Virus record (IMG/VR): IMGVR_UViG_3300042400_000593
Source: a virus
Taxonomy: Duplodnaviria; Heunggongvirae; Uroviricota; Caudoviricetes
Direction: 5' to 3' (one strand)
Length of the DNA stretch: 64,000 bases
Shown here: positions 1 through 64,000 of the stretch, in pieces
Numbering within the stretch: the stretch's first letter is position 1
Layout of the letters: each line of letters begins with the position of its first letter
Notes under the pieces: generated by a model
Seen by the model: the letters and a program-made list of their open reading frames with translations, nothing else
What the model was told of the DNA's origin: nothing
Databases searched by the model: none
Made by a program: the position numbers and the translations under genes

Positions 1-1
1 T

Positions 2-919
2 TTCTGTAGGATTAATAGAAACAAGTTTTAATGGTTCGAACGTTTTTAAGTATTTTAATTTTTCAACTAGTTTATCTTTTGGTACAGATTTTTTAGCACG
101 CGGTGCTTTGTTAACTTTACTTTCTTCAATTAACATAGTACACGCAGATTCGACTTCTTTGTAAAATGCAATTAAACTTTTAATTTCTCGTTTACTTTTA
201 TGATTATATGCTTCTTGTAACTGTTCATACGCATCGTGCTTTTCTTCATCAGCAGGTTTACCAGCAGCAAGTTCTTCTAATTCCAACAAATTACGCGAGT
301 ACATGTCTTTAATAATACGTGCATGCGCTGCTTTTGCTTCCTTAGCTTTAAGCGCATTTATTACTTTAATAGCTTTAGGATCAAACGTAGCTGTGTTAGT
401 TATCCATTGGTCTACAGCATCTTCAATGACTTCTGTCATACCAATTGCGGCTTCTTTTACACGAGCTTGTATATTAATAACTGCAGCTGGCTTTTTAACT
501 TCACTTTCTTCATCTGGTTCAATGTCTACTTCACCTGCTTCAATTGTAGCAGCAATAGCATCTCTTAGCCAAGCAGCCGCATCTCTTCCGTTATTAAAAG
601 TGTCATGAACAGCTGGCATACCTCTGAGGAGACAAGAAGCAATAGAACCCATAGTAGTACTTGTGCGCCAATCTTTAGTAGCTTTATAAGTGTTAATATA
701 TTCTGTGTTACAGCCATTTAGTGTCATCCATTTAACAACTGCAGGTTTTAAATCTTTTACGCTAAACTGCAGGTTATAGTATTGCATAGCGTTATGCCAT
801 TTTTTTCTATATTCAGTAGGCGTCCAATCTTCCCAGTTGTCCCAAACAGGACTGCTATCCTTTTTAGCATTTTCACGTATTGTAACAGAGGTTACTTTTG
901 TTTTTTTCTTAAGTGCCAT
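2..919 (-). CDS. Conserved phage hypothetical protein, truncated at window start
   Basis: Open frame from ATG at 919 (MALKKKTKVTSVTIRENAKKDSSPVW...) to the window edge; missed by the ORF track because it has no stop in the window. Confidence 0.8.
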   Translation of the reverse strand, partial: MALKKKTKVTSVTIRENAKKDSSPVWDNWEDWTPTEYRKKWHNAMQYYNLQFSVKDLKPAVVKWMTLNGCNTEYINTYKATKDWRTSTTMGSIASCLLRGMPAVHDTFNNGRDAAAWLRDAIAATIEAGEVDIEPDEESEVKKPAAVINIQARVKEAAIGMTEVIEDAVDQWITNTATFDPKAIKVINALKAKEAKAAHARIIKDMYSRNLLELEELAAGKPADEEKHDAYEQLQEAYNHKSKREIKSLIAFYKEVESACTMLIEESKVNKAPRAKKSVPKDKLVEKLKYLKTFEPLKLVSINPTE

Positions 920-926
920 ATTATTC

Positions 927-1727
927 CTATGTCCACATGTGATGTCTAACTTTAATGAGTCTAATCATCATATCTTCGTCTTCTTGTTCTTGTGCTAATT
1001 CAATATCATTACTAAGCATTAATAATTTTAATGATTTTTCTTCTTCCTCTTTAGTACGGTTATTGTTAAACATTGTACCATACTTTTCTTCTTCGTAATT
1101 GTAAAAATCACCAAGACCTGATTCGTCTATTGGATCTTTACGTTTAGGATATTCTTCAGTCCACCATAAGTACAATTTTTTTATTTCAATTGCAGCAAGT
1201 GCTTGTGGAGATAGATCATAATGTGTTTTATCTTTATTTTCGTAAACTAACTCTGATGCCCAATCTAAGTAATCTAAACCAGCTTGTTTACTACGCCATG
1301 ATCTCCAATGAAAGTTTGGAACATTGTACTTTTCGTATTGTGCTTTATCATCCCAACGAATAAAATTCCAAGCAAGTTCAACTTCAACAAAGTCAACTAG
1401 TTCATTAAACATACAAGGTAAAAATCTATAACCAACATCACACCAGTCACCTGGTTTAATGTCTTTAGGATGTGCAGTTAACCCGTGTGTACGACTAACC
1501 CATCTGTTTTCAACATAATATTTAATATTGTAAAAAGTATCTGATGGAAACATAACAATATCTTGAAGTTTATCAAGTAGTTCTTCTGCAATCCAAAAGC
1601 GAAGTGGGTGGGTGGCCTTTGCAAGTTTTTGAATAGAGACCCACCCTTCACTAGACTCATATTCTGGATATTTTGTACCGCGGATCCAATCCGCAAAATC
1701 ACCGCATGACCAATAGTTACTTCTCAT
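927..1727 (-). CDS. Hypothetical protein, Trp-rich
   Basis: 266-aa ORF co-oriented in operon. Confidence 0.75.
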   Translation of the reverse strand: MRSNYWSCGDFADWIRGTKYPEYESSEGWVSIQKLAKATHPLRFWIAEELLDKLQDIVMFPSDTFYNIKYYVENRWVSRTHGLTAHPKDIKPGDWCDVGYRFLPCMFNELVDFVEVELAWNFIRWDDKAQYEKYNVPNFHWRSWRSKQAGLDYLDWASELVYENKDKTHYDLSPQALAAIEIKKLYLWWTEEYPKRKDPIDESGLGDFYNYEEEKYGTMFNNNRTKEEEEKSLKLLMLSNDIELAQEQEDEDMMIRLIKVRHHMWT

Positions 1728-1731
1728 TTGT

Positions 1732-2100
1732 TTATCCTCTTGTTAAAAATGGTGTTAGTTCAGGAGCGGAATATGTAGCTGGTTTTAGAACCTTGCCATC
1801 TTCCCTTTTAATAACTTTACCAGTCGCTGGATCTACTTTAGACATATTTGATCTAATTACTTCATTCCATGCACCTTCGGCATCTGCACCTAATGAATGT
1901 AACGCGCCTACAACTACAACTAAAATATCAATCAATGCATCAAGTTGTTCAACTTTATCATCTTGATCAACTGCGTCCTGTAGTTCTTGTACTTCTTCTT
2001 TGATTAAGTCTAAGTACATATTATATTGTGATTTGTTATAATTGTCAACTGTTTGATCACCGGCAATCATAAATTTTTCTTGGTCTTTGAAAATAGACAT
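1732..2100 (-). CDS. MazG-like / PRA-PH family nucleotide pyrophosphohydrolase
   Basis: LIKEEVQEL...EQLDALIDILVV...WNEVIRSNMSK...REDGKVLKP motifs; GAGGA RBS before MSIFKD at 2100. Confidence 0.85.
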   Translation of the reverse strand: MSIFKDQEKFMIAGDQTVDNYNKSQYNMYLDLIKEEVQELQDAVDQDDKVEQLDALIDILVVVVGALHSLGADAEGAWNEVIRSNMSKVDPATGKVIKREDGKVLKPATYSAPELTPFLTRG

Positions 2101-2243
2101 AGTGTTCCTCTTGGTTTGTTTTTGTATCTGCTTTATTTTTTCTTGTGTTGCTCGTAAATCTTCTATAATTAATTTATCTAGTTCGTAAGTTATCTCTTTT
2201 TTTAGATCTTTTAATATACGTTCTTCAATAGTTGGTTTACGTT

Positions 2244-2438
2244 TCATCTTCTTACGTTGTCTGTGAATGCCCAGCCTAAGCAAATAATCCATATTACTAC
2301 AGACCAGCCGGCTAAGAAGTTAAAAATAAAAATTGGCATAAAATTATTATGTCCACGTTCGCTTGCTATAAGTGTCGGAGCAAAGTATATAAAAAATGTC
2401 AATATTGCCGCAAACAGGATTATAATATCAATCATCAT
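2244..2438 (-). CDS. imm: Superinfection immunity membrane protein (T4 Imm family)
   Basis: IYFAPTLIA..RGH.N...IFIFNFLAGWSVVIWIICLGWA matches the Imm_superinfect pattern. Confidence 0.8.
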   Translation of the reverse strand: MMIDIIILFAAILTFFIYFAPTLIASERGHNNFMPIFIFNFLAGWSVVIWIICLGWAFTDNVRR

Positions 2439-2518
2439 CTTCCGGTTCCATTGCTGAGTATATTAACGCGCATTCTTCTAACATTTTAAATTCTCTTTGC
2501 ATACTTGTCAATTCTTCT

Positions 2519-2713
2519 TCATTCATTTTTAATGTCTTTAGTTAGGGTTGGTGTAACACATCCAACTGGTTTAGGTCGGACGTATGGTTCTTTTATAAAC
2601 TCTACGTGGCAATCCACGCATATAAACATATCCCTAGATACTATTATTAGCATCCCAGCGCCGCAACGCGGACACTGGTTCCCTGTTACTTCATCATATG
2701 ACTGTGTGGTCAT
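2519..2713 (-). CDS. Small zinc-ribbon protein
   Basis: CPRC-x13-CVDC. Confidence 0.6.
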   Translation of the reverse strand: MTTQSYDEVTGNQCPRCGAGMLIIVSRDMFICVDCHVEFIKEPYVRPKPVGCVTPTLTKDIKNE

Positions 2714-4068
2714 TTAGTCTTTCCCATTGCACTATCAAACTGATCCTGAACTCTTTCTAATGAATCAGCTTCTGTTTTGTCTTTACGGAATTCTACAAAT
2801 CTTGGTAAAAACAAACTGTAATACACATTGCTTGATGTTGGCGGCATAATGTTGTTGGATCTAACTGTTACAATTGTTCCATATAATTCATCTTTGCGAT
2901 TAAAGATGTCTTTACGTAAATCATCTGTAAATCCTGATACGTTAACTACTAACTTGCTATCTGATGATTGACATGTAATAGATCCAAACAATGCAGCATT
3001 CTTACCATTACCTTCTGTAAATGCTACAATTTCTAAATCAACATCTACTTCAAGTTTAAGTTTAACTTGATCTTTGCTTGTACCGTCACGCCATTTAGCA
3101 TCTGGACGTTTAATAATAGTACCTTCAAGTCCTTGTTCTACTAACTCAAGATAATGGTTAAATGCTTCTTCCCATGAAAACACTAATTTTGTTTCAATCA
3201 TTTGTACATGTTGTGGATCAGTTACTGCTTGCGATGCAACTTGATTTTTTAATGGATAGTATCTATCAGCATATTCTACAGTGCCTTTACCTTTTGGTAC
3301 AGCTTCAGATAACGGAATTTGATCCCATATTAAAAATAAAGGTTCTTCATTTTCAGCAAACGAACCACCATCTGCTATACTGTTTAAGATACCATTGCCT
3401 ATTTCACGTGGCAAAATAACACCATCACGCTTTACAACAAGTTCACCATGTGTTTGTGTATTACAATGCATTTTACGTTGCATGTAATCAATGATGTTTT
3501 TAAACGGTTCTAATGGCATTGGATTACCACTTCTGCTTAATAACTCAATAGACAAGTCTTCATAGAAGTTAGCATTGATATACATGCCATCTGCTTTTAA
3601 CTGTGAATACACGCCTTTAGACCATGGCCAAGTATCAAGTTTAACATGTTTAGGTAATGAGCAACGTTGATATGGAAACTCTGGAATTAATCCTTTCCAT
3701 ACTTTATTTACTGTAGCTGCTTGTACACCGCAACGTAAGTCTTTATTTATAACTTTGATAACGACTTGTGCATCACTTTCTGTTACAGATTCTAAAATAT
3801 TTTTAAGATGATCAATGCCTGCGTAACCTGTATAAGTACGGTCAGCTAATGCATGTAAGTGAACAATAGCTTCGTCAAGAAGCATTGTAGGTGTTCCTGT
3901 ATTAGGAATGTAATCAGGAATTTTTTTGATGTTAAAAGGAAGTAATTTATTAGTGGCACAAAAGCACACATCTTTCAATAATTCATTAGTGCTATTGTTT
4001 TTAAGAATGTCAATTTTGCTGTTAGTTTTTGGTTCATTAGCTAACTGTTCTAAAATTGCAGTGATCAT
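2710..4068 (-). CDS. ATP-dependent DNA ligase (T4 gp30-like)
   Basis: Motif I SQLKADG, EGTIIK, KLKLE and C-terminal OB fold with LFLPRF. Confidence 0.95.
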   Translation of the reverse strand: MITAILEQLANEPKTNSKIDILKNNSTNELLKDVCFCATNKLLPFNIKKIPDYIPNTGTPTMLLDEAIVHLHALADRTYTGYAGIDHLKNILESVTESDAQVVIKVINKDLRCGVQAATVNKVWKGLIPEFPYQRCSLPKHVKLDTWPWSKGVYSQLKADGMYINANFYEDLSIELLSRSGNPMPLEPFKNIIDYMQRKMHCNTQTHGELVVKRDGVILPREIGNGILNSIADGGSFAENEEPLFLIWDQIPLSEAVPKGKGTVEYADRYYPLKNQVASQAVTDPQHVQMIETKLVFSWEEAFNHYLELVEQGLEGTIIKRPDAKWRDGTSKDQVKLKLEVDVDLEIVAFTEGNGKNAALFGSITCQSSDSKLVVNVSGFTDDLRKDIFNRKDELYGTIVTVRSNNIMPPTSSNVYYSLFLPRFVEFRKDKTEADSLERVQDQFDSAMGKTK

Positions 4069-4097
4069 GTGTACTCCTAGTAATTAATTAAAATGCT

Positions 4098-4126
4098 ATT
4101 ATACAACAGTACACATAACTTGTCAA
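4098..4126 (-). promoter_or_regulatory. sigma70-type early promoter
   Basis: TTGACA-17 nt-TATAAT upstream of ligase. Similar boxes at 5773-5801, 9433-9458, 12370-12397, 15523-15550, 26792-26819 and near 19497, 21314, 42317, 50771. Confidence 0.85.
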
Positions 4127-4132
4127 CTGATT

Positions 4133-4801
4133 TTACATATAATGTGCTCTATGCACTGCATCTGTATAACCAACATCAATTACAACTGGTTTACCGTTAA
4201 ATATACCCCAATTAGCTGTTCTTACGAAGTCAAATAACCCGATATTAAAATTAACTGCAAGCTCAGTTAATGCCTGTGCATATTCTTCGCATAACTCAAC
4301 ATCTTCGTCTGTGTAATTAAAGCGTTCTGATTGTAATTCACGGATAACTTCATTGTGACTTAATATCAGACCTTTTGCATCGGTACTAGCTGCTGCCATT
4401 GAAACTAATAACTGTAATGTACCGCACTTCATTATGTTACACAATTGTTTTTCAGTAGCTTTCTGTGCTTTTTCCATATGAATCCAAACAGGAGCATCAT
4501 GCGCTTCGTCATAATCAATAATTGGAATAGTAATACCTAATTGTTGCACATAACCATCATCTAATATATTTGCTTCTGCTTTGTTTTGTGCCATGCCTTT
4601 TATATTATGGGCAACTTTAAGAACAGTAGTCCTACCTAGGTATTCTATTTCAAATGCAGTCCTTGATGAGCCCCTGCCTAACTTTTGAGCTCGTGCTGCA
4701 GTATAATCCATTCTTTTTTTGTAAGTGTTATCCGGAGTAAATACATTGCTATCCCAATCCGGAGGTAAGGGAGCTTCGTTGAGTAATTCTGATATTTTCA
4801 T
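4133..4801 (-). CDS. Protein-kinase-like fold protein with MKISELLNE leader
   Basis: Gly loop LGRGSSR, VLK Lys, helix-C Glu, D-x4-NW catalytic-loop-like segment, VIDVG; TAAATA at 4807-4812. Confidence 0.65.
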   Translation of the reverse strand: MKISELLNEAPLPPDWDSNVFTPDNTYKKRMDYTAARAQKLGRGSSRTAFEIEYLGRTTVLKVAHNIKGMAQNKAEANILDDGYVQQLGITIPIIDYDEAHDAPVWIHMEKAQKATEKQLCNIMKCGTLQLLVSMAAASTDAKGLILSHNEVIRELQSERFNYTDEDVELCEEYAQALTELAVNFNIGLFDFVRTANWGIFNGKPVVIDVGYTDAVHRAHYM

Positions 4802-4919
4802 ACTATTATTTAGTCATCACAATCTAATAAAACCATTAATGTTATAATTGTAAAAATTATCGCAATCATTACTGCTCCAAATTCGTCTGCTATGTTAACC
4901 ATACTTTTCCCCCTTAGAC

Positions 4920-4947
4920 AAGAAAGGGGACCTAAGTCCCCTTTCTT
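4920..4947. terminator. Intrinsic terminator hairpin
   Basis: AAGAAAGGGGA-cctaag-TCCCCTTTCTT; others at about 9780-9805, 12415-12437, 26365-26390, 53237-53262. Confidence 0.75.
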
Positions 4948-5006
4948 AAAGTACTTAACTATTAATATTTATTAAGCAGATAAGTCTTGTTTTAGAAATT
5001 TTGAAT

Positions 5007-5180
5007 TTATCTTTCTTTGTGATGTTCTAAAGGAAGATGATGTCCTGGATGTTTGTAGTGTCGCTTGTAGTAGTGATCAAAGTTACCATCACGTAAATAC
5101 TCACGATGTACAGGCTGTTCAGTACAGCCTGTAGTTAAATATGCCGCTAAAAATATACTAGCGACGAGTAATAATTTCAT
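5007..5180 (-). CDS. Small His-rich putative lipoprotein
   Basis: Hydrophobic leader with LTTGC lipobox; overlaps the clpP stop. Confidence 0.45.
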
Positions 5181-5739
5181 CAACAAGTCCATAATCCACA
5201 CTCTCTTGAGCACTCATAAAATAGTCACGACTCATATCTTGTTTGAGTTTATCAAACGATTGACCAGTATTTTTTACATACACTTCTGTTAAGTAGGTAT
5301 TTAACTTCAATGTTTCTTCAAGTGCAATTTGCATGTCAATAGCAGTACCGCGTGTACCTGAACTAACTTGATGGATCATGTGTCTTGCGCTTGGAAGAAT
5401 TTTACGTTTACCTTTAGCACCTGAGCTAGCAAGTAAGCTACCCATGCTGCATGCTTGACCCATTACAATAGTTGAAACATCAGGTTTGATAAAGTTCATT
5501 GTATCAAGAATAGCAAGTCCTGCCGTAACTGAACCGCCTGGACTGTTAATAAAGAAACTAATATCTTCGTTGCCTTGACTTTCTAAAAAAAGCAACTGAG
5601 CAACAATAATACTTGCAGAATGCTCGTTAACATCTGAATCAAGCATAAGAATTCTATCTTTAAGCAATCGCGAATAAATGTCATAGGATCGTTCGCCTTT
5701 TGCTTCTGACTCTACAACCATTGGGATTAAAGCTGGCAT
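5158..5739 (-). CDS. clpP: ATP-dependent Clp protease proteolytic subunit
   Basis: [31 protein letters not shown] (catalytic Ser), MIHQ, RDYFMSA. Confidence 0.97.
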
Positions 5740-5803
5740 ATATGTATCTCCTTGTTAAGTAATAAAAATATAATTATACAGTAAATGTTACAGTTTGTCA
5801 ACA

Positions 5804-6037
5804 CTAACGTTTAGCGTTGACAACCGTAATATCAGGTCCATTACTAACAAAACTTAGTTGTCCCATATATCCTTCAAACTGATGACCATTCCACTCAAGA
5901 TGTAATTTAACATTTTTATCAATTACTACGTTAAGGTGTTTCTTTTCCTTAAACGATGCAACCTCTGCAACCATCTTTTTACCGTTATCTTCACAGATAA
6001 TTTCGCATGTGTCATCTACATATTCTCGTCTTTGCAT
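5804..6037 (-). CDS. Hypothetical protein
   Basis: 77-aa ORF, TAATG coupling to upstream ORF. Confidence 0.7.
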   Translation of the reverse strand: MQRREYVDDTCEIICEDNGKKMVAEVASFKEKKHLNVVIDKNVKLHLEWNGHQFEGYMGQLSFVSNGPDITVVNAKR

Positions 6038-6201
6038 TATTCCCCCGATACAGCGTTATGAAGTTCGACTAGTTGTGCTTCTAATGTTGCAATGTAGTTT
6101 TCAAGTTTATCAATGTGATCTGCAACTTGAGTTAAAAAAGTGTTAGTATTAGTTGATGTTGTTCTAATCATCTCACTAATTGAAATTTTTTCTTCTGTCA
6201 T
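6037..6201 (-). CDS. Small coiled-coil hypothetical protein (54 aa)
   Basis: MTEEKISISEMIR...VSGE*; AAGGA RBS; read by eye, below ORF-track cutoff. Confidence 0.65.
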   Translation of the reverse strand: MTEEKISISEMIRTTSTNTNTFLTQVADHIDKLENYIATLEAQLVELHNAVSGE

Positions 6202-6209
6202 AATATCCT

Positions 6210-6542
6210 TTATAGTTGAATGTTAAGTTCAGTTACTTTTTTAGTTATAGTATTACGACCATACCCTAAAACTATAGCTGTTTCTTGACGTCTATTTTCA
6301 TTAAACTCAAGTGCAGTTTTGATTAACACATGTTCTGCATCAGCTCCGATATTTTTAATCGCAGGATCTTTATTAACTAACAATTGAATAACTTCGGCAC
6401 GCAATAAATCTTTCCAAGATTTATTAGGACCGGTTACAAGTTGTTGATAGTCTTTTACTTGACTTTCGAGAGATTTAATTTTGTCTTCTAGCCCGTTAAT
6501 ATAATCGTCAATTTGTGCTAGAGTTAAATTTTTTGTATCCAT
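6210..6542 (-). CDS. Fis/NtrC-type helix-turn-helix (HTH_8) DNA-binding protein
   Basis: EHVLIKTALEFNENRRQETAIVLGYGRNTITKKVTELNI resembles the NtrC C-terminal HTH. Confidence 0.75.
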   Translation of the reverse strand: MDTKNLTLAQIDDYINGLEDKIKSLESQVKDYQQLVTGPNKSWKDLLRAEVIQLLVNKDPAIKNIGADAEHVLIKTALEFNENRRQETAIVLGYGRNTITKKVTELNIQL

Positions 6543-6551
6543 AATAACTCC

Positions 6552-7331
6552 TTAAATAGTAATGTATTGTAACTTAAACTTATCATGCATGTGTTCTCCA
6601 GGATATCCTCTAGAATTGTTTAGCATAACACATTCGTTAACAATTGGTGTTTTTGGATCGTGTTGATGTCCAAAGAAAGCATAATCAAAATTAGTTAATA
6701 AATGATCTAAATTAGATCCAAACAACCCATTCATAATAGGATCATTTTTATAATGATCAGCAGTTGTTTGCATCGATGGTGAATGATGAGTAATTAAAAT
6801 ATTGTTGTCATAACCAGCCTTGTCAACATGTTCCACCCATTTAACAAAGTGTTTATGACGTGCAAGTATGTCGGGTACACTAACACGAGCTTCGCCATTA
6901 AAAATAACTCGATAGTCATTTATTAATGTAGGTGCGCGTATTAATGTAAATGGATCTTCATTATTATAATCAGTCCATAATGTACCGCCTACAAACAAGT
7001 TATTATCGATGACTATATAGTCACCGTTGAGAATATGAAAGTTTTCGTATGGAAGTAATTCTTTCAATGTATCTATTGCTTCGTCAATCGACGAACCATA
7101 ATATTCATGATTTCCCATAACCATAAGCACATGCTTAAACTTATCAGTAACAGTATCAAAGAAATTTGTAATATCGTCACCATCACTTGTTCTAGTTGAT
7201 TCTGTAATTCTTTTAAATCTTGATACATTAAGTATATCTCCAGCTAAAATTAGCACATCTGCAGGTTCAATATCGTCTAAGATTAATGGTTCAAATTCAA
7301 AATGTAAATCTGATGCATAAGCAATTTTCAT
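6552..7331 (-). CDS. Calcineurin-like metallophosphoesterase
   Basis: SDLH, AGDI, GNHE, THH.P, GHQH. Confidence 0.9.
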   Translation of the reverse strand: MKIAYASDLHFEFEPLILDDIEPADVLILAGDILNVSRFKRITESTRTSDGDDITNFFDTVTDKFKHVLMVMGNHEYYGSSIDEAIDTLKELLPYENFHILNGDYIVIDNNLFVGGTLWTDYNNEDPFTLIRAPTLINDYRVIFNGEARVSVPDILARHKHFVKWVEHVDKAGYDNNILITHHSPSMQTTADHYKNDPIMNGLFGSNLDHLLTNFDYAFFGHQHDPKTPIVNECVMLNNSRGYPGEHMHDKFKLQYITI

Positions 7332-7339
7332 ATTCTCTC

Positions 7340-7558
7340 CTACAATCTATAAACAACTCTACCCTTGTTAAGATCGTATGCGCTAACTTCGATCTTAACT
7401 TTGTCACCAGCAATAACTCTAATCTTGTGCCGTTTAAGCTTCCCGCTTGTATAGCACACTAATTCATGTTCAGATTGATCTATTTTAACTCTAAACATGT
7501 TACCCGGTAACACTTCATTTACTTTTCCTGTAAATTCAATTATATCTTCTTTGCTCAT
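7340..7558 (-). CDS. infA: Translation initiation factor IF-1
   Basis: KEDIIEF.GKV.EVLPGNMFRV...SGKLK.HKIRV..GDKV..EVSAYDL.KGR+VYR. Confidence 0.95.
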   Translation of the reverse strand: MSKEDIIEFTGKVNEVLPGNMFRVKIDQSEHELVCYTSGKLKRHKIRVIAGDKVKIEVSAYDLNKGRVVYRL

Positions 7559-7570
7559 ATATCTCCAATG

Positions 7571-7945
7571 TTAGTATTTGTGAAAGCTGCCTTGAAAGCA
7601 ATGACGAAGTTCATGTCCAAATGTCCAGTAGTCTGGAGTTCTTGATGTCATAATAAGACATGAATCGCCAAATATTGTAGTAGTCCAAAATGAACACGCT
7701 TCGATCGGTTTAGGATAACCACTAAACCCTCGACGTTTACTTTCTTTGTCGCACCCTGCTCTAATATCATCTACTTGAACCCATTTGACAGTTGTTTTAT
7801 CTGTAAGATTAGTTTTTGCAGAAAACTTATCATATGGTGATTCAGCGGCAGTTGCAGTAATTGCAGTTAAGAACAATGTAGCAAAAAAAGCATGTTTCAT
7901 AGTAGTTACCCCGTGTGCTGTAAATAAAGTAATATTATAGTACAT
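7571..7945 (-). CDS. Secreted hypothetical protein with GHELRHC motif
   Basis: Signal peptide MKHAFFATLFLTAITATA; HExxH-like C-terminus. Confidence 0.65.
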   Translation of the reverse strand: MYYNITLFTAHGVTTMKHAFFATLFLTAITATAAESPYDKFSAKTNLTDKTTVKWVQVDDIRAGCDKESKRRGFSGYPKPIEACSFWTTTIFGDSCLIMTSRTPDYWTFGHELRHCFQGSFHKY

Positions 7946-7958
7946 TTTGTGTGCTACG

Positions 7959-8489
7959 TCAAACTTTATTTAGCTCTTTTACTTGTGCAATCATATCATT
8001 TAATAACACTGGTCTATAGTCATGATGCTCAACACAAACATTAACATATCTAGGATCAGGAACATCACCGTCCATTACTAGGTTACTATGCAAATGACCA
8101 TGTAGCTGTCCGCTCCATCTATTCAGTTCACTTGGGTGAATTGGAATATGACTCATTAACACATTTTGTTGAACATGGTATGCTCTAATATCTCTAAAGT
8201 AAGGAGTATACTCATTAAGTCTAAAGATATCGTGGTTGCCTTTGATAAGAACCATATCTTTACAATGTAATCTTGCTAACGTTGACAACGCTCTGCGATT
8301 AATTGCAACATCACCAAGAATGTACAATTTGTCAGTTGGTTTAACAGTTTCGTTGAACCGTTTAATAAGTTCTTCATCCATCTCTTCGTAGTTATCCCAC
8401 GGACGAACTGGTTTACCAGTTGATGATATAAATTTACAAATTCCAACGTGTCCAAAGTGAGGATCAGACGTTACCCATACATCTTGCAT
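7959..8489 (-). CDS. Calcineurin-like phosphoesterase (phage type)
   Basis: TSDPHFGH, ILGDV, KGNHD, SHIP, HGHLH. Confidence 0.9.
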   Translation of the reverse strand: MQDVWVTSDPHFGHVGICKFISSTGKPVRPWDNYEEMDEELIKRFNETVKPTDKLYILGDVAINRRALSTLARLHCKDMVLIKGNHDIFRLNEYTPYFRDIRAYHVQQNVLMSHIPIHPSELNRWSGQLHGHLHSNLVMDGDVPDPRYVNVCVEHHDYRPVLLNDMIAQVKELNKV

Positions 8490-8497
8490 TAGTTCTC

Positions 8498-8959
8498 CTA
8501 TACATGCCAAATTTCAGCAAAGCCTTCTTCTTCAGATGGCATTTGAAAAATACTAGTCATCGATGCAATAACTGCATCGGATATGTTTTTGCCTGGACGA
8601 CTTGCTAATCGTCTTGTAAGTTCATCAGGGTCTGGTGTAGAAAATACTACAGCAATCTTTTTATAACATAGAAACAGTTTTAACTTGTTAGCTCGCGACT
8701 TAACTGTTAAATTAGTTTGATCCCATATTGCATCGGTTTCTGCCACATTTGTAGTGATTGCTCGTTTGTTTAATAGTTGAGTTGCAGTTTTAACATAATC
8801 ATCAAAAACTTCATTGTATGTTTTTCCAACTGACACTGCATACTCCTCTATAAACTTGTCTGAGCTAAGATACACACAATTCTTAGCCCAACTTTGATTG
8901 TTAACCCATGTAGACTTACCTGAACCAGGTACACCTACTAACATATAAAGTGTATTCAT
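8498..8959 (-). CDS. AAA_33 P-loop kinase (polynucleotide-kinase-like)
   Basis: GVPGSGKST Walker A, DQTNL, lid RLASR. Confidence 0.85.
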   Translation of the reverse strand: MNTLYMLVGVPGSGKSTWVNNQSWAKNCVYLSSDKFIEEYAVSVGKTYNEVFDDYVKTATQLLNKRAITTNVAETDAIWDQTNLTVKSRANKLKLFLCYKKIAVVFSTPDPDELTRRLASRPGKNISDAVIASMTSIFQMPSEEEGFAEIWHV

Positions 8960-8968
8960 GTTTATTCC

Positions 8969-9397
8969 TTATTGTTTTTTTAATTCCCAAGTTTCCATTG
9001 CTAGCTTTGTTGTAACAGGAGACTTACCGTGAATAAAATTAAGTTGGTTACCGCTATCACTTACAACAAAGTATAATGGATCAGCATTACCGCCCATTTG
9101 GCCAACACACGATGTATTATCAAACACATATAATGTTGAACCTGTTACATCAGGTTGTGCTGGACGTCCGTTACCAGTTGCAGCAAAATACGATCTTACT
9201 ACAACCATATTAGTATTAGTTACAGTTACCGACATAATTTGACTTTCCATATAACCAATAACCGGGATCTTGTTAATAAATTGTTGTTCAGTATATTGGC
9301 CGTAGCCTACATATTTACCAATTATTGTTTTAGGACAAGTTGCATGTGCAGTTAATGTAGTTAATCCAAGTGTTGCTGCTAAAAGTAAACGTTTCAT
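8969..9397 (-). CDS. Secreted hypothetical protein
   Basis: Signal peptide MKRLLLAATLGLTTLTAHA. Confidence 0.7.
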   Translation of the reverse strand: MKRLLLAATLGLTTLTAHATCPKTIIGKYVGYGQYTEQQFINKIPVIGYMESQIMSVTVTNTNMVVVRSYFAATGNGRPAQPDVTGSTLYVFDNTSCVGQMGGNADPLYFVVSDSGNQLNFIHGKSPVTTKLAMETWELKKQ

Positions 9398-9470
9398 GTG
9401 CGCTCCTGTGTAGTTATTAAGTATGCATATATTATATTATTGTACATTGCAATTGTCAATAAATATTTAC

Positions 9471-9779
9471 ATGAAACCACGAGATTTAAACATCATACTT
9501 AATAGATTAAGACAGTCTGCTAAAAAACGCGGAATTGAATTTAATTTAAAAACTACTGATTTAGACGAAATTGGAATTCCAATCTCATGTCCTATTTTAG
9601 GAATACCGTTACATTGGCATAATGGAAAAGCTGAAGACGATTCTTATTCTATTGATAGAATAGATTCAAATAAAGGATATGTGAAAGATAATATACAGTT
9701 TATGTCTGTAAAGGCAAATCGCGCCAAAAACAACTTAACAAGCGCAGAACTAAAGTTACTTAGTACATACTATAAATAA
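9471..9779 (+). CDS. HNH-like (His-Me finger) endonuclease
   Basis: CP+LG+PL...SIDRIDSNKGYVKDNIQFMS..AN..K; TAAATA just upstream. Confidence 0.8.
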   Translation: MKPRDLNIILNRLRQSAKKRGIEFNLKTTDLDEIGIPISCPILGIPLHWHNGKAEDDSYSIDRIDSNKGYVKDNIQFMSVKANRAKNNLTSAELKLLSTYYK

Positions 9780-9850
9780 AAAAATGCGCTTGTTACAGCG
9801 CATTTAAATGTTGTTAAATTATAATTATTTTATATGTGTTTACGTTACGC

Positions 9851-10744
9851 TTACGGCGCAACATAAAATGCAACATCAGTTGTTTCTAATACAGCGACAC
9901 CAGTTAACTGGATTGCAAAGTCTGCGACTGTATTGGATGTTGTACTTCCGTATAAAATACTTGTATCAGTATCAAACCAGACTTTATGAGCAGCAGGAGA
10001 GTTATCAGAACTGAAACCTAACAAGGTAGTAATACCACTTAGATCAATCTTATCTTTTTGTGAGTGATTAAAATCAGTGATTACATCACGAGTAGCATTA
10101 GTATTAGTTGATGTAATTGAATTAGCAAATACAAATGTATCAGAACCTAATCCGCCAGTTAACTTATCTAATATCATAGTACTTGTTAAAATATCGTTAG
10201 CTGCTGATGTTTGTTTGCTATATGTAATAAATCCAGTTGATTTTGTTTCAGATTCTGCATATCCTAATTTATCAGTATAAGACACTGTTAAATTGATATA
10301 ATTATACGAATTTGCATAATCAGCCGGTTTTACTTTATAGGTCATTTTATCGCCTAACGTCTCTCCAGCACTGTTTGTCCATTTATAAGACAACGTTCCT
10401 AATCCGTCTGCATCTTTAAGACTAGTTGCTGCAGTTAAGGTGTTACCAACGGTTGTTGCACCATTAATTGATACGGTGCCGGTATGAACGTGATTAAAAA
10501 TATGAGATGTAGTTGATGTAGTCGGAGTTCCATCTGAATGAACATATAATGCAGTTACTGAAATATCAGTTTTAAGATCGGCTGCAGTTAAAATATAAGA
10601 CGAATTAGTTGATAACACAGTATTACCACTTTTCCATTCATATGTAAGATTGTATATGCCATTGCTATCTGCAAGTGTTCCCGGAGCAACAGTTAATGTA
10701 CTACCTGCAGTTTTTTTCCCAGTGATTTTTAATGTTCCTGTCAT
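9851..10744 (-). CDS. Small RTX-associated / type I secretion-type extracellular protein
   Basis: Two Ig-like repeats (TGTLKITG..., TGTVSING...), LTGGLGSDTF and RDVITDF...DKIDLS serralysin-type C-terminus. Confidence 0.7.
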   Translation of the reverse strand: MTGTLKITGKKTAGSTLTVAPGTLADSNGIYNLTYEWKSGNTVLSTNSSYILTAADLKTDISVTALYVHSDGTPTTSTTSHIFNHVHTGTVSINGATTVGNTLTAATSLKDADGLGTLSYKWTNSAGETLGDKMTYKVKPADYANSYNYINLTVSYTDKLGYAESETKSTGFITYSKQTSAANDILTSTMILDKLTGGLGSDTFVFANSITSTNTNATRDVITDFNHSQKDKIDLSGITTLLGFSSDNSPAAHKVWFDTDTSILYGSTTSNTVADFAIQLTGVAVLETTDVAFYVAP

Positions 10745-10894
10745 AGTTTTCCTTATTGGTGTATTTGTTAATAAAAGTGTAGTTGTTCTTTTGTGTCAGG
10801 TACAACTACTAAACCCCGTGAGAGCAGCCCATTCCAGTCATTTCGCTTCAGCCGACGCAGAGTACTTAAAGTAAGTGCTGGATCTGCAGAATTG

Positions 10895-12307
10895 TTAGAC
10901 CGCGTAGCGATCGTTCATAATTGTTTGTAACATAATTGCTTGTGGAGTAAAGTCATCCATATCAGCTGCAAGTACACTTGTCATAATACTTGGACTAAAT
11001 CCACTTACTAATGCTGCACCTTTTGCATTATACTTAACTGGCACATTGTCATGTGAGTTTAAGTTCCAAAATACAACTTGTGGTACTGTATACCCTGCAT
11101 CTTCATACTTACGACGAATCATTTTTATTGCAGAATCATCATGTGTTACACAAGCATCAAATTGCATATCAGATAATATTAAAAGTATCTGTGGCATTTC
11201 TTCAACAGGTACATTACCATTAACTGCAACTTCTAAAATCTTAGAAAAAGCTGCATGTAAGTTAGTGCCCATTTGCCAATCACTTTTTGACATCTGCGCA
11301 TACTTCTCAACTATATTACCTTTTAGTGTAACTAACTCTGGTTTAGAGCTAAATGTTAAGAATGTGTCTTTAAACTTACCAGCATTTTTATCTGCTAAGT
11401 ATATTCCTAAAGATAATGAAACATCCATACATGTAACAGTTTTGCTTTTACCTGCAGGACAGCCCATAGAACCTGATACATCAACTAATGGTAAAATACT
11501 TGCATCACCGACATAGTTAGGTAACGCGTCCCATTGTGCAATAATGTGTTGTTTTTCAAGTAGTGATGGTTGAGACCACCAACCACCTAACCCCTTAACA
11601 ATTTCATATGGATAGATCGCACCTGCGTTAACTTTAACAGTTGGATCATCACCTTTAACTAATTTAGCAATGTATTCAGCATACTTATCAGTGTGACGAG
11701 CAAATGCTTTTTTGTAGCGTGAAGAAGCTACAGATGGAACATGGCTAAAGTTAATAGCGTCCCATTGGTTAGCACACATTTGTGTTTCAACTACTTTAGT
11801 AAGTGAAACAAGTGTTTTGCGATAACGTTTTGGAGACCAACCTAAGTAGTTACGTAATTGTACAGCAGTATCTCCTTTACGTGGAATCCATTTAGCAGCA
11901 AGTCCATTTTGCGCTTCTAATGCATCTTTAATTAATCCAAATGCATAGTCCTTTAAGTTTTGTGTTTTGAACACAAGTAAGTCATCGTAGCGACCGAGTT
12001 CAGGAACTTTAGCTGCAAGTTTTTTAGCAGCATCTGGATCTGAGTTTTCAAGATGTAATAAAATATCTCTAAACAACTGACGTTCACCTGCACCGCCACG
12101 TACATCACGTACCCAAGCTGCAATACGTAATGCAAGATCTCTATCTTCTACATAAGCAGCAACAAACTCTGGGGTGATGTTTTTCCCACGTGATGCACCT
12201 GCCTTAAAGAAGAGATCAACTAATGCACTTGAGGTTGATTTACGTGCTTTCATACCGTTTTCAGTACGTGCTTCTTGATTTGCTATTGCTTCAATAAATG
12301 TTGACAT
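10895..12307 (-). CDS. DUF2828-type TROVE-like helical protein with C-terminal vWA domain (Ro60-related)
   Basis: RDVRGGAGER, GRYDDL, LAAKWIPR, VPS.A..RY..AF.RH, DVSGSM MIDAS, SDMQFD, FWNL. Confidence 0.85.
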   Translation of the reverse strand: MSTFIEAIANQEARTENGMKARKSTSSALVDLFFKAGASRGKNITPEFVAAYVEDRDLALRIAAWVRDVRGGAGERQLFRDILLHLENSDPDAAKKLAAKVPELGRYDDLLVFKTQNLKDYAFGLIKDALEAQNGLAAKWIPRKGDTAVQLRNYLGWSPKRYRKTLVSLTKVVETQMCANQWDAINFSHVPSVASSRYKKAFARHTDKYAEYIAKLVKGDDPTVKVNAGAIYPYEIVKGLGGWWSQPSLLEKQHIIAQWDALPNYVGDASILPLVDVSGSMGCPAGKSKTVTCMDVSLSLGIYLADKNAGKFKDTFLTFSSKPELVTLKGNIVEKYAQMSKSDWQMGTNLHAAFSKILEVAVNGNVPVEEMPQILLILSDMQFDACVTHDDSAIKMIRRKYEDAGYTVPQVVFWNLNSHDNVPVKYNAKGAALVSGFSPSIMTSVLAADMDDFTPQAIMLQTIMNDRYAV

Positions 12308-12435
12308 ATTATTCTCCTCAGTTTATGTTGTGTTTTGTGCTGTTAATAAACTTATTGTTTATGCTGTGTATTATACACTAAAAAAAGTATTTGTCAACTA
12401 TTTTTTAGAGAATAAAAAACCGCGTATTAAGCGGT

Positions 12436-12606
12436 TTATTCTTCTTCAAATTCAAATTCCCAACCTTCTGGCATGTTACTTCCTATCCAGTTAGCTTTTT
12501 CTAATGTAATCTCACCGGATGCTAATTTTTGTTGAGTTGTTGCAAAAATTTCTGCAAGATTATCTGGGTCAAGTGTAAAAAATACATCGTCGTCTTTATC
12601 GGACAT
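12436..12606 (-). CDS. Small acidic hypothetical protein (56 aa)
   Basis: MSDKDDDVFFTLDPD...EFEEE*; GAGG RBS. Confidence 0.6.
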   Translation of the reverse strand: MSDKDDDVFFTLDPDNLAEIFATTQQKLASGEITLEKANWIGSNMPEGWEFEFEEE

Positions 12607-12639
12607 AATATACCTCTATAAATTGTTAGTGGAAGGAAT

Positions 12640-12782
12640 AGCAGGATAGTTTGGGCGTTTAGTTGTTTATTTTACAGTCGAGCATTGCCCCTCGACTGAT
12701 GCTTGCACAATGACTGCTAGTGCAAGCTAATTAGAAAGCTAGTTCTTAGACCAGCAAATTCTGTTTGCTGAACCTATCCTAT
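12640..12782 (-). ncRNA. Y-RNA-like bulged-stem RNA, copy K
   Basis: 5' AGGATAG-GTT-CAGCAAA ... CTATCCTG 3' enclosing several hairpins. Confidence 0.6.
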
Positions 12783-12786
12783 TTTT

Positions 12787-12890
12787 AACGGTATAGTAGT
12801 TCTTACTTTTTTTATACTAGGTAAAGAGTCCTAGGGTTGTCTGTGACACCACAGACCAGCCATAGTTGTGTTGCAGTATCTATACCAAAC
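12787..12890 (-). ncRNA. Y-RNA-like bulged-stem RNA, copy L
   Basis: 5' GGTATAG-ATA-CTGCAAC ... CTATACCG 3'. Confidence 0.6.
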
Positions 12891-12892
12891 TG

Positions 12893-13501
12893 TTAACCAA
12901 CTTTCATTACAAAGTTGATTATAAATCTATTTTTATTAAATCTTGGATTTGATGAAGCATGAAATCTATCTGATTCAAAAATTACTGCTCTGTTTCGTTT
13001 AGGTGTGACACGTTGATTAAGTGTTAATTGGGTTGGTGGTTGTCCACTAACTGGATCCCAGAATTCATTAAACAAGAATGTATCGCCGTCTGAATCGTTT
13101 ACATAGTAAATCATACTGTAATGAGATCCAGTTTTATCATCAGTATGTGGAAAATTATAATGATCAGCTGATGCATTTGATTGTTTTAATAATAAGTTAA
13201 CTTTAACTCGATCAACAGAACAAATATCTTTTTCAACGTGTTCACCTGCAGTAAATACTACTGCTTTAAGTCTTTCAAAATAATCTTTAAACTTAGATTC
13301 TTCAGTATATGACGAATTTAATAATGTACAAACAAACTGTCCATAGTCTTCACAATTGTCATCTATAACAAATGATACATCACCGTATTGATCAGCTGAT
13401 GATGTTTTTTCTTTGTATTTGTACATTAATTCAGTTTCAAGTTCATACTGAATTTGATTAGCATACATTATTGGTAAAAAATTATCAATTACTTTAATCA
13501 T
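12893..13501 (-). CDS. 2OG-Fe(II) oxygenase
   Basis: PHTD...YYVNDSDGDT...PKRNRAVIFES..FHAS...R..INF. Confidence 0.85.
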   Translation of the reverse strand: MIKVIDNFLPIMYANQIQYELETELMYKYKEKTSSADQYGDVSFVIDDNCEDYGQFVCTLLNSSYTEESKFKDYFERLKAVVFTAGEHVEKDICSVDRVKVNLLLKQSNASADHYNFPHTDDKTGSHYSMIYYVNDSDGDTFLFNEFWDPVSGQPPTQLTLNQRVTPKRNRAVIFESDRFHASSNPRFNKNRFIINFVMKVG

Positions 13502-13776
13502 TAACCGGTACGTTGAATTAAATGCCAACCAAACTGAGTTTGTACTGGTTTACTAAAGTTACCAATGCCTAACGAAAATGCTGCTTCTTCAAATGGTTGA
13601 ACCATTTGTCCTCGACCAAATGCGCCTAAGTTTCCACCACTTTGACCACTTGGACATTTACTATTGGTTAATGCTAACGCACCGAAATCTGCACCTTCGT
13701 TAACAATTTTATTGTATAAGTCATTTGCTTGTTCTTCAGTTTCTACTAAAATGTGTTTTGCTTGAATTGATGTCAT
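13501..13776 (-). CDS. ppiC: Parvulin peptidyl-prolyl isomerase
   Basis: AKHILV, SKCPSGQSGGNLGAF.RGQMV.PFEEAAF, VQTQFGWHLI. Confidence 0.95.
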   Translation of the reverse strand: MTSIQAKHILVETEEQANDLYNKIVNEGADFGALALTNSKCPSGQSGGNLGAFGRGQMVQPFEEAAFSLGIGNFSKPVQTQFGWHLIQRTG

Positions 13777-13787
13777 ATTATTTCTCT

Positions 13788-14357
13788 TTAAAATTCGTAA
13801 TATAAGTTAAAAGTATTAATACCGGTTTCTAATTGATTATTTTGAAAGTCAGTTTTCTCATTATATATAGGAGTTGATGCCATTTCTTGTAATGAGCTAA
13901 CTTCATATGTCCACCACTTGCTAGTTTGACGATATGGAGTTCCGTAGGAGTCAAATGGAATCTCAATAGTTGATCCGCTGTTTTCGTATGCAAATCTTGG
14001 AATTACAAAATAATAAAACTTATCAAAAATTCTATCATAAACTTGTACACGTAATCCGCCAGTTTTATTTTTAAAAGAACTTATAGGAGCACTATAAGTA
14101 GTATTAAAGTTTCGACGTCTAACTGTAACCATTTTGCAATCAGAACCATCGGATAAATCTGCAAAATCTTTTGATATTACAGTTTGTCCTCCAAGATTTG
14201 CTACTGCATATTCTAATGCAGTTGATACTTGAATTAACCCGTAACTTTGCAAAATACCAAAAGTTTTTTTGCACATTTCTTCCCACTGTGGAAGAAACTC
14301 TTTAATATTATCAAGATGTGCATTTTCTAACTCAAGATTTTCTAACTTATTTGCCAT
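13788..14357 (-). CDS. Hypothetical protein, possible nuclease; paralogue of 41627-42247
   Basis: Shared KNKTG.(L/I)R...Y...FY...IP...(I/V)EI..D...KW pattern. Confidence 0.6.
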   Translation of the reverse strand: MANKLENLELENAHLDNIKEFLPQWEEMCKKTFGILQSYGLIQVSTALEYAVANLGGQTVISKDFADLSDGSDCKMVTVRRRNFNTTYSAPISSFKNKTGGLRVQVYDRIFDKFYYFVIPRFAYENSGSTIEIPFDSYGTPYRQTSKWWTYEVSSLQEMASTPIYNEKTDFQNNQLETGINTFNLYYEF

Positions 14358-14436
14358 ATGTTGCCTATATGTAATAGTTAATTGGAGCGGGAGACTAGTG
14401 TTATCTAGTATCCCTAAGTTATGTATAAATAATAGC

Positions 14437-15189
14437 ATGAATCTATTATTTTGTCAATGCTGTAATGCATCTTTTATTCCAAAAGCAGGATCTCTTGGAA
14501 AGTTTTGTTCTTTATCATGCTCGTCTCGGCATAATAACAAACTTAGTACTGAAAAGAAAATTTCTAAATACATGTTAAATCCTCTAGCATGCAACTGTTG
14601 TAATAAATCGTTAGCATATGAAAAACGTAAAAATAAATTTTGTTCTAATCGATGCGCTGCTATAGTTTCTAATAAGGTTGAACGAAAACGTGGACCAACA
14701 CCTAAAGAAAAACTACTATATTCAAAAGTAAAATTTTATTTATGTACACATACTAACAAGTGGTATGTAAATCGAAATCCTAACGGTACTGTGCGTCGTT
14801 CATCGCCATATATTAAATCCGAAAAAGAAAAATATTACGCTGCATCAAGATTTAAATTTAACGTGTATCACTTTCCTAACGAGTTTAATTTGTCTTTAAT
14901 CGAAACTCACGGGTGGTATACGTGCCCAGGTAAAAAACGATCAACCTTCCCTAAAAACTTATTAGGTGTAAGCAGAGATCACATTATATCAGTTAGCTAC
15001 GGATTTGCAAATAATATCGATCCTGCTATTATATCGCATCCTGCTAATTGTAGAATTGTTCTACAATCAGATAATAAGAAAAAACATTCTACTTGTGATA
15101 TAACTTTATCTGAACTATTACAAAAAATTATTATATGGGATCAAAAATACAGTGAGCGACGTACCGGGCTCGAACCGGTCTTGTTCTAA
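14437..15189 (+). CDS. HNH-type homing endonuclease with zinc ribbons
   Basis: Repeated CxxC/FCSxxC motifs, SRDHIIS...HPANC; TATAAATA at 14424-14431; 3' end runs antisense into tRNA-Gly. Confidence 0.75.
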   Translation: MNLLFCQCCNASFIPKAGSLGKFCSLSCSSRHNNKLSTEKKISKYMLNPLACNCCNKSLAYEKRKNKFCSNRCAAIVSNKVERKRGPTPKEKLLYSKVKFYLCTHTNKWYVNRNPNGTVRRSSPYIKSEKEKYYAASRFKFNVYHFPNEFNLSLIETHGWYTCPGKKRSTFPKNLLGVSRDHIISVSYGFANNIDPAIISHPANCRIVLQSDNKKKHSTCDITLSELLQKIIIWDQKYSERRTGLEPVLF

Positions 15190-15228
15190 CTTGGAAGGAT
15201 AGTGCCATACCTACTAGGCGAACGTCGC
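15155..15228 (-). tRNA. tRNA-Gly(UCC), no encoded CCA
   Basis: Acceptor GCGACGT/ACGTCGC, anticodon loop CTTCCAA, T arm ACCGG TTCGAGC CCGGT. Confidence 0.85.
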
Positions 15229-15251
15229 TCACTGTACTCTTTTTCTAAAAT

Positions 15252-15311
15252 AACTGGATGCATTTTAAATTTCATGGAAAGAAAGTTTAAAGTTGCAGTT
15301 AGCATCCAAAA
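15252..15311 (-). ncRNA. Y-RNA-like bulged-stem RNA, copy A (short)
   Basis: GGATGC-TAA-CTGCAAC ... GCATCCAG. Confidence 0.55.
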
Positions 15312-15331
15312 CTGTTGTATGCAAATACTAT

Positions 15332-15386
15332 AACTGAATGCATTAAATTCACCATTGAAAGTAATAATTGCTGTTAGCATTCAAAA
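15332..15386 (-). ncRNA. Y-RNA-like bulged-stem RNA, copy B (short)
   Basis: GAATGC-TAA-CAGCAAT ... GCATTCAG. Confidence 0.55.
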
Positions 15387-15409
15387 ACTATAGTATTCGC
15401 GTACTATGT

Positions 15410-15486
15410 TGGTCGGGATAACACGATTCGAACATGCGACCTGACCGCCCCAAACGGCCCGCTCTACCAAACTGAGCTACATCCCG
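15410..15486 (-). tRNA. tRNA-Pro(UGG)
   Basis: CGGGATGTAGCTCAGTTTGGTAGAGC...TTTGGGG...GTTCGAATC...CCCGACCA. Confidence 0.95.
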
Positions 15487-15574
15487 GTAATTTGTTTAAA
15501 CTGTTGTTTAACTAATGCGTGTATTATACATTGTTTTATGTATTTGTCAACTATTAATTAAACCTTTTTGTATT

Positions 15575-15659
15575 TGGAGCCAGGTAGGAGACTCGAACTC
15601 CTGATGGGTTTCCCCGACGGATTACAAATCCGTTGCAATGGCCACTATGCGAACCTGGC
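15575..15659 (-). tRNA. tRNA with UGU (Thr) anticodon and long variable arm
   Basis: GCCAGGT/ACCTGGC acceptor, ACGGA-TTTGTAA-TCCGT anticodon arm, CGGGGAAACCCA variable arm, CCA end. Confidence 0.85.
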
Positions 15660-15763
15660 AAATATAACTATTACTAAAACACTTGATATTTAGTGCTTTA
15701 GTAATAGCTATCATTTAAAAATGACAACTACTACACTTTCGTTAATGGAGAAAGTTTTCTGTT

Positions 15764-16067
15764 GTTTAATGGTGTGCTTTTACGCTAAAGACCTGTCTGC
15801 GACATCCTAATTAACTCTCGGACATGTTAAGTTTAACTATTAGGAAAAACATCCTTAACATTAGGGGGTACCTCCCTCATCCGTTTAATATAGCAATCAC
15901 TTTAGACTCGTAACAGCCATTAAGGCATATTGCCGGACTCTATATTAACGCAGTTACATACACTTACAGGTTGCTTTCGCACTGCCGTAAGTTTAAGTAT
16001 CACTTTAGCAAAGTTTGCGGGTCACTCTTTAAATGATGGCTGCTTATAAGCCTACATCCCAATAAAC
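15764..16067 (-). ncRNA. Structured RNA containing a 23S rRNA GTPase-associated-centre (H42-H44) mimic split by a 238-nt insertion
   Basis: GGATGTAGGCTTATAAGCAGCCATCATTTAAAGAGTG ... CGTAAAAGCACAC, closed by GTTTATTGG/CCATTAAAC. Confidence 0.7.
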
Positions 16068-16391
16068 TTATGTTAATGCAATCAATCTATCAATGTTTTG
16101 TTCCATTAATAGCTTGATTCTATCTTTATCAAAATTGTTATTTTGTAAACAGTTTTGATGTTGTAATCTAAACAAAGTTTCTTTTGCTTCGTCATATATT
16201 GATAATGCCCATATCTGCGTACCACAAAACCCACTTGCAGCTAACTTGATCATTTGCCATCCGTCACCTTTGATAAACGAATGTTTTCGTTCAAGTTCAG
16301 GACCAACATATTTTCTTAGAAACTCATGTGTATCTGATATTCTATTTTCATAGTCTTCATTATACATTACATTTCCATATATTACTAACAT
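16068..16391 (-). CDS. Hypothetical protein
   Basis: 107-aa ORF; (I)YDEAKETLFRLQH resembles the small-protein family at 27700-28805. Confidence 0.65.
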   Translation of the reverse strand: MLVIYGNVMYNEDYENRISDTHEFLRKYVGPELERKHSFIKGDGWQMIKLAASGFCGTQIWALSIYDEAKETLFRLQHQNCLQNNNFDKDRIKLLMEQNIDRLIALT

Positions 16392-16445
16392 TAGAAACCT
16401 TTGTTTAAATTGTTAAATGGGGTAACTGCCTTTACGGTAGCATCC

Positions 16446-17096
16446 TTATTTGTTATATGTTATTTTTCTACCTTTATACCATCCTTCTGGAATATTAGTA
16501 GTTTTAGGAATGGATTTATTTTCAATTCCGTTTGTAATCCACATTTTACCATATTGAGAATTTTTATTTCCTTTTTGATGAATAGAACTTTTTTCACCAA
16601 TAAGTTTCTTAGTATGTTCAGAATGTGTTTTACCATTAAATGTACCAGACCTACCTTTTAATGAATCTGATATTTTTTTAGATATTAACGCAGCAAAAAC
16701 TGGATCTTCTTTTTTGCGATTTTCAAGAGTAATTTTCCCTCGTGCAAAGTTATCTTTTACATTAGAAGTATATCCATTATTTCCATACAAATTCTTTTTA
16801 TTGTTGTTTATATAATCAAAGCCGCCACGACCGCCTATTTTAATATTATAAGTTCTAGTACTAGCAACAAATGATTCGTTTACTATTTCAGCTTCTTTAT
16901 CATACATTTCTTTTGAATTATTAAAAACATGCAATATTTGTTTACTAAACTTTTCAATACCGTATTTTATTTTAGCTCGATTTAAAATCTTACCTGATCC
17001 CATATAATCATCATTTATGTCTAATGTTTTATGACAACCTATATAGATTTTATTATTAATGATATTTGTAATTTTGTATATTATGTAATAAGTCAT
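16446..17096 (-). CDS. GIY-YIG homing endonuclease (Seg-like) with NUMOD3 motif
   Basis: IIYKITN..NNKIYIG.H...YMGSG; KTHSEHTKKLIG. Confidence 0.9.
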   Translation of the reverse strand: MTYYIIYKITNIINNKIYIGCHKTLDINDDYMGSGKILNRAKIKYGIEKFSKQILHVFNNSKEMYDKEAEIVNESFVASTRTYNIKIGGRGGFDYINNNKKNLYGNNGYTSNVKDNFARGKITLENRKKEDPVFAALISKKISDSLKGRSGTFNGKTHSEHTKKLIGEKSSIHQKGNKNSQYGKMWITNGIENKSIPKTTNIPEGWYKGRKITYNK

Positions 17097-17209
17097 GCAT
17101 TTAGTGTTAGTAAGGTGTTAACACCTTACTAATCCAATTATTCTTTTAGGATAATGATTTAACGTGCGGAACTTTTATAAAGCATCCTAAACCACACAAA
17201 CATACTAAT

Positions 17210-17284
17210 TGGCGTCGCTACGGGGAATTGAACCCCGGTTGCAAGGATGAAAACCTTGTGTCCTAACCACTAGACGATAGCGAC
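17210..17284 (-). tRNA. tRNA-Glu(UUC)
   Basis: GTCGCTA/TAGCGAC acceptor, CAAGG-TTTTCAT-CCTTG, CCA. Confidence 0.95.
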
Positions 17285-17290
17285 ATATAT

Positions 17291-17374
17291 TGGTGGAGAT
17301 CCCTGGATTCGAACCAGGTGCCCAGAGGGCATGGATTTACAGTCCACTGCAGTCGCCAATGCCGCTCGACCTCC
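17291..17374 (-). tRNA. tRNA-Tyr(GUA)
   Basis: GGAGGTC/GATCTCC acceptor, CTGTAAA loop, long variable arm, CCA. Confidence 0.95.
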
Positions 17375-17386
17375 GACGTTCTTTAT

Positions 17387-17620
17387 TTATACAAGTTCTG
17401 CATGATTAGTTGTAGTTGTGACTAAATCTAACACACCTATTTTTTTAGCACGATTTTCTAAAAGTACAATTCTGTTACGAATTTTATTTTTATCACGTCC
17501 ACGACCTGCTTTTTCAAGTGCTGTCTTAGCTTGAGCTAAGTTTAGCAATTTAAGTCTAGGTCTGCCATTACGTGTTACTTTTGGATCTGCAGTTCTATTT
17601 GCTTTACTGATGTTCGCCAT
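17387..17620 (-). CDS. Small basic hypothetical protein
   Basis: 77-aa Lys/Arg-rich ORF with GGAG RBS. Confidence 0.7.
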   Translation of the reverse strand: MANISKANRTADPKVTRNGRPRLKLLNLAQAKTALEKAGRGRDKNKIRNRIVLLENRAKKIGVLDLVTTTTNHAELV

Positions 17621-17786
17621 CTTGTGTTCCTTTATCTAAATTTTCGTTATTAGCATGACTGCCGTGTGAGTTTGAAATGATTTCTGTTTTGGGTTCTTCT
17701 TTCTTACCAAAAATCTTATCCCAGTTATCATCAAACTGAGATTTGCTAACGCTTAATGGTCTTGCTCTACTGCCTTTACCTGCCAT
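17604..17786 (-). CDS. Small hypothetical protein
   Basis: MAGKGSRARP...FDDNWDKIFGKK; AAGGAG RBS. Confidence 0.7.
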   Translation of the reverse strand: MAGKGSRARPLSVSKSQFDDNWDKIFGKKEEPKTEIISNSHGSHANNENLDKGTQDGEHQ

Positions 17787-17800
17787 AATAATCTCCTTTT

Positions 17801-17908
17801 GTTATATTAGAACACACTACAATAACGGAGTCGAACCGTATACTAAATTGCGATTTAGTAGTGAACCGCACTACGTTGATCAGACGCTGTAGTATGCTTT
17901 AATATAAC
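17801..17908 (-). ncRNA. tRNA-like RNA with extended acceptor stem (copy J)
   Basis: GTTATATTA/TAATATAAC closing stem, T arm ACGG TTCGACT CCGT, variable-arm-like and anticodon-like hairpins, no CCA. Confidence 0.5.
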
Positions 17909-17914
17909 AACTTT

Positions 17915-18004
17915 AACAGAATAGCTTGCTCACCATTGAGCATTATCGCTAAGATAGCAATAATGGAATCGAACCATTAAATAATTTGCTGTGACTATTC
18001 TAAA
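17915..18004 (-). ncRNA. YrlA-like RNA, copy C (permuted tRNA module)
   Basis: AGAATAG-TCA-CAGCAAA, T arm AATGG TTCGATT CCATT, closed acceptor ATTGCTA-tct-TAGCGAT, D arm GCTC AATGGT GAGC, 3' CTATTCTG. Confidence 0.75.
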
Positions 18005-18007
18005 ATT

Positions 18008-18072
18008 AACAGGATAGAATTTACTTTTAGATTAAGAGTCCAATGTAAATTGTTGCTGTTACTATCCTAAAA
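18008..18072 (-). ncRNA. Y-RNA-like bulged-stem RNA, copy D (short)
   Basis: AGGATAG-TAA-CAGCAAC ... CTATCCTG. Confidence 0.6.
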
Positions 18073-18075
18073 CTG

Positions 18076-18288
18076 TTAAGTCCAAACCAATCTTGCTATT
18101 GTAGCTTGCTTTGGATCTTTAAATTGAAATATTATTATGTGAGTAGTGTCTGTTCGTCCACAATGATATTTATAATCAACTTCGTGTACTAAATTGCGTT
18201 CCTTGCACCATTTTGATATTTCAAATGCTCTTTTTACATCCCCTGTAAATGTAGCAAATCCTTCTGCATGTGCGTAATCTGTATTCAT
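18076..18288 (-). CDS. Small hypothetical protein inside the RNA array
   Basis: 70 aa; C-terminal FKDPKQATIARLVW motif shared with the 27700-28805 family. Confidence 0.65.
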   Translation of the reverse strand: MNTDYAHAEGFATFTGDVKRAFEISKWCKERNLVHEVDYKYHCGRTDTTHIIIFQFKDPKQATIARLVWT

Positions 18289-18305
18289 AGTTACCTTATG
18301 TGTTT

Positions 18306-18433
18306 ATCAGAATGCATTTTATTTACCAGTGCGTCTACTCTTTCGCCAAATGCAATATTGCATTGCAGGACTTGCACCTGCACATCGTTAGATACCGGTT
18401 TCCATTAAATTATGATGCAGTTAGCATTCTAAA
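18306..18433 (-). ncRNA. YrlA-like RNA, copy E (permuted tRNA module)
   Basis: AGAATGC-TAA-CTGCATC, T arm GCAGG TGCAAGT CCTGC, closed acceptor AATGCA-atat-TGCATT, Leu-like D arm TGGCGAAAGAGTAGACGCA. Confidence 0.75.
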
Positions 18434-18436
18434 TAT

Positions 18437-18560
18437 AGCAGGATCCGTTTAATATACGCGCTCTAACCGTTAAGCTAACTGTTATTACTAACAGTGTAGG
18501 ATTCGAACCTACATCACGTGCTTCAAATGCAAATTATTTTATGCTGTTTAGATCCTAAAA
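18437..18560 (-). ncRNA. YrlA-like RNA, copy F (permuted tRNA module)
   Basis: AGGATC-TAAA-CAGCATA, T arm GTAGG TTCGAAT CCTAC, closed acceptor ACTGTTA-gtaa-TAACAGT, D arm TAGCTTAACGGTTAGAGC. Confidence 0.8.
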
Positions 18561-18570
18561 CTTTTAAAAC

Positions 18571-18813
18571 TTATTAAAAAGAACCTTGTAAAGTTTTGGT
18601 TTCATCGAGCTGATGCGGTCAACGTTTTACAGACGCCCTTTACTAGTTCCGCCAACATGACTACCATAGTAACTAGAATCAAAGCACTGTAATTGCCTGA
18701 AACTCTCACTCATTACAACTTGCAGTCTATAACTACCCACTGTGCCCCTTCCGGAGAACACGTTGTGCTTGCTTGCGCAAAAGTTTTTTCAGTAGTTGGG
18801 TTCTTTTTAATAA
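18571..18813 (-). ncRNA. Unassigned structured RNA (~240 nt)
   Basis: 15-bp terminal inverted repeat TTATTAAAAAGAACC/GGTTCTTTTTAATAA enclosing several hairpins; no ORF. Confidence 0.45.
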
Positions 18814-18820
18814 ACTTTTT

Positions 18821-18902
18821 AACAGGTTCCACATAGTGTTACAAATATGTACGGAACATCTTTTCCGCACTTCTGCAATGTATTGCTGTAGGAAACCTAA
18901 AA
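18821..18902 (-). ncRNA. Y-RNA-like bulged-stem RNA, copy G
   Basis: AGGTTTCC-TA-CAGCAAT ... GGAACCTG. Confidence 0.6.
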
Positions 18903-18910
18903 AACTATTT

Positions 18911-18970
18911 AACAGAATGTATTTTAGTCATATTCAAAAATGATGTTAAGTTGCTGTTAACATTCTAAAA
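18911..18970 (-). ncRNA. Y-RNA-like bulged-stem RNA, copy H (short)
   Basis: AGAATG-TTAA-CAGCAAC ... CATTCTG. Confidence 0.6.
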
Positions 18971-19032
18971 CTATTGTACTACGTAACTAACTGCTTGTCA
19001 ACACTTTTTTTTTAATTTTTTTAAGGAGTTTT

Positions 19033-19150
19033 AACAGGTTTCACAATTTTGATCAATTACTCTACCAACTGAGCTAATGTTACAAGTAACATGCAGGAAT
19101 CGAACCTGCGACACACTGAGATATTAAATTGTTGCTGTAGGAAACCTATT
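19033..19150 (-). ncRNA. YrlA-like RNA, copy I (permuted tRNA module)
   Basis: AGGTTTCC-TA-CAGCAAC, T arm GCAGG TTCGATT CCTGC, closed acceptor ATGTTAC-tt-GTAACAT, D arm TAGCTCAGTTGGTAGAG. Confidence 0.8.
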
Positions 19151-19159
19151 TTCTTTTTG

Positions 19160-19465
19160 CTAATCTCTTAGGATAGCTAATACTTCATCTTCACGCATAA
19201 TGATAACTTCATCATCATGTAATTTAATAGGCTCTCCAGCGTGCTTTCCGTATAACACTTTATCGCCAATTGCAACTTTTATTTCTCGGAACTGACCATT
19301 ATCCATATGTTTCCCTGTTCCTATTGCTAGTACTGTTCCAATTACAGATTTCTCTTTTGAAACAGGTGCAATTAAAATACCACCTTCCGTTATACTTTCT
19401 GCAGGATCTTGTCTTACAACAATACGATCGTGCAAAGGAATTACGTTTTCTTGTGTTACTGCCAT
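19160..19465 (-). CDS. groES: Co-chaperonin GroES
   Basis: PLHDRIVV, TEGGILI, V+AIG.GK, VAIGDKVLYGK.AG, IMREDEVLAIL. Confidence 0.95.
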   Translation of the reverse strand: MAVTQENVIPLHDRIVVRQDPAESITEGGILIAPVSKEKSVIGTVLAIGTGKHMDNGQFREIKVAIGDKVLYGKHAGEPIKLHDDEVIIMREDEVLAILRD

Positions 19466-19531
19466 GTTGTGTACCTTTGTTGTTTAGTATGTGCATATTA
19501 TACACTAATAAAATTGTTTGTCAAGTGTTTT

Positions 19532-19684
19532 TTATTCTTTTGGATATAACATTTCACCAATAAGTAAACAACCAAACGATAATATTAAGTAATCAATAGG
19601 TGACAACAGGTATCCACTATCATGTATATACATTAATAAAGTTACATAAAACAATATACCTGCTGCTAACCCTTTATTGATCAT
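19532..19684 (-). CDS. Small membrane protein (50 aa)
   Basis: MINKGLAAGILFYVTLLM...YPKE*; read by eye. Confidence 0.5.
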   Translation of the reverse strand: MINKGLAAGILFYVTLLMYIHDSGYLLSPIDYLILSFGCLLIGEMLYPKE

Positions 19685-19791
19685 TTCTTTAACTCATCCA
19701 GTCTTTGTATCTCCTTGAAAGCTGCAACTGTTTTAGTAATTGCAATTCCAAATAAAGTTCCTACTGCTAACGCTATCGGTACTAGTGGCAT
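19681..19791 (-). CDS. Small membrane peptide (36 aa)
   Basis: MPLVPIALAVGTLFGIAIT...; overlapping stop/start coupling on both sides. Confidence 0.5.
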   Translation of the reverse strand: MPLVPIALAVGTLFGIAITKTVAAFKEIQRLDELKK

Positions 19792-20024
19792 TATTTTTCT
19801 CCTTTTAGTAAATTATATAGTATTTCAAATGGATAATATATTCCAAATGCTATAATTAAAAAGAGTGATAGTGGCCAACAAAAGAATCCTATCACAATAA
19901 AGTAGTTGCGAAACGGACTATGCTTAACAACTGGTGCATTTGATAAAATTGTAGCACACCCGGCCCCTAATATTAAGTATGAAATACTTAGCATTCCTAT
20001 CACAATTACATCTGTTGATACCAT
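19791..20024 (-). CDS. Small membrane protein
   Basis: Two TM segments; Y..GA..AT and FWP motifs. Confidence 0.65.
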   Translation of the reverse strand: MVSTDVIVIGMLSISYLILGAGCATILSNAPVVKHSPFRNYFIVIGFFCWPLSLFLIIAFGIYYPFEILYNLLKGEK

Positions 20025-20027
20025 TAC

Positions 20028-20177
20028 TTAACATCTCCACATTACTACTGGCCAAAAGACCATGCGGTGTGTCCATGACACTAAACTTCCAGCATCATCA
20101 CTGTTATCAAATGACAACGTTGCAAAAAGTGCACCTGCTATGTAGTACGCTATTGCTATCATTATTAAAAATTCCAT
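20028..20177 (-). CDS. Small membrane protein (49 aa), paralogue of 19791-20024
   Basis: MEFLIMIAIAYYIAGALFATL...VFWPVVMWRC*. Confidence 0.55.
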   Translation of the reverse strand: MEFLIMIAIAYYIAGALFATLSFDNSDDAGSLVSWTHRMVFWPVVMWRC

Positions 20178-21280
20178 TACATTTCCTCTTGGGCTAAAAA
20201 CCATGTACGTGCTACATATTTAACTCTTGTTATTACATCTTTGATTTCTAGATGGCTAGCAACAAGTGTATCAGTTTCTTCTTTAACAACATCGTCTGCA
20301 ATCCATTTTAAGAATACAGGAGTGCTTTTAGGTTCAATACTGATGTTGTTTACTTTTAAGTATTCTAAACCTTGAGTAAGTCTAGATTCAGTAACTACTG
20401 TATCAGCAAACTCGTTAATGGAGTTAACTTTTTCTACATCAACACTTGCTAGTGTTTTAACTTTAGATGAACTGTGTTTTTCACCTTTAACTTTAAACAT
20501 AAATCGTGATTGTTCATAACCAGGAGTAACACATTTCCAAACAATACCTTCACCTACACCTTCAACACCAAAGTGTTGAGCAATTGGACATTGTTGTTCT
20601 ACTGCAACAGTAAGATCCGCAAGCTTGTTTTGCGCAAGCTCAGGTTCGTTAAAGTTGATATCCATTGTGTATGTTTGGAAGTCATAAATTGTAAATAAAT
20701 TTTCAGGCCATGCTTCGGTATTAAAACCTGCAATTTCTTTAGCATACGCAATAGTATGCTTAAACTCAGTTGGAGTAAAATAAACGCGTTGAACATCTTC
20801 GTCTTCATTTTTACCAGCTGACCATGCAACAATGCCAAAGATAATAAACATTTTAGGAACATTACTAATTCCTACACCTTTTTGAACACCTTGCCCGCAC
20901 CATTCGCCAAAGATAGAATAATGTGTTAAGTTGTAATCAACTTTGTGATGTGCAGCTGAAGTTAATAAGTTAATAAACGTTTCTTTATGTTGTTGTGCAT
21001 ATTTTGCCCAACCATAATTGTCATCATCTATTGTTAAAATACGTTCACGTGATTGCGCCCAAAATTCATTATATTTAGGAAACTCGCAAGCAACGCTAGC
21101 ATTAGTGCCATGTGCCTTAACAGAACCTTCAAACGTTAAAGTTGGCATAGGTGCAAATGGATCAAAGGTTGGTGCACCATTGTCATCTAACCCTTTAAAG
21201 GTAGCACGACTTTTAACTTCTCTAACTACTTGTCTAAATTGATTAATGCTGGGCCATGATTTGTGTACTTGTTTTGACAT
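20177..21280 (-). CDS. RNA ligase 2 (Rnl2 family)
   Basis: Motif I SVKAHGTN, FGEWCG, GEGIVW, FKVKGEKH. Confidence 0.9.
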   Translation of the reverse strand: MSKQVHKSWPSINQFRQVVREVKSRATFKGLDDNGAPTFDPFAPMPTLTFEGSVKAHGTNASVACEFPKYNEFWAQSRERILTIDDDNYGWAKYAQQHKETFINLLTSAAHHKVDYNLTHYSIFGEWCGQGVQKGVGISNVPKMFIIFGIVAWSAGKNEDEDVQRVYFTPTEFKHTIAYAKEIAGFNTEAWPENLFTIYDFQTYTMDINFNEPELAQNKLADLTVAVEQQCPIAQHFGVEGVGEGIVWKCVTPGYEQSRFMFKVKGEKHSSSKVKTLASVDVEKVNSINEFADTVVTESRLTQGLEYLKVNNISIEPKSTPVFLKWIADDVVKEETDTLVASHLEIKDVITRVKYVARTWFLAQEEM

Positions 21281-21337
21281 TGCGTACTCCTGTGTTAGTT
21301 AAATAAAAATATATTATATAATAAGTGTTAGCACTTG

Positions 21338-21559
21338 TCAAACTTTATTAACAAGTAATTGTGCCGCATCACTTTTCCTTAGTGTTAATGAAAACCCACG
21401 TAGCTTAATTTCAATCGGATCTCCTAATGGCGCAACTCTAACTACTTGTACTTCTGTATTACGAGTAAGTCCCATGGCTAGTAGTTGCTTACGAGATGTT
21501 TTGCCTACATATCCAGTAACAACACCAACTTCATTAACCTTTAAGAGATCTAGTGTCAT
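21338..21559 (-). CDS. feoA: Ferrous iron transport protein A
   Basis: QLLAMGLT.NTEV.VVRVAPLGDPIEIKLRGFSLTLRK. Confidence 0.92.
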   Translation of the reverse strand: MTLDLLKVNEVGVVTGYVGKTSRKQLLAMGLTRNTEVQVVRVAPLGDPIEIKLRGFSLTLRKSDAAQLLVNKV

Positions 21560-22203
21560 TAGTGTAATTGTGAAATACGTGTTTCGTTAATGTTAATATG
21601 TTCTAGATTGTCAAAGTATCCAGTCCATGGCAGATAGCTAAAGTTAATAGATTGGCCATCTGAAGTATGTAAATACATTTTAATTTTCCCATGGGAGGTA
21701 CCTTCATCTGGAATAAACTCATAAGTAACATTGTGCGGCTGATTAACTTCGCTAATAAGTTTTTCAGCTTGGTACTTAGTTATGCGCCATGCAGATACAA
21801 TTTTATCATAATATCCCGAAGCTTCTAAAAACGATTCTAATTCAGCTGCTGATTTATAATCTTTAAATACAGCAATTGGTTCAGATGAACCGCAATGTGC
21901 TGATCCAAATGAATTTCCAGTGGACCACTCAACCCATACTACAATCACGTCATCGCCTGCTCTAACATCTAATGTTGTAACGATGTCCGGCATATGATCA
22001 GTAAGTTTTACAGTAGATAACATGTTTATATAAGATTCACTCCACTCACCAAATTCTTCTTCAGACTGATAATGGTTAGTACAAGTTCTGTTAATCTCAA
22101 TACTTAAACCAATATTAACTGGTTTGTCTTCAATTTTATGAATATCATAATCATCTAATGATGGATCAATATATTCTTCGTGTTCGCCTGTGTACGCTGT
22201 CAT
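21559..22203 (-). CDS. Hypothetical protein
   Basis: Acidic 214-aa ORF with GAGG RBS. Confidence 0.7.
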   Translation of the reverse strand: MTAYTGEHEEYIDPSLDDYDIHKIEDKPVNIGLSIEINRTCTNHYQSEEEFGEWSESYINMLSTVKLTDHMPDIVTTLDVRAGDDVIVVWVEWSTGNSFGSAHCGSSEPIAVFKDYKSAAELESFLEASGYYDKIVSAWRITKYQAEKLISEVNQPHNVTYEFIPDEGTSHGKIKMYLHTSDGQSINFSYLPWTGYFDNLEHININETRISQLH

Positions 22204-22421
22204 ACTTGCCTCTCTATAAAATTGTGTTGTGGTATTGAAAACCAATCTTTGCTGCAATAGCATTTTGGATTTATAGTTTGTCCTTGTGTTGGTATCGGCT
22301 GATTTGGCATATAATCAAATGCATCTCCGTACTGGTCTGAAAAACCTAACTCTCTATTAGTAATTGCAACTAAATGTCCTGAAGGACAAAATATAAAAGT
22401 ACTACGAGGAACATATTTCAT
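22200..22421 (-). CDS. Small Cys-containing hypothetical protein
   Basis: CPSGH...CYC; ATGA overlaps. Confidence 0.6.
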   Translation of the reverse strand: MKYVPRSTFIFCPSGHLVAITNRELGFSDQYGDAFDYMPNQPIPTQGQTINPKCYCSKDWFSIPQHNFIERQV

Positions 22422-22864
22422 TCAAGTCTCACAATAACTACATCTCTATCAATTGACCATTCAGAAAGAATTCGCATTATCTTAATTGGATCGCCACCTG
22501 CTAATCCGCAACCTATCATTGGAAATCCAAACTTAGTTTCTTTAGGAAAGTGTTTTCCTATATTATGTAATACATCTTCAAATGCTTGGTAATCAAATGG
22601 GGGACCAAATTTTTGTCCGTAATGATACTGTGTATAAGCATTAACTACTTTACAACAAGGAGTTTCTGCAACAGTGAATGTTCCGAGCTTGGCTTTGTCA
22701 GCCATGTTAGTAGCACGATCAACTTCTGCAACTTGTGGCCATCGTATTGCAAGTTGTTTAGCAATACCTGCGCCCATTGTATTAAAACAATTACAACCAT
22801 GCACAATAACATCAAATCGTTCTTGCAATGCTAGTTGTATTAAATCGCCATTTATTACTCTCAT
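22418..22864 (-). CDS. Macro domain protein (ADP-ribose binding/hydrolase; T4 Tk.4-like)
   Basis: GDL, VHGCNCFNTMGAGIA, NAYTQ, PMIGCGLAGG. Confidence 0.92.
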   Translation of the reverse strand: MRVINGDLIQLALQERFDVIVHGCNCFNTMGAGIAKQLAIRWPQVAEVDRATNMADKAKLGTFTVAETPCCKVVNAYTQYHYGQKFGPPFDYQAFEDVLHNIGKHFPKETKFGFPMIGCGLAGGDPIKIMRILSEWSIDRDVVIVRLE

Positions 22865-23040
22865 AATTCCTCACATACATAAAAAGATTCAGGGGAATCA
22901 ACTTCCCCTTCATTGTCCTCTAAGTAAAAATCATATAAGTCATATTCTAATTCCGGAATATGTTCTTTCTTAGGTTGATGTACTCCTCCTTTACCTAATA
23001 TAGGCGCAGGATTATGTCCTCTTATGTAATGCGCTTTCAT
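22861..23040 (-). CDS. Small acidic-tailed protein (59 aa)
   Basis: MKAHYIRGHNPAPILGKGGVH...EEL*; AAGGAG RBS; ATGA overlap with macro gene. Confidence 0.6.
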   Translation of the reverse strand: MKAHYIRGHNPAPILGKGGVHQPKKEHIPELEYDLYDFYLEDNEGEVDSPESFYVCEEL

Positions 23041-23097
23041 GATAACTCCTTATGTAAATAATATTTTTGCGTATTATATAATGTACTTATAATAAAG

Positions 23098-23775
23098 TCA
23101 AGGTTTAAGTTTGCAATTATTTCCGTGATATCGTTTCATGCCATTAGATTTTCCTAATTTATTGCAATAAGGGCATATAATTATCTCCATCGGCGATGTT
23201 TGAAAAACTTTACCTTTTCTTACAGCACTCATTTTATTGCGAGTCTCTATAGATGGAGATTTGCCTTTATTAGGAGGTATCCTTCCTTTATTTGAATTGC
23301 TGATTTTAGATTTGTGTTCTTCTGATAAAGGTTTTCCTTTTTTAGCTACAGATAATTTAGATTTATACTCTATAGACATGTTTTCTTTAGCTTTACTAAT
23401 TTTACTTCGAGTTTCGGATGTATGAGTTTTTCCTGTATTTGCTATAGCAATTTTAGATTTGTGTTCTTCTGATAAAGGTTTTCCTTTATGCATTACACTA
23501 ACTGCTTTAGCAAATTCTTTTCTAATCCAACCATAACTTTTATTAGTAGCGCGACCAACTGACATCATATGTGCTGCTTTAATTAATTTATGATTATTTG
23601 GATATATCTTTATAAGTACTTGATGTGCTACATAATGAGCTTCAGGTGTTAACTTTACTATATTAGTTGCATGATTAGTACCTCCCATACATTTGGGAAT
23701 GATATGATGCTTTTCTGTATAATCTGCAATCATATCTTTTGCAGTTAATTGTTCGTATATTTTTTGATAATTCAT
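23098..23775 (-). CDS. HNH homing endonuclease with NUMOD3 repeats
   Basis: EKHHIIPKCMGG...N+V.LT.EAHY.AH; repeated KPLSEEHKSKI. Confidence 0.88.
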   Translation of the reverse strand: MNYQKIYEQLTAKDMIADYTEKHHIIPKCMGGTNHATNIVKLTPEAHYVAHQVLIKIYPNNHKLIKAAHMMSVGRATNKSYGWIRKEFAKAVSVMHKGKPLSEEHKSKIAIANTGKTHTSETRSKISKAKENMSIEYKSKLSVAKKGKPLSEEHKSKISNSNKGRIPPNKGKSPSIETRNKMSAVRKGKVFQTSPMEIIICPYCNKLGKSNGMKRYHGNNCKLKP

Positions 23776-24383
23776 TTAAATTCCATTTAAGTATAAAAGG
23801 CTAAAGCCTAAAACATTCAAAGCTCATATTCACTAACGTTCATATTCACTTATCATGTTTTTATTTTATTTCTTTTTTAATAATGAATAATTATGAATGC
23901 TTTTTATATTCATGTAGATTCTTTGTGTCAATATGATACCTAAAACCGGTATCATAAGAAAGGTTTTCATGTGAGTTCCTCTTAGCCTTTTTTTAGATAA
24001 CGGGTATTTTGTTGTGAATTCTGTTGTTTGGCTCTGTCCTTACCATTCCCGCGACTATTTTTAAGAGCACCTCGTATCATTGTGCTCATACAACATTTAA
24101 TGAATTCTGTGAATATAACATTCACAACTAATATCACTATTAGTTAACCTATTCCAACTACACTAACGTTATCAGTCAAAGGACTGTCGTTTTAAGGCAT
24201 CTCTAAGAGGTAGAGTGTAGAGGCCTGACTATAGCAATCAGAACTAGCTACCATCACACATCAGAATGGATTCACTAACGGTATTACGATTGGCCCGTCA
24301 ACCTTAAGCTATAATTTCAACTAGTATACACTCACTGTTTTCAAAAGTCATCTTTCATTTTACCAAACGATAAATATATTACT

Positions 24384-24773
24384 ATGAAAATACATGAATT
24401 ATTAGAAAACCACCATGGCTCGTTAGCACGGGATAACGGTGATGTAATCACAATCGGTGATGCAAGAATTGATATCGATACTAAAGCACAGTTTTCACCA
24501 AGACCACAATCTGTTATTGAATTCTTAGTTCCTAAAGAATTACGCGGACAAGGAATCGGAACACAGTTACTAACAAAAGCTGTAGCAAAGTATCCAATGT
24601 TAGGCGGACAAGTAAGCTCTATAGCATCGTTAAAAGTATTTTGGAATTTAGGGTTTAGAAATCCAAGAATGCCAGAAGCATCGTTTCAAGATCATGCTGA
24701 TAGAATGAATGAATACAGTTCAGTGTTTATGGCACGTACTAACGAACACGGAGTTCCATATGAAAATACATGA
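24384..24773 (+). CDS. GNAT-like acetyltransferase with MKIHELLE leader
   Basis: VPKELRGQGIGTQLL acetyl-CoA motif A, FWNLGF; TAAATA at 24371. Confidence 0.7.
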   Translation: MKIHELLENHHGSLARDNGDVITIGDARIDIDTKAQFSPRPQSVIEFLVPKELRGQGIGTQLLTKAVAKYPMLGGQVSSIASLKVFWNLGFRNPRMPEASFQDHADRMNEYSSVFMARTNEHGVPYENT

Positions 24774-25164
24774 AATAATCTCTGAAGAAATTAAAACAAG
24801 ACTTGATGCCAAATGCTGGAAAGGCAAACATAAAGAAGGTACTAAAGTAAAAGGTGGTACTAGAGTTAACAACTGTGTGCCAAATGAATCAGTAGATGAA
24901 GCAGCAGCATGGCAAAAGAAATCAGGAAAGAACAAAAACGGTGGATTGAATGCTAAAGGTGTTGCTAGTTATCGTAAAGAACATCCTGGAAGTAAATTAC
25001 AAACTGCAGTAACTACTAAACCGAGTAAACTTAAACCTGGAAGTAAAGATGCAAAACGCCGTAAAAGTTTTTGTGCAAGAATGGGCGGTATGGAAGGACC
25101 TATGAAAGACGAAAAAGGCAAACCAACTAGAAAAGCATTAGCATTGAGAAAATGGAATTGCTAA
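24760..25164 (+). CDS. Conserved basic phage protein (DUF6321-like) with MKIHEIISEE leader
   Basis: AAWQKKSGKNKNGGLN...RRKSFCARM...ALRKWNC. Confidence 0.75.
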   Translation: MKIHEIISEEIKTRLDAKCWKGKHKEGTKVKGGTRVNNCVPNESVDEAAAWQKKSGKNKNGGLNAKGVASYRKEHPGSKLQTAVTTKPSKLKPGSKDAKRRKSFCARMGGMEGPMKDEKGKPTRKALALRKWNC

Positions 25165-25173
25165 ATTAAAATT

Positions 25174-26367
25174 ATGAAAATACAAGAAATTATAAGCGAA
25201 GCAATATCAGGTGCTCACTGGATACACGGATTGCACAATGGGTTAAATGATATTTTAGAACAACCGTTAGGACTTACATTTAACTTAGAAACTATAAATG
25301 GATTTAATGCCATTGCAGTATACCTTAAAGATATGTCCGACGGCAGGATATGTAGTTTTTATGAGAAAATGCAACCTAGTGATATTATTTACATGTTAGA
25401 AGAGATAGTAAAGATAGCACATTATGTTATACAGCAGAAATATGCTAAAGTGTGCGCGGATGTAAGTGGAACAAACTTTTCTCATATTCAAATTCTACCT
25501 CAGTCTAATAATCCAGGAGCCCTCGCCTCGGCTGGTTATGACTATGTAACATTCTATGAAACTGATAAGAATGCTTTCCAACATCGAGATATAGATATGC
25601 TAAAAGACTTGTTATATAGTACAGAAGCAATGACTGATGTTAACAGAGGATGGAGTAATGCTGAACAAAAGAATCTATATGTGCCTGTGATAACTGATAT
25701 GTTTCAAATCGAACCTGCATTTAGAAATTTGAAACTAGGTGATTTTAGTTTAGCTGAATTCTTCTTAGACACTAAAAACATAGATACTATGGTTCACGAA
25801 TTAGTACATATTAGACAACACGCACCTCAATCTAGATATAAAACTAAACGAGTATTTGATAAAGATACTAAACAGCACAAATTGGTTACTAAACAAGGCA
25901 CTGAATTTAGAAGTAAAGTAGAGCCAAATCAAGAAAAGTTTTATAATGCAATTAGAGATTTAGATAAGTCGCCTGAAAACTATAAAATATATAGTTCGTC
26001 GTTACAAGAAATACCAGCACATGCGCATGATGCAGCAGTTAGCGTTATACGTCATTTAGATTTTGCATGGGGCGGTTCGGTTGATGAATATGGCAGAGAC
26101 GTGTCACATTTAAAATCTCAAGTAAAAGCACTTAAATTGATTATTGCTAATTTGTCTAATGGACCAACCGCGTTAAAAGATGTTTATGGTCACCCGATTA
26201 AAATTAGAAGATTTGAATATTTCAGTAAGACATTTAATCATCCTAACGATAAAAAGTTATATCCGGTATATAAAAAATTTGTAAAAATAATGAGTCAAGA
26301 ATTAATCAATTATTACAATTATTGGAATGAAAAACTTATTAACCTTAGTAAATCAAATGGTCAATAA
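25174..26367 (+). CDS. HExxH putative metallopeptidase with MKIQEIISE leader
   Basis: MVHELVHIRQ and downstream QEIPAHAHD. Confidence 0.6.
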   Translation: MKIQEIISEAISGAHWIHGLHNGLNDILEQPLGLTFNLETINGFNAIAVYLKDMSDGRICSFYEKMQPSDIIYMLEEIVKIAHYVIQQKYAKVCADVSGTNFSHIQILPQSNNPGALASAGYDYVTFYETDKNAFQHRDIDMLKDLLYSTEAMTDVNRGWSNAEQKNLYVPVITDMFQIEPAFRNLKLGDFSLAEFFLDTKNIDTMVHELVHIRQHAPQSRYKTKRVFDKDTKQHKLVTKQGTEFRSKVEPNQEKFYNAIRDLDKSPENYKIYSSSLQEIPAHAHDAAVSVIRHLDFAWGGSVDEYGRDVSHLKSQVKALKLIIANLSNGPTALKDVYGHPIKIRRFEYFSKTFNHPNDKKLYPVYKKFVKIMSQELINYYNYWNEKLINLSKSNGQ

Positions 26368-26394
26368 AAAAGCTGCCCTAAGGCAGCTTTAGTT

Positions 26395-26740
26395 GTATTT
26401 TGGTTAATAAGGCATACATGCCCCAGAGGGGTAGGTTATTAAGCTACCATGTCAGCTGCTTCCAAAGAGAAGTCAACTGTCATATACTCGAATTTAGATG
26501 CTTTTGCGTCTATAAGTTTTGCGCTGTTTAGGACAGTCACCTCACCTGTTGCCGTCTCCATTATCTCACCAAGTCGAATCCAATTCATCCCCATTATAAA
26601 ACACACTATCACTTCCCATTTGAGGGGCAGGAAGTCTACGGCTGTTGCCCCACTCCGATACCTCTAATGTGTTTTATGGTGGAGATGTGGGGTTTCGAAC
26701 CCCAGTGTTTGATGCCGTCACTTTGAAGGAATTACAACAA
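26395..26740 (-). ncRNA. ssrA: Circularly permuted (two-piece) tmRNA
   Basis: Acceptor piece ...GGGGTTCGAAACCCCACATCTCCACCA (3' end 26677) precedes coding piece GGGGATGAATTGGATTCGAC (5' end 26592); G3-U70 pair; tag ORF 26507-26439. Confidence 0.85.
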
Positions 26741-26901
26741 TAATAAACACACTAAAATATTTAATGTGCTTATTATTGTTAACTTGTGCATATTATAACA
26801 TAAAAATAATATTTGTCAAGTGTTAATGATAAATAAAAATGTAGTTCACGATGCGCTAACATCTAACTACTCTAAACATTTTTAACTTTTAAGGAACAAC
26901 A

Positions 26902-27699
26902 ATGTCCAGCAACATTATTTATACCAAACCAATCTGCGCCTGTATTATTTGTAAAAAAGAATTTTCTATTTACGGAATTCATACACATTTTGAACGTGCG
27001 CACGGAACACCTGAACAAAAACAAAAATATCCATCTGGTAATCATGGAAGATATAATGATGAATCATATCTTCAAAAAATAAAAACCCCTCGGCATGTAA
27101 TTACTGATACATGTAAACAGTGTGGTAACACATTTACTTATGAAAAATTAGTGTCTAATACATATAAGAAAGGTTGTAGTAAATCCTGCATAACAAGTTT
27201 AAATAATAAAGCAAGAATTAACAATGGGTTTGTGCAACCTAAACATTCTTCCGAAGCAAGAAAACAAGCCTCAGAACGATCAAAAGCATTATGGCAAAAT
27301 TCTGAATACGCTAAAAAAGTAATGTCGCAATCAAAACGATTTACATCAAAAAATGAAGTCTTAATAAGAGATCATTTTATAAACACTCATCCAGAAGATG
27401 AATGGACATTTGGCGGCGGCTTAAAACATAATGGAGAAACAATTGTACGTGATTTATTTTCTAAAAAATTAAAGATATGTTTTGAATATGACGGCATATG
27501 GCATTTTAAAGAAGTGCATGGCCAACTTGCTCGTAAGCAGTTAAAGGATAAGTTATTAGAGGAATGGTGTATTGAAAATAAATATTCTCTAATAAGACTT
27601 GATGAAAATAAGTTCAACAGTAGTTCAATTGCTGAACTAACTAAAATATTTTATTCATTAGATAAACCTACAATTTTAAAAATTGGTGATAGGTACTAA
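26902..27699 (+). CDS. Zinc-finger / PD-(D/E)xK (DUF559/Vsr-like) putative homing endonuclease
   Basis: CIIC..H...H, CKQC/CSKSC, RDLFS...ICFEYDG.WHF; TAAATA at 26830. Confidence 0.7.
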   Translation: MSSNIIYTKPICACIICKKEFSIYGIHTHFERAHGTPEQKQKYPSGNHGRYNDESYLQKIKTPRHVITDTCKQCGNTFTYEKLVSNTYKKGCSKSCITSLNNKARINNGFVQPKHSSEARKQASERSKALWQNSEYAKKVMSQSKRFTSKNEVLIRDHFINTHPEDEWTFGGGLKHNGETIVRDLFSKKLKICFEYDGIWHFKEVHGQLARKQLKDKLLEEWCIENKYSLIRLDENKFNSSSIAELTKIFYSLDKPTILKIGDRY

Positions 27700-28805
27700 T
27701 TACTCCCATCTTAAAACAAACCATGCATGATTAGATTTAACTTGGAATACATGTACGCCAGTGCTACAATATTGTAATAAGAATTCTTTACATTTATTCC
27801 TTAACATCCAAGTTAACACTTCATTGTAATCGTCAGATGTATTACACCTGTATACAGGATAGTTATTCCAACCTGGATAAGTTGTTCTTGTTACTTGTTT
27901 CTTCATGTTACCTCAGTTAAATGCTTAATAAGAACCAGGCTAAATCTTTTTCAGATTCAAATGTTATGTGACCAAAACCTACATCCATGTTAAGATCACC
28001 TTTAAACTTATCTTTAACAAAATTTTTTGTTCTAGGTACTGATGTAACATTTTCAGGTAAGTAAACCTTATCGTGTGTTGCAATATATTGCCATTGTTTA
28101 AATGTTAGTTTATGTACTATCAAAATATCTCCCCCGCCCATAGCAAAGTAAATACAAAGAAATCATCTTTATCCATATACCAATAACCAGATTGGTCACG
28201 ACTTGTTTCATTGGTTATAACAAACTTTGCTGATGTGTAGCCTTGCTGTCTCATAAATTCGTCACACAGCAATTTAGCATCAGGATCTCTGCTCCATAAT
28301 TCATAAAACTCAGGATAATTATCGTATAAATCTTTTATCTTCATTTAACCCCACTTCAACACAAACCAGTTACGATCTTTCTCTTCTTTAAATTGAATAG
28401 TGTAATATAGCATAAACCATCTGCTGTTACTTGTTAATCCAGCAGATGGTCCAAACGTTTCAGTACACCATTCGTTAACTTCTACCTTACTTACACTGTG
28501 AGGCAGCCGTGCAGCATACCGTAACCCGCTCATTACGAAACAGTAAGATACTTAATCTGGAACATCATAAAGCGTTTTTTGTCACTAACATCATAGTTCA
28601 TAGTGTAGTAACCATCGTCATTTTTTAACATGATAACGCCGTACACTTTATCAATCCAATCTTGGAATGGCATTTGGGTAACTGCTTCAGATGCTAAAAA
28701 CTCTTCTCTTGAATTACGTAACGCATTGCGATAACGATCACGGTGTTCAGTAGTTAGTTCTTCTTTTTTAGTTACAACTGGTTCTTGTTCAAGTAATAAA
28801 GACAT
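27700..28805 (-). CDS. Cluster of five small paralogous proteins (27700-27906, 27917-28141, 28120-28344, 28345-28533, 28533-28805)
   Basis: Shared C-terminal F/D-x-x-E/D-x-D-x-x-(W/F)-F-x-L-x-W motif. Confidence 0.7.
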
Positions 28806-29025
28806 ATAGTTCTCCTATAAAATTAAAAAAAAGTAAAATAGCAACACACTAATGAATAATATATTAAGCTACAGATATGTAGCGGTTTGGTGTTCAATCT
28901 TGAGCAAATGTTATACAATGCTTTAAGTGTGTTGCGTATGTTGTATATTATAGCAGTATTTTAAATAATGTCAAACTTTATTAAACCTGTATTTAAATAA
29001 ATACAATATACAGAGGAGTGCAAGG

Positions 29026-29307
29026 ATGCATGAAGTATTTAAACTTATAGGTGAGTTAGGCTTTCCTATCGCAGTAGCATTTGCTGGTGGGTATTTCGTA
29101 TACCTAACCATTAAGCTATTGTTAGGTGGAGTGTTAGGAAGTATCAAAGGAATGGCTGGAATCATTGTAGCATTAGATAACCGCGTTAAGACAATGAATC
29201 ATGACGTCATCCGCATCGACACGATTGTATCAAATGCATTAGGGTTAAAACCAGATGTAGAACGTATATCGCGTGCTGATGGGAAAAATGATGCTCGTCG
29301 GGACTAA
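29026..29307 (+). CDS. Single-TM membrane protein
   Basis: ELGFPIAVA...ALDNRVKTMNHDVIRID; paralogous to 29503-29892. Confidence 0.75.
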   Translation: MHEVFKLIGELGFPIAVAFAGGYFVYLTIKLLLGGVLGSIKGMAGIIVALDNRVKTMNHDVIRIDTIVSNALGLKPDVERISRADGKNDARRD

Positions 29308-29318
29308 AAGGAATTAGT

Positions 29319-29516
29319 ATGCATTATTTAGATTATGTGTGGCAGTTATTTGAATTTGGAATGATCTTAGATGAAGAAATTGATCTTGATAGTTTAGGAT
29401 GGGAAGATGGTTCTTATTTTAGATTAGACCGTACAACTGATGGTAGTCGTCCAGTTTTAAGAAAAGTTAAAGTAATTAAAAAATATACCCCGGGGGAAGA
29501 GAATGGATCCGAGTGA
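29319..29516 (+). CDS. Small hypothetical protein
   Basis: 65 aa with AAGGA RBS. Confidence 0.6.
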   Translation: MHYLDYVWQLFEFGMILDEEIDLDSLGWEDGSYFRLDRTTDGSRPVLRKVKVIKKYTPGEENGSE

Positions 29517-29892
29517 ATTAGCTGGAGTTGTAAATAAGTACGGTTTTCCTATTGTTATGGCAGTCGGAATGGGACTAATTATAAAATACGTGTGGGAATG
29601 GGCAACTAAAGAAGTTAAGCCGGTTATTAGTGAAGCTAATACTGTATTAATTGCTCTTATTGATCGTATTCGTATGTTAGATAATGATTTAATTAGATTA
29701 ACTCAAAAGGTAAATACCGTATTACATTTACGTGGTAAGATTATTGAAAGTGATCGTGTACTTGAACAAGTTAAAGTAGAGCGTGAAGCATCTAAACAAT
29801 TTGACAAAGCTGTTCGTATGGACGATCCTAAACCGCCAAAGAAAAAAGCAAAATCTGAAGATGATAATACTGCAGCAGCTGGAGAAAGTTAA
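29503..29892 (+). CDS. Single-TM membrane protein with coiled coil
   Basis: KYGFPIVMA...LIDRIRMLDNDLIRL. Confidence 0.75.
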   Translation: MDPSELAGVVNKYGFPIVMAVGMGLIIKYVWEWATKEVKPVISEANTVLIALIDRIRMLDNDLIRLTQKVNTVLHLRGKIIESDRVLEQVKVEREASKQFDKAVRMDDPKPPKKKAKSEDDNTAAAGES

Positions 29893-29894
29893 TA

Positions 29895-30137
29895 ATGAGA
29901 GTAAGTGAGATATTAGAAGGTATTGAGTTAGATGAAGCAAGAATACCTACTAGTAAAGAATTAAAAAGTGCGTTAATAAAGAAAGGATACACACCGAGTG
30001 AAGGTGGAGAACATATGAAGTTTCATGCACCTGATAAATCTCATCATATATCAATGCCTCGCGGGCCAAAACCATTAAGTATTGGCCTTGCAAGGTCTGT
30101 TATGAAAAAAGCTGGAATTACTGACGCTGATTTATAG
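29895..30137 (+). CDS. HicA-like mRNA interferase domain with MRVSEILE leader
   Basis: EL..AL.K.GY...GGEH.KF...ISMP...LSIGLARSV.K.AGI. Confidence 0.7.
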   Translation: MRVSEILEGIELDEARIPTSKELKSALIKKGYTPSEGGEHMKFHAPDKSHHISMPRGPKPLSIGLARSVMKKAGITDADL

Positions 30138-30138
30138 C

Positions 30139-32187
30139 TTACTTTTCGTAAGCTATAAATTCTCCTTGCCACGAATCACCTAAGTCTTGTTGTTTCATAA
30201 ACTCACAACGTTCAATCCACATTTTATAGTACTTGTCCATCTGTCCGCCAAAACTACCTTTCATTGTTTTACAAATAGCAGCAGCATCATCAAATCTTTT
30301 TAGTTTGTATAAAATATGCATCATATCATGTTGATCTTTATCTGCACTGTAGTCGGCACCTTTAGTACGTAATGCAGTATAGATTAAATCTGCAACAGTT
30401 TTACCTTTTGGTTGTAAGTTGTCTAACATTAAGTAGAAGAAATCATCTTTAGTTCTATTATATGTTTCTGCACCTATAATACACAGTACACCATATGCTT
30501 TACAACGTGCTTCTAAACGAGCAGCAGTTGAAACCATATCGCCTAAGATATCATAACTGTGTCTATCAGTAGAACCCATCTCTCCAATAAAGCCAATACC
30601 ACTGTTACAACCCCAACCCATTGCTGCTGGAGGTAAACCTTGAGCTTCCATGATCTTAGTATATTCGTCTACTGCGTCTAACATTTGTAAACCAACTTTA
30701 ACAATAGTACGAGCATGATAGTCGTCATCAATAGGAGCACCGTGTATATGCATAGATGCATCGCCTACGTATTTAATAACCATACCGTTGTTATCCATAA
30801 TTGGTCTACTAATGCTATCCATGTATCCGTTCATGTATTTGCCAAGTCCTGCAACATCATCACCGTAGTGTTCACCAATTGGCGTAAAGCCGCGTAAATC
30901 AGAAAATAGCACCGATACATCTTTACGCACACCACGTTTAATTAGTTCTGGATCTTTTTGTAGCATTTCGACTACTTCTTTAGAGCAGTAACCTGCAAAT
31001 TGTTTTTTGATAGCTAGTTTTTGTGTTAGTTCAGAAACAAACTTAACAGTATAAGCATGAGCATACACAAGGCCAAATCCAGACACAACAAACGTTGCAT
31101 CCAGTAAAATGCTATAATTGGTGAAAACATAGCTAGCAGCATAAGGAATGCCGCCGATAAACATAATAATAGGAATAAAGCCATAACGCCACCTCGTTAA
31201 AAATATAGAACCTATTGCTAATACAATAAATGCTAATAGTTCTGCACCGTCTGCATAGTCTGGTCTAACAATGTTAGTACCAGATACTAGTGTATCTAAT
31301 ACAGCACTTTGAAGTTCATGAGGAAACCGTTCCCCTGTAGCTGTTGCCACTGGGTTGTTGAGTCCTCTTGCGGTAAGACCAACAATAACGATTCGTCCCT
31401 CAAAGGAGTCTGGAAGACTAGTGATTGAATAGCTTGTGGGCTTATGTGACCAGTCAATCCAAATTCTACTGTACGGGTCGGTTGCAATTTTTCCAAACTT
31501 AGGAATTCTGACAGCTTCAACTCCAAGCTCTGAGATTTTAACTTGGAAACTTGGATCTCCACTCGCGACTCGTAAAGTGTCAAGTCCAAGTGACGGGTAT
31601 AACTTTCCTTTTGATGATACAACCATTGGCATTCTTCGTACAACGCCATCGAGTTCTGGGAAAGTGTTAACAATACCAGCACCTGCAGTAACATCGTTAA
31701 GTTGTTTAGTATTTGCTTGTATGTTTTCATAATTTACAGTAAATGGTTGATCTTCATTTCCTATTACACTAACACCTGGGCGAAATGCAATAGTATCTAA
31801 TTTTACAGGTTCGTTAGTTGCGGTCTGCGGTAGTACAACAGGAGAAATTGAAATAACGTTAGCTAAGTCTGCATCTCTTTTAAATCTATCTGCATCTGGC
31901 ATAAAGATATTAAACACTACTAATCCTGCACCTCTAGCATATAAGTCTTCAATTATCTGTGCGTATATGTCGCGAGAGAACGGAAATTGCCCATACTTCT
32001 CTAATGCAGCATCGTCAATGTTTACTGTAGTAACTGATGAGTCTTGTATTGGTTTACTTGTAATTAATGTATCAAAGTATCTTAGTCGCATACTTTCTAC
32101 AAATGACGGATCTGCTATACGTACACCCGCTACTAACATAACTGTTAGTAGCGCAGTCCAGGGGTTTAATAATATTTTTTTAATCAT
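30139..32187 (-). CDS. CHASE2-domain class III adenylate/guanylate cyclase
   Basis: CHASE2 periplasmic domain, three TMs, FSDLRGFT, KYVGDA, GFIGEMG...YDILGDMVSTAARLE. Confidence 0.93.
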   Translation of the reverse strand: MIKKILLNPWTALLTVMLVAGVRIADPSFVESMRLRYFDTLITSKPIQDSSVTTVNIDDAALEKYGQFPFSRDIYAQIIEDLYARGAGLVVFNIFMPDADRFKRDADLANVISISPVVLPQTATNEPVKLDTIAFRPGVSVIGNEDQPFTVNYENIQANTKQLNDVTAGAGIVNTFPELDGVVRRMPMVVSSKGKLYPSLGLDTLRVASGDPSFQVKISELGVEAVRIPKFGKIATDPYSRIWIDWSHKPTSYSITSLPDSFEGRIVIVGLTARGLNNPVATATGERFPHELQSAVLDTLVSGTNIVRPDYADGAELLAFIVLAIGSIFLTRWRYGFIPIIMFIGGIPYAASYVFTNYSILLDATFVVSGFGLVYAHAYTVKFVSELTQKLAIKKQFAGYCSKEVVEMLQKDPELIKRGVRKDVSVLFSDLRGFTPIGEHYGDDVAGLGKYMNGYMDSISRPIMDNNGMVIKYVGDASMHIHGAPIDDDYHARTIVKVGLQMLDAVDEYTKIMEAQGLPPAAMGWGCNSGIGFIGEMGSTDRHSYDILGDMVSTAARLEARCKAYGVLCIIGAETYNRTKDDFFYLMLDNLQPKGKTVADLIYTALRTKGADYSADKDQHDMMHILYKLKRFDDAAAICKTMKGSFGGQMDKYYKMWIERCEFMKQQDLGDSWQGEFIAYEK

Positions 32188-33188
32188 TTTATTTTTGGCA
32201 CCAAGTTGTCTTTAAATATTTCCCAACAATTTTCCCAAGTCCATCTAAATGAACTTATATATACACGGTGTCTATCAAGTTTTAAACATTCTTCAATTGC
32301 TGTTTCTAAGTTAGTATCCATAATACCATTACGACCTTGTTCTATAATATCAATAGGACCTGGCACTGGATATGCAGCAACTGGACAACCTAACGACATT
32401 GCTTCAATTATTACAATACCAAACGTATCAGCTGCACTTGGAAAAACAAATACATCAGCATTAACATAATAATCAGCTAACTCTGATCCTGACTTGTATC
32501 CTACAAATTCTACTAATGGATATTTCTTTTCTAATCGTTTACGATAAGGACCATCTCCTACAATTTGCACATGATACTTTTCGTTTTTAGATAATACACA
32601 TAGATCATCTAATGATTTTTCTTTAGACACTCTGCCTACATATAGCAAAACAGTTTTGTCTGAATCTGCTTTGTGTGCAGTTGGTTGTAGTAATTCTCTA
32701 TCAACACCGCGTGTCCATGGTATAACATTTGGTCTAAACTTATGTTCTTTAAGTTCTTCAACCATTGTTTGTGTAGTAGTTAATACTACAGTTGAATCTT
32801 TATGAAACCAACGCACGTATGCGTATGTAATCCATTTTGGTATTCCGTATATTTTTTTAATAAACTCGGGAAACTTTGTATGATAGGACGTATTATAGTT
32901 AAACTTACGGTTGCGACAATATCCACGAGCTGCTAGCCCAATTGGCCCTTCTGTGCAAATATGAATATAATCTGGATTGATCCTGTCAATCATTTTTCTA
33001 ATACCAGAGGTACGGCTAAGTTTTACTTCTGGATATTTTGGAGCATCTATATAACGGAAATGACTAGGGTTTATAATTTCTATTTCATATCCGTTTAATT
33101 CTGCTTGTTTTTTTATATTAGTGAACGTAGTCACTACGCCGTTAACTTGATCAAACAAGTTGTCGGAAACTATTAAAATTTTTTTCAT
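32184..33188 (-). CDS. GT4 glycosyltransferase, Agt-like glycolipid synthase
   Basis: QVNGVVTT, HICTEGPIG, SYHTKFPE, YVGRVSKEK, DTFGIVIIEAMS. Confidence 0.85.
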   Translation of the reverse strand: MKKILIVSDNLFDQVNGVVTTFTNIKKQAELNGYEIEIINPSHFRYIDAPKYPEVKLSRTSGIRKMIDRINPDYIHICTEGPIGLAARGYCRNRKFNYNTSYHTKFPEFIKKIYGIPKWITYAYVRWFHKDSTVVLTTTQTMVEELKEHKFRPNVIPWTRGVDRELLQPTAHKADSDKTVLLYVGRVSKEKSLDDLCVLSKNEKYHVQIVGDGPYRKRLEKKYPLVEFVGYKSGSELADYYVNADVFVFPSAADTFGIVIIEAMSLGCPVAAYPVPGPIDIIEQGRNGIMDTNLETAIEECLKLDRHRVYISSFRWTWENCWEIFKDNLVPKIK

Positions 33189-33787
33189 TTGATTACCTTA
33201 CAATTTTCAAAGTGCCAACGTTTCATAGAACTGTTTACTCCTGTTGTGTTGCAATGCGGGCAAGAGATATGTTGTCTATTTTGTTGAGAAGCAGACATTT
33301 TAGCTCTAGTTTCTATTGAGTGCGGTTTACCTGTATTATGTGCAGGTTTACCTGTTTTAATGCCTTTATTCCAAGCAGGCTTAGTTGCTTTGATTCCTTT
33401 ATTTGGACCAGGTTTACCTTTCTTTGAATCACGTATTTTAGATTTAGTTTCTTCTGTACACGGTTTTCCTTGAACTGCTCCACTAATACCGTTTTCAGGT
33501 ATTAAGTTAGCCCACTCTTTAGATTCTACTATATTATTTTCTTTTGAAAAGGTTAATGCAAATTCAGTTAACATAGTTTTATTTGTATATGGATCTGAAA
33601 CCCAAATAGTTTCTACAAATTCCCTTCCGTGTGCAGTAATATGATTTTTCCAATGTTTTCCTGATCCTAAATATCTTTTAGGATCTTGAGAAGTAGTTTT
33701 GCCGAAATATTTTAAACCTGTTACTGAATGTTGTTTGATATACAGATAAGTTGGTTTTATATCTATATAAATAATTGTGCTGGGCAT
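33185..33787 (-). CDS. GIY-YIG-type homing endonuclease with NUMOD3
   Basis: YLYIKQH..TGLKYFGKT...YLGSG.HW; KPHSIETRAKMS. Confidence 0.85.
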   Translation of the reverse strand: MPSTIIYIDIKPTYLYIKQHSVTGLKYFGKTTSQDPKRYLGSGKHWKNHITAHGREFVETIWVSDPYTNKTMLTEFALTFSKENNIVESKEWANLIPENGISGAVQGKPCTEETKSKIRDSKKGKPGPNKGIKATKPAWNKGIKTGKPAHNTGKPHSIETRAKMSASQQNRQHISCPHCNTTGVNSSMKRWHFENCKVIK

Positions 33788-34017
33788 TAGTGTCTCCTTA
33801 GATAACATATATAATGTTTAGTGCTAGTGGATGATAGTGCATCGCGACTAGCTTTTTTTATTTAGTAAATTGTTATTATGATTTTGTACACTCGGCAGTA
33901 ACTTTAAACCAATCAAATTTTACTGTATATGTTAGTGATGATGCTACATGCACACACTCTTGTTCTGTAGGAAAAAACAATTTCATTCTTCCAGGCACGT
34001 CTGTTGGATCGTGTATG

Positions 34018-34803
34018 TTAACTACTAGCATTATTAATGTCCACATTACTTTTTATCTCCGTCCAGTATATAATTTCCCATTCACCTGTGTGGTGTTCAA
34101 CTAATGCTGACATAGATTCAACCCAGTCACCATCATTCATTAGTATAATGCTGTTAATCTCTTTAATAAGTGGTGTATGTGTATGTCCACATATTACACC
34201 GTCATAGTTTCTTTTTTTACAGTAGTCAGTTAAGTTAATCTCAAACTGAAAGATAAAATCTACAGCCTTCTTAACTTTATGTTTTAGGTATTTACTTAAA
34301 CTCCAGTATCCGAACCCTAACTTGTGACGCACCCAATTAAAATGATTGTTAAGTCCTAAGATAAAGTCGTAGCCTTTATCACCTAAGAAACCTAACCATG
34401 GTGCTAATCTAGTTATACCGTCAAACAAGTCGCCGTGTGTAACTAAGTAACGCTTTCCATCTACGCCAATATGATCACACTGATTAACAATAGATATCTT
34501 TCCAAATGATATTCCTAATCGTAGCATAGGTCTTAAAAATTCATCATGATTACCTGCTATGTAGATAACTTGAGTGTGTTGTCTTGAAATTTTTAAAAAT
34601 CTACGTATGATATCAGTATGGCTTTGTTTCCATCTTAGTTTATTTTGCTGAACTTTCCAACCATCTATAATGTCACCTACTAAGTATAGTGTTTCGCAAG
34701 TGTTATGTTTAAGGAAGTCGTTAAGTTGTTCTGCTTTACAATCTCGAGTACCTAAGTGTATATCCGAGATAAAGATTGATTTATAAGTTTTAAGTTTTTT
34801 CAT
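34018..34803 (-). CDS. PlcP/LpxH-like metallophosphoesterase (phospholipase C)
   Basis: FISDIHLG, YLVGDIIDGW, YIAGNHDE, HGDLFD, GYWSLSKYLK.KVK.AV, ICGHTH. Confidence 0.85.
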   Translation of the reverse strand: MKKLKTYKSIFISDIHLGTRDCKAEQLNDFLKHNTCETLYLVGDIIDGWKVQQNKLRWKQSHTDIIRRFLKISRQHTQVIYIAGNHDEFLRPMLRLGISFGKISIVNQCDHIGVDGKRYLVTHGDLFDGITRLAPWLGFLGDKGYDFILGLNNHFNWVRHKLGFGYWSLSKYLKHKVKKAVDFIFQFEINLTDYCKKRNYDGVICGHTHTPLIKEINSIILMNDGDWVESMSALVEHHTGEWEIIYWTEIKSNVDINNASS

Positions 34804-34804
34804 A

Positions 34805-35122
34805 TTATTTTTGATGACTCTCTAATGCAGAAATACGCCATTCTAAAACTTTAACTGAACTTTTATTGTCTGCAGAACGTTCAATGTTTTCAGTTTGCAA
34901 GGTTAATAAATCTTGACGTAGTTTTTCACGAGCTAGATCTAATCTGTTATTCATTTAGTGTAATGCATCAGCAGTAACTATAGTTTGATTTTTTGCCTCT
35001 AACATAGTAATGCGTTCATTAGCACTGGACAATGAGTTAATTAAATACACTATACACGAGAATAAGATTGGTATTAGTGCAAACATTATCTTTTCAATAA
35101 GTGCGCCTCTTGAAGTTTCCAT
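34805..35122 (-). pseudogene. Membrane-anchored coiled-coil protein with one in-frame TAA (or two coupled small ORFs)
   Basis: METSRGALIEKIMFALIPIL...DALH*MNNRLDLAREKLRQDL...; TAA at 34955-34957 directly followed by in-frame ATG. Confidence 0.5.
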
Positions 35123-35131
35123 ATTAATTCC

Positions 35132-35440
35132 TTATTTACATTTTAATTTCCTAATAGCCTTAACTAAAAGTTTTTTTTCTTTCCAGCAACTTAATATTGG
35201 CTCGTCTATTCCACAGTGTATAAAATATGCACCGGGACTATCCTTCCATCGTTCTGTACTAGACCAATATTCGTCTTTTAAAAATTCAGTTGGATATTCT
35301 ACCGAAAGTTGACCTAAATCGTATATATTTGGCAATTGCCAATCTGTATGCCCGTATGTTGTTAGACTCTCACAATATTTGATTGCTGCATACCAGCTTA
35401 ATCTTACTTCTGTTTCTTTTGGTGCAAGTATTAAATGCAT
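35132..35440 (-). CDS. DUF1566 (Lcl C-terminal-like) protein
   Basis: LSWYAA..YC..L...GH.DW.LP...L...YWSST. Confidence 0.8.
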   Translation of the reverse strand: MHLILAPKETEVRLSWYAAIKYCESLTTYGHTDWQLPNIYDLGQLSVEYPTEFLKDEYWSSTERWKDSPGAYFIHCGIDEPILSCWKEKKLLVKAIRKLKCK

Positions 35441-35461
35441 TGTTCGCTCCTTCAATAAAAA

Positions 35462-36619
35462 TTATTGCCCTTGTTGAACTTGAATTGGTGCGCATCCTCC
35501 GGCTGTAGCACAATTAAAGTTTATTGAGTAGTACTGTTGAGTAGCACCACTCTGTTGTAGACTTAAGTCTACTGGTTGTCCTGATAAGGTAATATCAGTT
35601 ATATGATTTGCTGCACCTTGTTGTAATACATCAACATGTTTATTACCACCAGATAATTCAATATTAGCATAATAATTTCCACTACCCTTTTGTTGTAAAA
35701 TTAAACTGTTGTTATTATCAGTTATATTTATAAAAGCACCTTTACTAAACCCGGCAGTATATGTATCTTGATCTATACTAAGCAAATTAGAATTGCCATT
35801 TACTGTTAAGTCAATAAAGTTTACTTGTAAGTTATTGGCTGCAGTTTGATTAATAGTAGTAGTGTTAGACGAGCCATTACTGCTGTAATTTACATAATTG
35901 TTGTTAGTACCTTTTTGATCAATTGTAATCTTGTTATTGTTTCCTAACTGATCTATATATACTTGATTGTCAGTAGTTGATCTAGATGTAAAAGCCGTTA
36001 CTTTTGCAGTATTAGCAGGAGCGGCATTAAATGAAGATCCACTGCCACCGCAGCAATATACACTTGGAAACGTAGTCCATGGTAACGTACTTCCTAAGTC
36101 AATGCTAGTAGTAGGATCATTTTGATCGTACAAGAATGTTATTTCTGCAATTTGCATAGAGTTAGCAGCACCTGCGTCTTTAACAATTGGAAACGTTATA
36201 TTATAATACACGTATGCTTCTGTATTGTTAATAGGGTATACTGGACTAACTGCAAGTCTATTATTAGGTAATGCAATAAGTTGAGAAGTTATTAACGTCC
36301 AACCTCCTGATGTATCATTACTTCCAAATAAACTAAAACTAGCAGGATCTCGTTCTGGAGAATCATTTGCTGTAGTAAATTGTACTTGACTAATAACTTT
36401 ACCTTGTGACAGTTTAAGCATAACACCTGCATTAAGTTTATCAAAGTTAAGATACTTAGTTCCGGGATTACCGTCAAACGCATTACTAAAGAACTCACCA
36501 CCTGGACTATTCATACTTGATGGAATATATCCTAACATTAATGGTCTAAGTGGTACATAGTTAGGAACAGCATCTACATTTGAATACCATAACAACAATA
36601 TGAAAAATAAAATTCTCAT
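35462..36619 (-). CDS. Secreted curlin-repeat protein with N-terminal discoidin/CBM-like domain
   Basis: Signal peptide; NAFDGNPGTKYLNF; repeated (I/L)xQxGxxN units. Confidence 0.75.
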   Translation of the reverse strand: MRILFFILLLWYSNVDAVPNYVPLRPLMLGYIPSSMNSPGGEFFSNAFDGNPGTKYLNFDKLNAGVMLKLSQGKVISQVQFTTANDSPERDPASFSLFGSNDTSGGWTLITSQLIALPNNRLAVSPVYPINNTEAYVYYNITFPIVKDAGAANSMQIAEITFLYDQNDPTTSIDLGSTLPWTTFPSVYCCGGSGSSFNAAPANTAKVTAFTSRSTTDNQVYIDQLGNNNKITIDQKGTNNNYVNYSSNGSSNTTTINQTAANNLQVNFIDLTVNGNSNLLSIDQDTYTAGFSKGAFINITDNNNSLILQQKGSGNYYANIELSGGNKHVDVLQQGAANHITDITLSGQPVDLSLQQSGATQQYYSINFNCATAGGCAPIQVQQGQ

Positions 36620-37701
36620 CGTCTTAACACTCCAGTAGTTTGTGTAATACTTATTGTATTACCGCCACTGCTGTCGCCTATTATTGTAGATGCAGCAGTA
36701 TCATTTTGAATAATAGATATAGCAGTATTAGAAGTATACCCTTGTGTTTTTATTTCAGCATAGTGTTCATCTGGGGTTATACGATATGCAGTACCTTTAC
36801 CTTTTTGTGTACCGTCTGCATTAGGTTGTTCCCACATTACACATACATGCGATGTTGGGTCGCAAGGTGCAATAGATTGTATAGTTTCTGCAATCTGTTC
36901 TATTCTAGCAGCAATAGTTTCTTGAGTTTTAGCTACTTGATTTGCTAATCGTCTAGTTGCTTCTTTTTCTAAATCTTCTTGTTCTTCATCTTTCTTTGTT
37001 CTAGCTGCTTGTTTAATTGCGTTAACAATTTCTTTTGGCGCAGAAATGATTAAGTTATTATTGATTTTAGATTCTACCAAACTAATAACTTCCGGAGCAG
37101 TTGGCATTGCAGTTCTACTACTAACATAAGTTGCATGAAACGCTTGATCTAAAGTAACTTCCCCTGCATCATTTGTAACTACAATTTTACCTACTTTACA
37201 AATATTCTCTTGTAGTTCGTATTGTTTAACATCTTTTTCATCTTTACAACTTGGAAGTAGTACAATAAGAGATTGACCAGTTTCATCTACTGTCATAGTA
37301 AAGTCAGTACCACGTACTGCAATTGTAGCAGTGGGAGTTTGTATACCTACTTGCTGTGGATTAGCTTTTGCTATTTGACCACTTGCGTATCTAACAGTAC
37401 CTAATCCAACTTTTAATGCAAGTTTACCTGCATCTGATTGTTTTGGATCGTATACAAAGTCATCTATTACTAATCTACTATTCTCTGTAATTTTAACTTT
37501 TGTTTCATCTTTAAATAAAATGTTACTAACACACCCGCCGGTAATGTATGCATCCATACTTTCTATAGATGCGCCTTTATCACCTGCAAGTTTTTCTTTG
37601 TTACGTTCAATGCTGCATGCAGTGCCTTTAGCGTCTGAAACTGCACCAATTCCTGCATAAGCATTATTAACAACTAATAATAAAAAAACTAAGAACCACA
37701 T
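36616..37701 (-). CDS. FecR-domain protein
   Basis: ITENSRLVID.FVYDP...GTVRYASG...TPTATIAVRGTDF. Confidence 0.85.
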   Translation of the reverse strand: MWFLVFLLLVVNNAYAGIGAVSDAKGTACSIERNKEKLAGDKGASIESMDAYITGGCVSNILFKDETKVKITENSRLVIDDFVYDPKQSDAGKLALKVGLGTVRYASGQIAKANPQQVGIQTPTATIAVRGTDFTMTVDETGQSLIVLLPSCKDEKDVKQYELQENICKVGKIVVTNDAGEVTLDQAFHATYVSSRTAMPTAPEVISLVESKINNNLIISAPKEIVNAIKQAARTKKDEEQEDLEKEATRRLANQVAKTQETIAARIEQIAETIQSIAPCDPTSHVCVMWEQPNADGTQKGKGTAYRITPDEHYAEIKTQGYTSNTAISIIQNDTAASTIIGDSSGGNTISITQTTGVLRR

Positions 37702-37702
37702 A

Positions 37703-38470
37703 TTACCTCGAAACGGCTGTATTTGAATTTACAATACTGCTTGAATTAGTTGACCTTACAGTAATTGTATTATGATCTCCAATTGTACTAATATCTATCA
37801 TAGAATCGTTAGTACCTTGCTGCTGTGTTACAACAGAGTTGTAACTCCCAGTAAAATCTTGTACTAGATGATGCCCGATACCTCCATCGTCTTGTTCGTT
37901 AATGAAACTGTTAAACCCGCCACTTACTGTTGTATCTACTACACCGTTAGTGCTATTTAATCGTGTTGTAACTTCATTGTTACTGCCATTAATATCAATT
38001 GTACTATGTATGCTACCTTTAGTTAAACTTTGTATAACATAGTTTAAATCACCAGTAATTGTTTCAGTAACAACATTAGCATTTACTGGAGTACCAAGTC
38101 CAATGTTAAGTAACGTTTGATTTTGATTACCTTTAATGATACTAGAATATATATTATTTGCTCCGCTAATATTATATTGTGCCCAGTTAGTATCTCCAGT
38201 GTGCGACAATGTTACTTGGTTAGAATTACCCGTAATAGTCGCATAATTTGATGAGCTTGCAGCAGCTGGTACAAAAGCTGTAATAGTGTTACTGGAACTA
38301 TATAACAAAGGATTGTTAAGAGTTGTACCACTAACGTTATTAGCTCCGCCAATCTGATCAATAACGATTGTATTTGCATTTCCGACTTGTTCAATGTATA
38401 CATTGTTTACTCCTGTACTTGCTGCAAACACTGGACTACTTATTAGTAGTAGTAGTATTAGTTGTTTCAT
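37703..38470 (-). CDS. Secreted curlin-repeat (CsgA/CsgB-like) protein
   Basis: Signal peptide; NNVYIEQVGNAN, QxGxxN/GxxN beta-solenoid repeats. Confidence 0.8.
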   Translation of the reverse strand: MKQLILLLLISSPVFAASTGVNNVYIEQVGNANTIVIDQIGGANNVSGTTLNNPLLYSSSNTITAFVPAAASSSNYATITGNSNQVTLSHTGDTNWAQYNISGANNIYSSIIKGNQNQTLLNIGLGTPVNANVVTETITGDLNYVIQSLTKGSIHSTIDINGSNNEVTTRLNSTNGVVDTTVSGGFNSFINEQDDGGIGHHLVQDFTGSYNSVVTQQQGTNDSMIDISTIGDHNTITVRSTNSSSIVNSNTAVSR

Positions 38471-39290
38471 TTTTTAGCTCCTGTGGCGCTTCTTTAAAAG
38501 CCCAATGACCTTTCTTAGCACCTTCTTTAATAGTTTCGACCACAGCGGCTTGAATAGCTTTGTTAGTCGCTTTGTTAATACTTTCATTTATACTTCCGCC
38601 CACTTCTGTTTCTAATGCTTTAGTATCTGAAGAGAACATTCTTAATACACCGACTTTATCCATATAACTTAGTACGGTTTTAGTTACTACAACTGATGTT
38701 AGAATTTCACCAGATGTTACTGATACAATTCTTAAACTTACTGTAACAGTATCGCTTTGATATTGAGTTTCACCACCTATGCCAAATATCCTTACACCTG
38801 CTCCGCCTGTGATTGTATTTGAATCGTAGCCAACAACTGCGCCTTCTGCAATAATTCCAGCAAATGTCATAGCTGGTAATGAAGTAGCATCTTTGCCTTG
38901 GAACTGTTCGCGTGTTTGGCGAATCATTTGACGCTCTTTAACTAGGTTGTCTAAGCCAACGCGTTCTAGTACTACAAACCAACGACTATCACCGACTTCT
39001 TTTAATGACTTGATTAAATAGTTTTCAGCACCTTGAGTAATTGCAGAACTTAAACTAGCAATGTTTGGTATTGATTTGCGTTGTCCAGTTTTATCCGTAA
39101 AACCGTATACTGCAATTGGAATAGGTCCACCTTGCGGCGGAGCTAAATAATTTTCTTCTTTTTTTAAATACGGTGTATTGTCAACGATTGGATCGTCAAA
39201 CTGTTCACCTGTTATAAGTTTTTCAATTGAACTACTTGCTGCACATCCTTGTAGTAGTAGAATAATTGCTAATAATAGTAATTTTTTCAT
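38436..39290 (-). CDS. csgG: Curli secretion channel lipoprotein CsgG
   Basis: Lipobox LQGC, VYGFTDKTGQRK, WFVVLER.GL.NL.KERQ.IR, EGAVVGYDSN..TGGAG. Confidence 0.92.
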   Translation of the reverse strand: MKKLLLLAIILLLQGCAASSSIEKLITGEQFDDPIVDNTPYLKKEENYLAPPQGGPIPIAVYGFTDKTGQRKSIPNIASLSSAITQGAENYLIKSLKEVGDSRWFVVLERVGLDNLVKERQMIRQTREQFQGKDATSLPAMTFAGIIAEGAVVGYDSNTITGGAGVRIFGIGGETQYQSDTVTVSLRIVSVTSGEILTSVVVTKTVLSYMDKVGVLRMFSSDTKALETEVGGSINESINKATNKAIQAAVVETIKEGAKKGHWAFKEAPQELKNETTNTTTTNK

Positions 39291-39297
39291 AGTTACC

Positions 39298-39774
39298 TCA
39301 AAAATAGAAAGTACCGGCCGGTACTTTCATTGTTGTTGTTTGATTTGGATTACTATTACTTGTAATATTGATAATAATTAGTCCATTATCTGTACCTGAT
39401 CCTAATCCCCATGTAACCGTGTTTCCACCTAAGTCTGGAATATTTCCACAAGTTGCACCTGGGATAGTACATGTAGACCCTTCGGCAAACATGCTATCAG
39501 TAAGTTGTTTTGCTAGTTGTGAATAGATCCTTGATTCTAAGTTTGCTAAGAATTTAGCCGCTGGCGTATTAGCTGCTGCTGATGCTGCTTTAGCTGCTAA
39601 TGAATCTGCAAGTGATTTGTTTTTTTCAACACCTTGTTGTTCTAACTGTTGGATAGTTAGAATGTGATTGCTATACCCAATTCCGCTAAATGATGGACTA
39701 TTAAATGAGTGTTGGAGTTCAGCAGAAAATGCTGATGATGATACTAGTAGTAATAATACTAAGATTTTGTTCAC
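39298..39774 (-). CDS. csgF: Curli assembly component CsgF
   Basis: Signal + AEL.H.FNSPSFSG, F..NLESRIYSQLAKQL. Confidence 0.85.
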   Translation of the reverse strand: MNKILVLLLLVSSSAFSAELQHSFNSPSFSGIGYSNHILTIQQLEQQGVEKNKSLADSLAAKAASAAANTPAAKFLANLESRIYSQLAKQLTDSMFAEGSTCTIPGATCGNIPDLGGNTVTWGLGSGTDNGLIIINITSNSNPNQTTTMKVPAGTFYF

Positions 39775-39881
39775 TTCTCTCTCTCTCCTTGATAAAGTTA
39801 CTAACGTATTTACCTACAAAAAGAGTAAAAATAAAGCCAGCAGAAATAATGATAAATATAGAATATGATTAAGGATACAAC

Positions 39882-40673
39882 ATGAGAATTTCTGAATTAC
39901 TTGAAAATGATGGACAATTAGGACTTCCGTTTCAAGATGAACCTACAGATTTACAACCAAGAGTAAAACAAAAACGTGTTAAAAAAGACTACGGTCAGAC
40001 ACCTGAAAGACCAGAATTAAGATTTAGTTTAGAAGATCATCCAGAATTAAAAGCTGCAGCTCAAGCTGTTAAAGCTGGAAAGATGTCTAGAGCAGAATAT
40101 ACAGCATTAGTAAAAAAATATAAACCAGTAAGACCGTATGATTATGTTCCTACACCTGCAAGTGAAAAAGATATGAATCGCGGGTTAGATGCTGATAAAC
40201 GTCATAAGATTAATTCACATATTGCAGACGGTGATGTGGTGCAATTACGATTAGACATCCCTGCGTATAATCATAAAAATGTGTGGGTTCCAACTATTCA
40301 CAATAAAGCTGGAATTGCTATTTCTCATAGAGGAGCAGCAGTTATTAATAATGTAACCATTAAGTTACCGCAAAAAGGTTCAATGAACATTGCAACAGGC
40401 GAAACTAGTAAAGTTCCAATTGCTACTCTAAAAGGTTTTTGGGAAGAAGTATCGCCTGAAGATGCAAAGACAGAAGCAATGGCTGCGTTACATGATAAGA
40501 ATTGGGCTCAGGTAGGTATGGATCCTAAACGACATGCATTCTTCTATGATAGAAAAACTGAAAGACCTATTATTGGTGGATCACGTGCTGTACAAGTAGG
40601 ACCGTTAGTGTTAATTAAAGATCCTATCTATGACGATGATGGTGAATATATTTACGAACGAAATAAAAGATAA
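39882..40673 (+). CDS. Hypothetical protein with MRISELLE leader
   Basis: 263 aa; TAAATA at 39853. Confidence 0.75.
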   Translation: MRISELLENDGQLGLPFQDEPTDLQPRVKQKRVKKDYGQTPERPELRFSLEDHPELKAAAQAVKAGKMSRAEYTALVKKYKPVRPYDYVPTPASEKDMNRGLDADKRHKINSHIADGDVVQLRLDIPAYNHKNVWVPTIHNKAGIAISHRGAAVINNVTIKLPQKGSMNIATGETSKVPIATLKGFWEEVSPEDAKTEAMAALHDKNWAQVGMDPKRHAFFYDRKTERPIIGGSRAVQVGPLVLIKDPIYDDDGEYIYERNKR

Positions 40674-40687
40674 ATAACTTTAACAAC

Positions 40688-40787
40688 TTAGGACCGTCAC
40701 AGTTATCTGTGCCTAAGGCGTCAAGGTTGCCCTACCTAACAGTTTGAGATTCGCTACCTCTTACAACTGTAAACAGGGCTTTTTTTT
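40688..40787 (+). ncRNA. Candidate small structured RNA
   Basis: TAAATA at 40671; nested stems TTAGG/CCTAA, CACAG/CTGTG, GCCCT/AGGGC, ACAGTT/AACTGT; ends in a T-tract. Confidence 0.45.
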
Positions 40788-40789
40788 GA

Positions 40790-41596
40790 CTAGACTAATC
40801 TAGCTCTATAATCGTCTAAAGTTTGATAAATTGATTTTAAGTATCTACGATATGCTTTTTCGTATCCCGGTTCGGCTCTACCTTTAAAATCACTATAAGT
40901 ATGTGATTGTTTTGATATTTCTTTTAAGAATACATTAATAGCAGTGGATTGTTCTTGAGGTGATAGTTTATGAATCTTACTAATTAGATCTGATGCCGCT
41001 TCTTGTGCGTATGCTGCGATTTCGTCAGGTTGTGATTTATATATTTCTCTAGCACGAATCTGTTCTTCTTCACTTTTAAATTCATCTTGTATTAACGCTG
41101 TAAAGAATTTAATTTTATCTCTTTCAACATATCCATGTTTGTATTCGTATCGTTGTCCGTGACTTACTTGTTTAGCATGTGTTACTTCGTGTAAGAATAC
41201 AGAAGTTAAGTGATTAATGATAGTGTTAATATCGTTAGCATCGATATTATCAGTATAATGTTTAAATAATAATTTAATTAAGTTTGCAATTACTTTTGGA
41301 GCAATTGTTATAGTATTAGTATCTTCAATATATTGTCCAGTACCTTGTGCTAACGATTTAAATTGTATAGTAACATCAGTATTTGTTATTTGTTTTGCGT
41401 AGTGTGTTAGAATAGGTTTAATAGAATTAACAAATAACGTATTGTACTTAACCATAAATTGCATATCCATTTTTTGGATAGGAGTTTGAGGTCGGGTATT
41501 AAACACATTCATAACCGCATCATGCAATGCATTATTAATTTCTGGAGCAACGTTTGTTAATGATATACGTTCGTATAATAATTCTCTAATTTTCAT
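40790..41596 (-). CDS. HExxH putative metallopeptidase with MKIRELLYE leader
   Basis: FLHEVTHAKQ...QPDEIAAYA; TATAAATA at about 41617. Confidence 0.65.
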   Translation of the reverse strand: MKIRELLYERISLTNVAPEINNALHDAVMNVFNTRPQTPIQKMDMQFMVKYNTLFVNSIKPILTHYAKQITNTDVTIQFKSLAQGTGQYIEDTNTITIAPKVIANLIKLLFKHYTDNIDANDINTIINHLTSVFLHEVTHAKQVSHGQRYEYKHGYVERDKIKFFTALIQDEFKSEEEQIRAREIYKSQPDEIAAYAQEAASDLISKIHKLSPQEQSTAINVFLKEISKQSHTYSDFKGRAEPGYEKAYRRYLKSIYQTLDDYRARLV

Positions 41597-41626
41597 GTAT
41601 AGTCCTAATTGTATACTATTTATACA

Positions 41627-42247
41627 CTAATTCTCATCACCCATTGTGTTGAAAAAATCATCTAAAAGCATATTAATAGTACGGGTTGATACGCTTCTAG
41701 ATTTTAACAATTCAGCTTCGGCAGGTGTAATAGTGGCTAATTTTTTAAAATCTTCAACTATGAATGCAGTCCATTTACCTTTCGGAATTCCGGTAGGTTC
41801 TTTAAAACCAATACTCCTATCTAATGAAATCTCAACTCGATCTCTTCCTTTATACATACTGTTTGGAATAGCAAGACAGTAAAATTCGTCCGAATATTTA
41901 GAATAACATAAAGCTCTAATTAAACCAGTTTTATTTTTAAGACCACTAATAGCAATAGAATTAGTCCATTCATCTTTTGCAATATTATTGTTTCTAAAAC
42001 AACTTACTGCTTTTTTAGCATCGGACAAACATGGATAAAAATCATGTCCAACTTCGGCAACACGAACATAAGCCCCTTGTGATGTTATCGCTAACGCATT
42101 TTCTAATACAGTTTCAATTTGAAGATCGCCAGTTTCTACTAGTTTTCTATATAATGCAATTTCGTACTTTGGTGCATTTGGCCAACGATATGGTGCTAAA
42201 AAATCAAAAAATTTATAATCTTCGGGTGTAACAAGTGCTGTACTCAT
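41627..42247 (-). CDS. Hypothetical protein, paralogue of 13788-14357
   Basis: ENALA, DAK, LKNKTGLIR, FYCLAIP, KGKW. Confidence 0.65.
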   Translation of the reverse strand: MSTALVTPEDYKFFDFLAPYRWPNAPKYEIALYRKLVETGDLQIETVLENALAITSQGAYVRVAEVGHDFYPCLSDAKKAVSCFRNNNIAKDEWTNSIAISGLKNKTGLIRALCYSKYSDEFYCLAIPNSMYKGRDRVEISLDRSIGFKEPTGIPKGKWTAFIVEDFKKLATITPAEAELLKSRSVSTRTINMLLDDFFNTMGDEN

Positions 42248-42344
42248 AATTTAATTTTAATGTATAATGTGTTTAATAGATTTAATGTATAGATACTCTT
42301 TGTATCTAATGTCTATATTATACAGTAATTACTTCGATTGTCAA

Positions 42345-43226
42345 TCAGTTACTCAATTTTTTAACAATATATTCAACCATCTCTCCTGCTATGTTAGTAC
42401 CACAATAATGATCAAAACCGTTAAATCCAGGATTTGAATTAGCTTCACATACTCTAAATCCGCGATTATCAAATAATAGATCAATACCTGCTATTTCTAA
42501 TCCTAACGCTTTAGCGGTAGCCAATGCAATTTCTTCTATTTCGGGAGTTACAGTATAAGGTTCGCCTTTACCACCTATTGTAATGTTTGCACGAAAGTCG
42601 CCTTCAGGAGCAATACGTTTCATAGCTCCGAGTACTTTATCTCCTACTACAAATACTCTTAAATCTACACCAGGGTAATCATTAAGATATTCTTGTACTA
42701 GTAGTTTTTTTTCATTATCTAAATTTTTAAGGAATTCGATTAATTTATGATATTCTTTTTCTGTTTGACACAGATATACACCCTCACCGAAACTACCAAC
42801 TAATACTTTTATTACGCAAGGAAATCCTATATGTGTTGCGATTAAGTTGTGTGTAATTGGAAAGTGTACTAACATTGTTGTCGGTACTGCTATGTTAGCG
42901 TTTGAAAGAATTTGACCAGTGTGGAATTTATTTTGTACTATATGTATACTGTTGCTCGAGTTAACGCATGGGATGCCTAGTAATTCAAAATACCTAATTA
43001 CAGCTAATTCAACCGAAGTGATACCGGCACCTAATCTTATTAACACTAGGTCAGGGAGAGAAAACTCTTTGCCGTCGTATTTGATTGACTCACCAATGAT
43101 GATATCAAAGTTAGAAAATTGACATACAGATGCGTCGATGTTAGAATCCATGAAACTAATAAGTAGTTTACTAGTTTCATAGTCTATTGTAGTTTGTTTT
43201 GTAAGAATTATAACAGAATGTTTCAT
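42345..43226 (-). CDS. rimK: RimK-family ATP-grasp ligase
   Basis: NKFHT, FPCVIK...GSFGEGV, VQEY, DLRVFVVG...AMKR, FRANI..GG, GIDLL, EANSNPGF. Confidence 0.9.
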   Translation of the reverse strand: MKHSVIILTKQTTIDYETSKLLISFMDSNIDASVCQFSNFDIIIGESIKYDGKEFSLPDLVLIRLGAGITSVELAVIRYFELLGIPCVNSSNSIHIVQNKFHTGQILSNANIAVPTTMLVHFPITHNLIATHIGFPCVIKVLVGSFGEGVYLCQTEKEYHKLIEFLKNLDNEKKLLVQEYLNDYPGVDLRVFVVGDKVLGAMKRIAPEGDFRANITIGGKGEPYTVTPEIEEIALATAKALGLEIAGIDLLFDNRGFRVCEANSNPGFNGFDHYCGTNIAGEMVEYIVKKLSN

Positions 43227-43252
43227 ACTGTATTTATCAGTATTTGCGCACT

Positions 43253-43930
43253 CTAAATCTCAGGGAATAAACACTCATGAACAAAGCGAGTAACGTCTTC
43301 TTCGTTTAAGCCAAGTGCAGCCATTACTCGCGGTGTATGCGGGATTTGTTTTTGTTGTATTGCATAGTAGTTTTGTGCTTCTACAGTGCTTTTAACTGTG
43401 TTATTAGTGCTTGCTACGTTAAATAAGTAGTGTTTGCTAGTAAGATCTATAATGCTGTGTATTTGCGCTATTTCACTGTCTTTTTGAATATTGCTTGCTG
43501 CAATCATATGTGGGGAAAAGATCTTTTGTCCCCACTCTGGAATATCTCTAACTTTATCCCATTTTAACAACCCAGCCTCTGATCCAAAAAAATCTATCAT
43601 TGGATGATTAGAATTACCAGCCGGACTGTAGTCATGGAAAAAACCAGTTATCTTATTGCGACCTGCAACAACATCACAACCAAAGATAGGTGCAGGATTA
43701 TGGATATGTGGGAAAATGCAGCAATGCATCATCCACAATCCGTTTGAATCACTTGCGTCTACTATATTAAGATGTGCGCGACGATAAGACTTACTAGACC
43801 AAATTCTATTAATCCAACCGTTATAATTAAAACGATCAATACCAGGTTCTGCTATTTCAGTTCCTGAACTGTTAAATCGATCTATAAGTAAGTCTTGTAT
43901 TTTAACTAACTGAGATTTTAGATCACTCAT
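43253..43930 (-). CDS. pcyX: Ferredoxin-dependent bilin reductase, PcyX/PcyA-like
   Basis: RRAHL.IVD...LWMMHCCIFP...PIFG.DVVAG..KITG.FHDYSP, P.WG..IFS..MIAA. Confidence 0.8.
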   Translation of the reverse strand: MSDLKSQLVKIQDLLIDRFNSSGTEIAEPGIDRFNYNGWINRIWSSKSYRRAHLNIVDASDSNGLWMMHCCIFPHIHNPAPIFGCDVVAGRNKITGFFHDYSPAGNSNHPMIDFFGSEAGLLKWDKVRDIPEWGQKIFSPHMIAASNIQKDSEIAQIHSIIDLTSKHYLFNVASTNNTVKSTVEAQNYYAIQQKQIPHTPRVMAALGLNEEDVTRFVHECLFPEI

Positions 43931-44460
43931 GCTAACTCTTCAAATAACTTTGTAGCAAAACTAAAACAAATTAATGCTTCTTCTGCTAGTGAATCATCTA
44001 ACTTAGCACGTATTGCGTCTTTAAGTTCATTGGTATTTTCAAACTTATAGAAATTACCTAAACCGGGAACTTTTTTAGCAATCATTTGACCGCCATACAA
44101 ATCTCCCATATGCCTGACATAAATATGAGCCATTAGTTTCTTAGGATCGTCTTTAATTGTTAAAAGATGTCTCAAATACTCGTGAGTAGATTCTAATATT
44201 TTAAAATTTGGTAAATCTGGAACATCGGCTTCTAACTCAAGAAGATCTTGTTTAATTTTTTCAGCACGTTTAATGCCAGGTAGATCATCTAGTATACCTG
44301 CATCATTTGCAAATGCTTCTAAGGTTGCGTATGCAAGTTCTTGGTTAAGCAAATAATGTGCGTACTGTTCTTTACTAATATTTCCAGAGAAAATTAGGTT
44401 AACAAATGGTTGAGATTCTGCTAGTTTATGTGCTTCTGCAGTTAGTTCTTTTAAACTCAT
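43927..44460 (-). CDS. hemO: Heme oxygenase
   Basis: LKELT.E.H..AE, AHIYVRHMGDLYGGQMI, EA..CF. Confidence 0.9.
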   Translation of the reverse strand: MSLKELTAEAHKLAESQPFVNLIFSGNISKEQYAHYLLNQELAYATLEAFANDAGILDDLPGIKRAEKIKQDLLELEADVPDLPNFKILESTHEYLRHLLTIKDDPKKLMAHIYVRHMGDLYGGQMIAKKVPGLGNFYKFENTNELKDAIRAKLDDSLAEEALICFSFATKLFEELA

Positions 44461-44762
44461 AGATCTTCTTCCATTTTAATTTGTAAAGGATACCCGGCTG
44501 ATCTAGCAAGTGTAGTTGATTCAACTGCCTTAATTTCTGCAATTTCAAAACTATACACACCTGCAATGCCAGATCCAGTTTCGTGTACTTGCATAGTAAT
44601 ATTACCTGCAGAATTAGGATCATGTTTAAACACATCCATTAATAAAGTTACTACAAAGTCAACAGGAGTAACGTCGTCATTAATAAGAATAACTTTCCAA
44701 CGCTTTGGTTCTGAAACCTTAATTCTAACTTTTTCGTCTACTGCTACATCTGTATTTGCCAT
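44457..44762 (-). CDS. clpS: N-end rule adaptor ClpS
   Basis: WKVILINDDVTP.DFVV..L..VF...VHE.G..IAG.YS.EIAE.K. Confidence 0.93.
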   Translation of the reverse strand: MANTDVAVDEKVRIKVSEPKRWKVILINDDVTPVDFVVTLLMDVFKHDPNSAGNITMQVHETGSGIAGVYSFEIAEIKAVESTTLARSAGYPLQIKMEEDL

Positions 44763-44770
44763 TTGGGCTC

Positions 44771-45217
44771 CTATTTAATTTGAATTTGTCGGGGTTGTAA
44801 TGCAGTTGGCATTAATCGTTCAATACCAATTGTAAGCATACCGTTTTCTACTTTAGCATCTTTAACTTCCATATATTCTGCAAGCGTAAAGGTTTGTTCA
44901 AAATCTCTAAATGCTAATCCTCGATGTAAGAATTCTTTTCTTTCATTTAGATCAGGATTGTATTTTTCGTTATTACGTTTTTTACCTGTTATAACGAGTA
45001 AATCTTGATTAACTTCGATGTTAATATCGTACTTAGTAAAACCAGCAACTGCTACTTCTATTTCGTAGTAAGTATCGTTGTATTTTACAATGTTGTGTGG
45101 TGGATAATTGTTAGCTGCGGTTGCTGTTAATACGTTTGAAAATAAAGTATCAAACCCTATTAGTGCTTTATTTAATAATGCTAATTCTGCATTGCTTATT
45201 GTTTTTAATTGTGACAT
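44771..45217 (-). CDS. Small heat-shock protein (IbpA/Hsp20)
   Basis: IGFD..F, NYPPHNI, IEVAVAGF, FLHRGLA.RDF...FTL, A..ENGML.I.+ER. Confidence 0.93.
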   Translation of the reverse strand: MSQLKTISNAELALLNKALIGFDTLFSNVLTATAANNYPPHNIVKYNDTYYEIEVAVAGFTKYDINIEVNQDLLVITGKKRNNEKYNPDLNERKEFLHRGLAFRDFEQTFTLAEYMEVKDAKVENGMLTIGIERLMPTALQPRQIQIK

Positions 45218-45326
45218 AAAAATCTCCTTATTGTAAGCGAGGACTATATAAACCCTTATGGCGTTTATTTGCGTATATAATAACACAGCTGTTAACAAAT
45301 GTCAACAGCTGTGTTTAAATTGTGTG

Positions 45327-46559
45327 TTACTCTTTTGGTTCTTCTGGAGTTACTTCAGTAAAATCTGCACTAACTGTTTCTTCAGTACTCGTTGCTTCAG
45401 TAGCAGCAGCTGCAGCAGCGTTGGCTGCATCGGCTTCTTGTTTTTTAGTAAATACCGGAGCTGCAGCTTCAAACAGTTTATTAGTTGCTTCAGTAATAGG
45501 TTCAACTTCTTCACCGTCTCTTGCAGTTTCTAATGCTAGTAACGCGTCTTCAAACGCAGTACGTTCTTCTTCAGTTAATTGATCTTTTACTTCGTCATAA
45601 TCTTTCTTCAATGAATGAGATTGTGCTTCTGCACTGTTACGTGCTTCAATTAATGACTTAGCTTTAGCATCTGCTTCTGCATTTTCCTCAGCTTCTTTAA
45701 CCATACGTTCAATCTCAGCATCTGTTAGTCCTGAATCAGATTTAATAGTAATTTTGTTCTCTTTGCCGGTAGTTTTATCTTTAGCACTTACATGCATAAT
45801 ACCGTTAGCATCAATATCAAAAGTTACTTCAATCTGTGGTTGACCGCGTGGAGCTGCGTCAATCCCTTCTAAGTTAAACTCACCAAGTTGTTTATTGTAA
45901 CGATACAATTCACGTTCACCTTGACCTACTTTAATAGTAACTGCAGGTTGATTATCTTCTGCTGTTGAGAATGTCTGGCTTGCTTTAGTTGGAATGGTTG
46001 TATTTTTCTGAATTAACTTAGTAAATACCCCGCCCATTGTTTCAATACCTAAACTTAATGGAGTAACGTCAAGTAACAATACGTCAGTTTTATCACCTGC
46101 TAATACTGCACCTTGGATAGCAGCACCTGCAGCAACAGCTTCATCTGGATTAACGTCTTTACGTGGTGCTTTTCCAAAGAATGCTTCAACAGCTTCTTGT
46201 ACTTTAGGCATACGTGTTTGACCACCTACTAAAATAACTTCGTCAATATCTGACAAACTAACTTTAGCATCAGCAATTGCAATTTTACATGGTTCGATTG
46301 AACGTTGTACTAAATCGTCTACTAATGCTTCAAACTTAGCACGAGTTACTGTTACGTTTAAGTGTTTCGGACCTGTGGCATCTGCAGTAACATATGGTAA
46401 GTTAACATTTGTTTGTGCAGTGCTTGACAATTCAATTTTAGCTTTTTCAGCAGCTTCTTTTAAACGTTGCAACGCCATTGTATCAGATTTAAGATCAACA
46501 CCTGAGTCTTTCTTAAATTCGTCAATCAAATGATCCATTAATCGTTGGTCAAAGTCTTC
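45327..46559 (-). CDS. dnaK: DnaK exon 2
   Basis: Begins [11 protein letters not shown], continuing exon 1 GDTFLGG; [35 protein letters not shown]. Confidence 0.93.
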
Positions 46560-47707
46560 CAGTTATGTTATCGTTAAGCTCTTTATCTTAACTTCTTATA
46601 CTTTCATATAAGCTCAGACTATATCTTAATTATAGACTTGCAATTATCAAAGTGCCATCGTTTCATATTTGACGAATCTCCAATTTTATTGCAATGTGGA
46701 CAAGTTACTTGTTGTCGTTTTTTATTTTGTTTATATCTTTTTCCAGCAGCTATACCAACTACCTCTTTAGAAATTAATCTAGGGTCATCTTTATTAACTG
46801 TAAATTTATTACCATTAATATCTTTAACAACTATCCGTCCTGCTGAAGTTGATGTATACTGCTTTGATAAAAATTTTTCATCAGTAACTGAAACCATAAT
46901 AATTTTACCAGTTTCATTAAACACTTTTGTTAACCCTTTTGTAATGCCTACTAACGATGTATCGTTTTTATTGTCAACTACTACAGTTTCGTTAGTTACG
47001 GTTTTCATAACTCGTCTACCGGTTGTGTGACCTGCATATCTATCAGGGTTTGCATCAAATGTACTTTTTGAAATTTTTACCACTGTACCTAATAAATTAT
47101 CTTTAGCTACTACTTTATCTATAGAGCATTTACGTATTCGTTCAATACCAAAGGATGAATGTGTAATTACTCCACGACCACCTTCTGTTAAATTATAAAC
47201 GTCGTCTCGTTTAATAAAGATCGAATCTACTAATTTAGCTTCATATTCATATGCATCATGTTTTGAATTGCAAAATTCTAATATGTCGCGTTTGAAATTA
47301 GTTTTTCCATATTTCTTTATTGCTTGTTTTAATAATTTTCCAGACCCTATATAGCCGTCGTTAATATTAGTAGTTTCATGTACACCAATATAAATGGTGT
47401 TATTAATTAAATTAGTTGTTTTGTAAACAAAATATATCTTATCCATATCTTCCCCTCCTATAATTTTATTTATCATAAGATTAGAAGATCTATAATTTTC
47501 CGCACTCTTGGGTCTTTACTGTCCTATCTGGACTCCATGACCTAGTCGTTGAACCTTGAACTTATTCCTAAGTCCCTTGGCTGCTGATTTCCCAATCTAT
47601 TCATTTTTTAACGTTCGCACTTATCATTACTAATTATGCTGTAGTATGAATAGCTCTAAGGGGTTCCCAGCAATTCACGGAATTTTTATACGGGAGGCTA
47701 ATACTTA
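46560..47707 (-). mobile_element. Group I intron in dnaK carrying a GIY-YIG endonuclease
   Basis: 5' exon ends GGU, IGS GCCUCC, P GAATTGCTGGGAA, Q AATCAGCAG, R GTTCAACGACTA, S AAGATATAGTCT, terminal G at 46560. Confidence 0.92.
46619..47446 (-). CDS. Intron-encoded GIY-YIG homing endonuclease
   Basis: FVYKTTN..NNTIYIGVH...YIGSG; stop TAG lies inside the intron S element. Confidence 0.9.
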   Translation of the reverse strand: MDKIYFVYKTTNLINNTIYIGVHETTNINDGYIGSGKLLKQAIKKYGKTNFKRDILEFCNSKHDAYEYEAKLVDSIFIKRDDVYNLTEGGRGVITHSSFGIERIRKCSIDKVVAKDNLLGTVVKISKSTFDANPDRYAGHTTGRRVMKTVTNETVVVDNKNDTSLVGITKGLTKVFNETGKIIMVSVTDEKFLSKQYTSTSAGRIVVKDINGNKFTVNKDDPRLISKEVVGIAAGKRYKQNKKRQQVTCPHCNKIGDSSNMKRWHFDNCKSIIKI

Positions 47708-48412
<705 letters not shown>

Positions 48413-48482
48413 TTATTGTAAGCGAGTTTTTAATTTGGACACCGTGTCCGTGTATTAAACCCTATTGGCATTTAATACGTTT

Positions 48483-48791
48483 TTATTTATCTTTTTGAAT
48501 AATTTCTGAATAATATTCATTAAAGAAATCTAATTTACATGTGAAAAATTCACCATTAATATCTTTAACAACATAATCGCCTTCTGTTGCAATATACTTT
48601 GCAGGTGGGGCTAAATTATGATTATGCTCTACAACTCCTATCTCCGCCCAACCCATTGCATAAGGTTGGCGATCTTTCCCATACTGAATTAGTTCTTCAC
48701 CAAGGAATTCTTTTAATTGTTCAATACCCTTATCAGAGTATTCAAATTGCATTGCTTGTACTACGTGTAGCTTGTTTGTATATTGTTTCAT
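48483..48791 (-). CDS. Conserved phage hypothetical protein
   Basis: V.AMQF...A.EGDYVVKD..GEFF.CK.DFF...Y. Confidence 0.7.
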   Translation of the reverse strand: MKQYTNKLHVVQAMQFEYSDKGIEQLKEFLGEELIQYGKDRQPYAMGWAEIGVVEHNHNLAPPAKYIATEGDYVVKDINGEFFTCKLDFFNEYYSEIIQKDK

Positions 48792-49015
48792 AATTTTTTA
48801 AACACCGGCATTTGATTTGTTATTTCTATAAACTTGTATTTATTTGGGTTCAAACGTTTTTTAATGTCGTTTACGAGATTGCTAATGCTTACTGGCATTC
48901 GTTCAATGTGTCGACCACTATTGTCTATAATCATGTACCACAATAACCCGACACCTGTATCAGCCGGAAATGATTCCAGCTGCGTTTTAAATAATGCATG
49001 ATATTTTAGTTTCAT
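48788..49015 (-). CDS. Hypothetical protein
   Basis: 75 aa, ATGA overlaps. Confidence 0.6.
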   Translation of the reverse strand: MKLKYHALFKTQLESFPADTGVGLLWYMIIDNSGRHIERMPVSISNLVNDIKKRLNPNKYKFIEITNQMPVFKKL

Positions 49016-49572
49016 TTGTATTTCTTAAATGGAGTAATGCCATGTTCCATTAGTACTTGTGATACATTCTGTACACCGATTGCTTGTGCTACAGCATCTT
49101 CTACAGCATTGTGAGCTGTTACTTGTGGCATTTTTGGATCAATGCCTAGATCAAACATTGTGCGTACATCGCGTATTGCCCAATACTTCCATGGAGCAGC
49201 TTTTTGTATACGATCAAAGTAAGTGTCACAGACTACAATATCAAATCCTGCACCATTTGACCAAAAGCAACTTGCACCCCAACAGAACTTGTAGAGTTGA
49301 GTAAATGCATCAGTTGCTGTTAGTCTACCTTCTTCACCAAACGCTTCTTCTTGTGCTTCTGGTGATTGTTTAGCCCACCATTCAATAGTGTTATCGTCAA
49401 TGTGTAGGTCTAAGTCTGCACAACTGTCTAAGTCTATTTTAATATATAGCTTATCTTTTTCTTCAATCGGGTCGTTTCCGAGCGGATCAAATCTAACTGC
49501 ACCGAGAGTTAAGATCGTTGCATTTGTTCTAGTTGACAAAGTTTCCAAATCTAGCATCACGTGGTTTTTCAT
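49012..49572 (-). CDS. DEDD 3'-5' exonuclease (DexA/Rv2179c-like)
   Basis: MLDLETL, WSNGAGFD, RDVRT, HNAVEDA. Confidence 0.9.
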   Translation of the reverse strand: MKNHVMLDLETLSTRTNATILTLGAVRFDPLGNDPIEEKDKLYIKIDLDSCADLDLHIDDNTIEWWAKQSPEAQEEAFGEEGRLTATDAFTQLYKFCWGASCFWSNGAGFDIVVCDTYFDRIQKAAPWKYWAIRDVRTMFDLGIDPKMPQVTAHNAVEDAVAQAIGVQNVSQVLMEHGITPFKKYK

Positions 49573-49895
49573 TTCTTACCTTTTTCTAATACTTGTTTAC
49601 GTTTTGCATCTGCCTTAGCTTTTAAGGTAGCGCGGAATCTTTCATATTTAAGTTGTAATGGAGATTTACAAACTTCCATTAGTGATACTGCTTCAGTACA
49701 CTTACCGTTAGTCTTACGTATAGTAGACTTACCTTGTTTACTCTTTGGTATATCATAATCAATAGGAGCTATTACATCAGGTAACGGCTGTACTGGATTA
49801 GCTGCTGCATATTTCTCAAGCATAGGAGTAATGTCAATATCGTCATTGGCATACGCGGTACTTACTAATAATAAAACCAAAAAGTATTTTTTCAT
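49569..49895 (-). CDS. Secreted hypothetical protein
   Basis: Signal peptide MKKYFLVLLLVSTAYA. Confidence 0.65.
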   Translation of the reverse strand: MKKYFLVLLLVSTAYANDDIDITPMLEKYAAANPVQPLPDVIAPIDYDIPKSKQGKSTIRKTNGKCTEAVSLMEVCKSPLQLKYERFRATLKAKADAKRKQVLEKGKK

Positions 49896-49898
49896 AAA

Positions 49899-50258
49899 TC
49901 ACCAAGTAATAGTTAATTTGAATGCGTGATCAAATTGCGGAGAATCATGTCCCTCGGCTCGTAAATGGTAACCGTATTCGTCAAGATCGTCTACTAATTT
50001 TGCCATCATTGGTTCAGTAAACCAAGTAGCAACAGATGGCTGATAATACCAATCAACGTCAGGCTCTCTAGTTGGGTTGTATTGTCTAGGACTAAACAAG
50101 CCTTTATTTTCTTTTATTTTATCGTACATTACTACAGTTAATACACGATCAAGTCTAGTAGCCTGATCGGACCGTAGTTTGCGGTCTAAATCGTTAATGA
50201 ACAAGTATGCTGCATGATCTTGTTTTGTGTATTTTTGTAGCTTTCGTGAGTCTATCAT
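49899..50258 (-). CDS. Hypothetical protein
   Basis: 119 aa; TAATG coupling. Confidence 0.65.
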   Translation of the reverse strand: MIDSRKLQKYTKQDHAAYLFINDLDRKLRSDQATRLDRVLTVVMYDKIKENKGLFSPRQYNPTREPDVDWYYQPSVATWFTEPMMAKLVDDLDEYGYHLRAEGHDSPQFDHAFKLTITW

Positions 50259-50746
50259 TATTCCTCCCATACGTTTGGTAATCTGCTTTTGTTACGGATT
50301 GCAGTATAAATGTTGATATTCTCGTTATCTGCAAAGTGAATTAGTTTGTTAATTATATCTGTACCAACTAAGAAGTCAGCACAGTCAATAACAAGTATGT
50401 TTGGCTTAACTGCTAAATCAACACCTTTGTAAAGTTCAAATAAGTAAGGAACCATTTCACCATTGTAAATCTCATGTGTAGATTTTACTGCTACACTCAT
50501 TAAGCTTTCAATAATATGAATGTTTTCAACATTTGAATTTGCGTCATTGAATCGTTTTTTAATTGCATCTTCATGCATTTCCATACTAAGAAACACTACT
50601 GTGTTACCTCTTAGTGATTCGTGTGCAGCTGCATTAACAAGTAATTGAGTAATGCCTCTTTCTTTTTTTGAAAAGTCATAGACCATAACTTTGTTGCGTG
50701 ATTCTACACCATTGTTCATAGATCTAAATGAAACTTTTTGTATCAT
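50258..50746 (-). CDS. Degenerate DnaB/RecA-like domain lacking Walker A
   Basis: VVFLSMEM.E..I..RF, LVID..D. Confidence 0.5.
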   Translation of the reverse strand: MIQKVSFRSMNNGVESRNKVMVYDFSKKERGITQLLVNAAAHESLRGNTVVFLSMEMHEDAIKKRFNDANSNVENIHIIESLMSVAVKSTHEIYNGEMVPYLFELYKGVDLAVKPNILVIDCADFLVGTDIINKLIHFADNENINIYTAIRNKSRLPNVWEE

Positions 50747-50795
50747 GTGGACTCCTAAGTTAAAAATAATATTATACTATATTTTGTATACGATG

Positions 50796-50957
50796 TCAAA
50801 CCTTATGAAACACAATTAATAGAGAAAATGCAACTAATCCAGCTGCAACTAGAGAACCCCCGATAATAGGATTAAAACCAGCAAGTAAAAGAATAATACC
50901 AATAAATGATATTAAGTTAAAGAATGTACTAAGCGTAAAATCAGTCATAACGCTCAT
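50796..50957 (-). CDS. Small two-TM membrane protein
   Basis: MSVMTDFTLSTFFNLISFIGIILL... Confidence 0.5.
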   Translation of the reverse strand: MSVMTDFTLSTFFNLISFIGIILLLAGFNPIIGGSLVAAGLVAFSLLIVFHKV

Positions 50958-51234
50958 GTTTATACCTCGAGTGTTTACGGCTACGCACCCATAGCCAAAA
51001 GTTGTGTAAGTAAATGCTTGATACAATACCACATGCACCGCCTAGTACAAATACTATACTTTCGTAAGTAGATGCAGTTGGTGCTAATTTAAATAAAACT
51101 AGTTGGCAAGTACCAAGCATTAGTGATGTAATAAATGCAGTTAGAACATGTTTGTCGCGTACAATTTGAGATTGAAATCCTAACAGCAGTACTGAACAAT
51201 ACGATGAGAAAAACAGCATCAATAACGTTTCCAT
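50941..51234 (-). CDS. Small multi-TM membrane protein
   Basis: Three hydrophobic segments. Confidence 0.65.
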   Translation of the reverse strand: METLLMLFFSSYCSVLLLGFQSQIVRDKHVLTAFITSLMLGTCQLVLFKLAPTASTYESIVFVLGGACGIVSSIYLHNFWLWVRSRKHSRYKHERYD

Positions 51235-51461
51235 TATGCAGCTGCCTTTTTACGTGCTTTAATAATTTTCTTAGCACGCCATCCGATATCAAACCAATAT
51301 CGTGCAGTCATAAATGGAGAGTTACGTTCAAGTGCAGTTTCATCCATTGAAATTAATTGATGATTGCAGATGCTTTTAAAATACTTCCACTGTTTATCAG
51401 TAAGTGGACCTTGTAGTTGTTTGTTAAGTGCTTTTTCTAAATCTTTTTTCATTATATGCAC
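51234..51461 (-). CDS. Small hypothetical protein
   Basis: 75 aa, coupled to neighbours. Confidence 0.55.
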   Translation of the reverse strand: MHIMKKDLEKALNKQLQGPLTDKQWKYFKSICNHQLISMDETALERNSPFMTARYWFDIGWRAKKIIKARKKAAA

Positions 51462-52546
51462 TCCCGTGAATATTCGTGTAAATGGTTGTTTAAAAAGTAT
51501 TTGGCATACGCAGGTTCTTGACCTTTAAACTTCATCATCAGTAGCCAAAATAGTGGATGATTATTGTACGTTAACGCAAACTCTTTAAATTGTCCAGTTT
51601 CAATACCGCAAGTATTAACAGTAGTGTTTACGTCTTCAATGATTTCAGATAATGTTTCGTTTACGCGTGATTCAATTTCTACCACTTTATCAAACAAATC
51701 AAAATCTTCAACTGTAGTACAATATGCTTTGAAGTCATCAAGTGTTTCGTCAAAGATCATTTCAACTATGTTTTTCTCTGTAGTAAATGTTACGTTACGA
51801 TGTAACGACATATACCACAAAGTTTTCATTTTAATCATTTCGCCAGTATGGAACTGAATTACAAAACCTTCAAACGCAGTTAGCGTGTTGATTTTATCTT
51901 TGTAGTCTTCAATGTTAGACCATAAGTTAGTACCAACTATAGGCACATTCCATGCAGAACCTAACGCTTCAATTTCTCCGCGTGTGATATAGTTACCTGA
52001 CTCATTGTGTCGTACTGCTAGTAGGGTAAGTTCAGATTCTTTGTATGCTACTACAATACGATTTAAAGGAGAAGTTAATTCAAAGATTGGCGTACAATCT
52101 AATTGACATAACTCTTTTGACATTTCATATTGCGGAGTACCTGGCCCAAATGTGTTATTAGCGTGTATTGCTTCATCAGATGTGTAAGTACGTTTAGTTT
52201 TGAACTTGATAGTACCATCTGGAAAAAGCACAGGAGATATCATTGAGCCATCGCGTTTATCCATTACAGATTCAACGTTATTCCAATCTAAGTTAGATTC
52301 TAAAGTAGCTTCTTTTTCACCTAAGTTAAAAAACTTGTGAAATGGACGTGAAACTAGTTTGCCGTTTTTATCAAATGTAATACCACGACACTCACGCGCA
52401 TATGGATTGTCAAATACTTTACTATCTAAAATATAGTAAGACGCAACTGTATAACCATCCTCATTAGTTTTAAACTCAATGCCAGGTATTTCACCTACAT
52501 TAGCTTTAAAATCATCTAAGTTAGTTATAGTTGGAAACATGCTCAT
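51452..52546 (-). CDS. RNA ligase 1 (T4 RnlA family)
   Basis: RECRGITF, RPFHKFFNLGE, motif I DKRDGS, FELTSP.NRIVV.Y, EGFVI, IKMKT. Confidence 0.92.
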   Translation of the reverse strand: MSMFPTITNLDDFKANVGEIPGIEFKTNEDGYTVASYYILDSKVFDNPYARECRGITFDKNGKLVSRPFHKFFNLGEKEATLESNLDWNNVESVMDKRDGSMISPVLFPDGTIKFKTKRTYTSDEAIHANNTFGPGTPQYEMSKELCQLDCTPIFELTSPLNRIVVAYKESELTLLAVRHNESGNYITRGEIEALGSAWNVPIVGTNLWSNIEDYKDKINTLTAFEGFVIQFHTGEMIKMKTLWYMSLHRNVTFTTEKNIVEMIFDETLDDFKAYCTTVEDFDLFDKVVEIESRVNETLSEIIEDVNTTVNTCGIETGQFKEFALTYNNHPLFWLLMMKFKGQEPAYAKYFLNNHLHEYSRECI

Positions 52547-53091
52547 TCATCCTCCTCATTATTATTTAAAAATTTACCTTCAAGTATTTCGTCAATGAAT
52601 ACTTCTAATTTTGCACCTTTTCTAAACTCATCAATTTTAGGATGCAATGAACTAAACATACGTATACGGTTATCAGTGTCTGGTTCTAGTGATTGTTTGT
52701 AATCATAAATGATAGATCTAATCCGTTTTAATTTAAGTTCTGCAAGTTTAAGTTTTGGATTAAGTTCTGTTTTAACTATTGCAGTTAGTAGTTGTGCAAC
52801 AAACTCTGGTCTTTCTTTAAGAGTTGCAAATGTTGTTGTTGTTATTCGCTTTACTTCTTCTTCTGTTTGCGCTTTAACTGCATCAATAAATATGTTGTCA
52901 ATTATAATAAGTCCGTACCATTCCTTAGTTGGCCATGAATCTTCAATTAAGTAGTAAGTGCCTGTTGGACCGTCAAAGTTGCCTTCGTAGTTAGGAACAG
53001 TGTCACCTAACTGAAAACTGCTTAAATTGTTATCAAGAGCTTTTGTTTGTACTTCAACGCCTCTCACGTAAAATGAATCAAACATTCCCAT
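52543..53091 (-). CDS. Hypothetical protein
   Basis: MGMFDS...VQTK.LD..L. Confidence 0.7.
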   Translation of the reverse strand: MGMFDSFYVRGVEVQTKALDNNLSSFQLGDTVPNYEGNFDGPTGTYYLIEDSWPTKEWYGLIIIDNIFIDAVKAQTEEEVKRITTTTFATLKERPEFVAQLLTAIVKTELNPKLKLAELKLKRIRSIIYDYKQSLEPDTDNRIRMFSSLHPKIDEFRKGAKLEVFIDEILEGKFLNNNEEDE

Positions 53092-53279
53092 TATTCTTTT
53101 CCTGATAGTATAGTTAAAAGTGTAATTATAAGCGGTATTGATATTGATGCTATTATAATTAATATGTCTGTGTACATAAATGAACTCCTTATGTTTTGTA
53201 TATTATAGCAAATAGTTGCAAGAAATGCAAGAGATAAAAAAGCCGCTTGTATAAGCGGCTTGTTTTATACTAATTTATA

Positions 53280-55628
53280 TTATGCTTTAGTTTGCCATGT
53301 ATTAGGTAACGCTATAAATCCACTATCAATTGCAGTTGATCTATAAGAGTTAGCAGTAAATACGTTACCGGCGTGGTACACAATTCCTCCTAGTGGACCT
53401 TGTACGGCATAACCTGTTCCTGCAGGAACAGTAATTATATTGTTTCCTAATGTAACAGTACCGCCTGCATCATTTATTAAAATACCAGTACTATTAGCTT
53501 TTGCATTAGTTATTGCGCTATTAGTAATAGTTAATGAGCCTGTGCCATACGTTTCACAGACAATATCACCATTAGCATCTAGTTCAGAACTATCAATTGT
53601 TAGTACCGATCCGCTGCGAACTGCAGCAACTTGAGTAGTACCAGTAGTTTCGATATCAGTTACATAACAGTTTCCAGTTATAACATTAATACAATATACA
53701 TCACCAGTACCACTGTGTGCCATATGAGCAGTGTTTACGTGTACAGTAGAACCGGTTCCGGAATTGTTAACAACGATGCCAGTTCCAGTTCCGCTAACAT
53801 CTAACCACAAATCTCTCATAAACAATTTTTGTGGAGCAGTACCTGTAAAATTAATACAATGGTTATTACCTTCAGCTGCAATTCGTAAATTACTAATAGA
53901 ATAGTGATTTGATACTGTTGTACCAGTACTAGATGTTACAGTAACAGTTCCTGCAAGTAGTGGCGAACCGTGTGTACCTGTTCCTAAACTTGTTAAGAAT
54001 ACACCGGGTCTTAATGTAATATTTTCTGCAGTGTTATTCATTAATATAACAGTAGCCATAAAACTATCGTTAAACCCTGCTGCTACTGCTGCATCAAATG
54101 CTGCAGTGATTGTGTTATATGGACTTGTAAATGTGCCAGTACGAGTATATGTTCCGCTAGTTCTAGTAGGATCAACAAAGAACACGTTAGATGCAACATC
54201 ACGGAATGCAGTAGTTTGTATAGTAGTGTCAGGGAACGTTAATTGACCGCTTGAATTAAATTGCCATTGACTTGTTATACCACTGTTAACAATTACTTTG
54301 CCGTAGGTGTTATCTTTAACATTACGTCCACCGTTTATATAAATATCGCCAGGAAGTTTACCTATAGAATCGTTAGTATTTGGTAAATTTGAACCACGAA
54401 TAAACAATGGTGCTGCAGCATTATTGGGTGTGAGATAATCATTAGTAAACGGTTGAACTACTATACCATCGTCGTAGTAAATATATAATTCTGGACCAGT
54501 ACCGCCTGTGTTGTGTGATGGGTGCAATCCAATACCGTGATTAGCATGTATATAGTTTGGAGAAGTATCAATGAATGTAGAACCTGGTAATTTTAATTTA
54601 CCATCTGTGCCAAATTTCCACTGATGTGTATTTAAATTAGTTCCAACAACAACATTACCTGCATTTTTCTCAATCTTAACATATTGGTCGTCATCACCTA
54701 AATACATGTCAACAGTAGTTGGATTACCAGCTACTAAATGTACGTGATTGTTTTCAGAACTTGCTGAGCCATTTAATGTAACTGTAATCTCAGGCAACTG
54801 TTCAACATAAATTCCGCCAGGTCCTGGAAACCCAGTTCCGCCAGTTAGATCAAATGTAAATGTAGTCATACTGCTTTGTACAGGTATTGTCCAAGTTACT
54901 GCTTTTGTAGACTCTGAACTAAATGTTAGTGTACCAGTTGTTGCACGTCCTAATTGTTCAGTAGTAGCCCCAGTGATTGTATAGTACAATTCACCACTAT
55001 CGCTGCCAAATTGAGTTGATACCGTTATTGTTATAGATTCACCCGGAACAAATCCACTTAGATGATCTGTTGATATAGTAAATTGTCCAGCAGTTGGACG
55101 AATAACTAAACTTTGACCAGCTGCTGCAGTAGGTGGAGCAAATGCTATAGTATTAGATGTTTCACCTACACTGCCACCTTTTGGTAATGTTAAGTTACCA
55201 TTAGTACCAAATGCCCATTGATGAGAATTAGCTTGTAATGTTAATGCACAGTTAGCATCTGCAGATAATTTTATGCTACCGTCAATATTAAGATCTAAAT
55301 TCCCACTCCAACCTGTAAGATGATTTCCGTCTGTAGCAATATTACCAGGAAATGTCACAACGCCTGATGAATTTAAAGATACTGTATGTAATCCGTTTAC
55401 TAACTCATTAGTAGCACCAGCCGGTCCAACATTACCTTGTGGTCCAACATCACCTTGTGGTCCAATATCCCCAACAAAGAATGATAATGCAGACCAAGTT
55501 GATGTGCCGTTGCCAATTTTAATTTTGTCTAATGTAGTATCTAAGCCAAGTTCGCCTTCGCTTAGAATAGGATTTACTGCCGTCCAGTTTGTAGTAGTAT
55601 CCCTTCTTATTTGTATTTTATTTGCCAT
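53280..55628 (-). CDS. Tail fibre / receptor-binding protein (Mtd-like N-terminus, short collagen-like stretch)
   Basis: IQIRRDT..NW...NPIL.EGELG.DT...KIKIGNG...W; GPQGDVGPQGNVGPAG; W.F...G.LT.P repeats. Confidence 0.85.
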   Translation of the reverse strand: MANKIQIRRDTTTNWTAVNPILSEGELGLDTTLDKIKIGNGTSTWSALSFFVGDIGPQGDVGPQGNVGPAGATNELVNGLHTVSLNSSGVVTFPGNIATDGNHLTGWSGNLDLNIDGSIKLSADANCALTLQANSHQWAFGTNGNLTLPKGGSVGETSNTIAFAPPTAAAGQSLVIRPTAGQFTISTDHLSGFVPGESITITVSTQFGSDSGELYYTITGATTEQLGRATTGTLTFSSESTKAVTWTIPVQSSMTTFTFDLTGGTGFPGPGGIYVEQLPEITVTLNGSASSENNHVHLVAGNPTTVDMYLGDDDQYVKIEKNAGNVVVGTNLNTHQWKFGTDGKLKLPGSTFIDTSPNYIHANHGIGLHPSHNTGGTGPELYIYYDDGIVVQPFTNDYLTPNNAAAPLFIRGSNLPNTNDSIGKLPGDIYINGGRNVKDNTYGKVIVNSGITSQWQFNSSGQLTFPDTTIQTTAFRDVASNVFFVDPTRTSGTYTRTGTFTSPYNTITAAFDAAVAAGFNDSFMATVILMNNTAENITLRPGVFLTSLGTGTHGSPLLAGTVTVTSSTGTTVSNHYSISNLRIAAEGNNHCINFTGTAPQKLFMRDLWLDVSGTGTGIVVNNSGTGSTVHVNTAHMAHSGTGDVYCINVITGNCYVTDIETTGTTQVAAVRSGSVLTIDSSELDANGDIVCETYGTGSLTITNSAITNAKANSTGILINDAGGTVTLGNNIITVPAGTGYAVQGPLGGIVYHAGNVFTANSYRSTAIDSGFIALPNTWQTKA

Positions 55629-55987
55629 TATGCGGCTCCTCCGTTGATTAGCATATCTGTAAATGATGATGTAGCAGAATTGCCACCGTCAAAAATTAGA
55701 TCCTCAAACACTGTAGATGCATATCCGTTATCTACATTTGCAGATGTATTATATAAATCAAGTGCATTATTTGGGTCGTCATAAGTAGCAGTTAAACCAA
55801 GCAGAGTACCGTTGGCTATCATTTCTGCTATTGTGTCTTGTATAAGTTCTTTTAGATTGGCAGATGATCCGCCAGTGAATGTGTACAATTCCTCAAAGTT
55901 AGCATTAACTTTATTAAACGCGGCGAATAAACTATCACCACTTCTGTCGTTTGGAACTGTACCTGTTTTAATAATTAATCGTGACAT
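55628..55987 (-). CDS. Small baseplate/fibre-associated structural protein
   Basis: GTVPNDRSGDSL..AF.KVNANFEELY resembles the T4 gp9/gp10-type N-terminal motif. Confidence 0.75.
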   Translation of the reverse strand: MSRLIIKTGTVPNDRSGDSLFAAFNKVNANFEELYTFTGGSSANLKELIQDTIAEMIANGTLLGLTATYDDPNNALDLYNTSANVDNGYASTVFEDLIFDGGNSATSSFTDMLINGGAA

Positions 55988-56118
55988 AAATGATCCTCAT
56001 TCTAATATTTATCGTAAAATGAGGATCATTAAGGTTACATTATTAAATATGTCTAAATAATGCATTGCACAATTGTTTAGAACTGATAGTTAAAGGTATT
56101 ACTACCCTTTTAAATTTG

Positions 56119-56394
56119 TTATACTTCTGTAATAGGTTCTTCTACTACTGCATTAGATTCTTCACTAGCGGTTTTTTGTGCTAGTAATTCTGCTGCTGCT
56201 AGTAATTCTTCCTCTGTGGGAACAATTTGTTTTTTTTGTAAAACGTTAATTTCCATATTAGTTCCAATATATTTTATACCATTAAATTCTGTTGCATACA
56301 TAGCACATGGAATTTTTTCTAATTCTTTTGTTGTTACATCTGCATAGATAAATGGTGAGTCTGAAAGAAATTCTTTTAATTGTGTATAGTTCAT
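56119..56394 (-). CDS. Hypothetical protein
   Basis: 91 aa in structural cluster. Confidence 0.65.
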   Translation of the reverse strand: MNYTQLKEFLSDSPFIYADVTTKELEKIPCAMYATEFNGIKYIGTNMEINVLQKKQIVPTEEELLAAAELLAQKTASEESNAVVEEPITEV

Positions 56395-56395
56395 A

Positions 56396-56896
56396 TTAAG
56401 TCCATGAAAAAGTTAATGTAGCACCTTTTGAAGATGATGTGCTACTAGGTAATCCAGCATAAGTAGCTGTTATATCAGTATAAATAGGTCTACTAATAGA
56501 TAGACTAGGTATACTTGCAGGGATACTTATAGCTACCTGATCTATTGTACTAAAAGTACCCATATAAGTATTGACGTTACTTATACCTACATAAGTAGCT
56601 GCTATATCAGTATAAATAGGTCTACTAATAGATAGACTAGGTATACTTGCAGGGATACTTATAGCTACCTGATCTATTGTACTAAAAGTACCCATATAAG
56701 TATCGACGTTACTTATACCTACATAAGTAGCTGCTATATCAGTATAAGTAGGTCTACTAATAGATAGACTAGGTATACTTGCAGGGATAGCAACAATAGT
56801 AGTATCTATTGAATCTGTTACCCCTGTCTTTGAACTACTTCCTAGCCCTACATAGTCCCCAACAGTTATACTAGTATAATCTGATGCGACTGTCAT
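56396..56896 (-). CDS. Ser/Thr/Ile-rich protein built from 44-aa tandem repeats
   Basis: 132-nt period (56461, 56593, 56725), about 2.6 copies. Confidence 0.7.
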   Translation of the reverse strand: MTVASDYTSITVGDYVGLGSSSKTGVTDSIDTTIVAIPASIPSLSISRPTYTDIAATYVGISNVDTYMGTFSTIDQVAISIPASIPSLSISRPIYTDIAATYVGISNVNTYMGTFSTIDQVAISIPASIPSLSISRPIYTDITATYAGLPSSTSSSKGATLTFSWT

Positions 56897-59274
56897 ACAG
56901 GTATAGCAAACTGAGCAAAGTAGACATTACTGCCATATTGTCCCCCAGGTTTGTTAGGATTGCCAACGCCTTTAATTACTTTCATACGATCTCCTGCCCA
57001 TGAGATAATTCTGCTACCATCCATCCGAGCACCATTAAAACTTCCACCTTCCCAAATATAGTCTATACCATAGTTTGTAGAACCTCTCATAGCGGCGTTA
57101 GGTGCGCTGGTTTTGAAACTAAGCAGGTTAACTGTAAGGAAGTATGAGTTAGTGCCAGTACCTTTACACCACATAAAGAAGCCTCCACCAAATTTCATGA
57201 AGCCCATTCTATTAAATCTTGGTTGTTCATTTTGGTTTCCATAACTATTCCATGCATTAGGTACAGCCCAGCCTGTAATTGCCACTGCATCAGAGTCATT
57301 AATATAAGTAGAAGCACCGTTATTACTTTTATAAAGATATGGAGAGCATCCAATATACCAGCCAGATGCGCTAACTGCAGTAGTATTAGAAGAGCTAAAT
57401 GCAACAGCATAATCTTTATTTATTTGTGACCAACCGTATGGAAAGCCTGAACCTGCTAGGTTATTATTTGATGAAGGGCCTGTCACTACACCCCATGTAT
57501 TACCGTTATCTTTAAATAATGGTATAGTAGTGGAGAAAAGAGTGCCGCTATTATGTATCGGTACGAGAACAAAATTACCCTCATGTGTAACTTCAATACA
57601 ACCTGGATGCCCAGTAGTAGACGTACCGATAGTAGCAGTTACAAGTGTAGTCCATGGATTGGTAGTAAAAGTACCTGTAAGTGGCAAAGTATAACAAATA
57701 GTACTGATACCGCCTACTTGGGTGCCTACCATTAGCGTTTTATTGTTGATATTCATGCAAAAAATACTTTGAGCAACAGTAGCTGAACCTGGGTATACTA
57801 CACTAGTGGCCACAGTCTCATCTGTAATATCTAGCCTTTGAATTCTATCAGTTCTAGCAATATACACATATCGCTCACCGTCGTATTTAATATCTGCAAT
57901 ACGTGAGGTATTCGCATTAACAGCTGCAATAGGCGTTACTATAAAAGTTCTTAGATCAACACGAGAAAATTTATTTAGATCATCAAATATATACGCGTAG
58001 GTACCTATTACAACACAGTCAGTAACTGCAGAAGCACCAATAGATATTACGCCAGAACCTAGTTTAGCTACATAACTAAGTGGGTAGTTTTGTATCATAT
58101 TTGTTAAATTGTTATTAGATACCCAGAGATTATTAAGCAACCAGTGAGGTCTACTAGTTCCTGTTTTAGAAGCATTACCATCACTATCAGTAGCTACAGT
58201 AATCTTATTCATCTGATAGCCTGCTGGATACAGCATTTTTAGACCATATGCCGCACCATAATTAATAGGTGGGTTACTTTGCGCATTCATAATAGGCTTA
58301 AAAGGCAACGTTTGTGCTATTGATTGATTCCAGCCATTATATCTGAAATAAGCTTGTGACGGGCCTAGGGTGTACACTACTGGCTCTTGCTTATCAGTAA
58401 ACGGTGTGGGGTATACACAGACACCTAGATCAAACCCCCATACTCTCTGTAATGCATTTTTACCAGTACCGCCATCTTTAGTTCGAGGGAATGAACCTAC
58501 TTGGTGATAGCTCCCAGCTCCAGGTTTTGTAGATGCGCCACCAGTTGGTGAAACTTCTGCGTCACCCCTAACTCCCGCCATCATTGAATATTGGCATAAC
58601 CAGACATAGCATGGAAAATTAGCAGCAGCAGTATCATAGACGTCTTCACGCTCTAATTCAAATACGCCAGACCATGGTCCAGGATCTCCGTCAATAAATG
58701 AAGTAAGACATAGCCAGCGAGGATTTACCATCACTATAATATCAGCACAGCAATTATTAAAACCTATTGGAGAGCAATCAAAGTGTGTCCAGACTTCATT
58801 AGTAGGTTGGTGTGTTGTGGTATTCCACGATTCGCATGAAGATGTATTTAATACCATAGTCTGTTTATTATATCTAATAATAAAGTACTTATAGGTGCTA
58901 CCATCTTTATTTAAAGATCTAAATACTTGTGTAAATAAAATAGAACGTGGGTCAGGAGTATTAGCCACTACTGCATAAGCTATATCACCGCCCCAGAAAG
59001 CATCATAAAGAGACCATCCAGAACTTGCCTGCGCAGTAATGCCAGATGCTTGAGCAAATGTCACTGAGGTAGATGGTTGAATATTTACATTATAGGCAGT
59101 AGAGCCTCCAGCAGAAGTAGCCCCTGCAGCACCTGGCTGTGTGCCGATAATAGCGTCTGCAATAGTATCTGCAATAGTTGAAAAAGATGTCAGCGTTGCT
59201 GCACCCTCTACAGGCGTATAAGCCGTTGTAATTTGGACAGTACTCTGTCCTATGTAAGTAGCTGATATTGTCAT
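56893..59274 (-). CDS. Large virion-associated protein, probably with a beta-propeller region
   Basis: 793 aa; IKYDGERYVYI-type blades; lies in fibre cluster. Confidence 0.6.
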   Translation of the reverse strand: MTISATYIGQSTVQITTAYTPVEGAATLTSFSTIADTIADAIIGTQPGAAGATSAGGSTAYNVNIQPSTSVTFAQASGITAQASSGWSLYDAFWGGDIAYAVVANTPDPRSILFTQVFRSLNKDGSTYKYFIIRYNKQTMVLNTSSCESWNTTTHQPTNEVWTHFDCSPIGFNNCCADIIVMVNPRWLCLTSFIDGDPGPWSGVFELEREDVYDTAAANFPCYVWLCQYSMMAGVRGDAEVSPTGGASTKPGAGSYHQVGSFPRTKDGGTGKNALQRVWGFDLGVCVYPTPFTDKQEPVVYTLGPSQAYFRYNGWNQSIAQTLPFKPIMNAQSNPPINYGAAYGLKMLYPAGYQMNKITVATDSDGNASKTGTSRPHWLLNNLWVSNNNLTNMIQNYPLSYVAKLGSGVISIGASAVTDCVVIGTYAYIFDDLNKFSRVDLRTFIVTPIAAVNANTSRIADIKYDGERYVYIARTDRIQRLDITDETVATSVVYPGSATVAQSIFCMNINNKTLMVGTQVGGISTICYTLPLTGTFTTNPWTTLVTATIGTSTTGHPGCIEVTHEGNFVLVPIHNSGTLFSTTIPLFKDNGNTWGVVTGPSSNNNLAGSGFPYGWSQINKDYAVAFSSSNTTAVSASGWYIGCSPYLYKSNNGASTYINDSDAVAITGWAVPNAWNSYGNQNEQPRFNRMGFMKFGGGFFMWCKGTGTNSYFLTVNLLSFKTSAPNAAMRGSTNYGIDYIWEGGSFNGARMDGSRIISWAGDRMKVIKGVGNPNKPGGQYGSNVYFAQFAIPV

Positions 59275-59275
59275 A

Positions 59276-59986
59276 TTATCCGTGTGTAAATGTTAGTGAA
59301 AGATCTTTGCCAGTTGTTAAATTACAAGTGACAGTTAAAAACTCGGTAGTACTTAACGATAGGATTAACGGGATATTTGCAATCCTAGTAACACCTGCGG
59401 CTATTGGTATAGTTAACACAGGAGTAGCGTTTTTATTTACTACAACTGTACTTGCAATAGTCGGTGCTACACCTACGTCAACTGATACACTAGTTATTCC
59501 TATATTATTTGCCGGATAATATTTTATGTTACTACTCATAATCTCCAATAGCCCTGAAAAATTTGCCCTAAAACTTGAGTTAACTGTTTTATTTATCCAT
59601 TTGCTAGTAGTACTATCATAGCGTAAAAAGTCAGAATTTAACGGAGTAGTTAATGTTACATCTGTTAAGTTAGCAATAGAAGAATTACCACTAATTGTTG
59701 AAATAACACCATTGATTATGCTTATTGAAGTGCCATCTACTCGTACACCGCCTAACGCAGTTGTTGATGCAGTTGGTAAAACATAATTATTAGCAGCGAT
59801 AGTAATATCACCCGTTCCTAAAATTGAAGAACCGTTAATTGTTTTAATATTAGTATTTGAAATTAATGTAGGTTGCGCGCCTAATGCCGTTAATGCATCT
59901 GCTGCAGATGCAGCGCCGGTGCCACCGTTTGCTAACGGCAAGGTTCCGTAGTTCGTGCCCCTTAAAATTGAAGATAAATTTTTCAT
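59276..59986 (-). CDS. Short tail-fibre-like protein
   Basis: LPLANGGTGA, NIKTINGSSILGTGDI, YVLPTASTTALGGVRVDG. Confidence 0.75.
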   Translation of the reverse strand: MKNLSSILRGTNYGTLPLANGGTGAASAADALTALGAQPTLISNTNIKTINGSSILGTGDITIAANNYVLPTASTTALGGVRVDGTSISIINGVISTISGNSSIANLTDVTLTTPLNSDFLRYDSTTSKWINKTVNSSFRANFSGLLEIMSSNIKYYPANNIGITSVSVDVGVAPTIASTVVVNKNATPVLTIPIAAGVTRIANIPLILSLSTTEFLTVTCNLTTGKDLSLTFTHG

Positions 59987-60018
59987 TATTATACAATTCC
60001 TTTATTACGTATTTAGTA

Positions 60019-60297
60019 TCATACAGTTGGCCAGCTTACATCAAAAGGAAAACCTTCTTGTGTAGTAATAGTAAACGTACCTGATGTGCAATTTATAATT
60101 TTACCCAAGTCACCTGCTACAACTGTATATGCGCCTGTTATATTTGAAATGGTTTTTGTAGCACTTACTCCAGATGCTGCTGGAGCAGAACTAGTCCATG
60201 TATTTCCTGTGCTTGTTAAAACGTTTCCAGTATTTCCAGGCAACGGTAATACAATAGAAGTTGTACCTTTTAATACGGTTGACAAATTTTTTGACAT
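60019..60297 (-). pseudogene. Chimeric remnant: fibre N-terminus fused to a tail-assembly-chaperone-like C-terminus
   Basis: Copy of YTVVAGDLGKIINCTSGTFTI from 60333-62027 followed by TTQEGFPFDVSWPTV. Confidence 0.55.
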
Positions 60298-60332
60298 TAC
60301 TATCCCTGTTTAATTATATCTTTTGTTAATAT

Positions 60333-62027
60333 TTATGCGTATACAACTTCAGCTGAATTAATAGCTGCAACCCATCGGATATTTACACCGGCCTGTCCTG
60401 TACCTCTAATTAATAAGCCACCGTAGGTAGTATCAGCAACAAGCGTAAGACTCCACCCATTGGCATTGCTGATTGCAGTGACTGTGCCAACAACTAAGGT
60501 TGTAGTTGCTTCACTGGCACCTCTAACAATCATACCTTCTACTTTCCAAGCTGACGCATTGGTTGTTCCTTGTCGTTTAGCTACAACTGTACCTATAAAT
60601 GAATAAGCACATTGGTTAGTCATCAACATTATATATGCAGGACTACCTGTTGATCCAGTTGATGTTAGCGTTGTAGTTGTAGCATCAGTTGTATTTGCTA
60701 CAAAAATGAAATGACCTGTTTGCGCATTTCCTACACCTAACGCACCAATAGTTCCAAATGCCTGCCTATTGTGTTGACCCCTATCAGAAGCACAACCTCC
60801 TCCCAATGTTGCGCTGTATGGTCCATTTATCACGCTACTGTAAGAACCTATTGCTGCAGAATTATCCCCTGCTGTAGACGCATAACCACCTATTACAACG
60901 CTTCTATTCCCTGCTTGAGCACCCCATCCAATAGCCACTGAATAAGAACTATATGCGCTTGCTTGAGGACCAATAGCCACGCTATTAGTACCAGTTGCTC
61001 CATAACTACTTGTATTATTCCCAATACCTGCAGCAAAACTGTCTGTACCAGAAGCGTAAGAGCCACCTAATGCCATTGCTCCTGCGCCTGTGGCGGTGAC
61101 TGAACCATTAAATCCGGAATTGTGACCTAATGCAAAAGACGCAGATGCTCCGGCATTTGATAGATGACCAAACGCATATGCACCTTCTCCAGACGCGGTT
61201 GCACTATTTCCCAATGCCATAGATACATTGCCAGTAGATGTACTCCTACCAATAGTTTGACCCATATTTTCAGTATACCCACGCATTGGCTTTTTATTAT
61301 TAATTTGCCAATTTGTTCCGTCACATACTATGTCTAGACCTTCACCACGTCTTAATATAAGCGTGGCTACACCGTCAATTGTGCCTGTTGCAGGAGAAAT
61401 AGTAATTGCAGCTGTAGCAGTATTAGAAGTATTCCAAATAGTACAAGTAAACCCACTTCCGAGTGTAGCAGCGGCAGTTAAACTAATAGTAAACGTACCT
61501 GAGGTACAATTAATGATTTTACCCAAGTCACCAGCTACTACCGTGTATGCAGCTGTTATATTGGCAATTGTTTTAGTAGCACTTGCTCCTCCGCTAATAA
61601 CCAAATCACCACTACCTAGTAATGTTGTGCCATTGACAGTTTTAATATTAGTTGCAGATACTAGAGCAGCTTGCTTAGAGTTAAATGTATTCCAATCTGT
61701 AGATGTCAGATAACCACTTACTGATGCACTAGCTGTACCTAATGCAGCTTGCTTAGAGTTAAATGTATTCCAATCTGTAGATGTTAATATACCACTTACA
61801 GTTGCACTAGCATTACTTAAAGCAGCTTGCGCACCTAATGCAGTTAGCGCAGCTGATGCTGATGTTGCACCAGTTCCGCCTTGCGCTACACTTAATGCAG
61901 TAGTTAACCCAGTTAACGAGGTAATATCACTGTTAGCTCCAGAAGCAGCCATTCCAGCAACTGTGTCCCCTGTTTGTAATTCTTGTATTGTAGTGCCGTT
62001 AAGCACTAATGGATATCTTGCTGTCAT
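60333..62027 (-). CDS. Tail fibre with YadA-head-like repeats
   Basis: SVAIG..A.A...S.AIG repeats; internal 75-nt direct repeat near 61665-61790. Confidence 0.8.
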   Translation of the reverse strand: MTARYPLVLNGTTIQELQTGDTVAGMAASGANSDITSLTGLTTALSVAQGGTGATSASAALTALGAQAALSNASATVSGILTSTDWNTFNSKQAALGTASASVSGYLTSTDWNTFNSKQAALVSATNIKTVNGTTLLGSGDLVISGGASATKTIANITAAYTVVAGDLGKIINCTSGTFTISLTAAATLGSGFTCTIWNTSNTATAAITISPATGTIDGVATLILRRGEGLDIVCDGTNWQINNKKPMRGYTENMGQTIGRSTSTGNVSMALGNSATASGEGAYAFGHLSNAGASASFALGHNSGFNGSVTATGAGAMALGGSYASGTDSFAAGIGNNTSSYGATGTNSVAIGPQASAYSSYSVAIGWGAQAGNRSVVIGGYASTAGDNSAAIGSYSSVINGPYSATLGGGCASDRGQHNRQAFGTIGALGVGNAQTGHFIFVANTTDATTTTLTSTGSTGSPAYIMLMTNQCAYSFIGTVVAKRQGTTNASAWKVEGMIVRGASEATTTLVVGTVTAISNANGWSLTLVADTTYGGLLIRGTGQAGVNIRWVAAINSAEVVYA

Positions 62028-63604
62028 TAATTTACTCCTACCTGTGTAGTTGTTGAGTTGTTATTTAGTATTGGTAATATTCCCAATACTGCTAATACGC
62101 ATATCGTTCCGTATGCCTGTGAGGTTAGTATAGGAAGTAATCCTGCTGATATAACTACTGATATAGTAGAAGCTGATCTAGTTAAAATTGAAATAGATCC
62201 AACTCCTGCAGATGATCCTGCTACCCAACTAGCAGTAGTTCCGTTTGTAGTTAAATACTTACCGTTGTTACCAGTTTGACTTGGCAATGATATAGGCGCA
62301 GCTTGTGACACCCATGCAGTTCCGTTACTAGTTAACACATTACCGGATGCACCAACTACAGTTAACCCAGTGCCACCGTTTGCTACAGTCAATGCAGTAG
62401 ATAATGTGATTGATGTAGCAGATGCTGTACCTAAAATAGGTGTAACTAATGTCGGACTTGTCGAAAGTACAACATTACCTGATCCAGTAAACCCGTTCCA
62501 AAATGCAGACGACGTGCCTGATGGTGTTTCTAACAACTTCCAATTTGCTGTAGACGTTGTGTACATAAACGACACATACGTACCACTTACATCTAACATA
62601 AATCCAACACTGTCATCTTCAATAGTATTACCGTTTGCTAATAATGTAATTGCATTATTAGCAAACGTATTATTAATGTCAATTATACCAATAATAGCAC
62701 CATCATTTGGAGATGCAGGGAATGTTATATTAAACGCACTTGAAATAGTATTACATCTTACTAATTCATTTGCACTTGCAGTATAGGATGCAGTTTTGAT
62801 TGCAGTTGCAACCAAACCGGAACTAATTGTACTCCAAAGTGCAGTAGTTCCGTCTGTTGTTAGGTACTTACCTGAATTACTAGTTTGTGTTGGCAACGAG
62901 ACAGGTGCAGATTGTGATACCCAGGTAGTCCCGTCTGATGTTAATACATTACCAGATATTCCAGGAGCAACTGATTGTACTGCACTCAGGCCATTACCTA
63001 AAATTACACTGTTAGCCACAAGTGACGTAGCACCAGTACCGCCTTTAGTTACTGACAATGTTGCACTAAGTCCGGCTGCAGTACCTGTTGTGTTCTGATT
63101 AAAAGTAGGCCATGTAAATGTACCGGTACTAAAGTTACCGCTTACAGGTGTGCCTAATGCGGGTGTGGTATTAAACAACACACTAGCACCAGATTGATTA
63201 ACAATATCTCCACCGGGTGGTAATGTAATCTTACCACTATTATTAAACGCCCAAGTGTAGCCGTTATTTGTAACTGATAAACCACCACCGACTTGTAATG
63301 CGCCACCAATGCCAACCCCACCAGATACGGTTAATGCACCAGTAGACGGAGAAGTCGAACTAGTTGCAGCAGTAACTGATAAATTCGTAAATGCAGGACT
63401 TGCAGATGTTTGCAAGTCCTGAGGAGTATTAATTAAATCACTATAGTTATTACTAAGTGTGGCAATTGATTGGACACCACTAGCTGTTTTTTTAATAAAC
63501 AGTCGTCCATCATATGTATTAATTGATATTTCACCATCTAATAAATCGGTAACCAACGGTACCTTTGCAGATACCGAACTTCGTTTATGTAAAATGTGTG
63601 CCAT
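62027..63604 (-). CDS. Tail fibre-like protein
   Basis: MAHILHKRS....KVP....L.DGEI.INT.DG; GNVLTS.GT.WVS and GKYLTT.GT repeats. Confidence 0.8.
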   Translation of the reverse strand: MAHILHKRSSVSAKVPLVTDLLDGEISINTYDGRLFIKKTASGVQSIATLSNNYSDLINTPQDLQTSASPAFTNLSVTAATSSTSPSTGALTVSGGVGIGGALQVGGGLSVTNNGYTWAFNNSGKITLPPGGDIVNQSGASVLFNTTPALGTPVSGNFSTGTFTWPTFNQNTTGTAAGLSATLSVTKGGTGATSLVANSVILGNGLSAVQSVAPGISGNVLTSDGTTWVSQSAPVSLPTQTSNSGKYLTTDGTTALWSTISSGLVATAIKTASYTASANELVRCNTISSAFNITFPASPNDGAIIGIIDINNTFANNAITLLANGNTIEDDSVGFMLDVSGTYVSFMYTTSTANWKLLETPSGTSSAFWNGFTGSGNVVLSTSPTLVTPILGTASATSITLSTALTVANGGTGLTVVGASGNVLTSNGTAWVSQAAPISLPSQTGNNGKYLTTNGTTASWVAGSSAGVGSISILTRSASTISVVISAGLLPILTSQAYGTICVLAVLGILPILNNNSTTTQVGVN

Positions 63605-63613
63605 ATTAAGTTT

Positions 63614-64000
63614 TTAGAAAGTACCACCGTCTATGTCAGACCATGTAGGTAAGCCACCACTTAGCATTAAGACTTGACCATCGGTCGCCTTTGCTAATTT
63701 TGATAATGTGTTAGTTGCAGATGCATATAGAATGTCCCCTGCAGCATATGAAGTAATACCAGTACCGCCATATGTAGCACCAATTGCAGTACCGTTCCAA
63801 GTACCAGTTCCAACTGTACCTAATGTTGTAATACTAGTTTGACCGACGTATGTACTTGCGATATCAATGCTTGTACCAGATGATGTAATTCTATTTGCAG
63901 TACCGCCAACTGTTAATACACCTGATGCATATGATAAACCGTTACCAGCAACTGATGATGCAAGTTGTACATTTCCGCCACTTATTGTAATACCGTTAGC
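63614..64000 (-). CDS. Tail fibre-like protein, C-terminal part (start outside window)
   Basis: ANGITISGGNVQL...GTWNGTAIGATYGGTG...GLPTWSDIDGGTF*. Confidence 0.75.
   Translation of the reverse strand, partial: ANGITISGGNVQLASSVAGNGLSYASGVLTVGGTANRITSSGTSIDIASTYVGQTSITTLGTVGTGTWNGTAIGATYGGTGITSYAAGDILYASATNTLSKLAKATDGQVLMLSGGLPTWSDIDGGTF

What the first reader, a model, noticed from the sequence alone, without database searches (positions are those of the whole stretch)
10895..19150. Family of ~11 Y-RNA-like RNAs linked to a TROVE-like DUF2828/vWA gene: a candidate phage Ro60-type ribonucleoprotein system
Seen: eleven minus-strand elements (12640-12782, 12787-12890, 15252-15311, 15332-15386, 17915-18004, 18008-18072, 18306-18433, 18437-18560, 18821-18902, 18911-18970, 19033-19150) share one terminal helix. 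Its 5' strand is followed by a 2-4 nt spacer and C(A/T)GCA(A/T), and its sequence changes are compensatory (AGGATAG/CTATCCT, AGAATGC/GCATTCT, AGGTTTC/GAAACCT, GGTATAG/CTATACC, GGATGC/GCATCC). The interiors are unrelated, from ~25 nt to multi-hairpin. Two copies sit just upstream of, and co-oriented with, the 470-aa DUF2828/vWA gene. Established: Ro60/Rsr (TROVE + vWA) binds Y RNAs through a conserved bulged stem, while the other end of the RNA carries a variable effector module. Inference: the shared stem is the docking site for the phage DUF2828 protein, giving a family of modular RNPs. DUF2828 proteins are largely uncharacterised, and I know of no described RNA ligand for them.
Basis: partly seen in the sequence, partly recalled or inferred. 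Interest (0 to 1): 0.92.

Follow-up and report, generated by a model that had tools for sequence, protein, structure and literature searches.

The report
Ro60-like phage protein's partner RNAs
A 372-kb jumbo phage carries eleven small RNA genes that share one "handle" (a 7-bp closing stem, three bases, then CAGCAA) but display different tRNA look-alike parts; they are most likely the partner RNAs of a nearby Ro60-shaped protein, a pairing that recurs across very different phages and that I did not find described.

Summary
Exactly eleven minus-strand elements (window 12639-19147) share a 7-bp terminal helix, a 3-nt spacer, C[A/U]GCA[A/U] and a 3' G-N-U-A tail. Nothing alike occurs elsewhere in the 372-kb genome.

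The 470-aa DUF2828/DUF7788 protein folds like Ro60 over its whole length (Z 21.3 to Xenopus Ro60) and keeps a complete MIDAS motif, although Pfam TROVE does not match it.

The handle lies beside DUF2828 genes in nearly all 67 related viral loci. It also does so in E. coli phage Bas63, Salmonella SP116, Listeria LP-125, Bacillus Chewbecca, Mycobacterium phage Halena, a cyanophage, and 69 of 80 bacterial or archaeal contigs.

The variable bodies mimic tRNA parts:
- Four window elements carry permuted T-arm / closed-acceptor / D-arm modules; two hit Rfam YrlA below threshold.
- The 53-62-nt elements mostly carry a 5-bp stem with a C-U-NNN-A-A loop, like an anticodon arm. The NNN triplet is a mutational hot spot.

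Best reading: a divergent Ro60/Y-RNA-type particle that displays tRNA-part mimics, probably for counter-defence or tRNA surveillance. Binding and function are inferred, not shown. Ro-likeness is already annotated, and a preprint guessed that Y RNAs hide among Bas63 tRNA genes; I did not find the RNAs themselves described. This scan found the same system before on other DNA.

The parts
10895..12307 (-). 470-aa DUF2828/DUF7788 gene: Ro60-like ring (HEAT-type repeats) plus vWA domain with a complete MIDAS motif
   Evidence: Pfam DUF2828 1.4e-24 and DUF7788 2e-47. phrog_850 'RNA-binding protein' 1e-141. AF2 pLDDT 92, pTM 0.90. The best PDB matches are all Ro60. D276, S278, S280, T348 and D380 are invariant in 70 homologues.
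12370..12397 (-). Sigma-70 consensus promoter (12 of 12) in front of the DUF2828 gene
12417..12437 (-). Terminator-like hairpin with U run, between the 56-aa ORF and the DUF2828 promoter
12639..12780 (-). Element 1, 142 nt: handle AGGATAG / CTATCCT, multi-hairpin body
   Evidence: model R1 E 2.7e-3, not in the training set
12786..12886 (-). Element 2, 101 nt: handle GGTATAG / CTATACC, core CTGCAA, several hairpins
15251..15308 (-). Element 3, 58 nt: handle TGGATGC / GCATCCA; body is a stem with 7-nt loop UUUCCAU (anticodon-arm look-alike, triplet UCC)
   Evidence: R1 E 3e-11
15331..15383 (-). Element 4, 53 nt: handle TGAATGC / GCATTCA; weak stem with loop CUUUCAA by alignment
   Evidence: R1 E 2.3e-10
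17914..18001 (-). Element 5, 88 nt: handle AGAATAG / CTATTCT; compact permuted tRNA-like body (T arm, closed acceptor stem, D arm)
18007..18068 (-). Element 6, 62 nt: handle AGGATAG / CTATCCT; 5-bp stem with loop CUCUUAA (triplet CUU)
   Evidence: R1 E 2.2e-13
18305..18430 (-). Element 7, 126 nt: handle AGAATGC / GCATTCT, core CTGCAT; diverged permuted tRNA-like body
   Evidence: R1 E 1.3e-5, not in the training set
18436..18556 (-). Element 8, 121 nt: handle AGGATCT / GGATCCT; YrlA-type permuted tRNA-like body
   Evidence: Rfam YrlA 32.3 bits, E 8e-5, model 1-114
18820..18898 (-). Element 9, 79 nt: handle AGGTTTC / GGAACCT (one U-G pair); long hairpin body
   Evidence: R1 E 2.9e-5, not in the training set
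18910..18966 (-). Element 10, 57 nt: handle AGAATGT / ACATTCT; small hairpin body
   Evidence: R1 E 4.9e-12
18973..19001 (-). Sigma-70-like promoter (11 of 12); its expected +1 falls on or next to the first base of element 10
   Evidence: and the sequence; the start site is inferred
19032..19147 (-). Element 11, 116 nt: handle AGGTTTC / GAAACCT, a second 7-bp helix, then a YrlA-type permuted tRNA-like body
   Evidence: Rfam YrlA 38.9 bits, E 1e-6, model 1-114; R1 E 8.8e-4
19497..19524 (-). Sigma-70 consensus promoter (12 of 12) in front of GroES; read-through would reach element 11
15523..15550 (-). Sigma-70 consensus promoter (12 of 12) in front of tRNA-Pro, elements 4 and 3, and tRNA-Gly

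Best explanation
The eleven elements are genes for small non-coding RNAs of one family. They are the partner RNAs of the DUF2828/DUF7788 protein, and that protein is a divergent structural homologue of Ro60.

Each RNA has a constant handle and a variable body.
- Handle: a 7-bp helix joining the 5' and 3' ends, with the outer pairs A-G-R / Y-C-U conserved; then 3 nt; then unpaired CAGCAA on the 5' side; and a G-U(-U) 3' tail.
- Body: usually a mimic of part of a tRNA. It may be an anticodon arm (5-bp stem, loop C-U-NNN-A-A), a permuted elbow (T arm, closed acceptor stem, D arm, as in YrlA) or, in relatives, a whole tRNA body without an acceptor stem.

By analogy with Ro60 and Y RNAs, the protein would bind the handle and stabilise the RNA. 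The displayed mimic would then engage tRNA-recognising proteins. These could be host tRNA-cleaving defence nucleases (the RNA as decoy) or RNA repair and decay enzymes (the RNA as tether). The system would thus help keep the translation apparatus working during infection.

Shown here: the RNA family, its covariation, its gene linkage and the protein's fold.
Inferred: binding, mature RNA ends and function.
For: 1. RNA family.
- Eleven copies, one strand, fixed geometry, none elsewhere in the genome.
- A covariance model built from the short elements finds untrained elements 7, 9, 11 and 1 at E 1e-5 to 3e-3, and nothing else convincing in 64 kb.

2. Structure (44 distinct short elements).
- The inner 5-bp stem was not used for selection. 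It is 85% paired, all 5 pairs change on both sides, and it contains G-U pairs, which point to RNA of this strand.
- Covariation score 0.677 against 0.188 in shuffles (0 of 500 reach it). Slid controls are 34-47% paired against 94%.

3. Anticodon-arm look.
- Loop columns read C 31/44, U 40/44, N, N, N, A 40/44, A 40/44. The first N is U 29, G 10, C 4, A 1.
- 26 of 44 fold with a stem of at least 4 bp and a 7-nt loop with U at position 2 and a purine at position 6. Shuffles average 0.27, maximum 2.
- In pairs 80-99% identical the triplet differs at 27% of sites, against 5-12% in the neighbouring loop, stem and handle positions. Some pairs differ only there.

4. tRNA-elbow look. Rfam YrlA matches over its full length in elements 11 and 8 and in elements of L038, L035, L048 and phage Halena.

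5. Protein. AF2 pLDDT 92. The 13 best Foldseek PDB matches are all Ro60. VIA-align gives Z 21.3, rmsd 4.2 A, 415 residues to 1yvp, and Z 17.8 to phage phiLo Ro60; vWA-only matches stop at Z 10. Swiss-Prot models give Ro60, telomerase p80 and TEP1. The MIDAS residues are invariant.

6. Linkage, from the gene.
- Nearly every viral locus with upstream DNA has 1-5 tandem elements ending 20-150 nt before the start codon. Strict-scan hits are 115 on the gene strand against 23 on the other.
- The same holds in cultured phages of E. coli, Salmonella, Listeria, Bacillus, Mycobacterium, Vibrio and Synechococcus.
- It also holds in 69 of 80 bacterial or archaeal contigs: 195 hits on the gene strand against 53.

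7. Linkage, from the RNA. A 5'-motif scan of IMG/VR gave 80 loci.
- 31 hold DUF2828 in the fetched stretch.
- Of 10 records with complete elements but no gene in the stretch, 7 have the gene elsewhere.
- Of 5 records with a bare pattern match, none has it.

8. Context. tRNA arrays and RNA repair genes lie nearby here: RNA ligase, AAA_33 kinase and a metallophosphoesterase. Listeria LP-125 has RtcB and an RNA ligase nearby. This parallels the Salmonella operon that encodes Ro60 (rsr), YrlA and the RtcB RNA ligase.

9. Function hint. The Bas63 orthologue gp130 (37% identical) counters the Ppl defence system (PMC11482910).
Against: - No binding, expression or end-mapping data exist for these RNAs.
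- The handle motif CAGCAA differs from the Ro60-contact motifs of known Y RNAs: GGUCCGA in animals and GNCGAAN0-1G or CGAA in bacteria and phages (PMC4201824, PMC12135203).
- Pfam TROVE does not match the protein. Profile-to-PDB sequence similarity to Ro60 is only E about 0.3 and is confined to the vWA part.
- The YrlA matches are far below Rfam's gathering score (39 against 69 bits).
- In this phage most elements lie 0.3-7 kb from the gene, and a terminator and a promoter separate the nearest ones from it.
- Bas63 gp130 alone, from a plasmid or from T7, restores plaquing on Ppl (PMC11482910). That activity therefore does not need the phage RNAs.
- The terminal helix's 100% pairing in my catalogue is partly built in by the search rule.
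- Sequences in the alignment are related, so shuffle counts overstate significance.
- Aeromonas phage Aeh1 showed no element within 5 kb of its gene.
Confidence: 0.72

Rival explanations
1. The handle is a processing or stability tag for odd RNAs made from tRNA-array transcripts. A host or phage RNase, or some other protein, would recognise it. DUF2828 would sit nearby only because both belong to the phage's tRNA and RNA-repair island.
For: The elements are interleaved with tRNA genes and probably cut out of polycistronic transcripts. A U-rich 5' flank is conserved in this lineage. Many elements here are kilobases from the gene.
Against: In most relatives the elements abut the gene's start codon or follow its stop codon, on the same strand. 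This holds in lineages as far apart as mycobacteriophages, Listeria phages and a Woesearchaeota contig. Records with complete elements have the gene and pattern-only records do not. The protein has the fold of a protein known to bind exactly this kind of RNA. The two ideas are not exclusive.
Confidence: 0.12
2. The elements are mainly cis-acting leaders. The protein would bind repeated handles in its own 5' UTR to regulate its own synthesis, as ribosomal-protein leaders do.
For: In most relatives 1-5 elements end 20-150 nt before the DUF2828 start codon on the same strand.
Against: In this window a terminator-like hairpin and a separate consensus promoter lie between the nearest elements and the gene, and nine elements are 3-7 kb away. 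In Felixounavirus and phage Halena the elements lie downstream of the gene. The diverse tRNA-mimic bodies and the triplet hot spot have no role in simple autoregulation.
Confidence: 0.08
3. They are working tRNAs in unusual form: permuted or armless genes matured by cutting, joining and CCA addition.
For: T arms, D arms and anticodon-like loops are present. An RNA ligase gene is nearby.
Against: The acceptor stems are closed by 2-4-nt loops and have no discriminator or CCA. The elbow-type bodies have no anticodon arm and the short ones have no T or D arm. ARAGORN and the Rfam tRNA model do not call them in the window. The same handle is attached at the anticodon-stem position in some elements and at the acceptor position in others.
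Confidence: 0.03
4. They are DNA-level repeats, such as recombination sites, homing-endonuclease targets or miniature mobile elements, and not RNA genes.
For: Homing-endonuclease genes lie in the same region (GIY-YIG 16446-17096, HNH/NUMOD3 23098-23775). The terminal helix shows almost no G-U pairs.
Against: There is a strict strand bias relative to the gene. The inner stem has G-U pairs that would be A-C mismatches on the other strand. The conserved motif is unpaired and asymmetric. The bodies differ completely between copies. A consensus promoter is placed so that its start falls at the helix.
Confidence: 0.02

Closest known systems
Ro60 (Rsr, TROVE) with Y RNAs, especially bacterial and phage YrlA (Rfam RF02553; Chen et al. 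2014, PMC4201824) and Thermus phage phiLo Ro60 with Yrl1/Yrl2 (PMC12135203; PDB 9KOP, 9L5Y)
   Same: - Ring-plus-vWA protein fold (Z 21.3 and 17.8) with a MIDAS motif.
- RNA genes beside the protein gene on the same strand, often several.
- RNAs closed by a 5'/3' stem with an unpaired conserved motif next to it, plus a variable module.
- Some modules are the same permuted tRNA mimic as YrlA.
- RNA repair genes (RtcB, ligase, kinase) in the neighbourhood.
   Different: - The protein is not recognised by Pfam TROVE; it belongs to DUF2828/DUF7788.
- The handle motif is CAGCAA after a 7-bp stem and 3 nt, not GNCGAAN0-1G, CGAA or GGUCCGA.
- YrlA scores are about half Rfam's gathering score.
- Many bodies are anticodon-arm mimics or other folds that I did not find reported for Y RNAs in the papers read.
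- Copy number reaches eleven.
- Chen et al. searched only genomes annotated with a TROVE protein, so this family was outside their survey.
Bas63 (Escherichia phage JohannRWettstein) gp130, an anti-Ppl counter-defence protein (PhageMaP preprint, PMC11482910)
   Same: It is an orthologue: bas63_0130 is 37% identical over the full length (E 1e-97) and lies directly upstream of the tRNA cluster. The authors noted its Ro60-like structure and guessed that some 'tRNA genes' might be Y RNAs.
   Different: The preprint did not identify the RNAs. I find four handle elements in gaps of that tRNA cluster (L195 22073-22139, 22240-22297, 22695-22762, 22782-22907). One is YrlA-like, and two overlap small ORFs annotated on the opposite strand. 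gp130 countered Ppl without them.
Class I RNAs of dictyostelid social amoebae (Rfam RF01414; Kjellin et al. 2021, PMC7919456)
   Same: Architecture and size match the short elements.
- 42-65 nt, with a short covarying stem joining the ends.
- A conserved unpaired 11-nt motif directly after the 5' stem strand, with T, C, C, A, A fixed at positions 3, 6, 9, 10 and 11. This fits N-U-W-CAGCAA.
- A variable remainder.
- A 3' end C-U-G-U in which the C pairs with a conserved 5' G. Here the end is Y-C-U-G-U(-U), with the C pairing with the invariant G at position 2.
   Different: They are eukaryotic, and their only direct binder named in that paper is the RRM protein Rnp1A. The paper reports them as absent outside Dictyostelia. 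The Rfam model scores the window elements at only 13-19 bits against a gathering score of 41.5. I could not test whether dictyostelids encode a DUF2828 protein. This is a resemblance, first raised in earlier notes of this scan; homology is not shown.
Phage tRNA arrays as counter-measures to tRNA-cleaving defences (PMC10264068, PMC11464382, PMC11555353)
   Same: Same genomic place: the elements are interleaved with phage tRNA genes. The likely selective pressure is the same, namely host nucleases aimed at anticodon loops. Anticodon-loop variation is a theme in both.
   Different: Those are working tRNAs that replace cleaved host tRNAs. These RNAs lack the parts needed for charging and decoding, so they would have to act as mimics, and they carry a protein-type handle.

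Membership tests
Ro60 / TROVE protein family | Ring of HEAT-type helical repeats followed by a vWA domain (whole-protein Ro60 fold) | tested here: met
   AF2 model pLDDT 92. VIA-align to 1yvp_A gives Z 21.3, rmsd 4.2 A and 415 aligned residues, spanning model 9-452 and chain 12-537. All Ro60 entries rank above every vWA-only match, which stop at Z 10. Foldseek E 2.5e-8 to 8e-6.
Ro60 / TROVE protein family | Match to the Pfam TROVE model PF05731 | tested here: not met
   No TROVE hit at E <= 0.01 for the protein and none in the whole genome at E <= 1. The protein matches DUF2828 and DUF7788 instead.
Ro60 / TROVE protein family | MIDAS motif (D-x-S-x-S ... T ... D) in the vWA domain | tested here: met
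   D276, S278, S280, T348 and D380 are invariant in 70 homologues of 42-61% identity.
Y RNA / YrlA (Rfam RF02553) | Score at or above Rfam's gathering threshold (69 bits) | tested here: not met
   Best scores are 38.9 and 32.3 bits, with full-length model alignment, at E 1e-6 and 8e-5 in a 1.3-kb search. No hit at gathering.
Y RNA / YrlA (Rfam RF02553) | 5' and 3' ends paired in a stem, with the variable module at the other end | tested here: met
   All eleven minimum-free-energy folds close the terminal helix. Compensatory changes occur across copies and genomes.
Y RNA / YrlA (Rfam RF02553) | Ro60-contact motif GNCGAAN0-1G (bacteria and phages) or GGUCCGA (animals) near the 5' end | tested here: not met
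   The conserved motif is N-U-W-C-A-G-C-A-A: C, G, C and A are invariant in 177 catalogued elements, partly by the search rule. No CGAA-type motif occupies that place.
Y RNA / YrlA (Rfam RF02553) | tRNA-like module with T arm, closed acceptor stem and D arm in permuted order | tested here: met
   Present in elements 5, 7, 8 and 11; absent from the other seven.
Y RNA / YrlA (Rfam RF02553) | Encoded within a few kb of the Ro60 gene on the same strand | tested here: met
   Window: 0.3-6.8 kb upstream on the same strand. Relatives: usually directly adjacent.
Y RNA / YrlA (Rfam RF02553) | Physical association with the Ro60-type protein | not testable with these tools
   Needs RIP-seq, EMSA or a solved complex.
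Dictyostelid Class I RNA (Rfam RF01414) | Score at or above Rfam's gathering threshold (41.5 bits) | tested here: not met
   12.8-18.9 bits, E 1.9-7.7 even in very short searches.
Dictyostelid Class I RNA (Rfam RF01414) | Short terminal stem, an 11-nt unpaired motif right after the 5' strand with T, C, C, A, A at positions 3, 6, 9, 10 and 11, and a 3' C-U-G-U | tested here: inconclusive
   Compared with the description in PMC7919456. CAGCAA fits positions 6-11 and Y-C-U-G-U fits the 3' end. The conserved U sits at position 4 here, not 3. The paper's text does not spell out the motif, so this is a match of descriptions and not an alignment.
tRNA (Rfam RF00005) | Cloverleaf with an open acceptor stem and all four arms | tested here: not met
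   ARAGORN and the Rfam tRNA model call five tRNAs in the region and none of the eleven elements. Only fragments of the model match elements 7 and 8, at E 0.3-0.6.

The most novel reading that the evidence does not exclude
The family is a programmable display system. The Ro60-like protein would hold a constant handle while the RNA presents a tRNA part. The anticodon-like triplet would be swapped rapidly to match whichever host tRNA a defence nuclease, or another tRNA-directed enzyme, attacks. The RNAs would then act as decoys or baits that protect, or help repair, the tRNA pool.

A further possibility is that the same handle-and-protein pairing extends to eukaryotes. DUF2828 proteins occur in plants. 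If dictyostelids also encode one, which I could not test, the orphan Class I RNAs of social amoebae would be the eukaryotic branch.
Probability: 0.3. Interest if true: 0.92.

Novelty: new variant of a known kind. Interest (0 to 1): 0.8.

Why it matters
Ro60 and Y RNAs are a classic ribonucleoprotein whose job in bacteria and phages is still poorly understood.

**Scale.** The DUF2828 branch is much larger than the canonical phage Ro60 set. It has 705 cultured phage records and more than 6,000 clusters at 50% identity. It includes workhorse phages of E. coli, Salmonella, Listeria, Staphylococcus and Mycobacterium.

**Annotation.** Knowing the partner RNAs and their simple handle rule gives annotators dozens of unrecognised RNA genes hidden in phage tRNA clusters. 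Some of them are currently covered by doubtful small ORFs.

**Experiment.** It gives experimenters a tractable system, Bas63 with E. coli, in which the protein already has a counter-defence phenotype.

**A new idea to test.** The anticodon-arm mimics with a fast-changing triplet suggest a phage strategy against tRNA-targeting immunity, which is now a very active field.

Tried and rejected
- **Nearest phages.** Megablast of the region against 50,697 phage records found nothing, so this phage has no close cultured relative.
- **Sequence link to Ro60.** phmmer of the protein against PDB sequences found nothing. A 70-sequence profile gave only E about 0.3 to Ro60 and TROVE chains, in the vWA part alone. 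The link to Ro60 therefore rests on fold.
- **First motif scan.** My first genome scan (6-bp arm, no tail rule) was far too loose and I discarded it.
- **Rfam.** At gathering threshold Rfam reports only tRNAs and the tmRNA. At E <= 10 no family other than YrlA explains the elements. The Dicty Class I model scores them weakly.
- **Weak model hits.** The R1 hits at 43209-43258 and 27613-27646 (E 0.06 and 0.26) are not members. The first has a similar 3' end but no CAGCAA.
- **Literature.**
  - 'DUF2828' occurs in five held papers, none about RNA.
  - Burroughs and Aravind 2016 (ROT/TROVE in RNA repair systems) is not held, so I could not check whether it already joins DUF2828 to TROVE.
  - The supplementary phage table of Chen et al. 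2014 is not held.
- **Aeromonas phage Aeh1.** It showed no element within 5 kb of its gene by the strict rule. I did not scan the rest of that genome.
- **Not attempted.** A protein-RNA complex prediction; the complex tool takes proteins only.

Full report
**What the window is.** The window is part of a 372,016-bp IMG/VR virus record with direct terminal repeats, judged 100% complete. It is an uncultured jumbo phage with no close cultured relative.

The minus strand of window 2.7-27 kb is an RNA-centred island. It holds:
- five tRNA genes and a permuted tmRNA;
- GroES, an RNA ligase (PF09414), an AAA_33 kinase and a metallophosphoesterase;
- ClpP, a DNA ligase, a parvulin, a 2OG-Fe oxygenase and homing-endonuclease genes.

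Perfect sigma-70 consensus promoters on that strand lie at 19524-19497, 15550-15523 and 12397-12370. An 11-of-12 promoter lies at 19001-18973.

**The observation.** Reading the minus strand shows the eleven elements. A rule-based scan of the whole genome for a 7-bp helix, 2-4 nt, C[AT]GCA[AT], up to 170 nt, the complementary arm and G[ACT]TA returns exactly these eleven. All are on the minus strand, between 12639 and 19147, and all have a 3-nt spacer. The only other hits are scattered and dissimilar, at about background level. A simpler 5' pattern gives 9 matches against 1.6 expected. All eleven fold with the terminal helix closed and NNN-CAGCAA unpaired.

The consensus over 177 catalogued elements from this and related genomes is:

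(U)UUU - A-G-G-A-U-N-N - N-U-W - CAGCAA ... N-N-A-U-C-C-U - G-U-U.

**The bodies are tRNA parts.**
- *Elbow type.* Elements 11 and 8 align to the full Rfam YrlA model (38.9 and 32.3 bits; E 1e-6 and 8e-5 in a 1.3-kb search; gathering score 69). The order is T arm, acceptor stem closed by a small loop, then D arm. Elements 5 and 7 have the same layout in compact or diverged form.
- *Anticodon-arm type.* Most of the four short elements (3, 4, 6, 10) and their relatives carry something different. I aligned 44 distinct 53-72-nt elements.
  - An inner 5-bp stem closes a 7-nt loop that reads C (31/44), U (40/44), N, N, N, A (40/44), A (40/44). The first N is U 29, G 10, C 4, A 1, which is the signature of an anticodon loop, including the rarity of A at the wobble place.
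  - That stem played no part in my selection. It is 85% paired, all five pairs change on both sides, and it contains G-U pairs.
  - For the whole structure the covariation score is 0.677 against 0.188 in shuffles (0 of 500 reach it). Sliding the partner by 1-3 columns drops pairing from 94% to 34-47%.
  - 26 of 44 bodies fold on their own into a stem of at least 4 bp with a 7-nt loop, U at position 2 and a purine at position 6. Shuffled bodies average 0.27, maximum 2. Thirteen different triplets occur.
  - In pairs of elements 80-99% identical the triplet differs at 27% of sites, against 5-12% for the rest of the loop, both stems and the handle. Several near-identical pairs differ only there. 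Window element 3 has UCC where its 95%-identical counterpart in L006 has UUU.
- *Whole-body type.* In L038 one element encloses a whole tRNA-like body (D arm, anticodon arm, T arm) without a proper acceptor stem.

So the same handle is joined at different points of a tRNA shape, which argues that the handle is a generic grip.

Caveats:
- The terminal helix's perfect pairing is partly imposed by my rule.
- The sequences are related, so shuffle counts are not probabilities.
- Of the window's own four short elements, only 3 and 6 have a clean 7-nt loop in the energy fold.

**The protein.** The 470-aa product matches DUF2828 and DUF7788 and phrog_850 'RNA-binding protein', but not Pfam TROVE.
- It belongs to a very large family: 6,160 cluster representatives at E <= 0.001.
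- An AlphaFold2 model from 70 homologues has pLDDT 92 and pTM 0.90.
- Foldseek against the PDB puts 13 Ro60 chains first, from phage phiLo, Xenopus, human and Deinococcus (E 2.5e-8 to 8e-6, more than 500 columns). After them come only vWA domains.
- VIA-align gives Z 21.3 (rmsd 4.2 A, 415 residues) to Xenopus Ro60 and Z 17.8 to phiLo Ro60, against Z 10 for the best vWA-only match.
- Among Swiss-Prot models the hits are Ro60, Tetrahymena telomerase p80 and TEP1, that is, the TROVE proteins.
- The MIDAS residues are invariant.

**Linkage.**
- *From the gene.* 67 viral loci encode relatives at 55-97% identity. Nearly every locus with upstream DNA has one to five tandem elements, usually ending 20-150 nt before the start codon. 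The inner helix pairs differ by compensation: AGGATCG, AGGATGG, AGGTTAG, GGGATCA, AGGTAAG, AGAGTAG and others.
- *From the RNA.* A 19-nt 5' pattern scanned over IMG/VR gave 80 loci, and 31 hold the gene in the fetched stretch. Of ten records with complete elements but no gene in the stretch, seven have the gene elsewhere and the other three are 3-20% fragments. None of five pattern-only records has it.
- *Cultured phages.* tblastn finds the protein in 705 records. It is annotated as hypothetical, 'RNA-binding protein', 'DUF2828' or 'Ro-like RNA binding protein'.

| Phage | Elements found |
|---|---|
| Mycobacterium phage Halena | three downstream of the gene; one is a YrlA hit of 39.8 bits |
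| Salmonella phage SP116 | in the gaps of the tRNA cluster just after the gene |
| E. coli phage Bas63 | four, in the gaps of the tRNA cluster just after the gene |
| Synechococcus phage BUCT-ZZ01 | three upstream |
| Listeria phage LP-125 | three upstream; RtcB and an RNA ligase nearby |
| Bacillus phage Chewbecca | three, among and after the tRNAs |
| Vibrio phage D482 | one |
| Aeromonas phage Aeh1 | none within 5 kb |

- *Cellular genome records.* In 80 bacterial and archaeal records, many of them metagenome bins that may be phage or prophage DNA, 69 have elements on the gene strand. These are mostly just upstream of the gene: 195 hits against 53 on the other strand.

Across all these lineages the stem sequence changes, while the 3-nt spacer and CAGCAA stay.

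**How it probably works.** Known biology: Ro60 binds the stem of Y RNAs, and the other end of the Y RNA tethers partners or gates the ring. Bacterial and phage YrlA mimic tRNA and are encoded next to Ro60. Phage phiLo Ro60 binds two adjacent Y-like RNAs and host PNPase (PMC4201824, PMC12135203).

I infer that here the DUF2828 protein grips the handle and the RNA presents a tRNA part. Three things point to the tRNA pool as the field of action: the position inside tRNA arrays, the neighbouring repair enzymes and the fast-changing anticodon-like triplet. tRNA-cleaving defences are widespread, and phages answer them with their own tRNAs (PMC10264068, PMC11464382, PMC11555353). Decoy or bait RNAs would be a natural second layer.

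The Bas63 orthologue counters the Ppl defence system, but it does so without its RNAs when expressed alone (PMC11482910). That activity therefore cannot be what the RNAs are for, or host RNAs can substitute.

The promoter at 19001-18973 would start transcription at or next to the first base of element 10. The other elements are probably cut from longer transcripts. Both points are inferences.

**Comparison with the known.** It works like Ro60 with Y RNAs, but it fails three membership tests: Pfam TROVE, the Ro60-contact motif and Rfam's YrlA threshold. I therefore file it as a new variant and not as a member.

Earlier notes of this scan report the same system on at least 245 other genomes, and they raised a likeness to dictyostelid Class I RNAs. 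The published description fits the handle well: a short covarying terminal stem, an unpaired 11-nt motif with T, C, C, A, A at positions 3, 6, 9, 10 and 11, and a 3' C-U-G-U (PMC7919456). The Rfam model, however, scores the elements at only 13-19 bits. I could not test whether those amoebae have a DUF2828 gene. It stays a lead.

**Verdict.** What this window adds:
- one of the larger arrays (eleven copies);
- both mimic types side by side;
- promoters that suggest host-polymerase transcription.

The general point, an undescribed partner-RNA family for a very common phage protein, is well grounded by computation and now needs a binding experiment.

Noticed in passing
window 17805-17905 (-): A non-coding stretch between element 5 and a 60-aa ORF holds a T-arm-like hairpin (ACGGTTCGACTCCGT) and possible acceptor pairing (ACTACAG / TTGTAGT). 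ARAGORN and Rfam do not call it a tRNA, and it has no CAGCAA handle.
   Followed up: no
window 18560-18820 (-): About 240 nt between elements 9 and 8 have no ORF of note, look visibly G+C-richer in the sequence and give no Rfam match at E <= 10. This may be another structured RNA.
   Followed up: no
window 15700-16065 (-): About 360 nt of ORF-free, G+C-richer sequence lie between a 107-aa ORF and tRNA-Thr, with no Rfam match at E <= 10. Another first-stage note (e1-5437662) reads it as a mimic of the 23S rRNA GTPase-associated centre. I did not test that.
   Followed up: no
window 26348-26769 (-): A phage-encoded permuted (two-piece type) tmRNA: Rfam tmRNA_permuted 101.9 bits. Synechococcus phage BUCT-ZZ01 has one too, at L194 1737-2137.
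   Followed up: partly
window 20177-21280 (-), 8498-8959 (-), 6552-7331 (-): An RNA ligase (PF09414), an AAA_33 P-loop kinase and a calcineurin-like phosphoesterase flank the array. Together they look like a kinase / phosphatase / ligase RNA-repair set.
   Followed up: partly
window 17137-17195 (-): After tRNA-Glu comes a sequence with TTTAGGATGC ... ATTATCCT and no CAGCAA. It may be a decayed twelfth element.
   Followed up: no
window 43209-43258 (-): Model R1 gives a weak hit here (E 0.06). The sequence has a handle-like 3' end (CATTCTGTTA) and a 6-bp closing helix, but CGCAAA in place of CAGCAA. It is either chance or a relic.
   Followed up: partly
record of L139 (handle G005), C1:30211-30615 and 31548-32564: The DUF2828 gene of this relative is in two pieces (query residues 12-148 and 135-470) about 930 bp apart. 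That suggests an intron or a homing-endonuclease insertion.
   Followed up: no
L195 (Bas63, MZ501086) 22749-23023: Two small ORFs annotated on the opposite strand (bas63_0137, bas63_0138) overlap handle elements at 22695-22762 and 22782-22907, so they are probably not genes.
   Followed up: partly
window 14269-15189 (+): This 306-aa plus-strand ORF, with no Pfam or PHROG match, is the only sizeable opposite-strand ORF in the island. Its 3' end overlaps tRNA-Gly (15154-15228).
   Followed up: no

Follow-up and report, generated by a model that had tools for sequence, protein, structure and literature searches.

The 64,000-nt stretch of DNA analysed here (the window) belongs to a phage genome recorded as complete (372,016 bp, with direct terminal repeats), and this genome carries one copy of a 304-nt RNA element that reproduces the GTPase-associated centre (GAC) of 23S rRNA. 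It belongs to a large family of phage non-coding RNAs, all of them GAC replicas, that has apparently not been described before. A preliminary description, made from the letters of the DNA, had proposed a free-standing, phage-encoded copy of helices H43 and H44 whose fold is under selection, and this is borne out by more than 135 homologues that keep the pairings, including the tertiary pair 1082:1086. The window member is one of the larger ones, with a 238-nt lineage-specific, partly structured expansion domain. Judged from sequence, the element probably acts off the ribosome as an imitation of the uL11/GTPase-docking site.

Architecture of the element

The element begins directly after the stop codon (16070-16068, minus strand) of the ORF at 16068-16391, and no ORF of 40 or more amino acids overlaps it on either strand. 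Its parts and the tRNA gene downstream are as follows.

15764-16067 (-): whole GAC-mimic RNA element, 304 nt; intergenic; full-length match to covariance model R1
16059-16067 (-): closing (H42-like) stem, 5' strand GTTTATTGG, pairing with 15764-15772; G16059 is E. coli G1055
16024-16058 (-): H43 copy with junction strand (E. coli 1056-1090); counting G1055, 34 of 36 positions are identical to E. coli 23S rRNA; A1061 at 16053, A1067 at 16047, A1088 at 16026
15786-16023 (-): variable insert domain, 238 nt, whose basal stem covaries family-wide; basal stem GACC (16023-16020)/GGTC (15793-15790), then linker TTTA (15789-15786)
15880-15955 (-): 76-nt insert block, identical in all four aligned relatives, including L278; contains the TTAATATAG/CTATATTAA helix
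15824-15861 (-): insert hairpin ATGTTAAG (15861-15854)/CTTAACAT (15831-15824); two fully compensatory and two wobble changes in L278
15776-15785 (-): H44 apical hairpin GC-GUAAAA-GC, E. coli 1091-1100; A1095 at 15781
15772-15785 (-): H44 part GCGTAAAAGCACAC, followed by CATTAAAC, which ends at 15764
15764-15775 (-): A1101-C1104, then closing-stem 3' strand CCATTAAAC (15772-15764)
15575-15659 (-): downstream tRNA, anticodon UGU, long variable arm; 105 nt from the element, same strand

With G1055, the H43 copy forms a 36-nt stretch (16059-16024, minus strand) equivalent to E. coli G1055-U1090. The closing stem GTTTATTGG/CCATTAAAC comprises, in the window, eight Watson-Crick pairs and one U.U. 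The contiguous H44 hairpin of rRNA (1087-1102) is broken by the insert, leaving its apical two base pairs and loop as the only local part. Folded as a single sequence, the element has an unremarkable energy z-score of -0.79. All strings quoted in the preliminary description are present on the minus strand where it had placed them.

Likeness to the GTPase-associated centre of 23S rRNA

The GAC is the site of action of EF-G, EF-Tu, IF2, RF3 and RelA and is targeted by thiopeptide antibiotics and by at least one antibacterial toxin. In a BLAST search covering 5,426 complete E. coli genomes, the 23S rRNA gene was the sole target of the element in every genome, at 34 of 36 identical positions, which agrees with the earlier observation that H43 is matched at all but two positions. 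U1061A and G1068U are the only differences from E. coli in H43. The 23S reference used in the preliminary description matches the real E. coli and Paenibacillus copies, the latter in locus L004, and the pair replacements it had reported in the H42-like stem (A-U to G-C, and C-G to U-A) are as it said. No LSU match was returned in the window by Rfam 15, and there is no further rRNA sequence at the element.

The window retains A1067, C1072 and A1084-A1088. H43 pairs 1057-1059/1079-1081 and 1062-1064/1074-1076 are all formed, and U1082/A1086 are present, as are U1060, C1072, A1084, A1085, G1087 and A1088, bases whose role in tertiary contacts is known from the crystal-structure literature. The lone pair 1082:1086 we take to be a tertiary interaction of the real GAC. 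In H44, the loop reads GUAAAA in the window against GUAAUA in E. coli, and the 5' strand reads GAGU, which is Firmicutes-like, against GAAA in E. coli; an A at position 1101 makes U1090-A1101 a Watson-Crick pair. A fragment of 58-60 nt comprising the GAC folds autonomously and binds L11, and the U1061A substitution, used for crystallography, stabilises this isolated fragment in Mg2+ (PMC6239185, PMC2719339). The same stabilising change is the base present in the window.

A family of phage elements

Cultured phages were searched by blastn and IMG/VR by three pattern scans. The blastn search located an H43-like segment in three cultured jumbo phages with complete genomes, Cronobacter phage GAP32, Pectobacterium phage CBB and Xanthomonas phage XaC1, each time in intergenic sequence without annotation. 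The three share a common plan, in which the closing stem is followed by H43, an unrelated insert of ~180-200 nt, TTTGGCGT(A/G)ACAGCACAC and the other strand of the stem. The IMG/VR scans gave at least 160 loci with both halves, representing at least 135 distinct elements, with no true rRNA gene among them; from G1055 to C1104, these elements measure 77-419 nt (median 181).

From 32 short members, with the window and its close relatives left out, we built alignment A2 and covariance model R1. The model recovered the window element at 85.5 bits (E 7e-21; 15763-16068, minus strand) across model positions 1-169 of 169, and GAP32, XaC1 and CBB at 81-86.5 bits (E 1e-19 to 4e-21). It also matched the genuine 23S GAC in L004 (57.7 bits, E 1e-13). 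In members of the family, the insert is entered after U1090 by way of a basal stem and is followed by a UUU(G/A) linker and GCGUARNAGCACAC; the window fits this signature with GACC/GGTC, TTTA and GCGTAAAAGCACAC.

Among bacterial and archaeal genome contigs, 12 of the 120 matches listed for the 17-nt 3' motif have the H43 half, and the others are mostly chance. The genomes or MAGs that carry these 12 belong to Clostridia, Oscillospiraceae, Acidimicrobiales, Neisseriaceae and others, with prophages or phage contigs included in the binning as their presumed source. BLAST of two further family members against cultured phages gave nothing, or rRNA-contaminated records alone, and megablast of window positions 30000-45000 found nothing similar among phages. 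Rfam 15, at gathering thresholds for the whole window and at E values up to 10 for 15650-16200, returned chance miRNA-type matches alone. No description of such an RNA was found in the searchable literature, including papers on the discovery of bacterial and phage RNA motifs.

Genuine 23S rRNA in phage records looks different, with a contiguous GAC within kilobases of rRNA. One such case is L004 (MZ092003.1, Paenibacillus phage Pd_22F, 81476-86388), a 'complete phage genome' with more than 1.6 kb of genuine 23S rRNA; several 'phage' records of 2-7 kb (Staphylococcus, Listeria, Escherichia, Salmonella) are 23S fragments, that is, contaminants.

Covariation and the predicted fold

Closing-stem positions 1-8, counted outward from G1055-C1104, are paired in 63-95 of 97 elements, compared with 37-71 of 97 when strand partners are shuffled, and all four Watson-Crick types occur at each position. 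Expressed for the family, 8-9 positions of this stem show 80-98% pairing, compared with about 40% after shuffling. Beyond the first two pairs, the sequence of this H42-like stem is unconserved. On alignment A2, RNAalifold predicted 23 pairs, 14 of them with double compensatory changes, in the closing stem, both halves of H43, the H44 hairpin and a 4-bp insert basal stem right after U1090, which covaries across the family (A2 columns 46-49/214-217). Within H43, 1057:1081 is AU or CG across the family, and 1058:1080 is UA in 54 elements, GC in 34, AU in 18 and CG in 6; the remaining pairs are near-invariant GC or CG. A compensatory change also occurs at the H44 apical hairpin of relative L008, which reads UC...GA.

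The tertiary pair 1082:1086 varies in the same concerted way, being UA (44+12), CG (32+7) or AU (9+3), and is coupled to position 1056, with G accompanying U:A in 44 elements and A accompanying C:G in 32. In the first set of elements, all 82 with canonical spacing have G1055, G1059, U1060, G1063, U1066, C1072, C1075, C1079, A1084, A1085, G1087, A1088 and G1089 unvarying. Bases contacted by factors are not all fixed: of 116 elements, 96 have A at 1067 and 17 have G, and A1095 is replaced by G in XaC1. The first search pattern forced A or G at 1061; that A or G is universal there was rejected, as loci found by the 3' motif alone give U in 59 cases, A in 24, G in 16 and C in 5.

The pairing at the base of H44 is ambiguous in these models: RNAalifold pairs the linker UG with A1103/C1102, an rRNA-like arrangement would form G1087-C1102 and U1090-A1101, and all the bases involved are invariant. 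Covariation in the closing stem, H43, 1082:1086 and the insert basal stem indicates an authentic GAC fold under selection. The preliminary description had argued for such selection from the pair changes in one stem, and the covariation test across relatives upholds the argument with compensatory changes in the closing stem, H43 and 1082:1086. The pattern fits RNAs that take up the true compact fold of the GAC and not just its hairpins.

The insert domain

The insert always enters after U1090, a position that is U in 113 of 116 elements, and is followed by the linker UUUG in 78 of these elements, UUUA in 35 (the window among them) and CUUG in 3. Its size ranges from ~27 to ~380 nt, the smallest being a 27-nt hairpin in L013 and L033, and clustering of the insert sequences of 97 elements gives 65 groups with no relation to one another. 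A few motifs recur, namely GGUAAGG in 19 of 97 elements and GUGCGAAA in 10 of 97. A search for inserted copies of other parts of E. coli 23S rRNA found no region enriched. Of the two readings that had been offered for the insert, an expansion domain and an excisable element, the former agrees with a variable domain that occurs family-wide at a fixed site after U1090; because the inserts range from ~27 to ~380 nt and are lineage-specific, we regard the domain as an expansion rather than an intron.

The insert of the window is shared solely with L005, L047 and L270 (98-99% identical) and L278 (86%). The five stems earlier proposed for it are all present as complementary strings, and three of them, GACC/GGTC (family-wide), ATGTTAAG/CTTAACAT and CTTAC/GTAAG (one change in L278), show compensatory changes. 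The TTAATATAG/CTATATTAA helix is invariant among the relatives sharing the insert; CTGCG/CGCAG is disrupted in L270 and L278, and this last stem is not supported. Since some helices carry compensatory changes and CTGCG/CGCAG is broken, the insert is structured in part. The 76-nt invariant block has no Rfam match.

In the ~314-nt inserts of L261, L292, L066 and L085, we found a sarcin-ricin-loop-like hairpin, GUACGAGAGGA or GUACGGGAGGA, at insert positions ~201-238, with a covarying flanking helix and a conserved UUAA after it; the motif search gave five matches against about one in shuffled sequences. The motif is absent from the insert of the window, where a CGAGAG tetraloop at 15820-15815 lacks the bulged-G flanks, and there is no global similarity between this insert and those bearing the motif.

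Two further departures from the common plan were observed. L016, L031, L072 and L094 have a second insertion, a hairpin of 15-30 nt in the H43 3' strand after GCAGCCA (~E. coli 1077/1078). In the member at L055 14199-14348 (minus strand), the insert holds another H44-like segment, TAATAGCTCAC, which has the exact sequence of E. coli 1094-1104.

Genomic context

Five tRNA genes lie within 15154-17374 of the window. Across the family, a tRNA occurs within 5 kb of 89 and within 300 nt of 72 of 135 elements (from the at least 135 in IMG/VR), and in the first set of 97 elements the nearby tRNAs are on the strand of the element in 486 of 487 cases. Roughly one element in four has a tRNA that ends or starts within a few bases of its closing stem and then fills a 'tRNA slot' of the array; the spacing is often like that between two tRNAs. 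Which tRNA lies alongside differs across the family. No terminator-like site was found between the element and the tRNA at 15575-15659 in the window, and the two are probably on the same transcript.

Clustering of neighbouring ORFs by BLASTP over 97 loci yielded no conserved partner protein, the largest cluster covering 6 of 97 loci. By Pfam and PHROGs, the neighbours in the window include genes for a PPIase, a 2OG-Fe(II) oxygenase and a GIY-YIG homing endonuclease, along with a 107-aa ORF that fits no known family, a set that gives no pointer to function. There is no ribosomal-protein gene near the element, and the 372-kb phage genome has no Pfam match to the uL11 N- or C-domain or to uL10.

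Several other features of this region were recorded. The 85-nt tRNA at 15575-15659 (minus strand) is called Thr in spite of its long variable arm, a feature that among bacterial tRNAs typically marks those for Leu, Ser and Tyr and not those for Thr; in L005, too, the element is followed by this tRNA. A long AT-rich inverted repeat with arms of ~18 bp (15664-15710, minus strand) lies between the element and this tRNA and could be a processing site or another small RNA. Between the same tRNA and tRNA-Pro is a perfect 12/12 sigma-70 consensus promoter (TTGACA, 16 nt, TATAAT; 15523-15550, minus strand). The GIY-YIG/NUMOD3 homing endonuclease gene (16446-17096, minus strand; phrog_314, E 6e-42) sits within the tRNA region, as do the seg genes of T4-like phages. 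Further away, a phage tmRNA at 26348-26791 (minus strand) scores 101.9 bits with the permuted-tmRNA model and 90.4 bits with the beta_tmRNA model; ARAGORN likewise calls it permuted, with a 22-residue tag peptide.

Proposed function and alternative readings

We favour, with somewhat better than even confidence, a reading in which the element is a phage GAC replica made as a stable RNA co-transcribed with tRNAs, folded like the GAC and acting off the ribosome as a decoy of the uL11/factor site. The RNA would be transcribed with the tRNAs, and its ends would be released by tRNA-processing enzymes. It would then take the compact GAC tertiary fold and bind the partners of that structure; we infer this fold and uL11 binding because the 58-nt fragment is autonomous and all fold-defining bases are retained. 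Host uL11 is the first candidate because the phage itself lacks a gene for uL11. Other candidate ligands are a translational GTPase, RelA or a toxin aimed at the GAC. The RNA, or an RNA-uL11 particle, would act as an off-ribosome decoy and could pull uL11 from ribosomes, blunting RelA activation. Ribosomes stripped of uL11 would enter a relC-like state without RelA activation. Alternatively, the decoy may sequester a GAC-recognising factor or toxin; the Tre23 toxin, for example, ADP-ribosylates H44 at 1095-1098 (PMC8661411). Binding of uL10, by comparison, is doubtful, given that the stem in the H42 position is generic and has no conserved sequence. The 238-nt insert would be a lineage-specific expansion domain.

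Several considerations bear against a decoy. Stoichiometric action would face competition from tens of thousands of ribosomes, and the insert interrupts the H44 5' strand, so the fit of uL11 or a factor is putative. Further points against it are the ambiguous pairing at the base of H44, the absence of a sarcin-ricin-like motif from the insert of the window, the unremarkable folding energy and the variation at A1067 and A1095. A more specific form of the proposal, to which we give less than even weight, is that an off-ribosome factor-docking replica made by large phages recruits host uL11, in some lineages together with a sarcin-ricin copy, and traps a host protein that recognises the GAC, such as RelA, a translational GTPase or a Tre23-type defence toxin. 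The relatives bearing the sarcin-ricin-like hairpin favour imitation of the whole factor-binding site, a feature that the insert of the window would not share.

In the main rival reading, the weight lies instead on the insert, with the GAC serving as a compact, nuclease-resistant and perhaps uL11-capped handle for a variable functional domain such as a sponge, guide or aptamer. The hypervariability of the inserts would suit such a scaffold, as would the recurrence of GGUAAGG and GUGCGAAA and the invariance of the 76-nt block even in the 86%-identical L278. However, L013 and L033 show that the family can do without a large insert, since they have a 27-nt hairpin alone, and such minimal members argue that the core itself is the function; moreover, the loops contacted by factors are kept base for base (A1067 is present in 96 of the 116 elements, and H44 keeps its GUAA), beyond the needs of a scaffold. 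We therefore consider the scaffold reading unlikely. Excision of the 238 nt, as an intron or as an intervening sequence cut out by RNase III, would leave a contiguous or two-piece GAC of 50-60 nt. Intervening sequences do occur in 23S rRNA, removal of insert and linker restores a contiguous Firmicutes-type H44 (GAGU|GCGUAA), and the 5' junction base is U in nearly all elements. This second reading from the preliminary description is nevertheless not supported, on several counts: no Rfam intron matches at E values up to 10, the last insert base, which in a group I intron has to be G, is A in 35 of 116 elements, the window among them, inserts of 27-60 nt cannot be ribozymes, and the inserts have no common catalytic core. 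We judge it improbable.

A cis-regulatory role, in which a uL11-responsive structure controls the flanking genes in the manner of ribosomal-protein operon leaders, has a known precedent in the imitation of rRNA by mRNA leaders such as the L10 leader, and the window element does begin right after the stop codon of an ORF. Yet the flanks are usually tRNAs with no conserved protein gene among them, no ribosomal-protein gene is nearby and the phage has neither uL11 nor uL10, making this role very improbable. As for an origin in mis-assembled host rRNA reads or in a decaying captured rRNA fragment, some 'phage' records do hold true 23S rRNA (Pd_22F and the 2-7-kb records), but here the rRNA-like part is just ~50 nt and is split by the insert, and enterobacterial phages have a GAGU H44 5' strand where their hosts have GAAA. 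The same architecture in complete cultured-phage genomes and in more than 135 distinct contigs, with compensatory changes, rules out a chimeric assembly of host reads, and we give an artefact or relic virtually no credence. The decoy of the uL11/factor site remains the reading that we put forward.

Relation to known systems

A free-standing, selected copy of a functional rRNA domain is not described in Rfam 15 or the searchable literature. As the GAC is a site for factors, antibiotics and toxins, its imitation by viruses points to an unrecognised contest over the GAC during infection. If true, the factor-trap reading would represent host takeover or counter-defence by imitation of an rRNA domain, for which there is no described precedent. 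With its more than 130 members, the family supplies natural variants of a classic model of RNA folding, among them U1061A/G variants and insertions at two fixed sites, and the proposal is directly testable because GAP32, CBB and XaC1 are cultured.

Compared with the GAC of bacterial 23S rRNA (end of H42, H43 and H44; E. coli 1051-1108), whose 58-60-nt fragment binds uL11 and thiostrepton, the element shares the invariant bases, the covarying pairs and the lone tertiary pair 1082:1086, and its closing helix takes the position of H42. It differs in lying outside any rRNA gene, encoded by a phage beside tRNA genes, in having H44 split after U1090 by a 238-nt domain and UUUA linker, in carrying A at 1101 and in leaving the sequence of the H42-like stem free. 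The L10(L12)4 leader of rplJL (RF00557) is likewise an off-ribosome RNA that imitates the 23S stalk base and, as is expected of the element, binds ribosomal protein; however, the leader acts in cis upstream of ribosomal-protein genes and has a loose likeness to rRNA, whereas the element is a near-exact rRNA copy, stands alone among tRNAs and has no Rfam match.

It is established that phages can encode tRNAs, tmRNA and a few ribosomal proteins. The element shares the compartment, strand and tRNA-like spacing of phage tRNA arrays, and the window also carries the permuted tmRNA; unlike tRNAs and tmRNA, it has no tRNA-like fold and imitates a ribosomal site, not a ribosomal substrate. GOLLD and ROOL are, like the element, structured non-coding RNAs without an assigned function that are often found in phages or prophages near tRNA genes (PMC5737381). 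They show no similarity to the element in sequence or Rfam model, and the rRNA-derived core is the element's alone.
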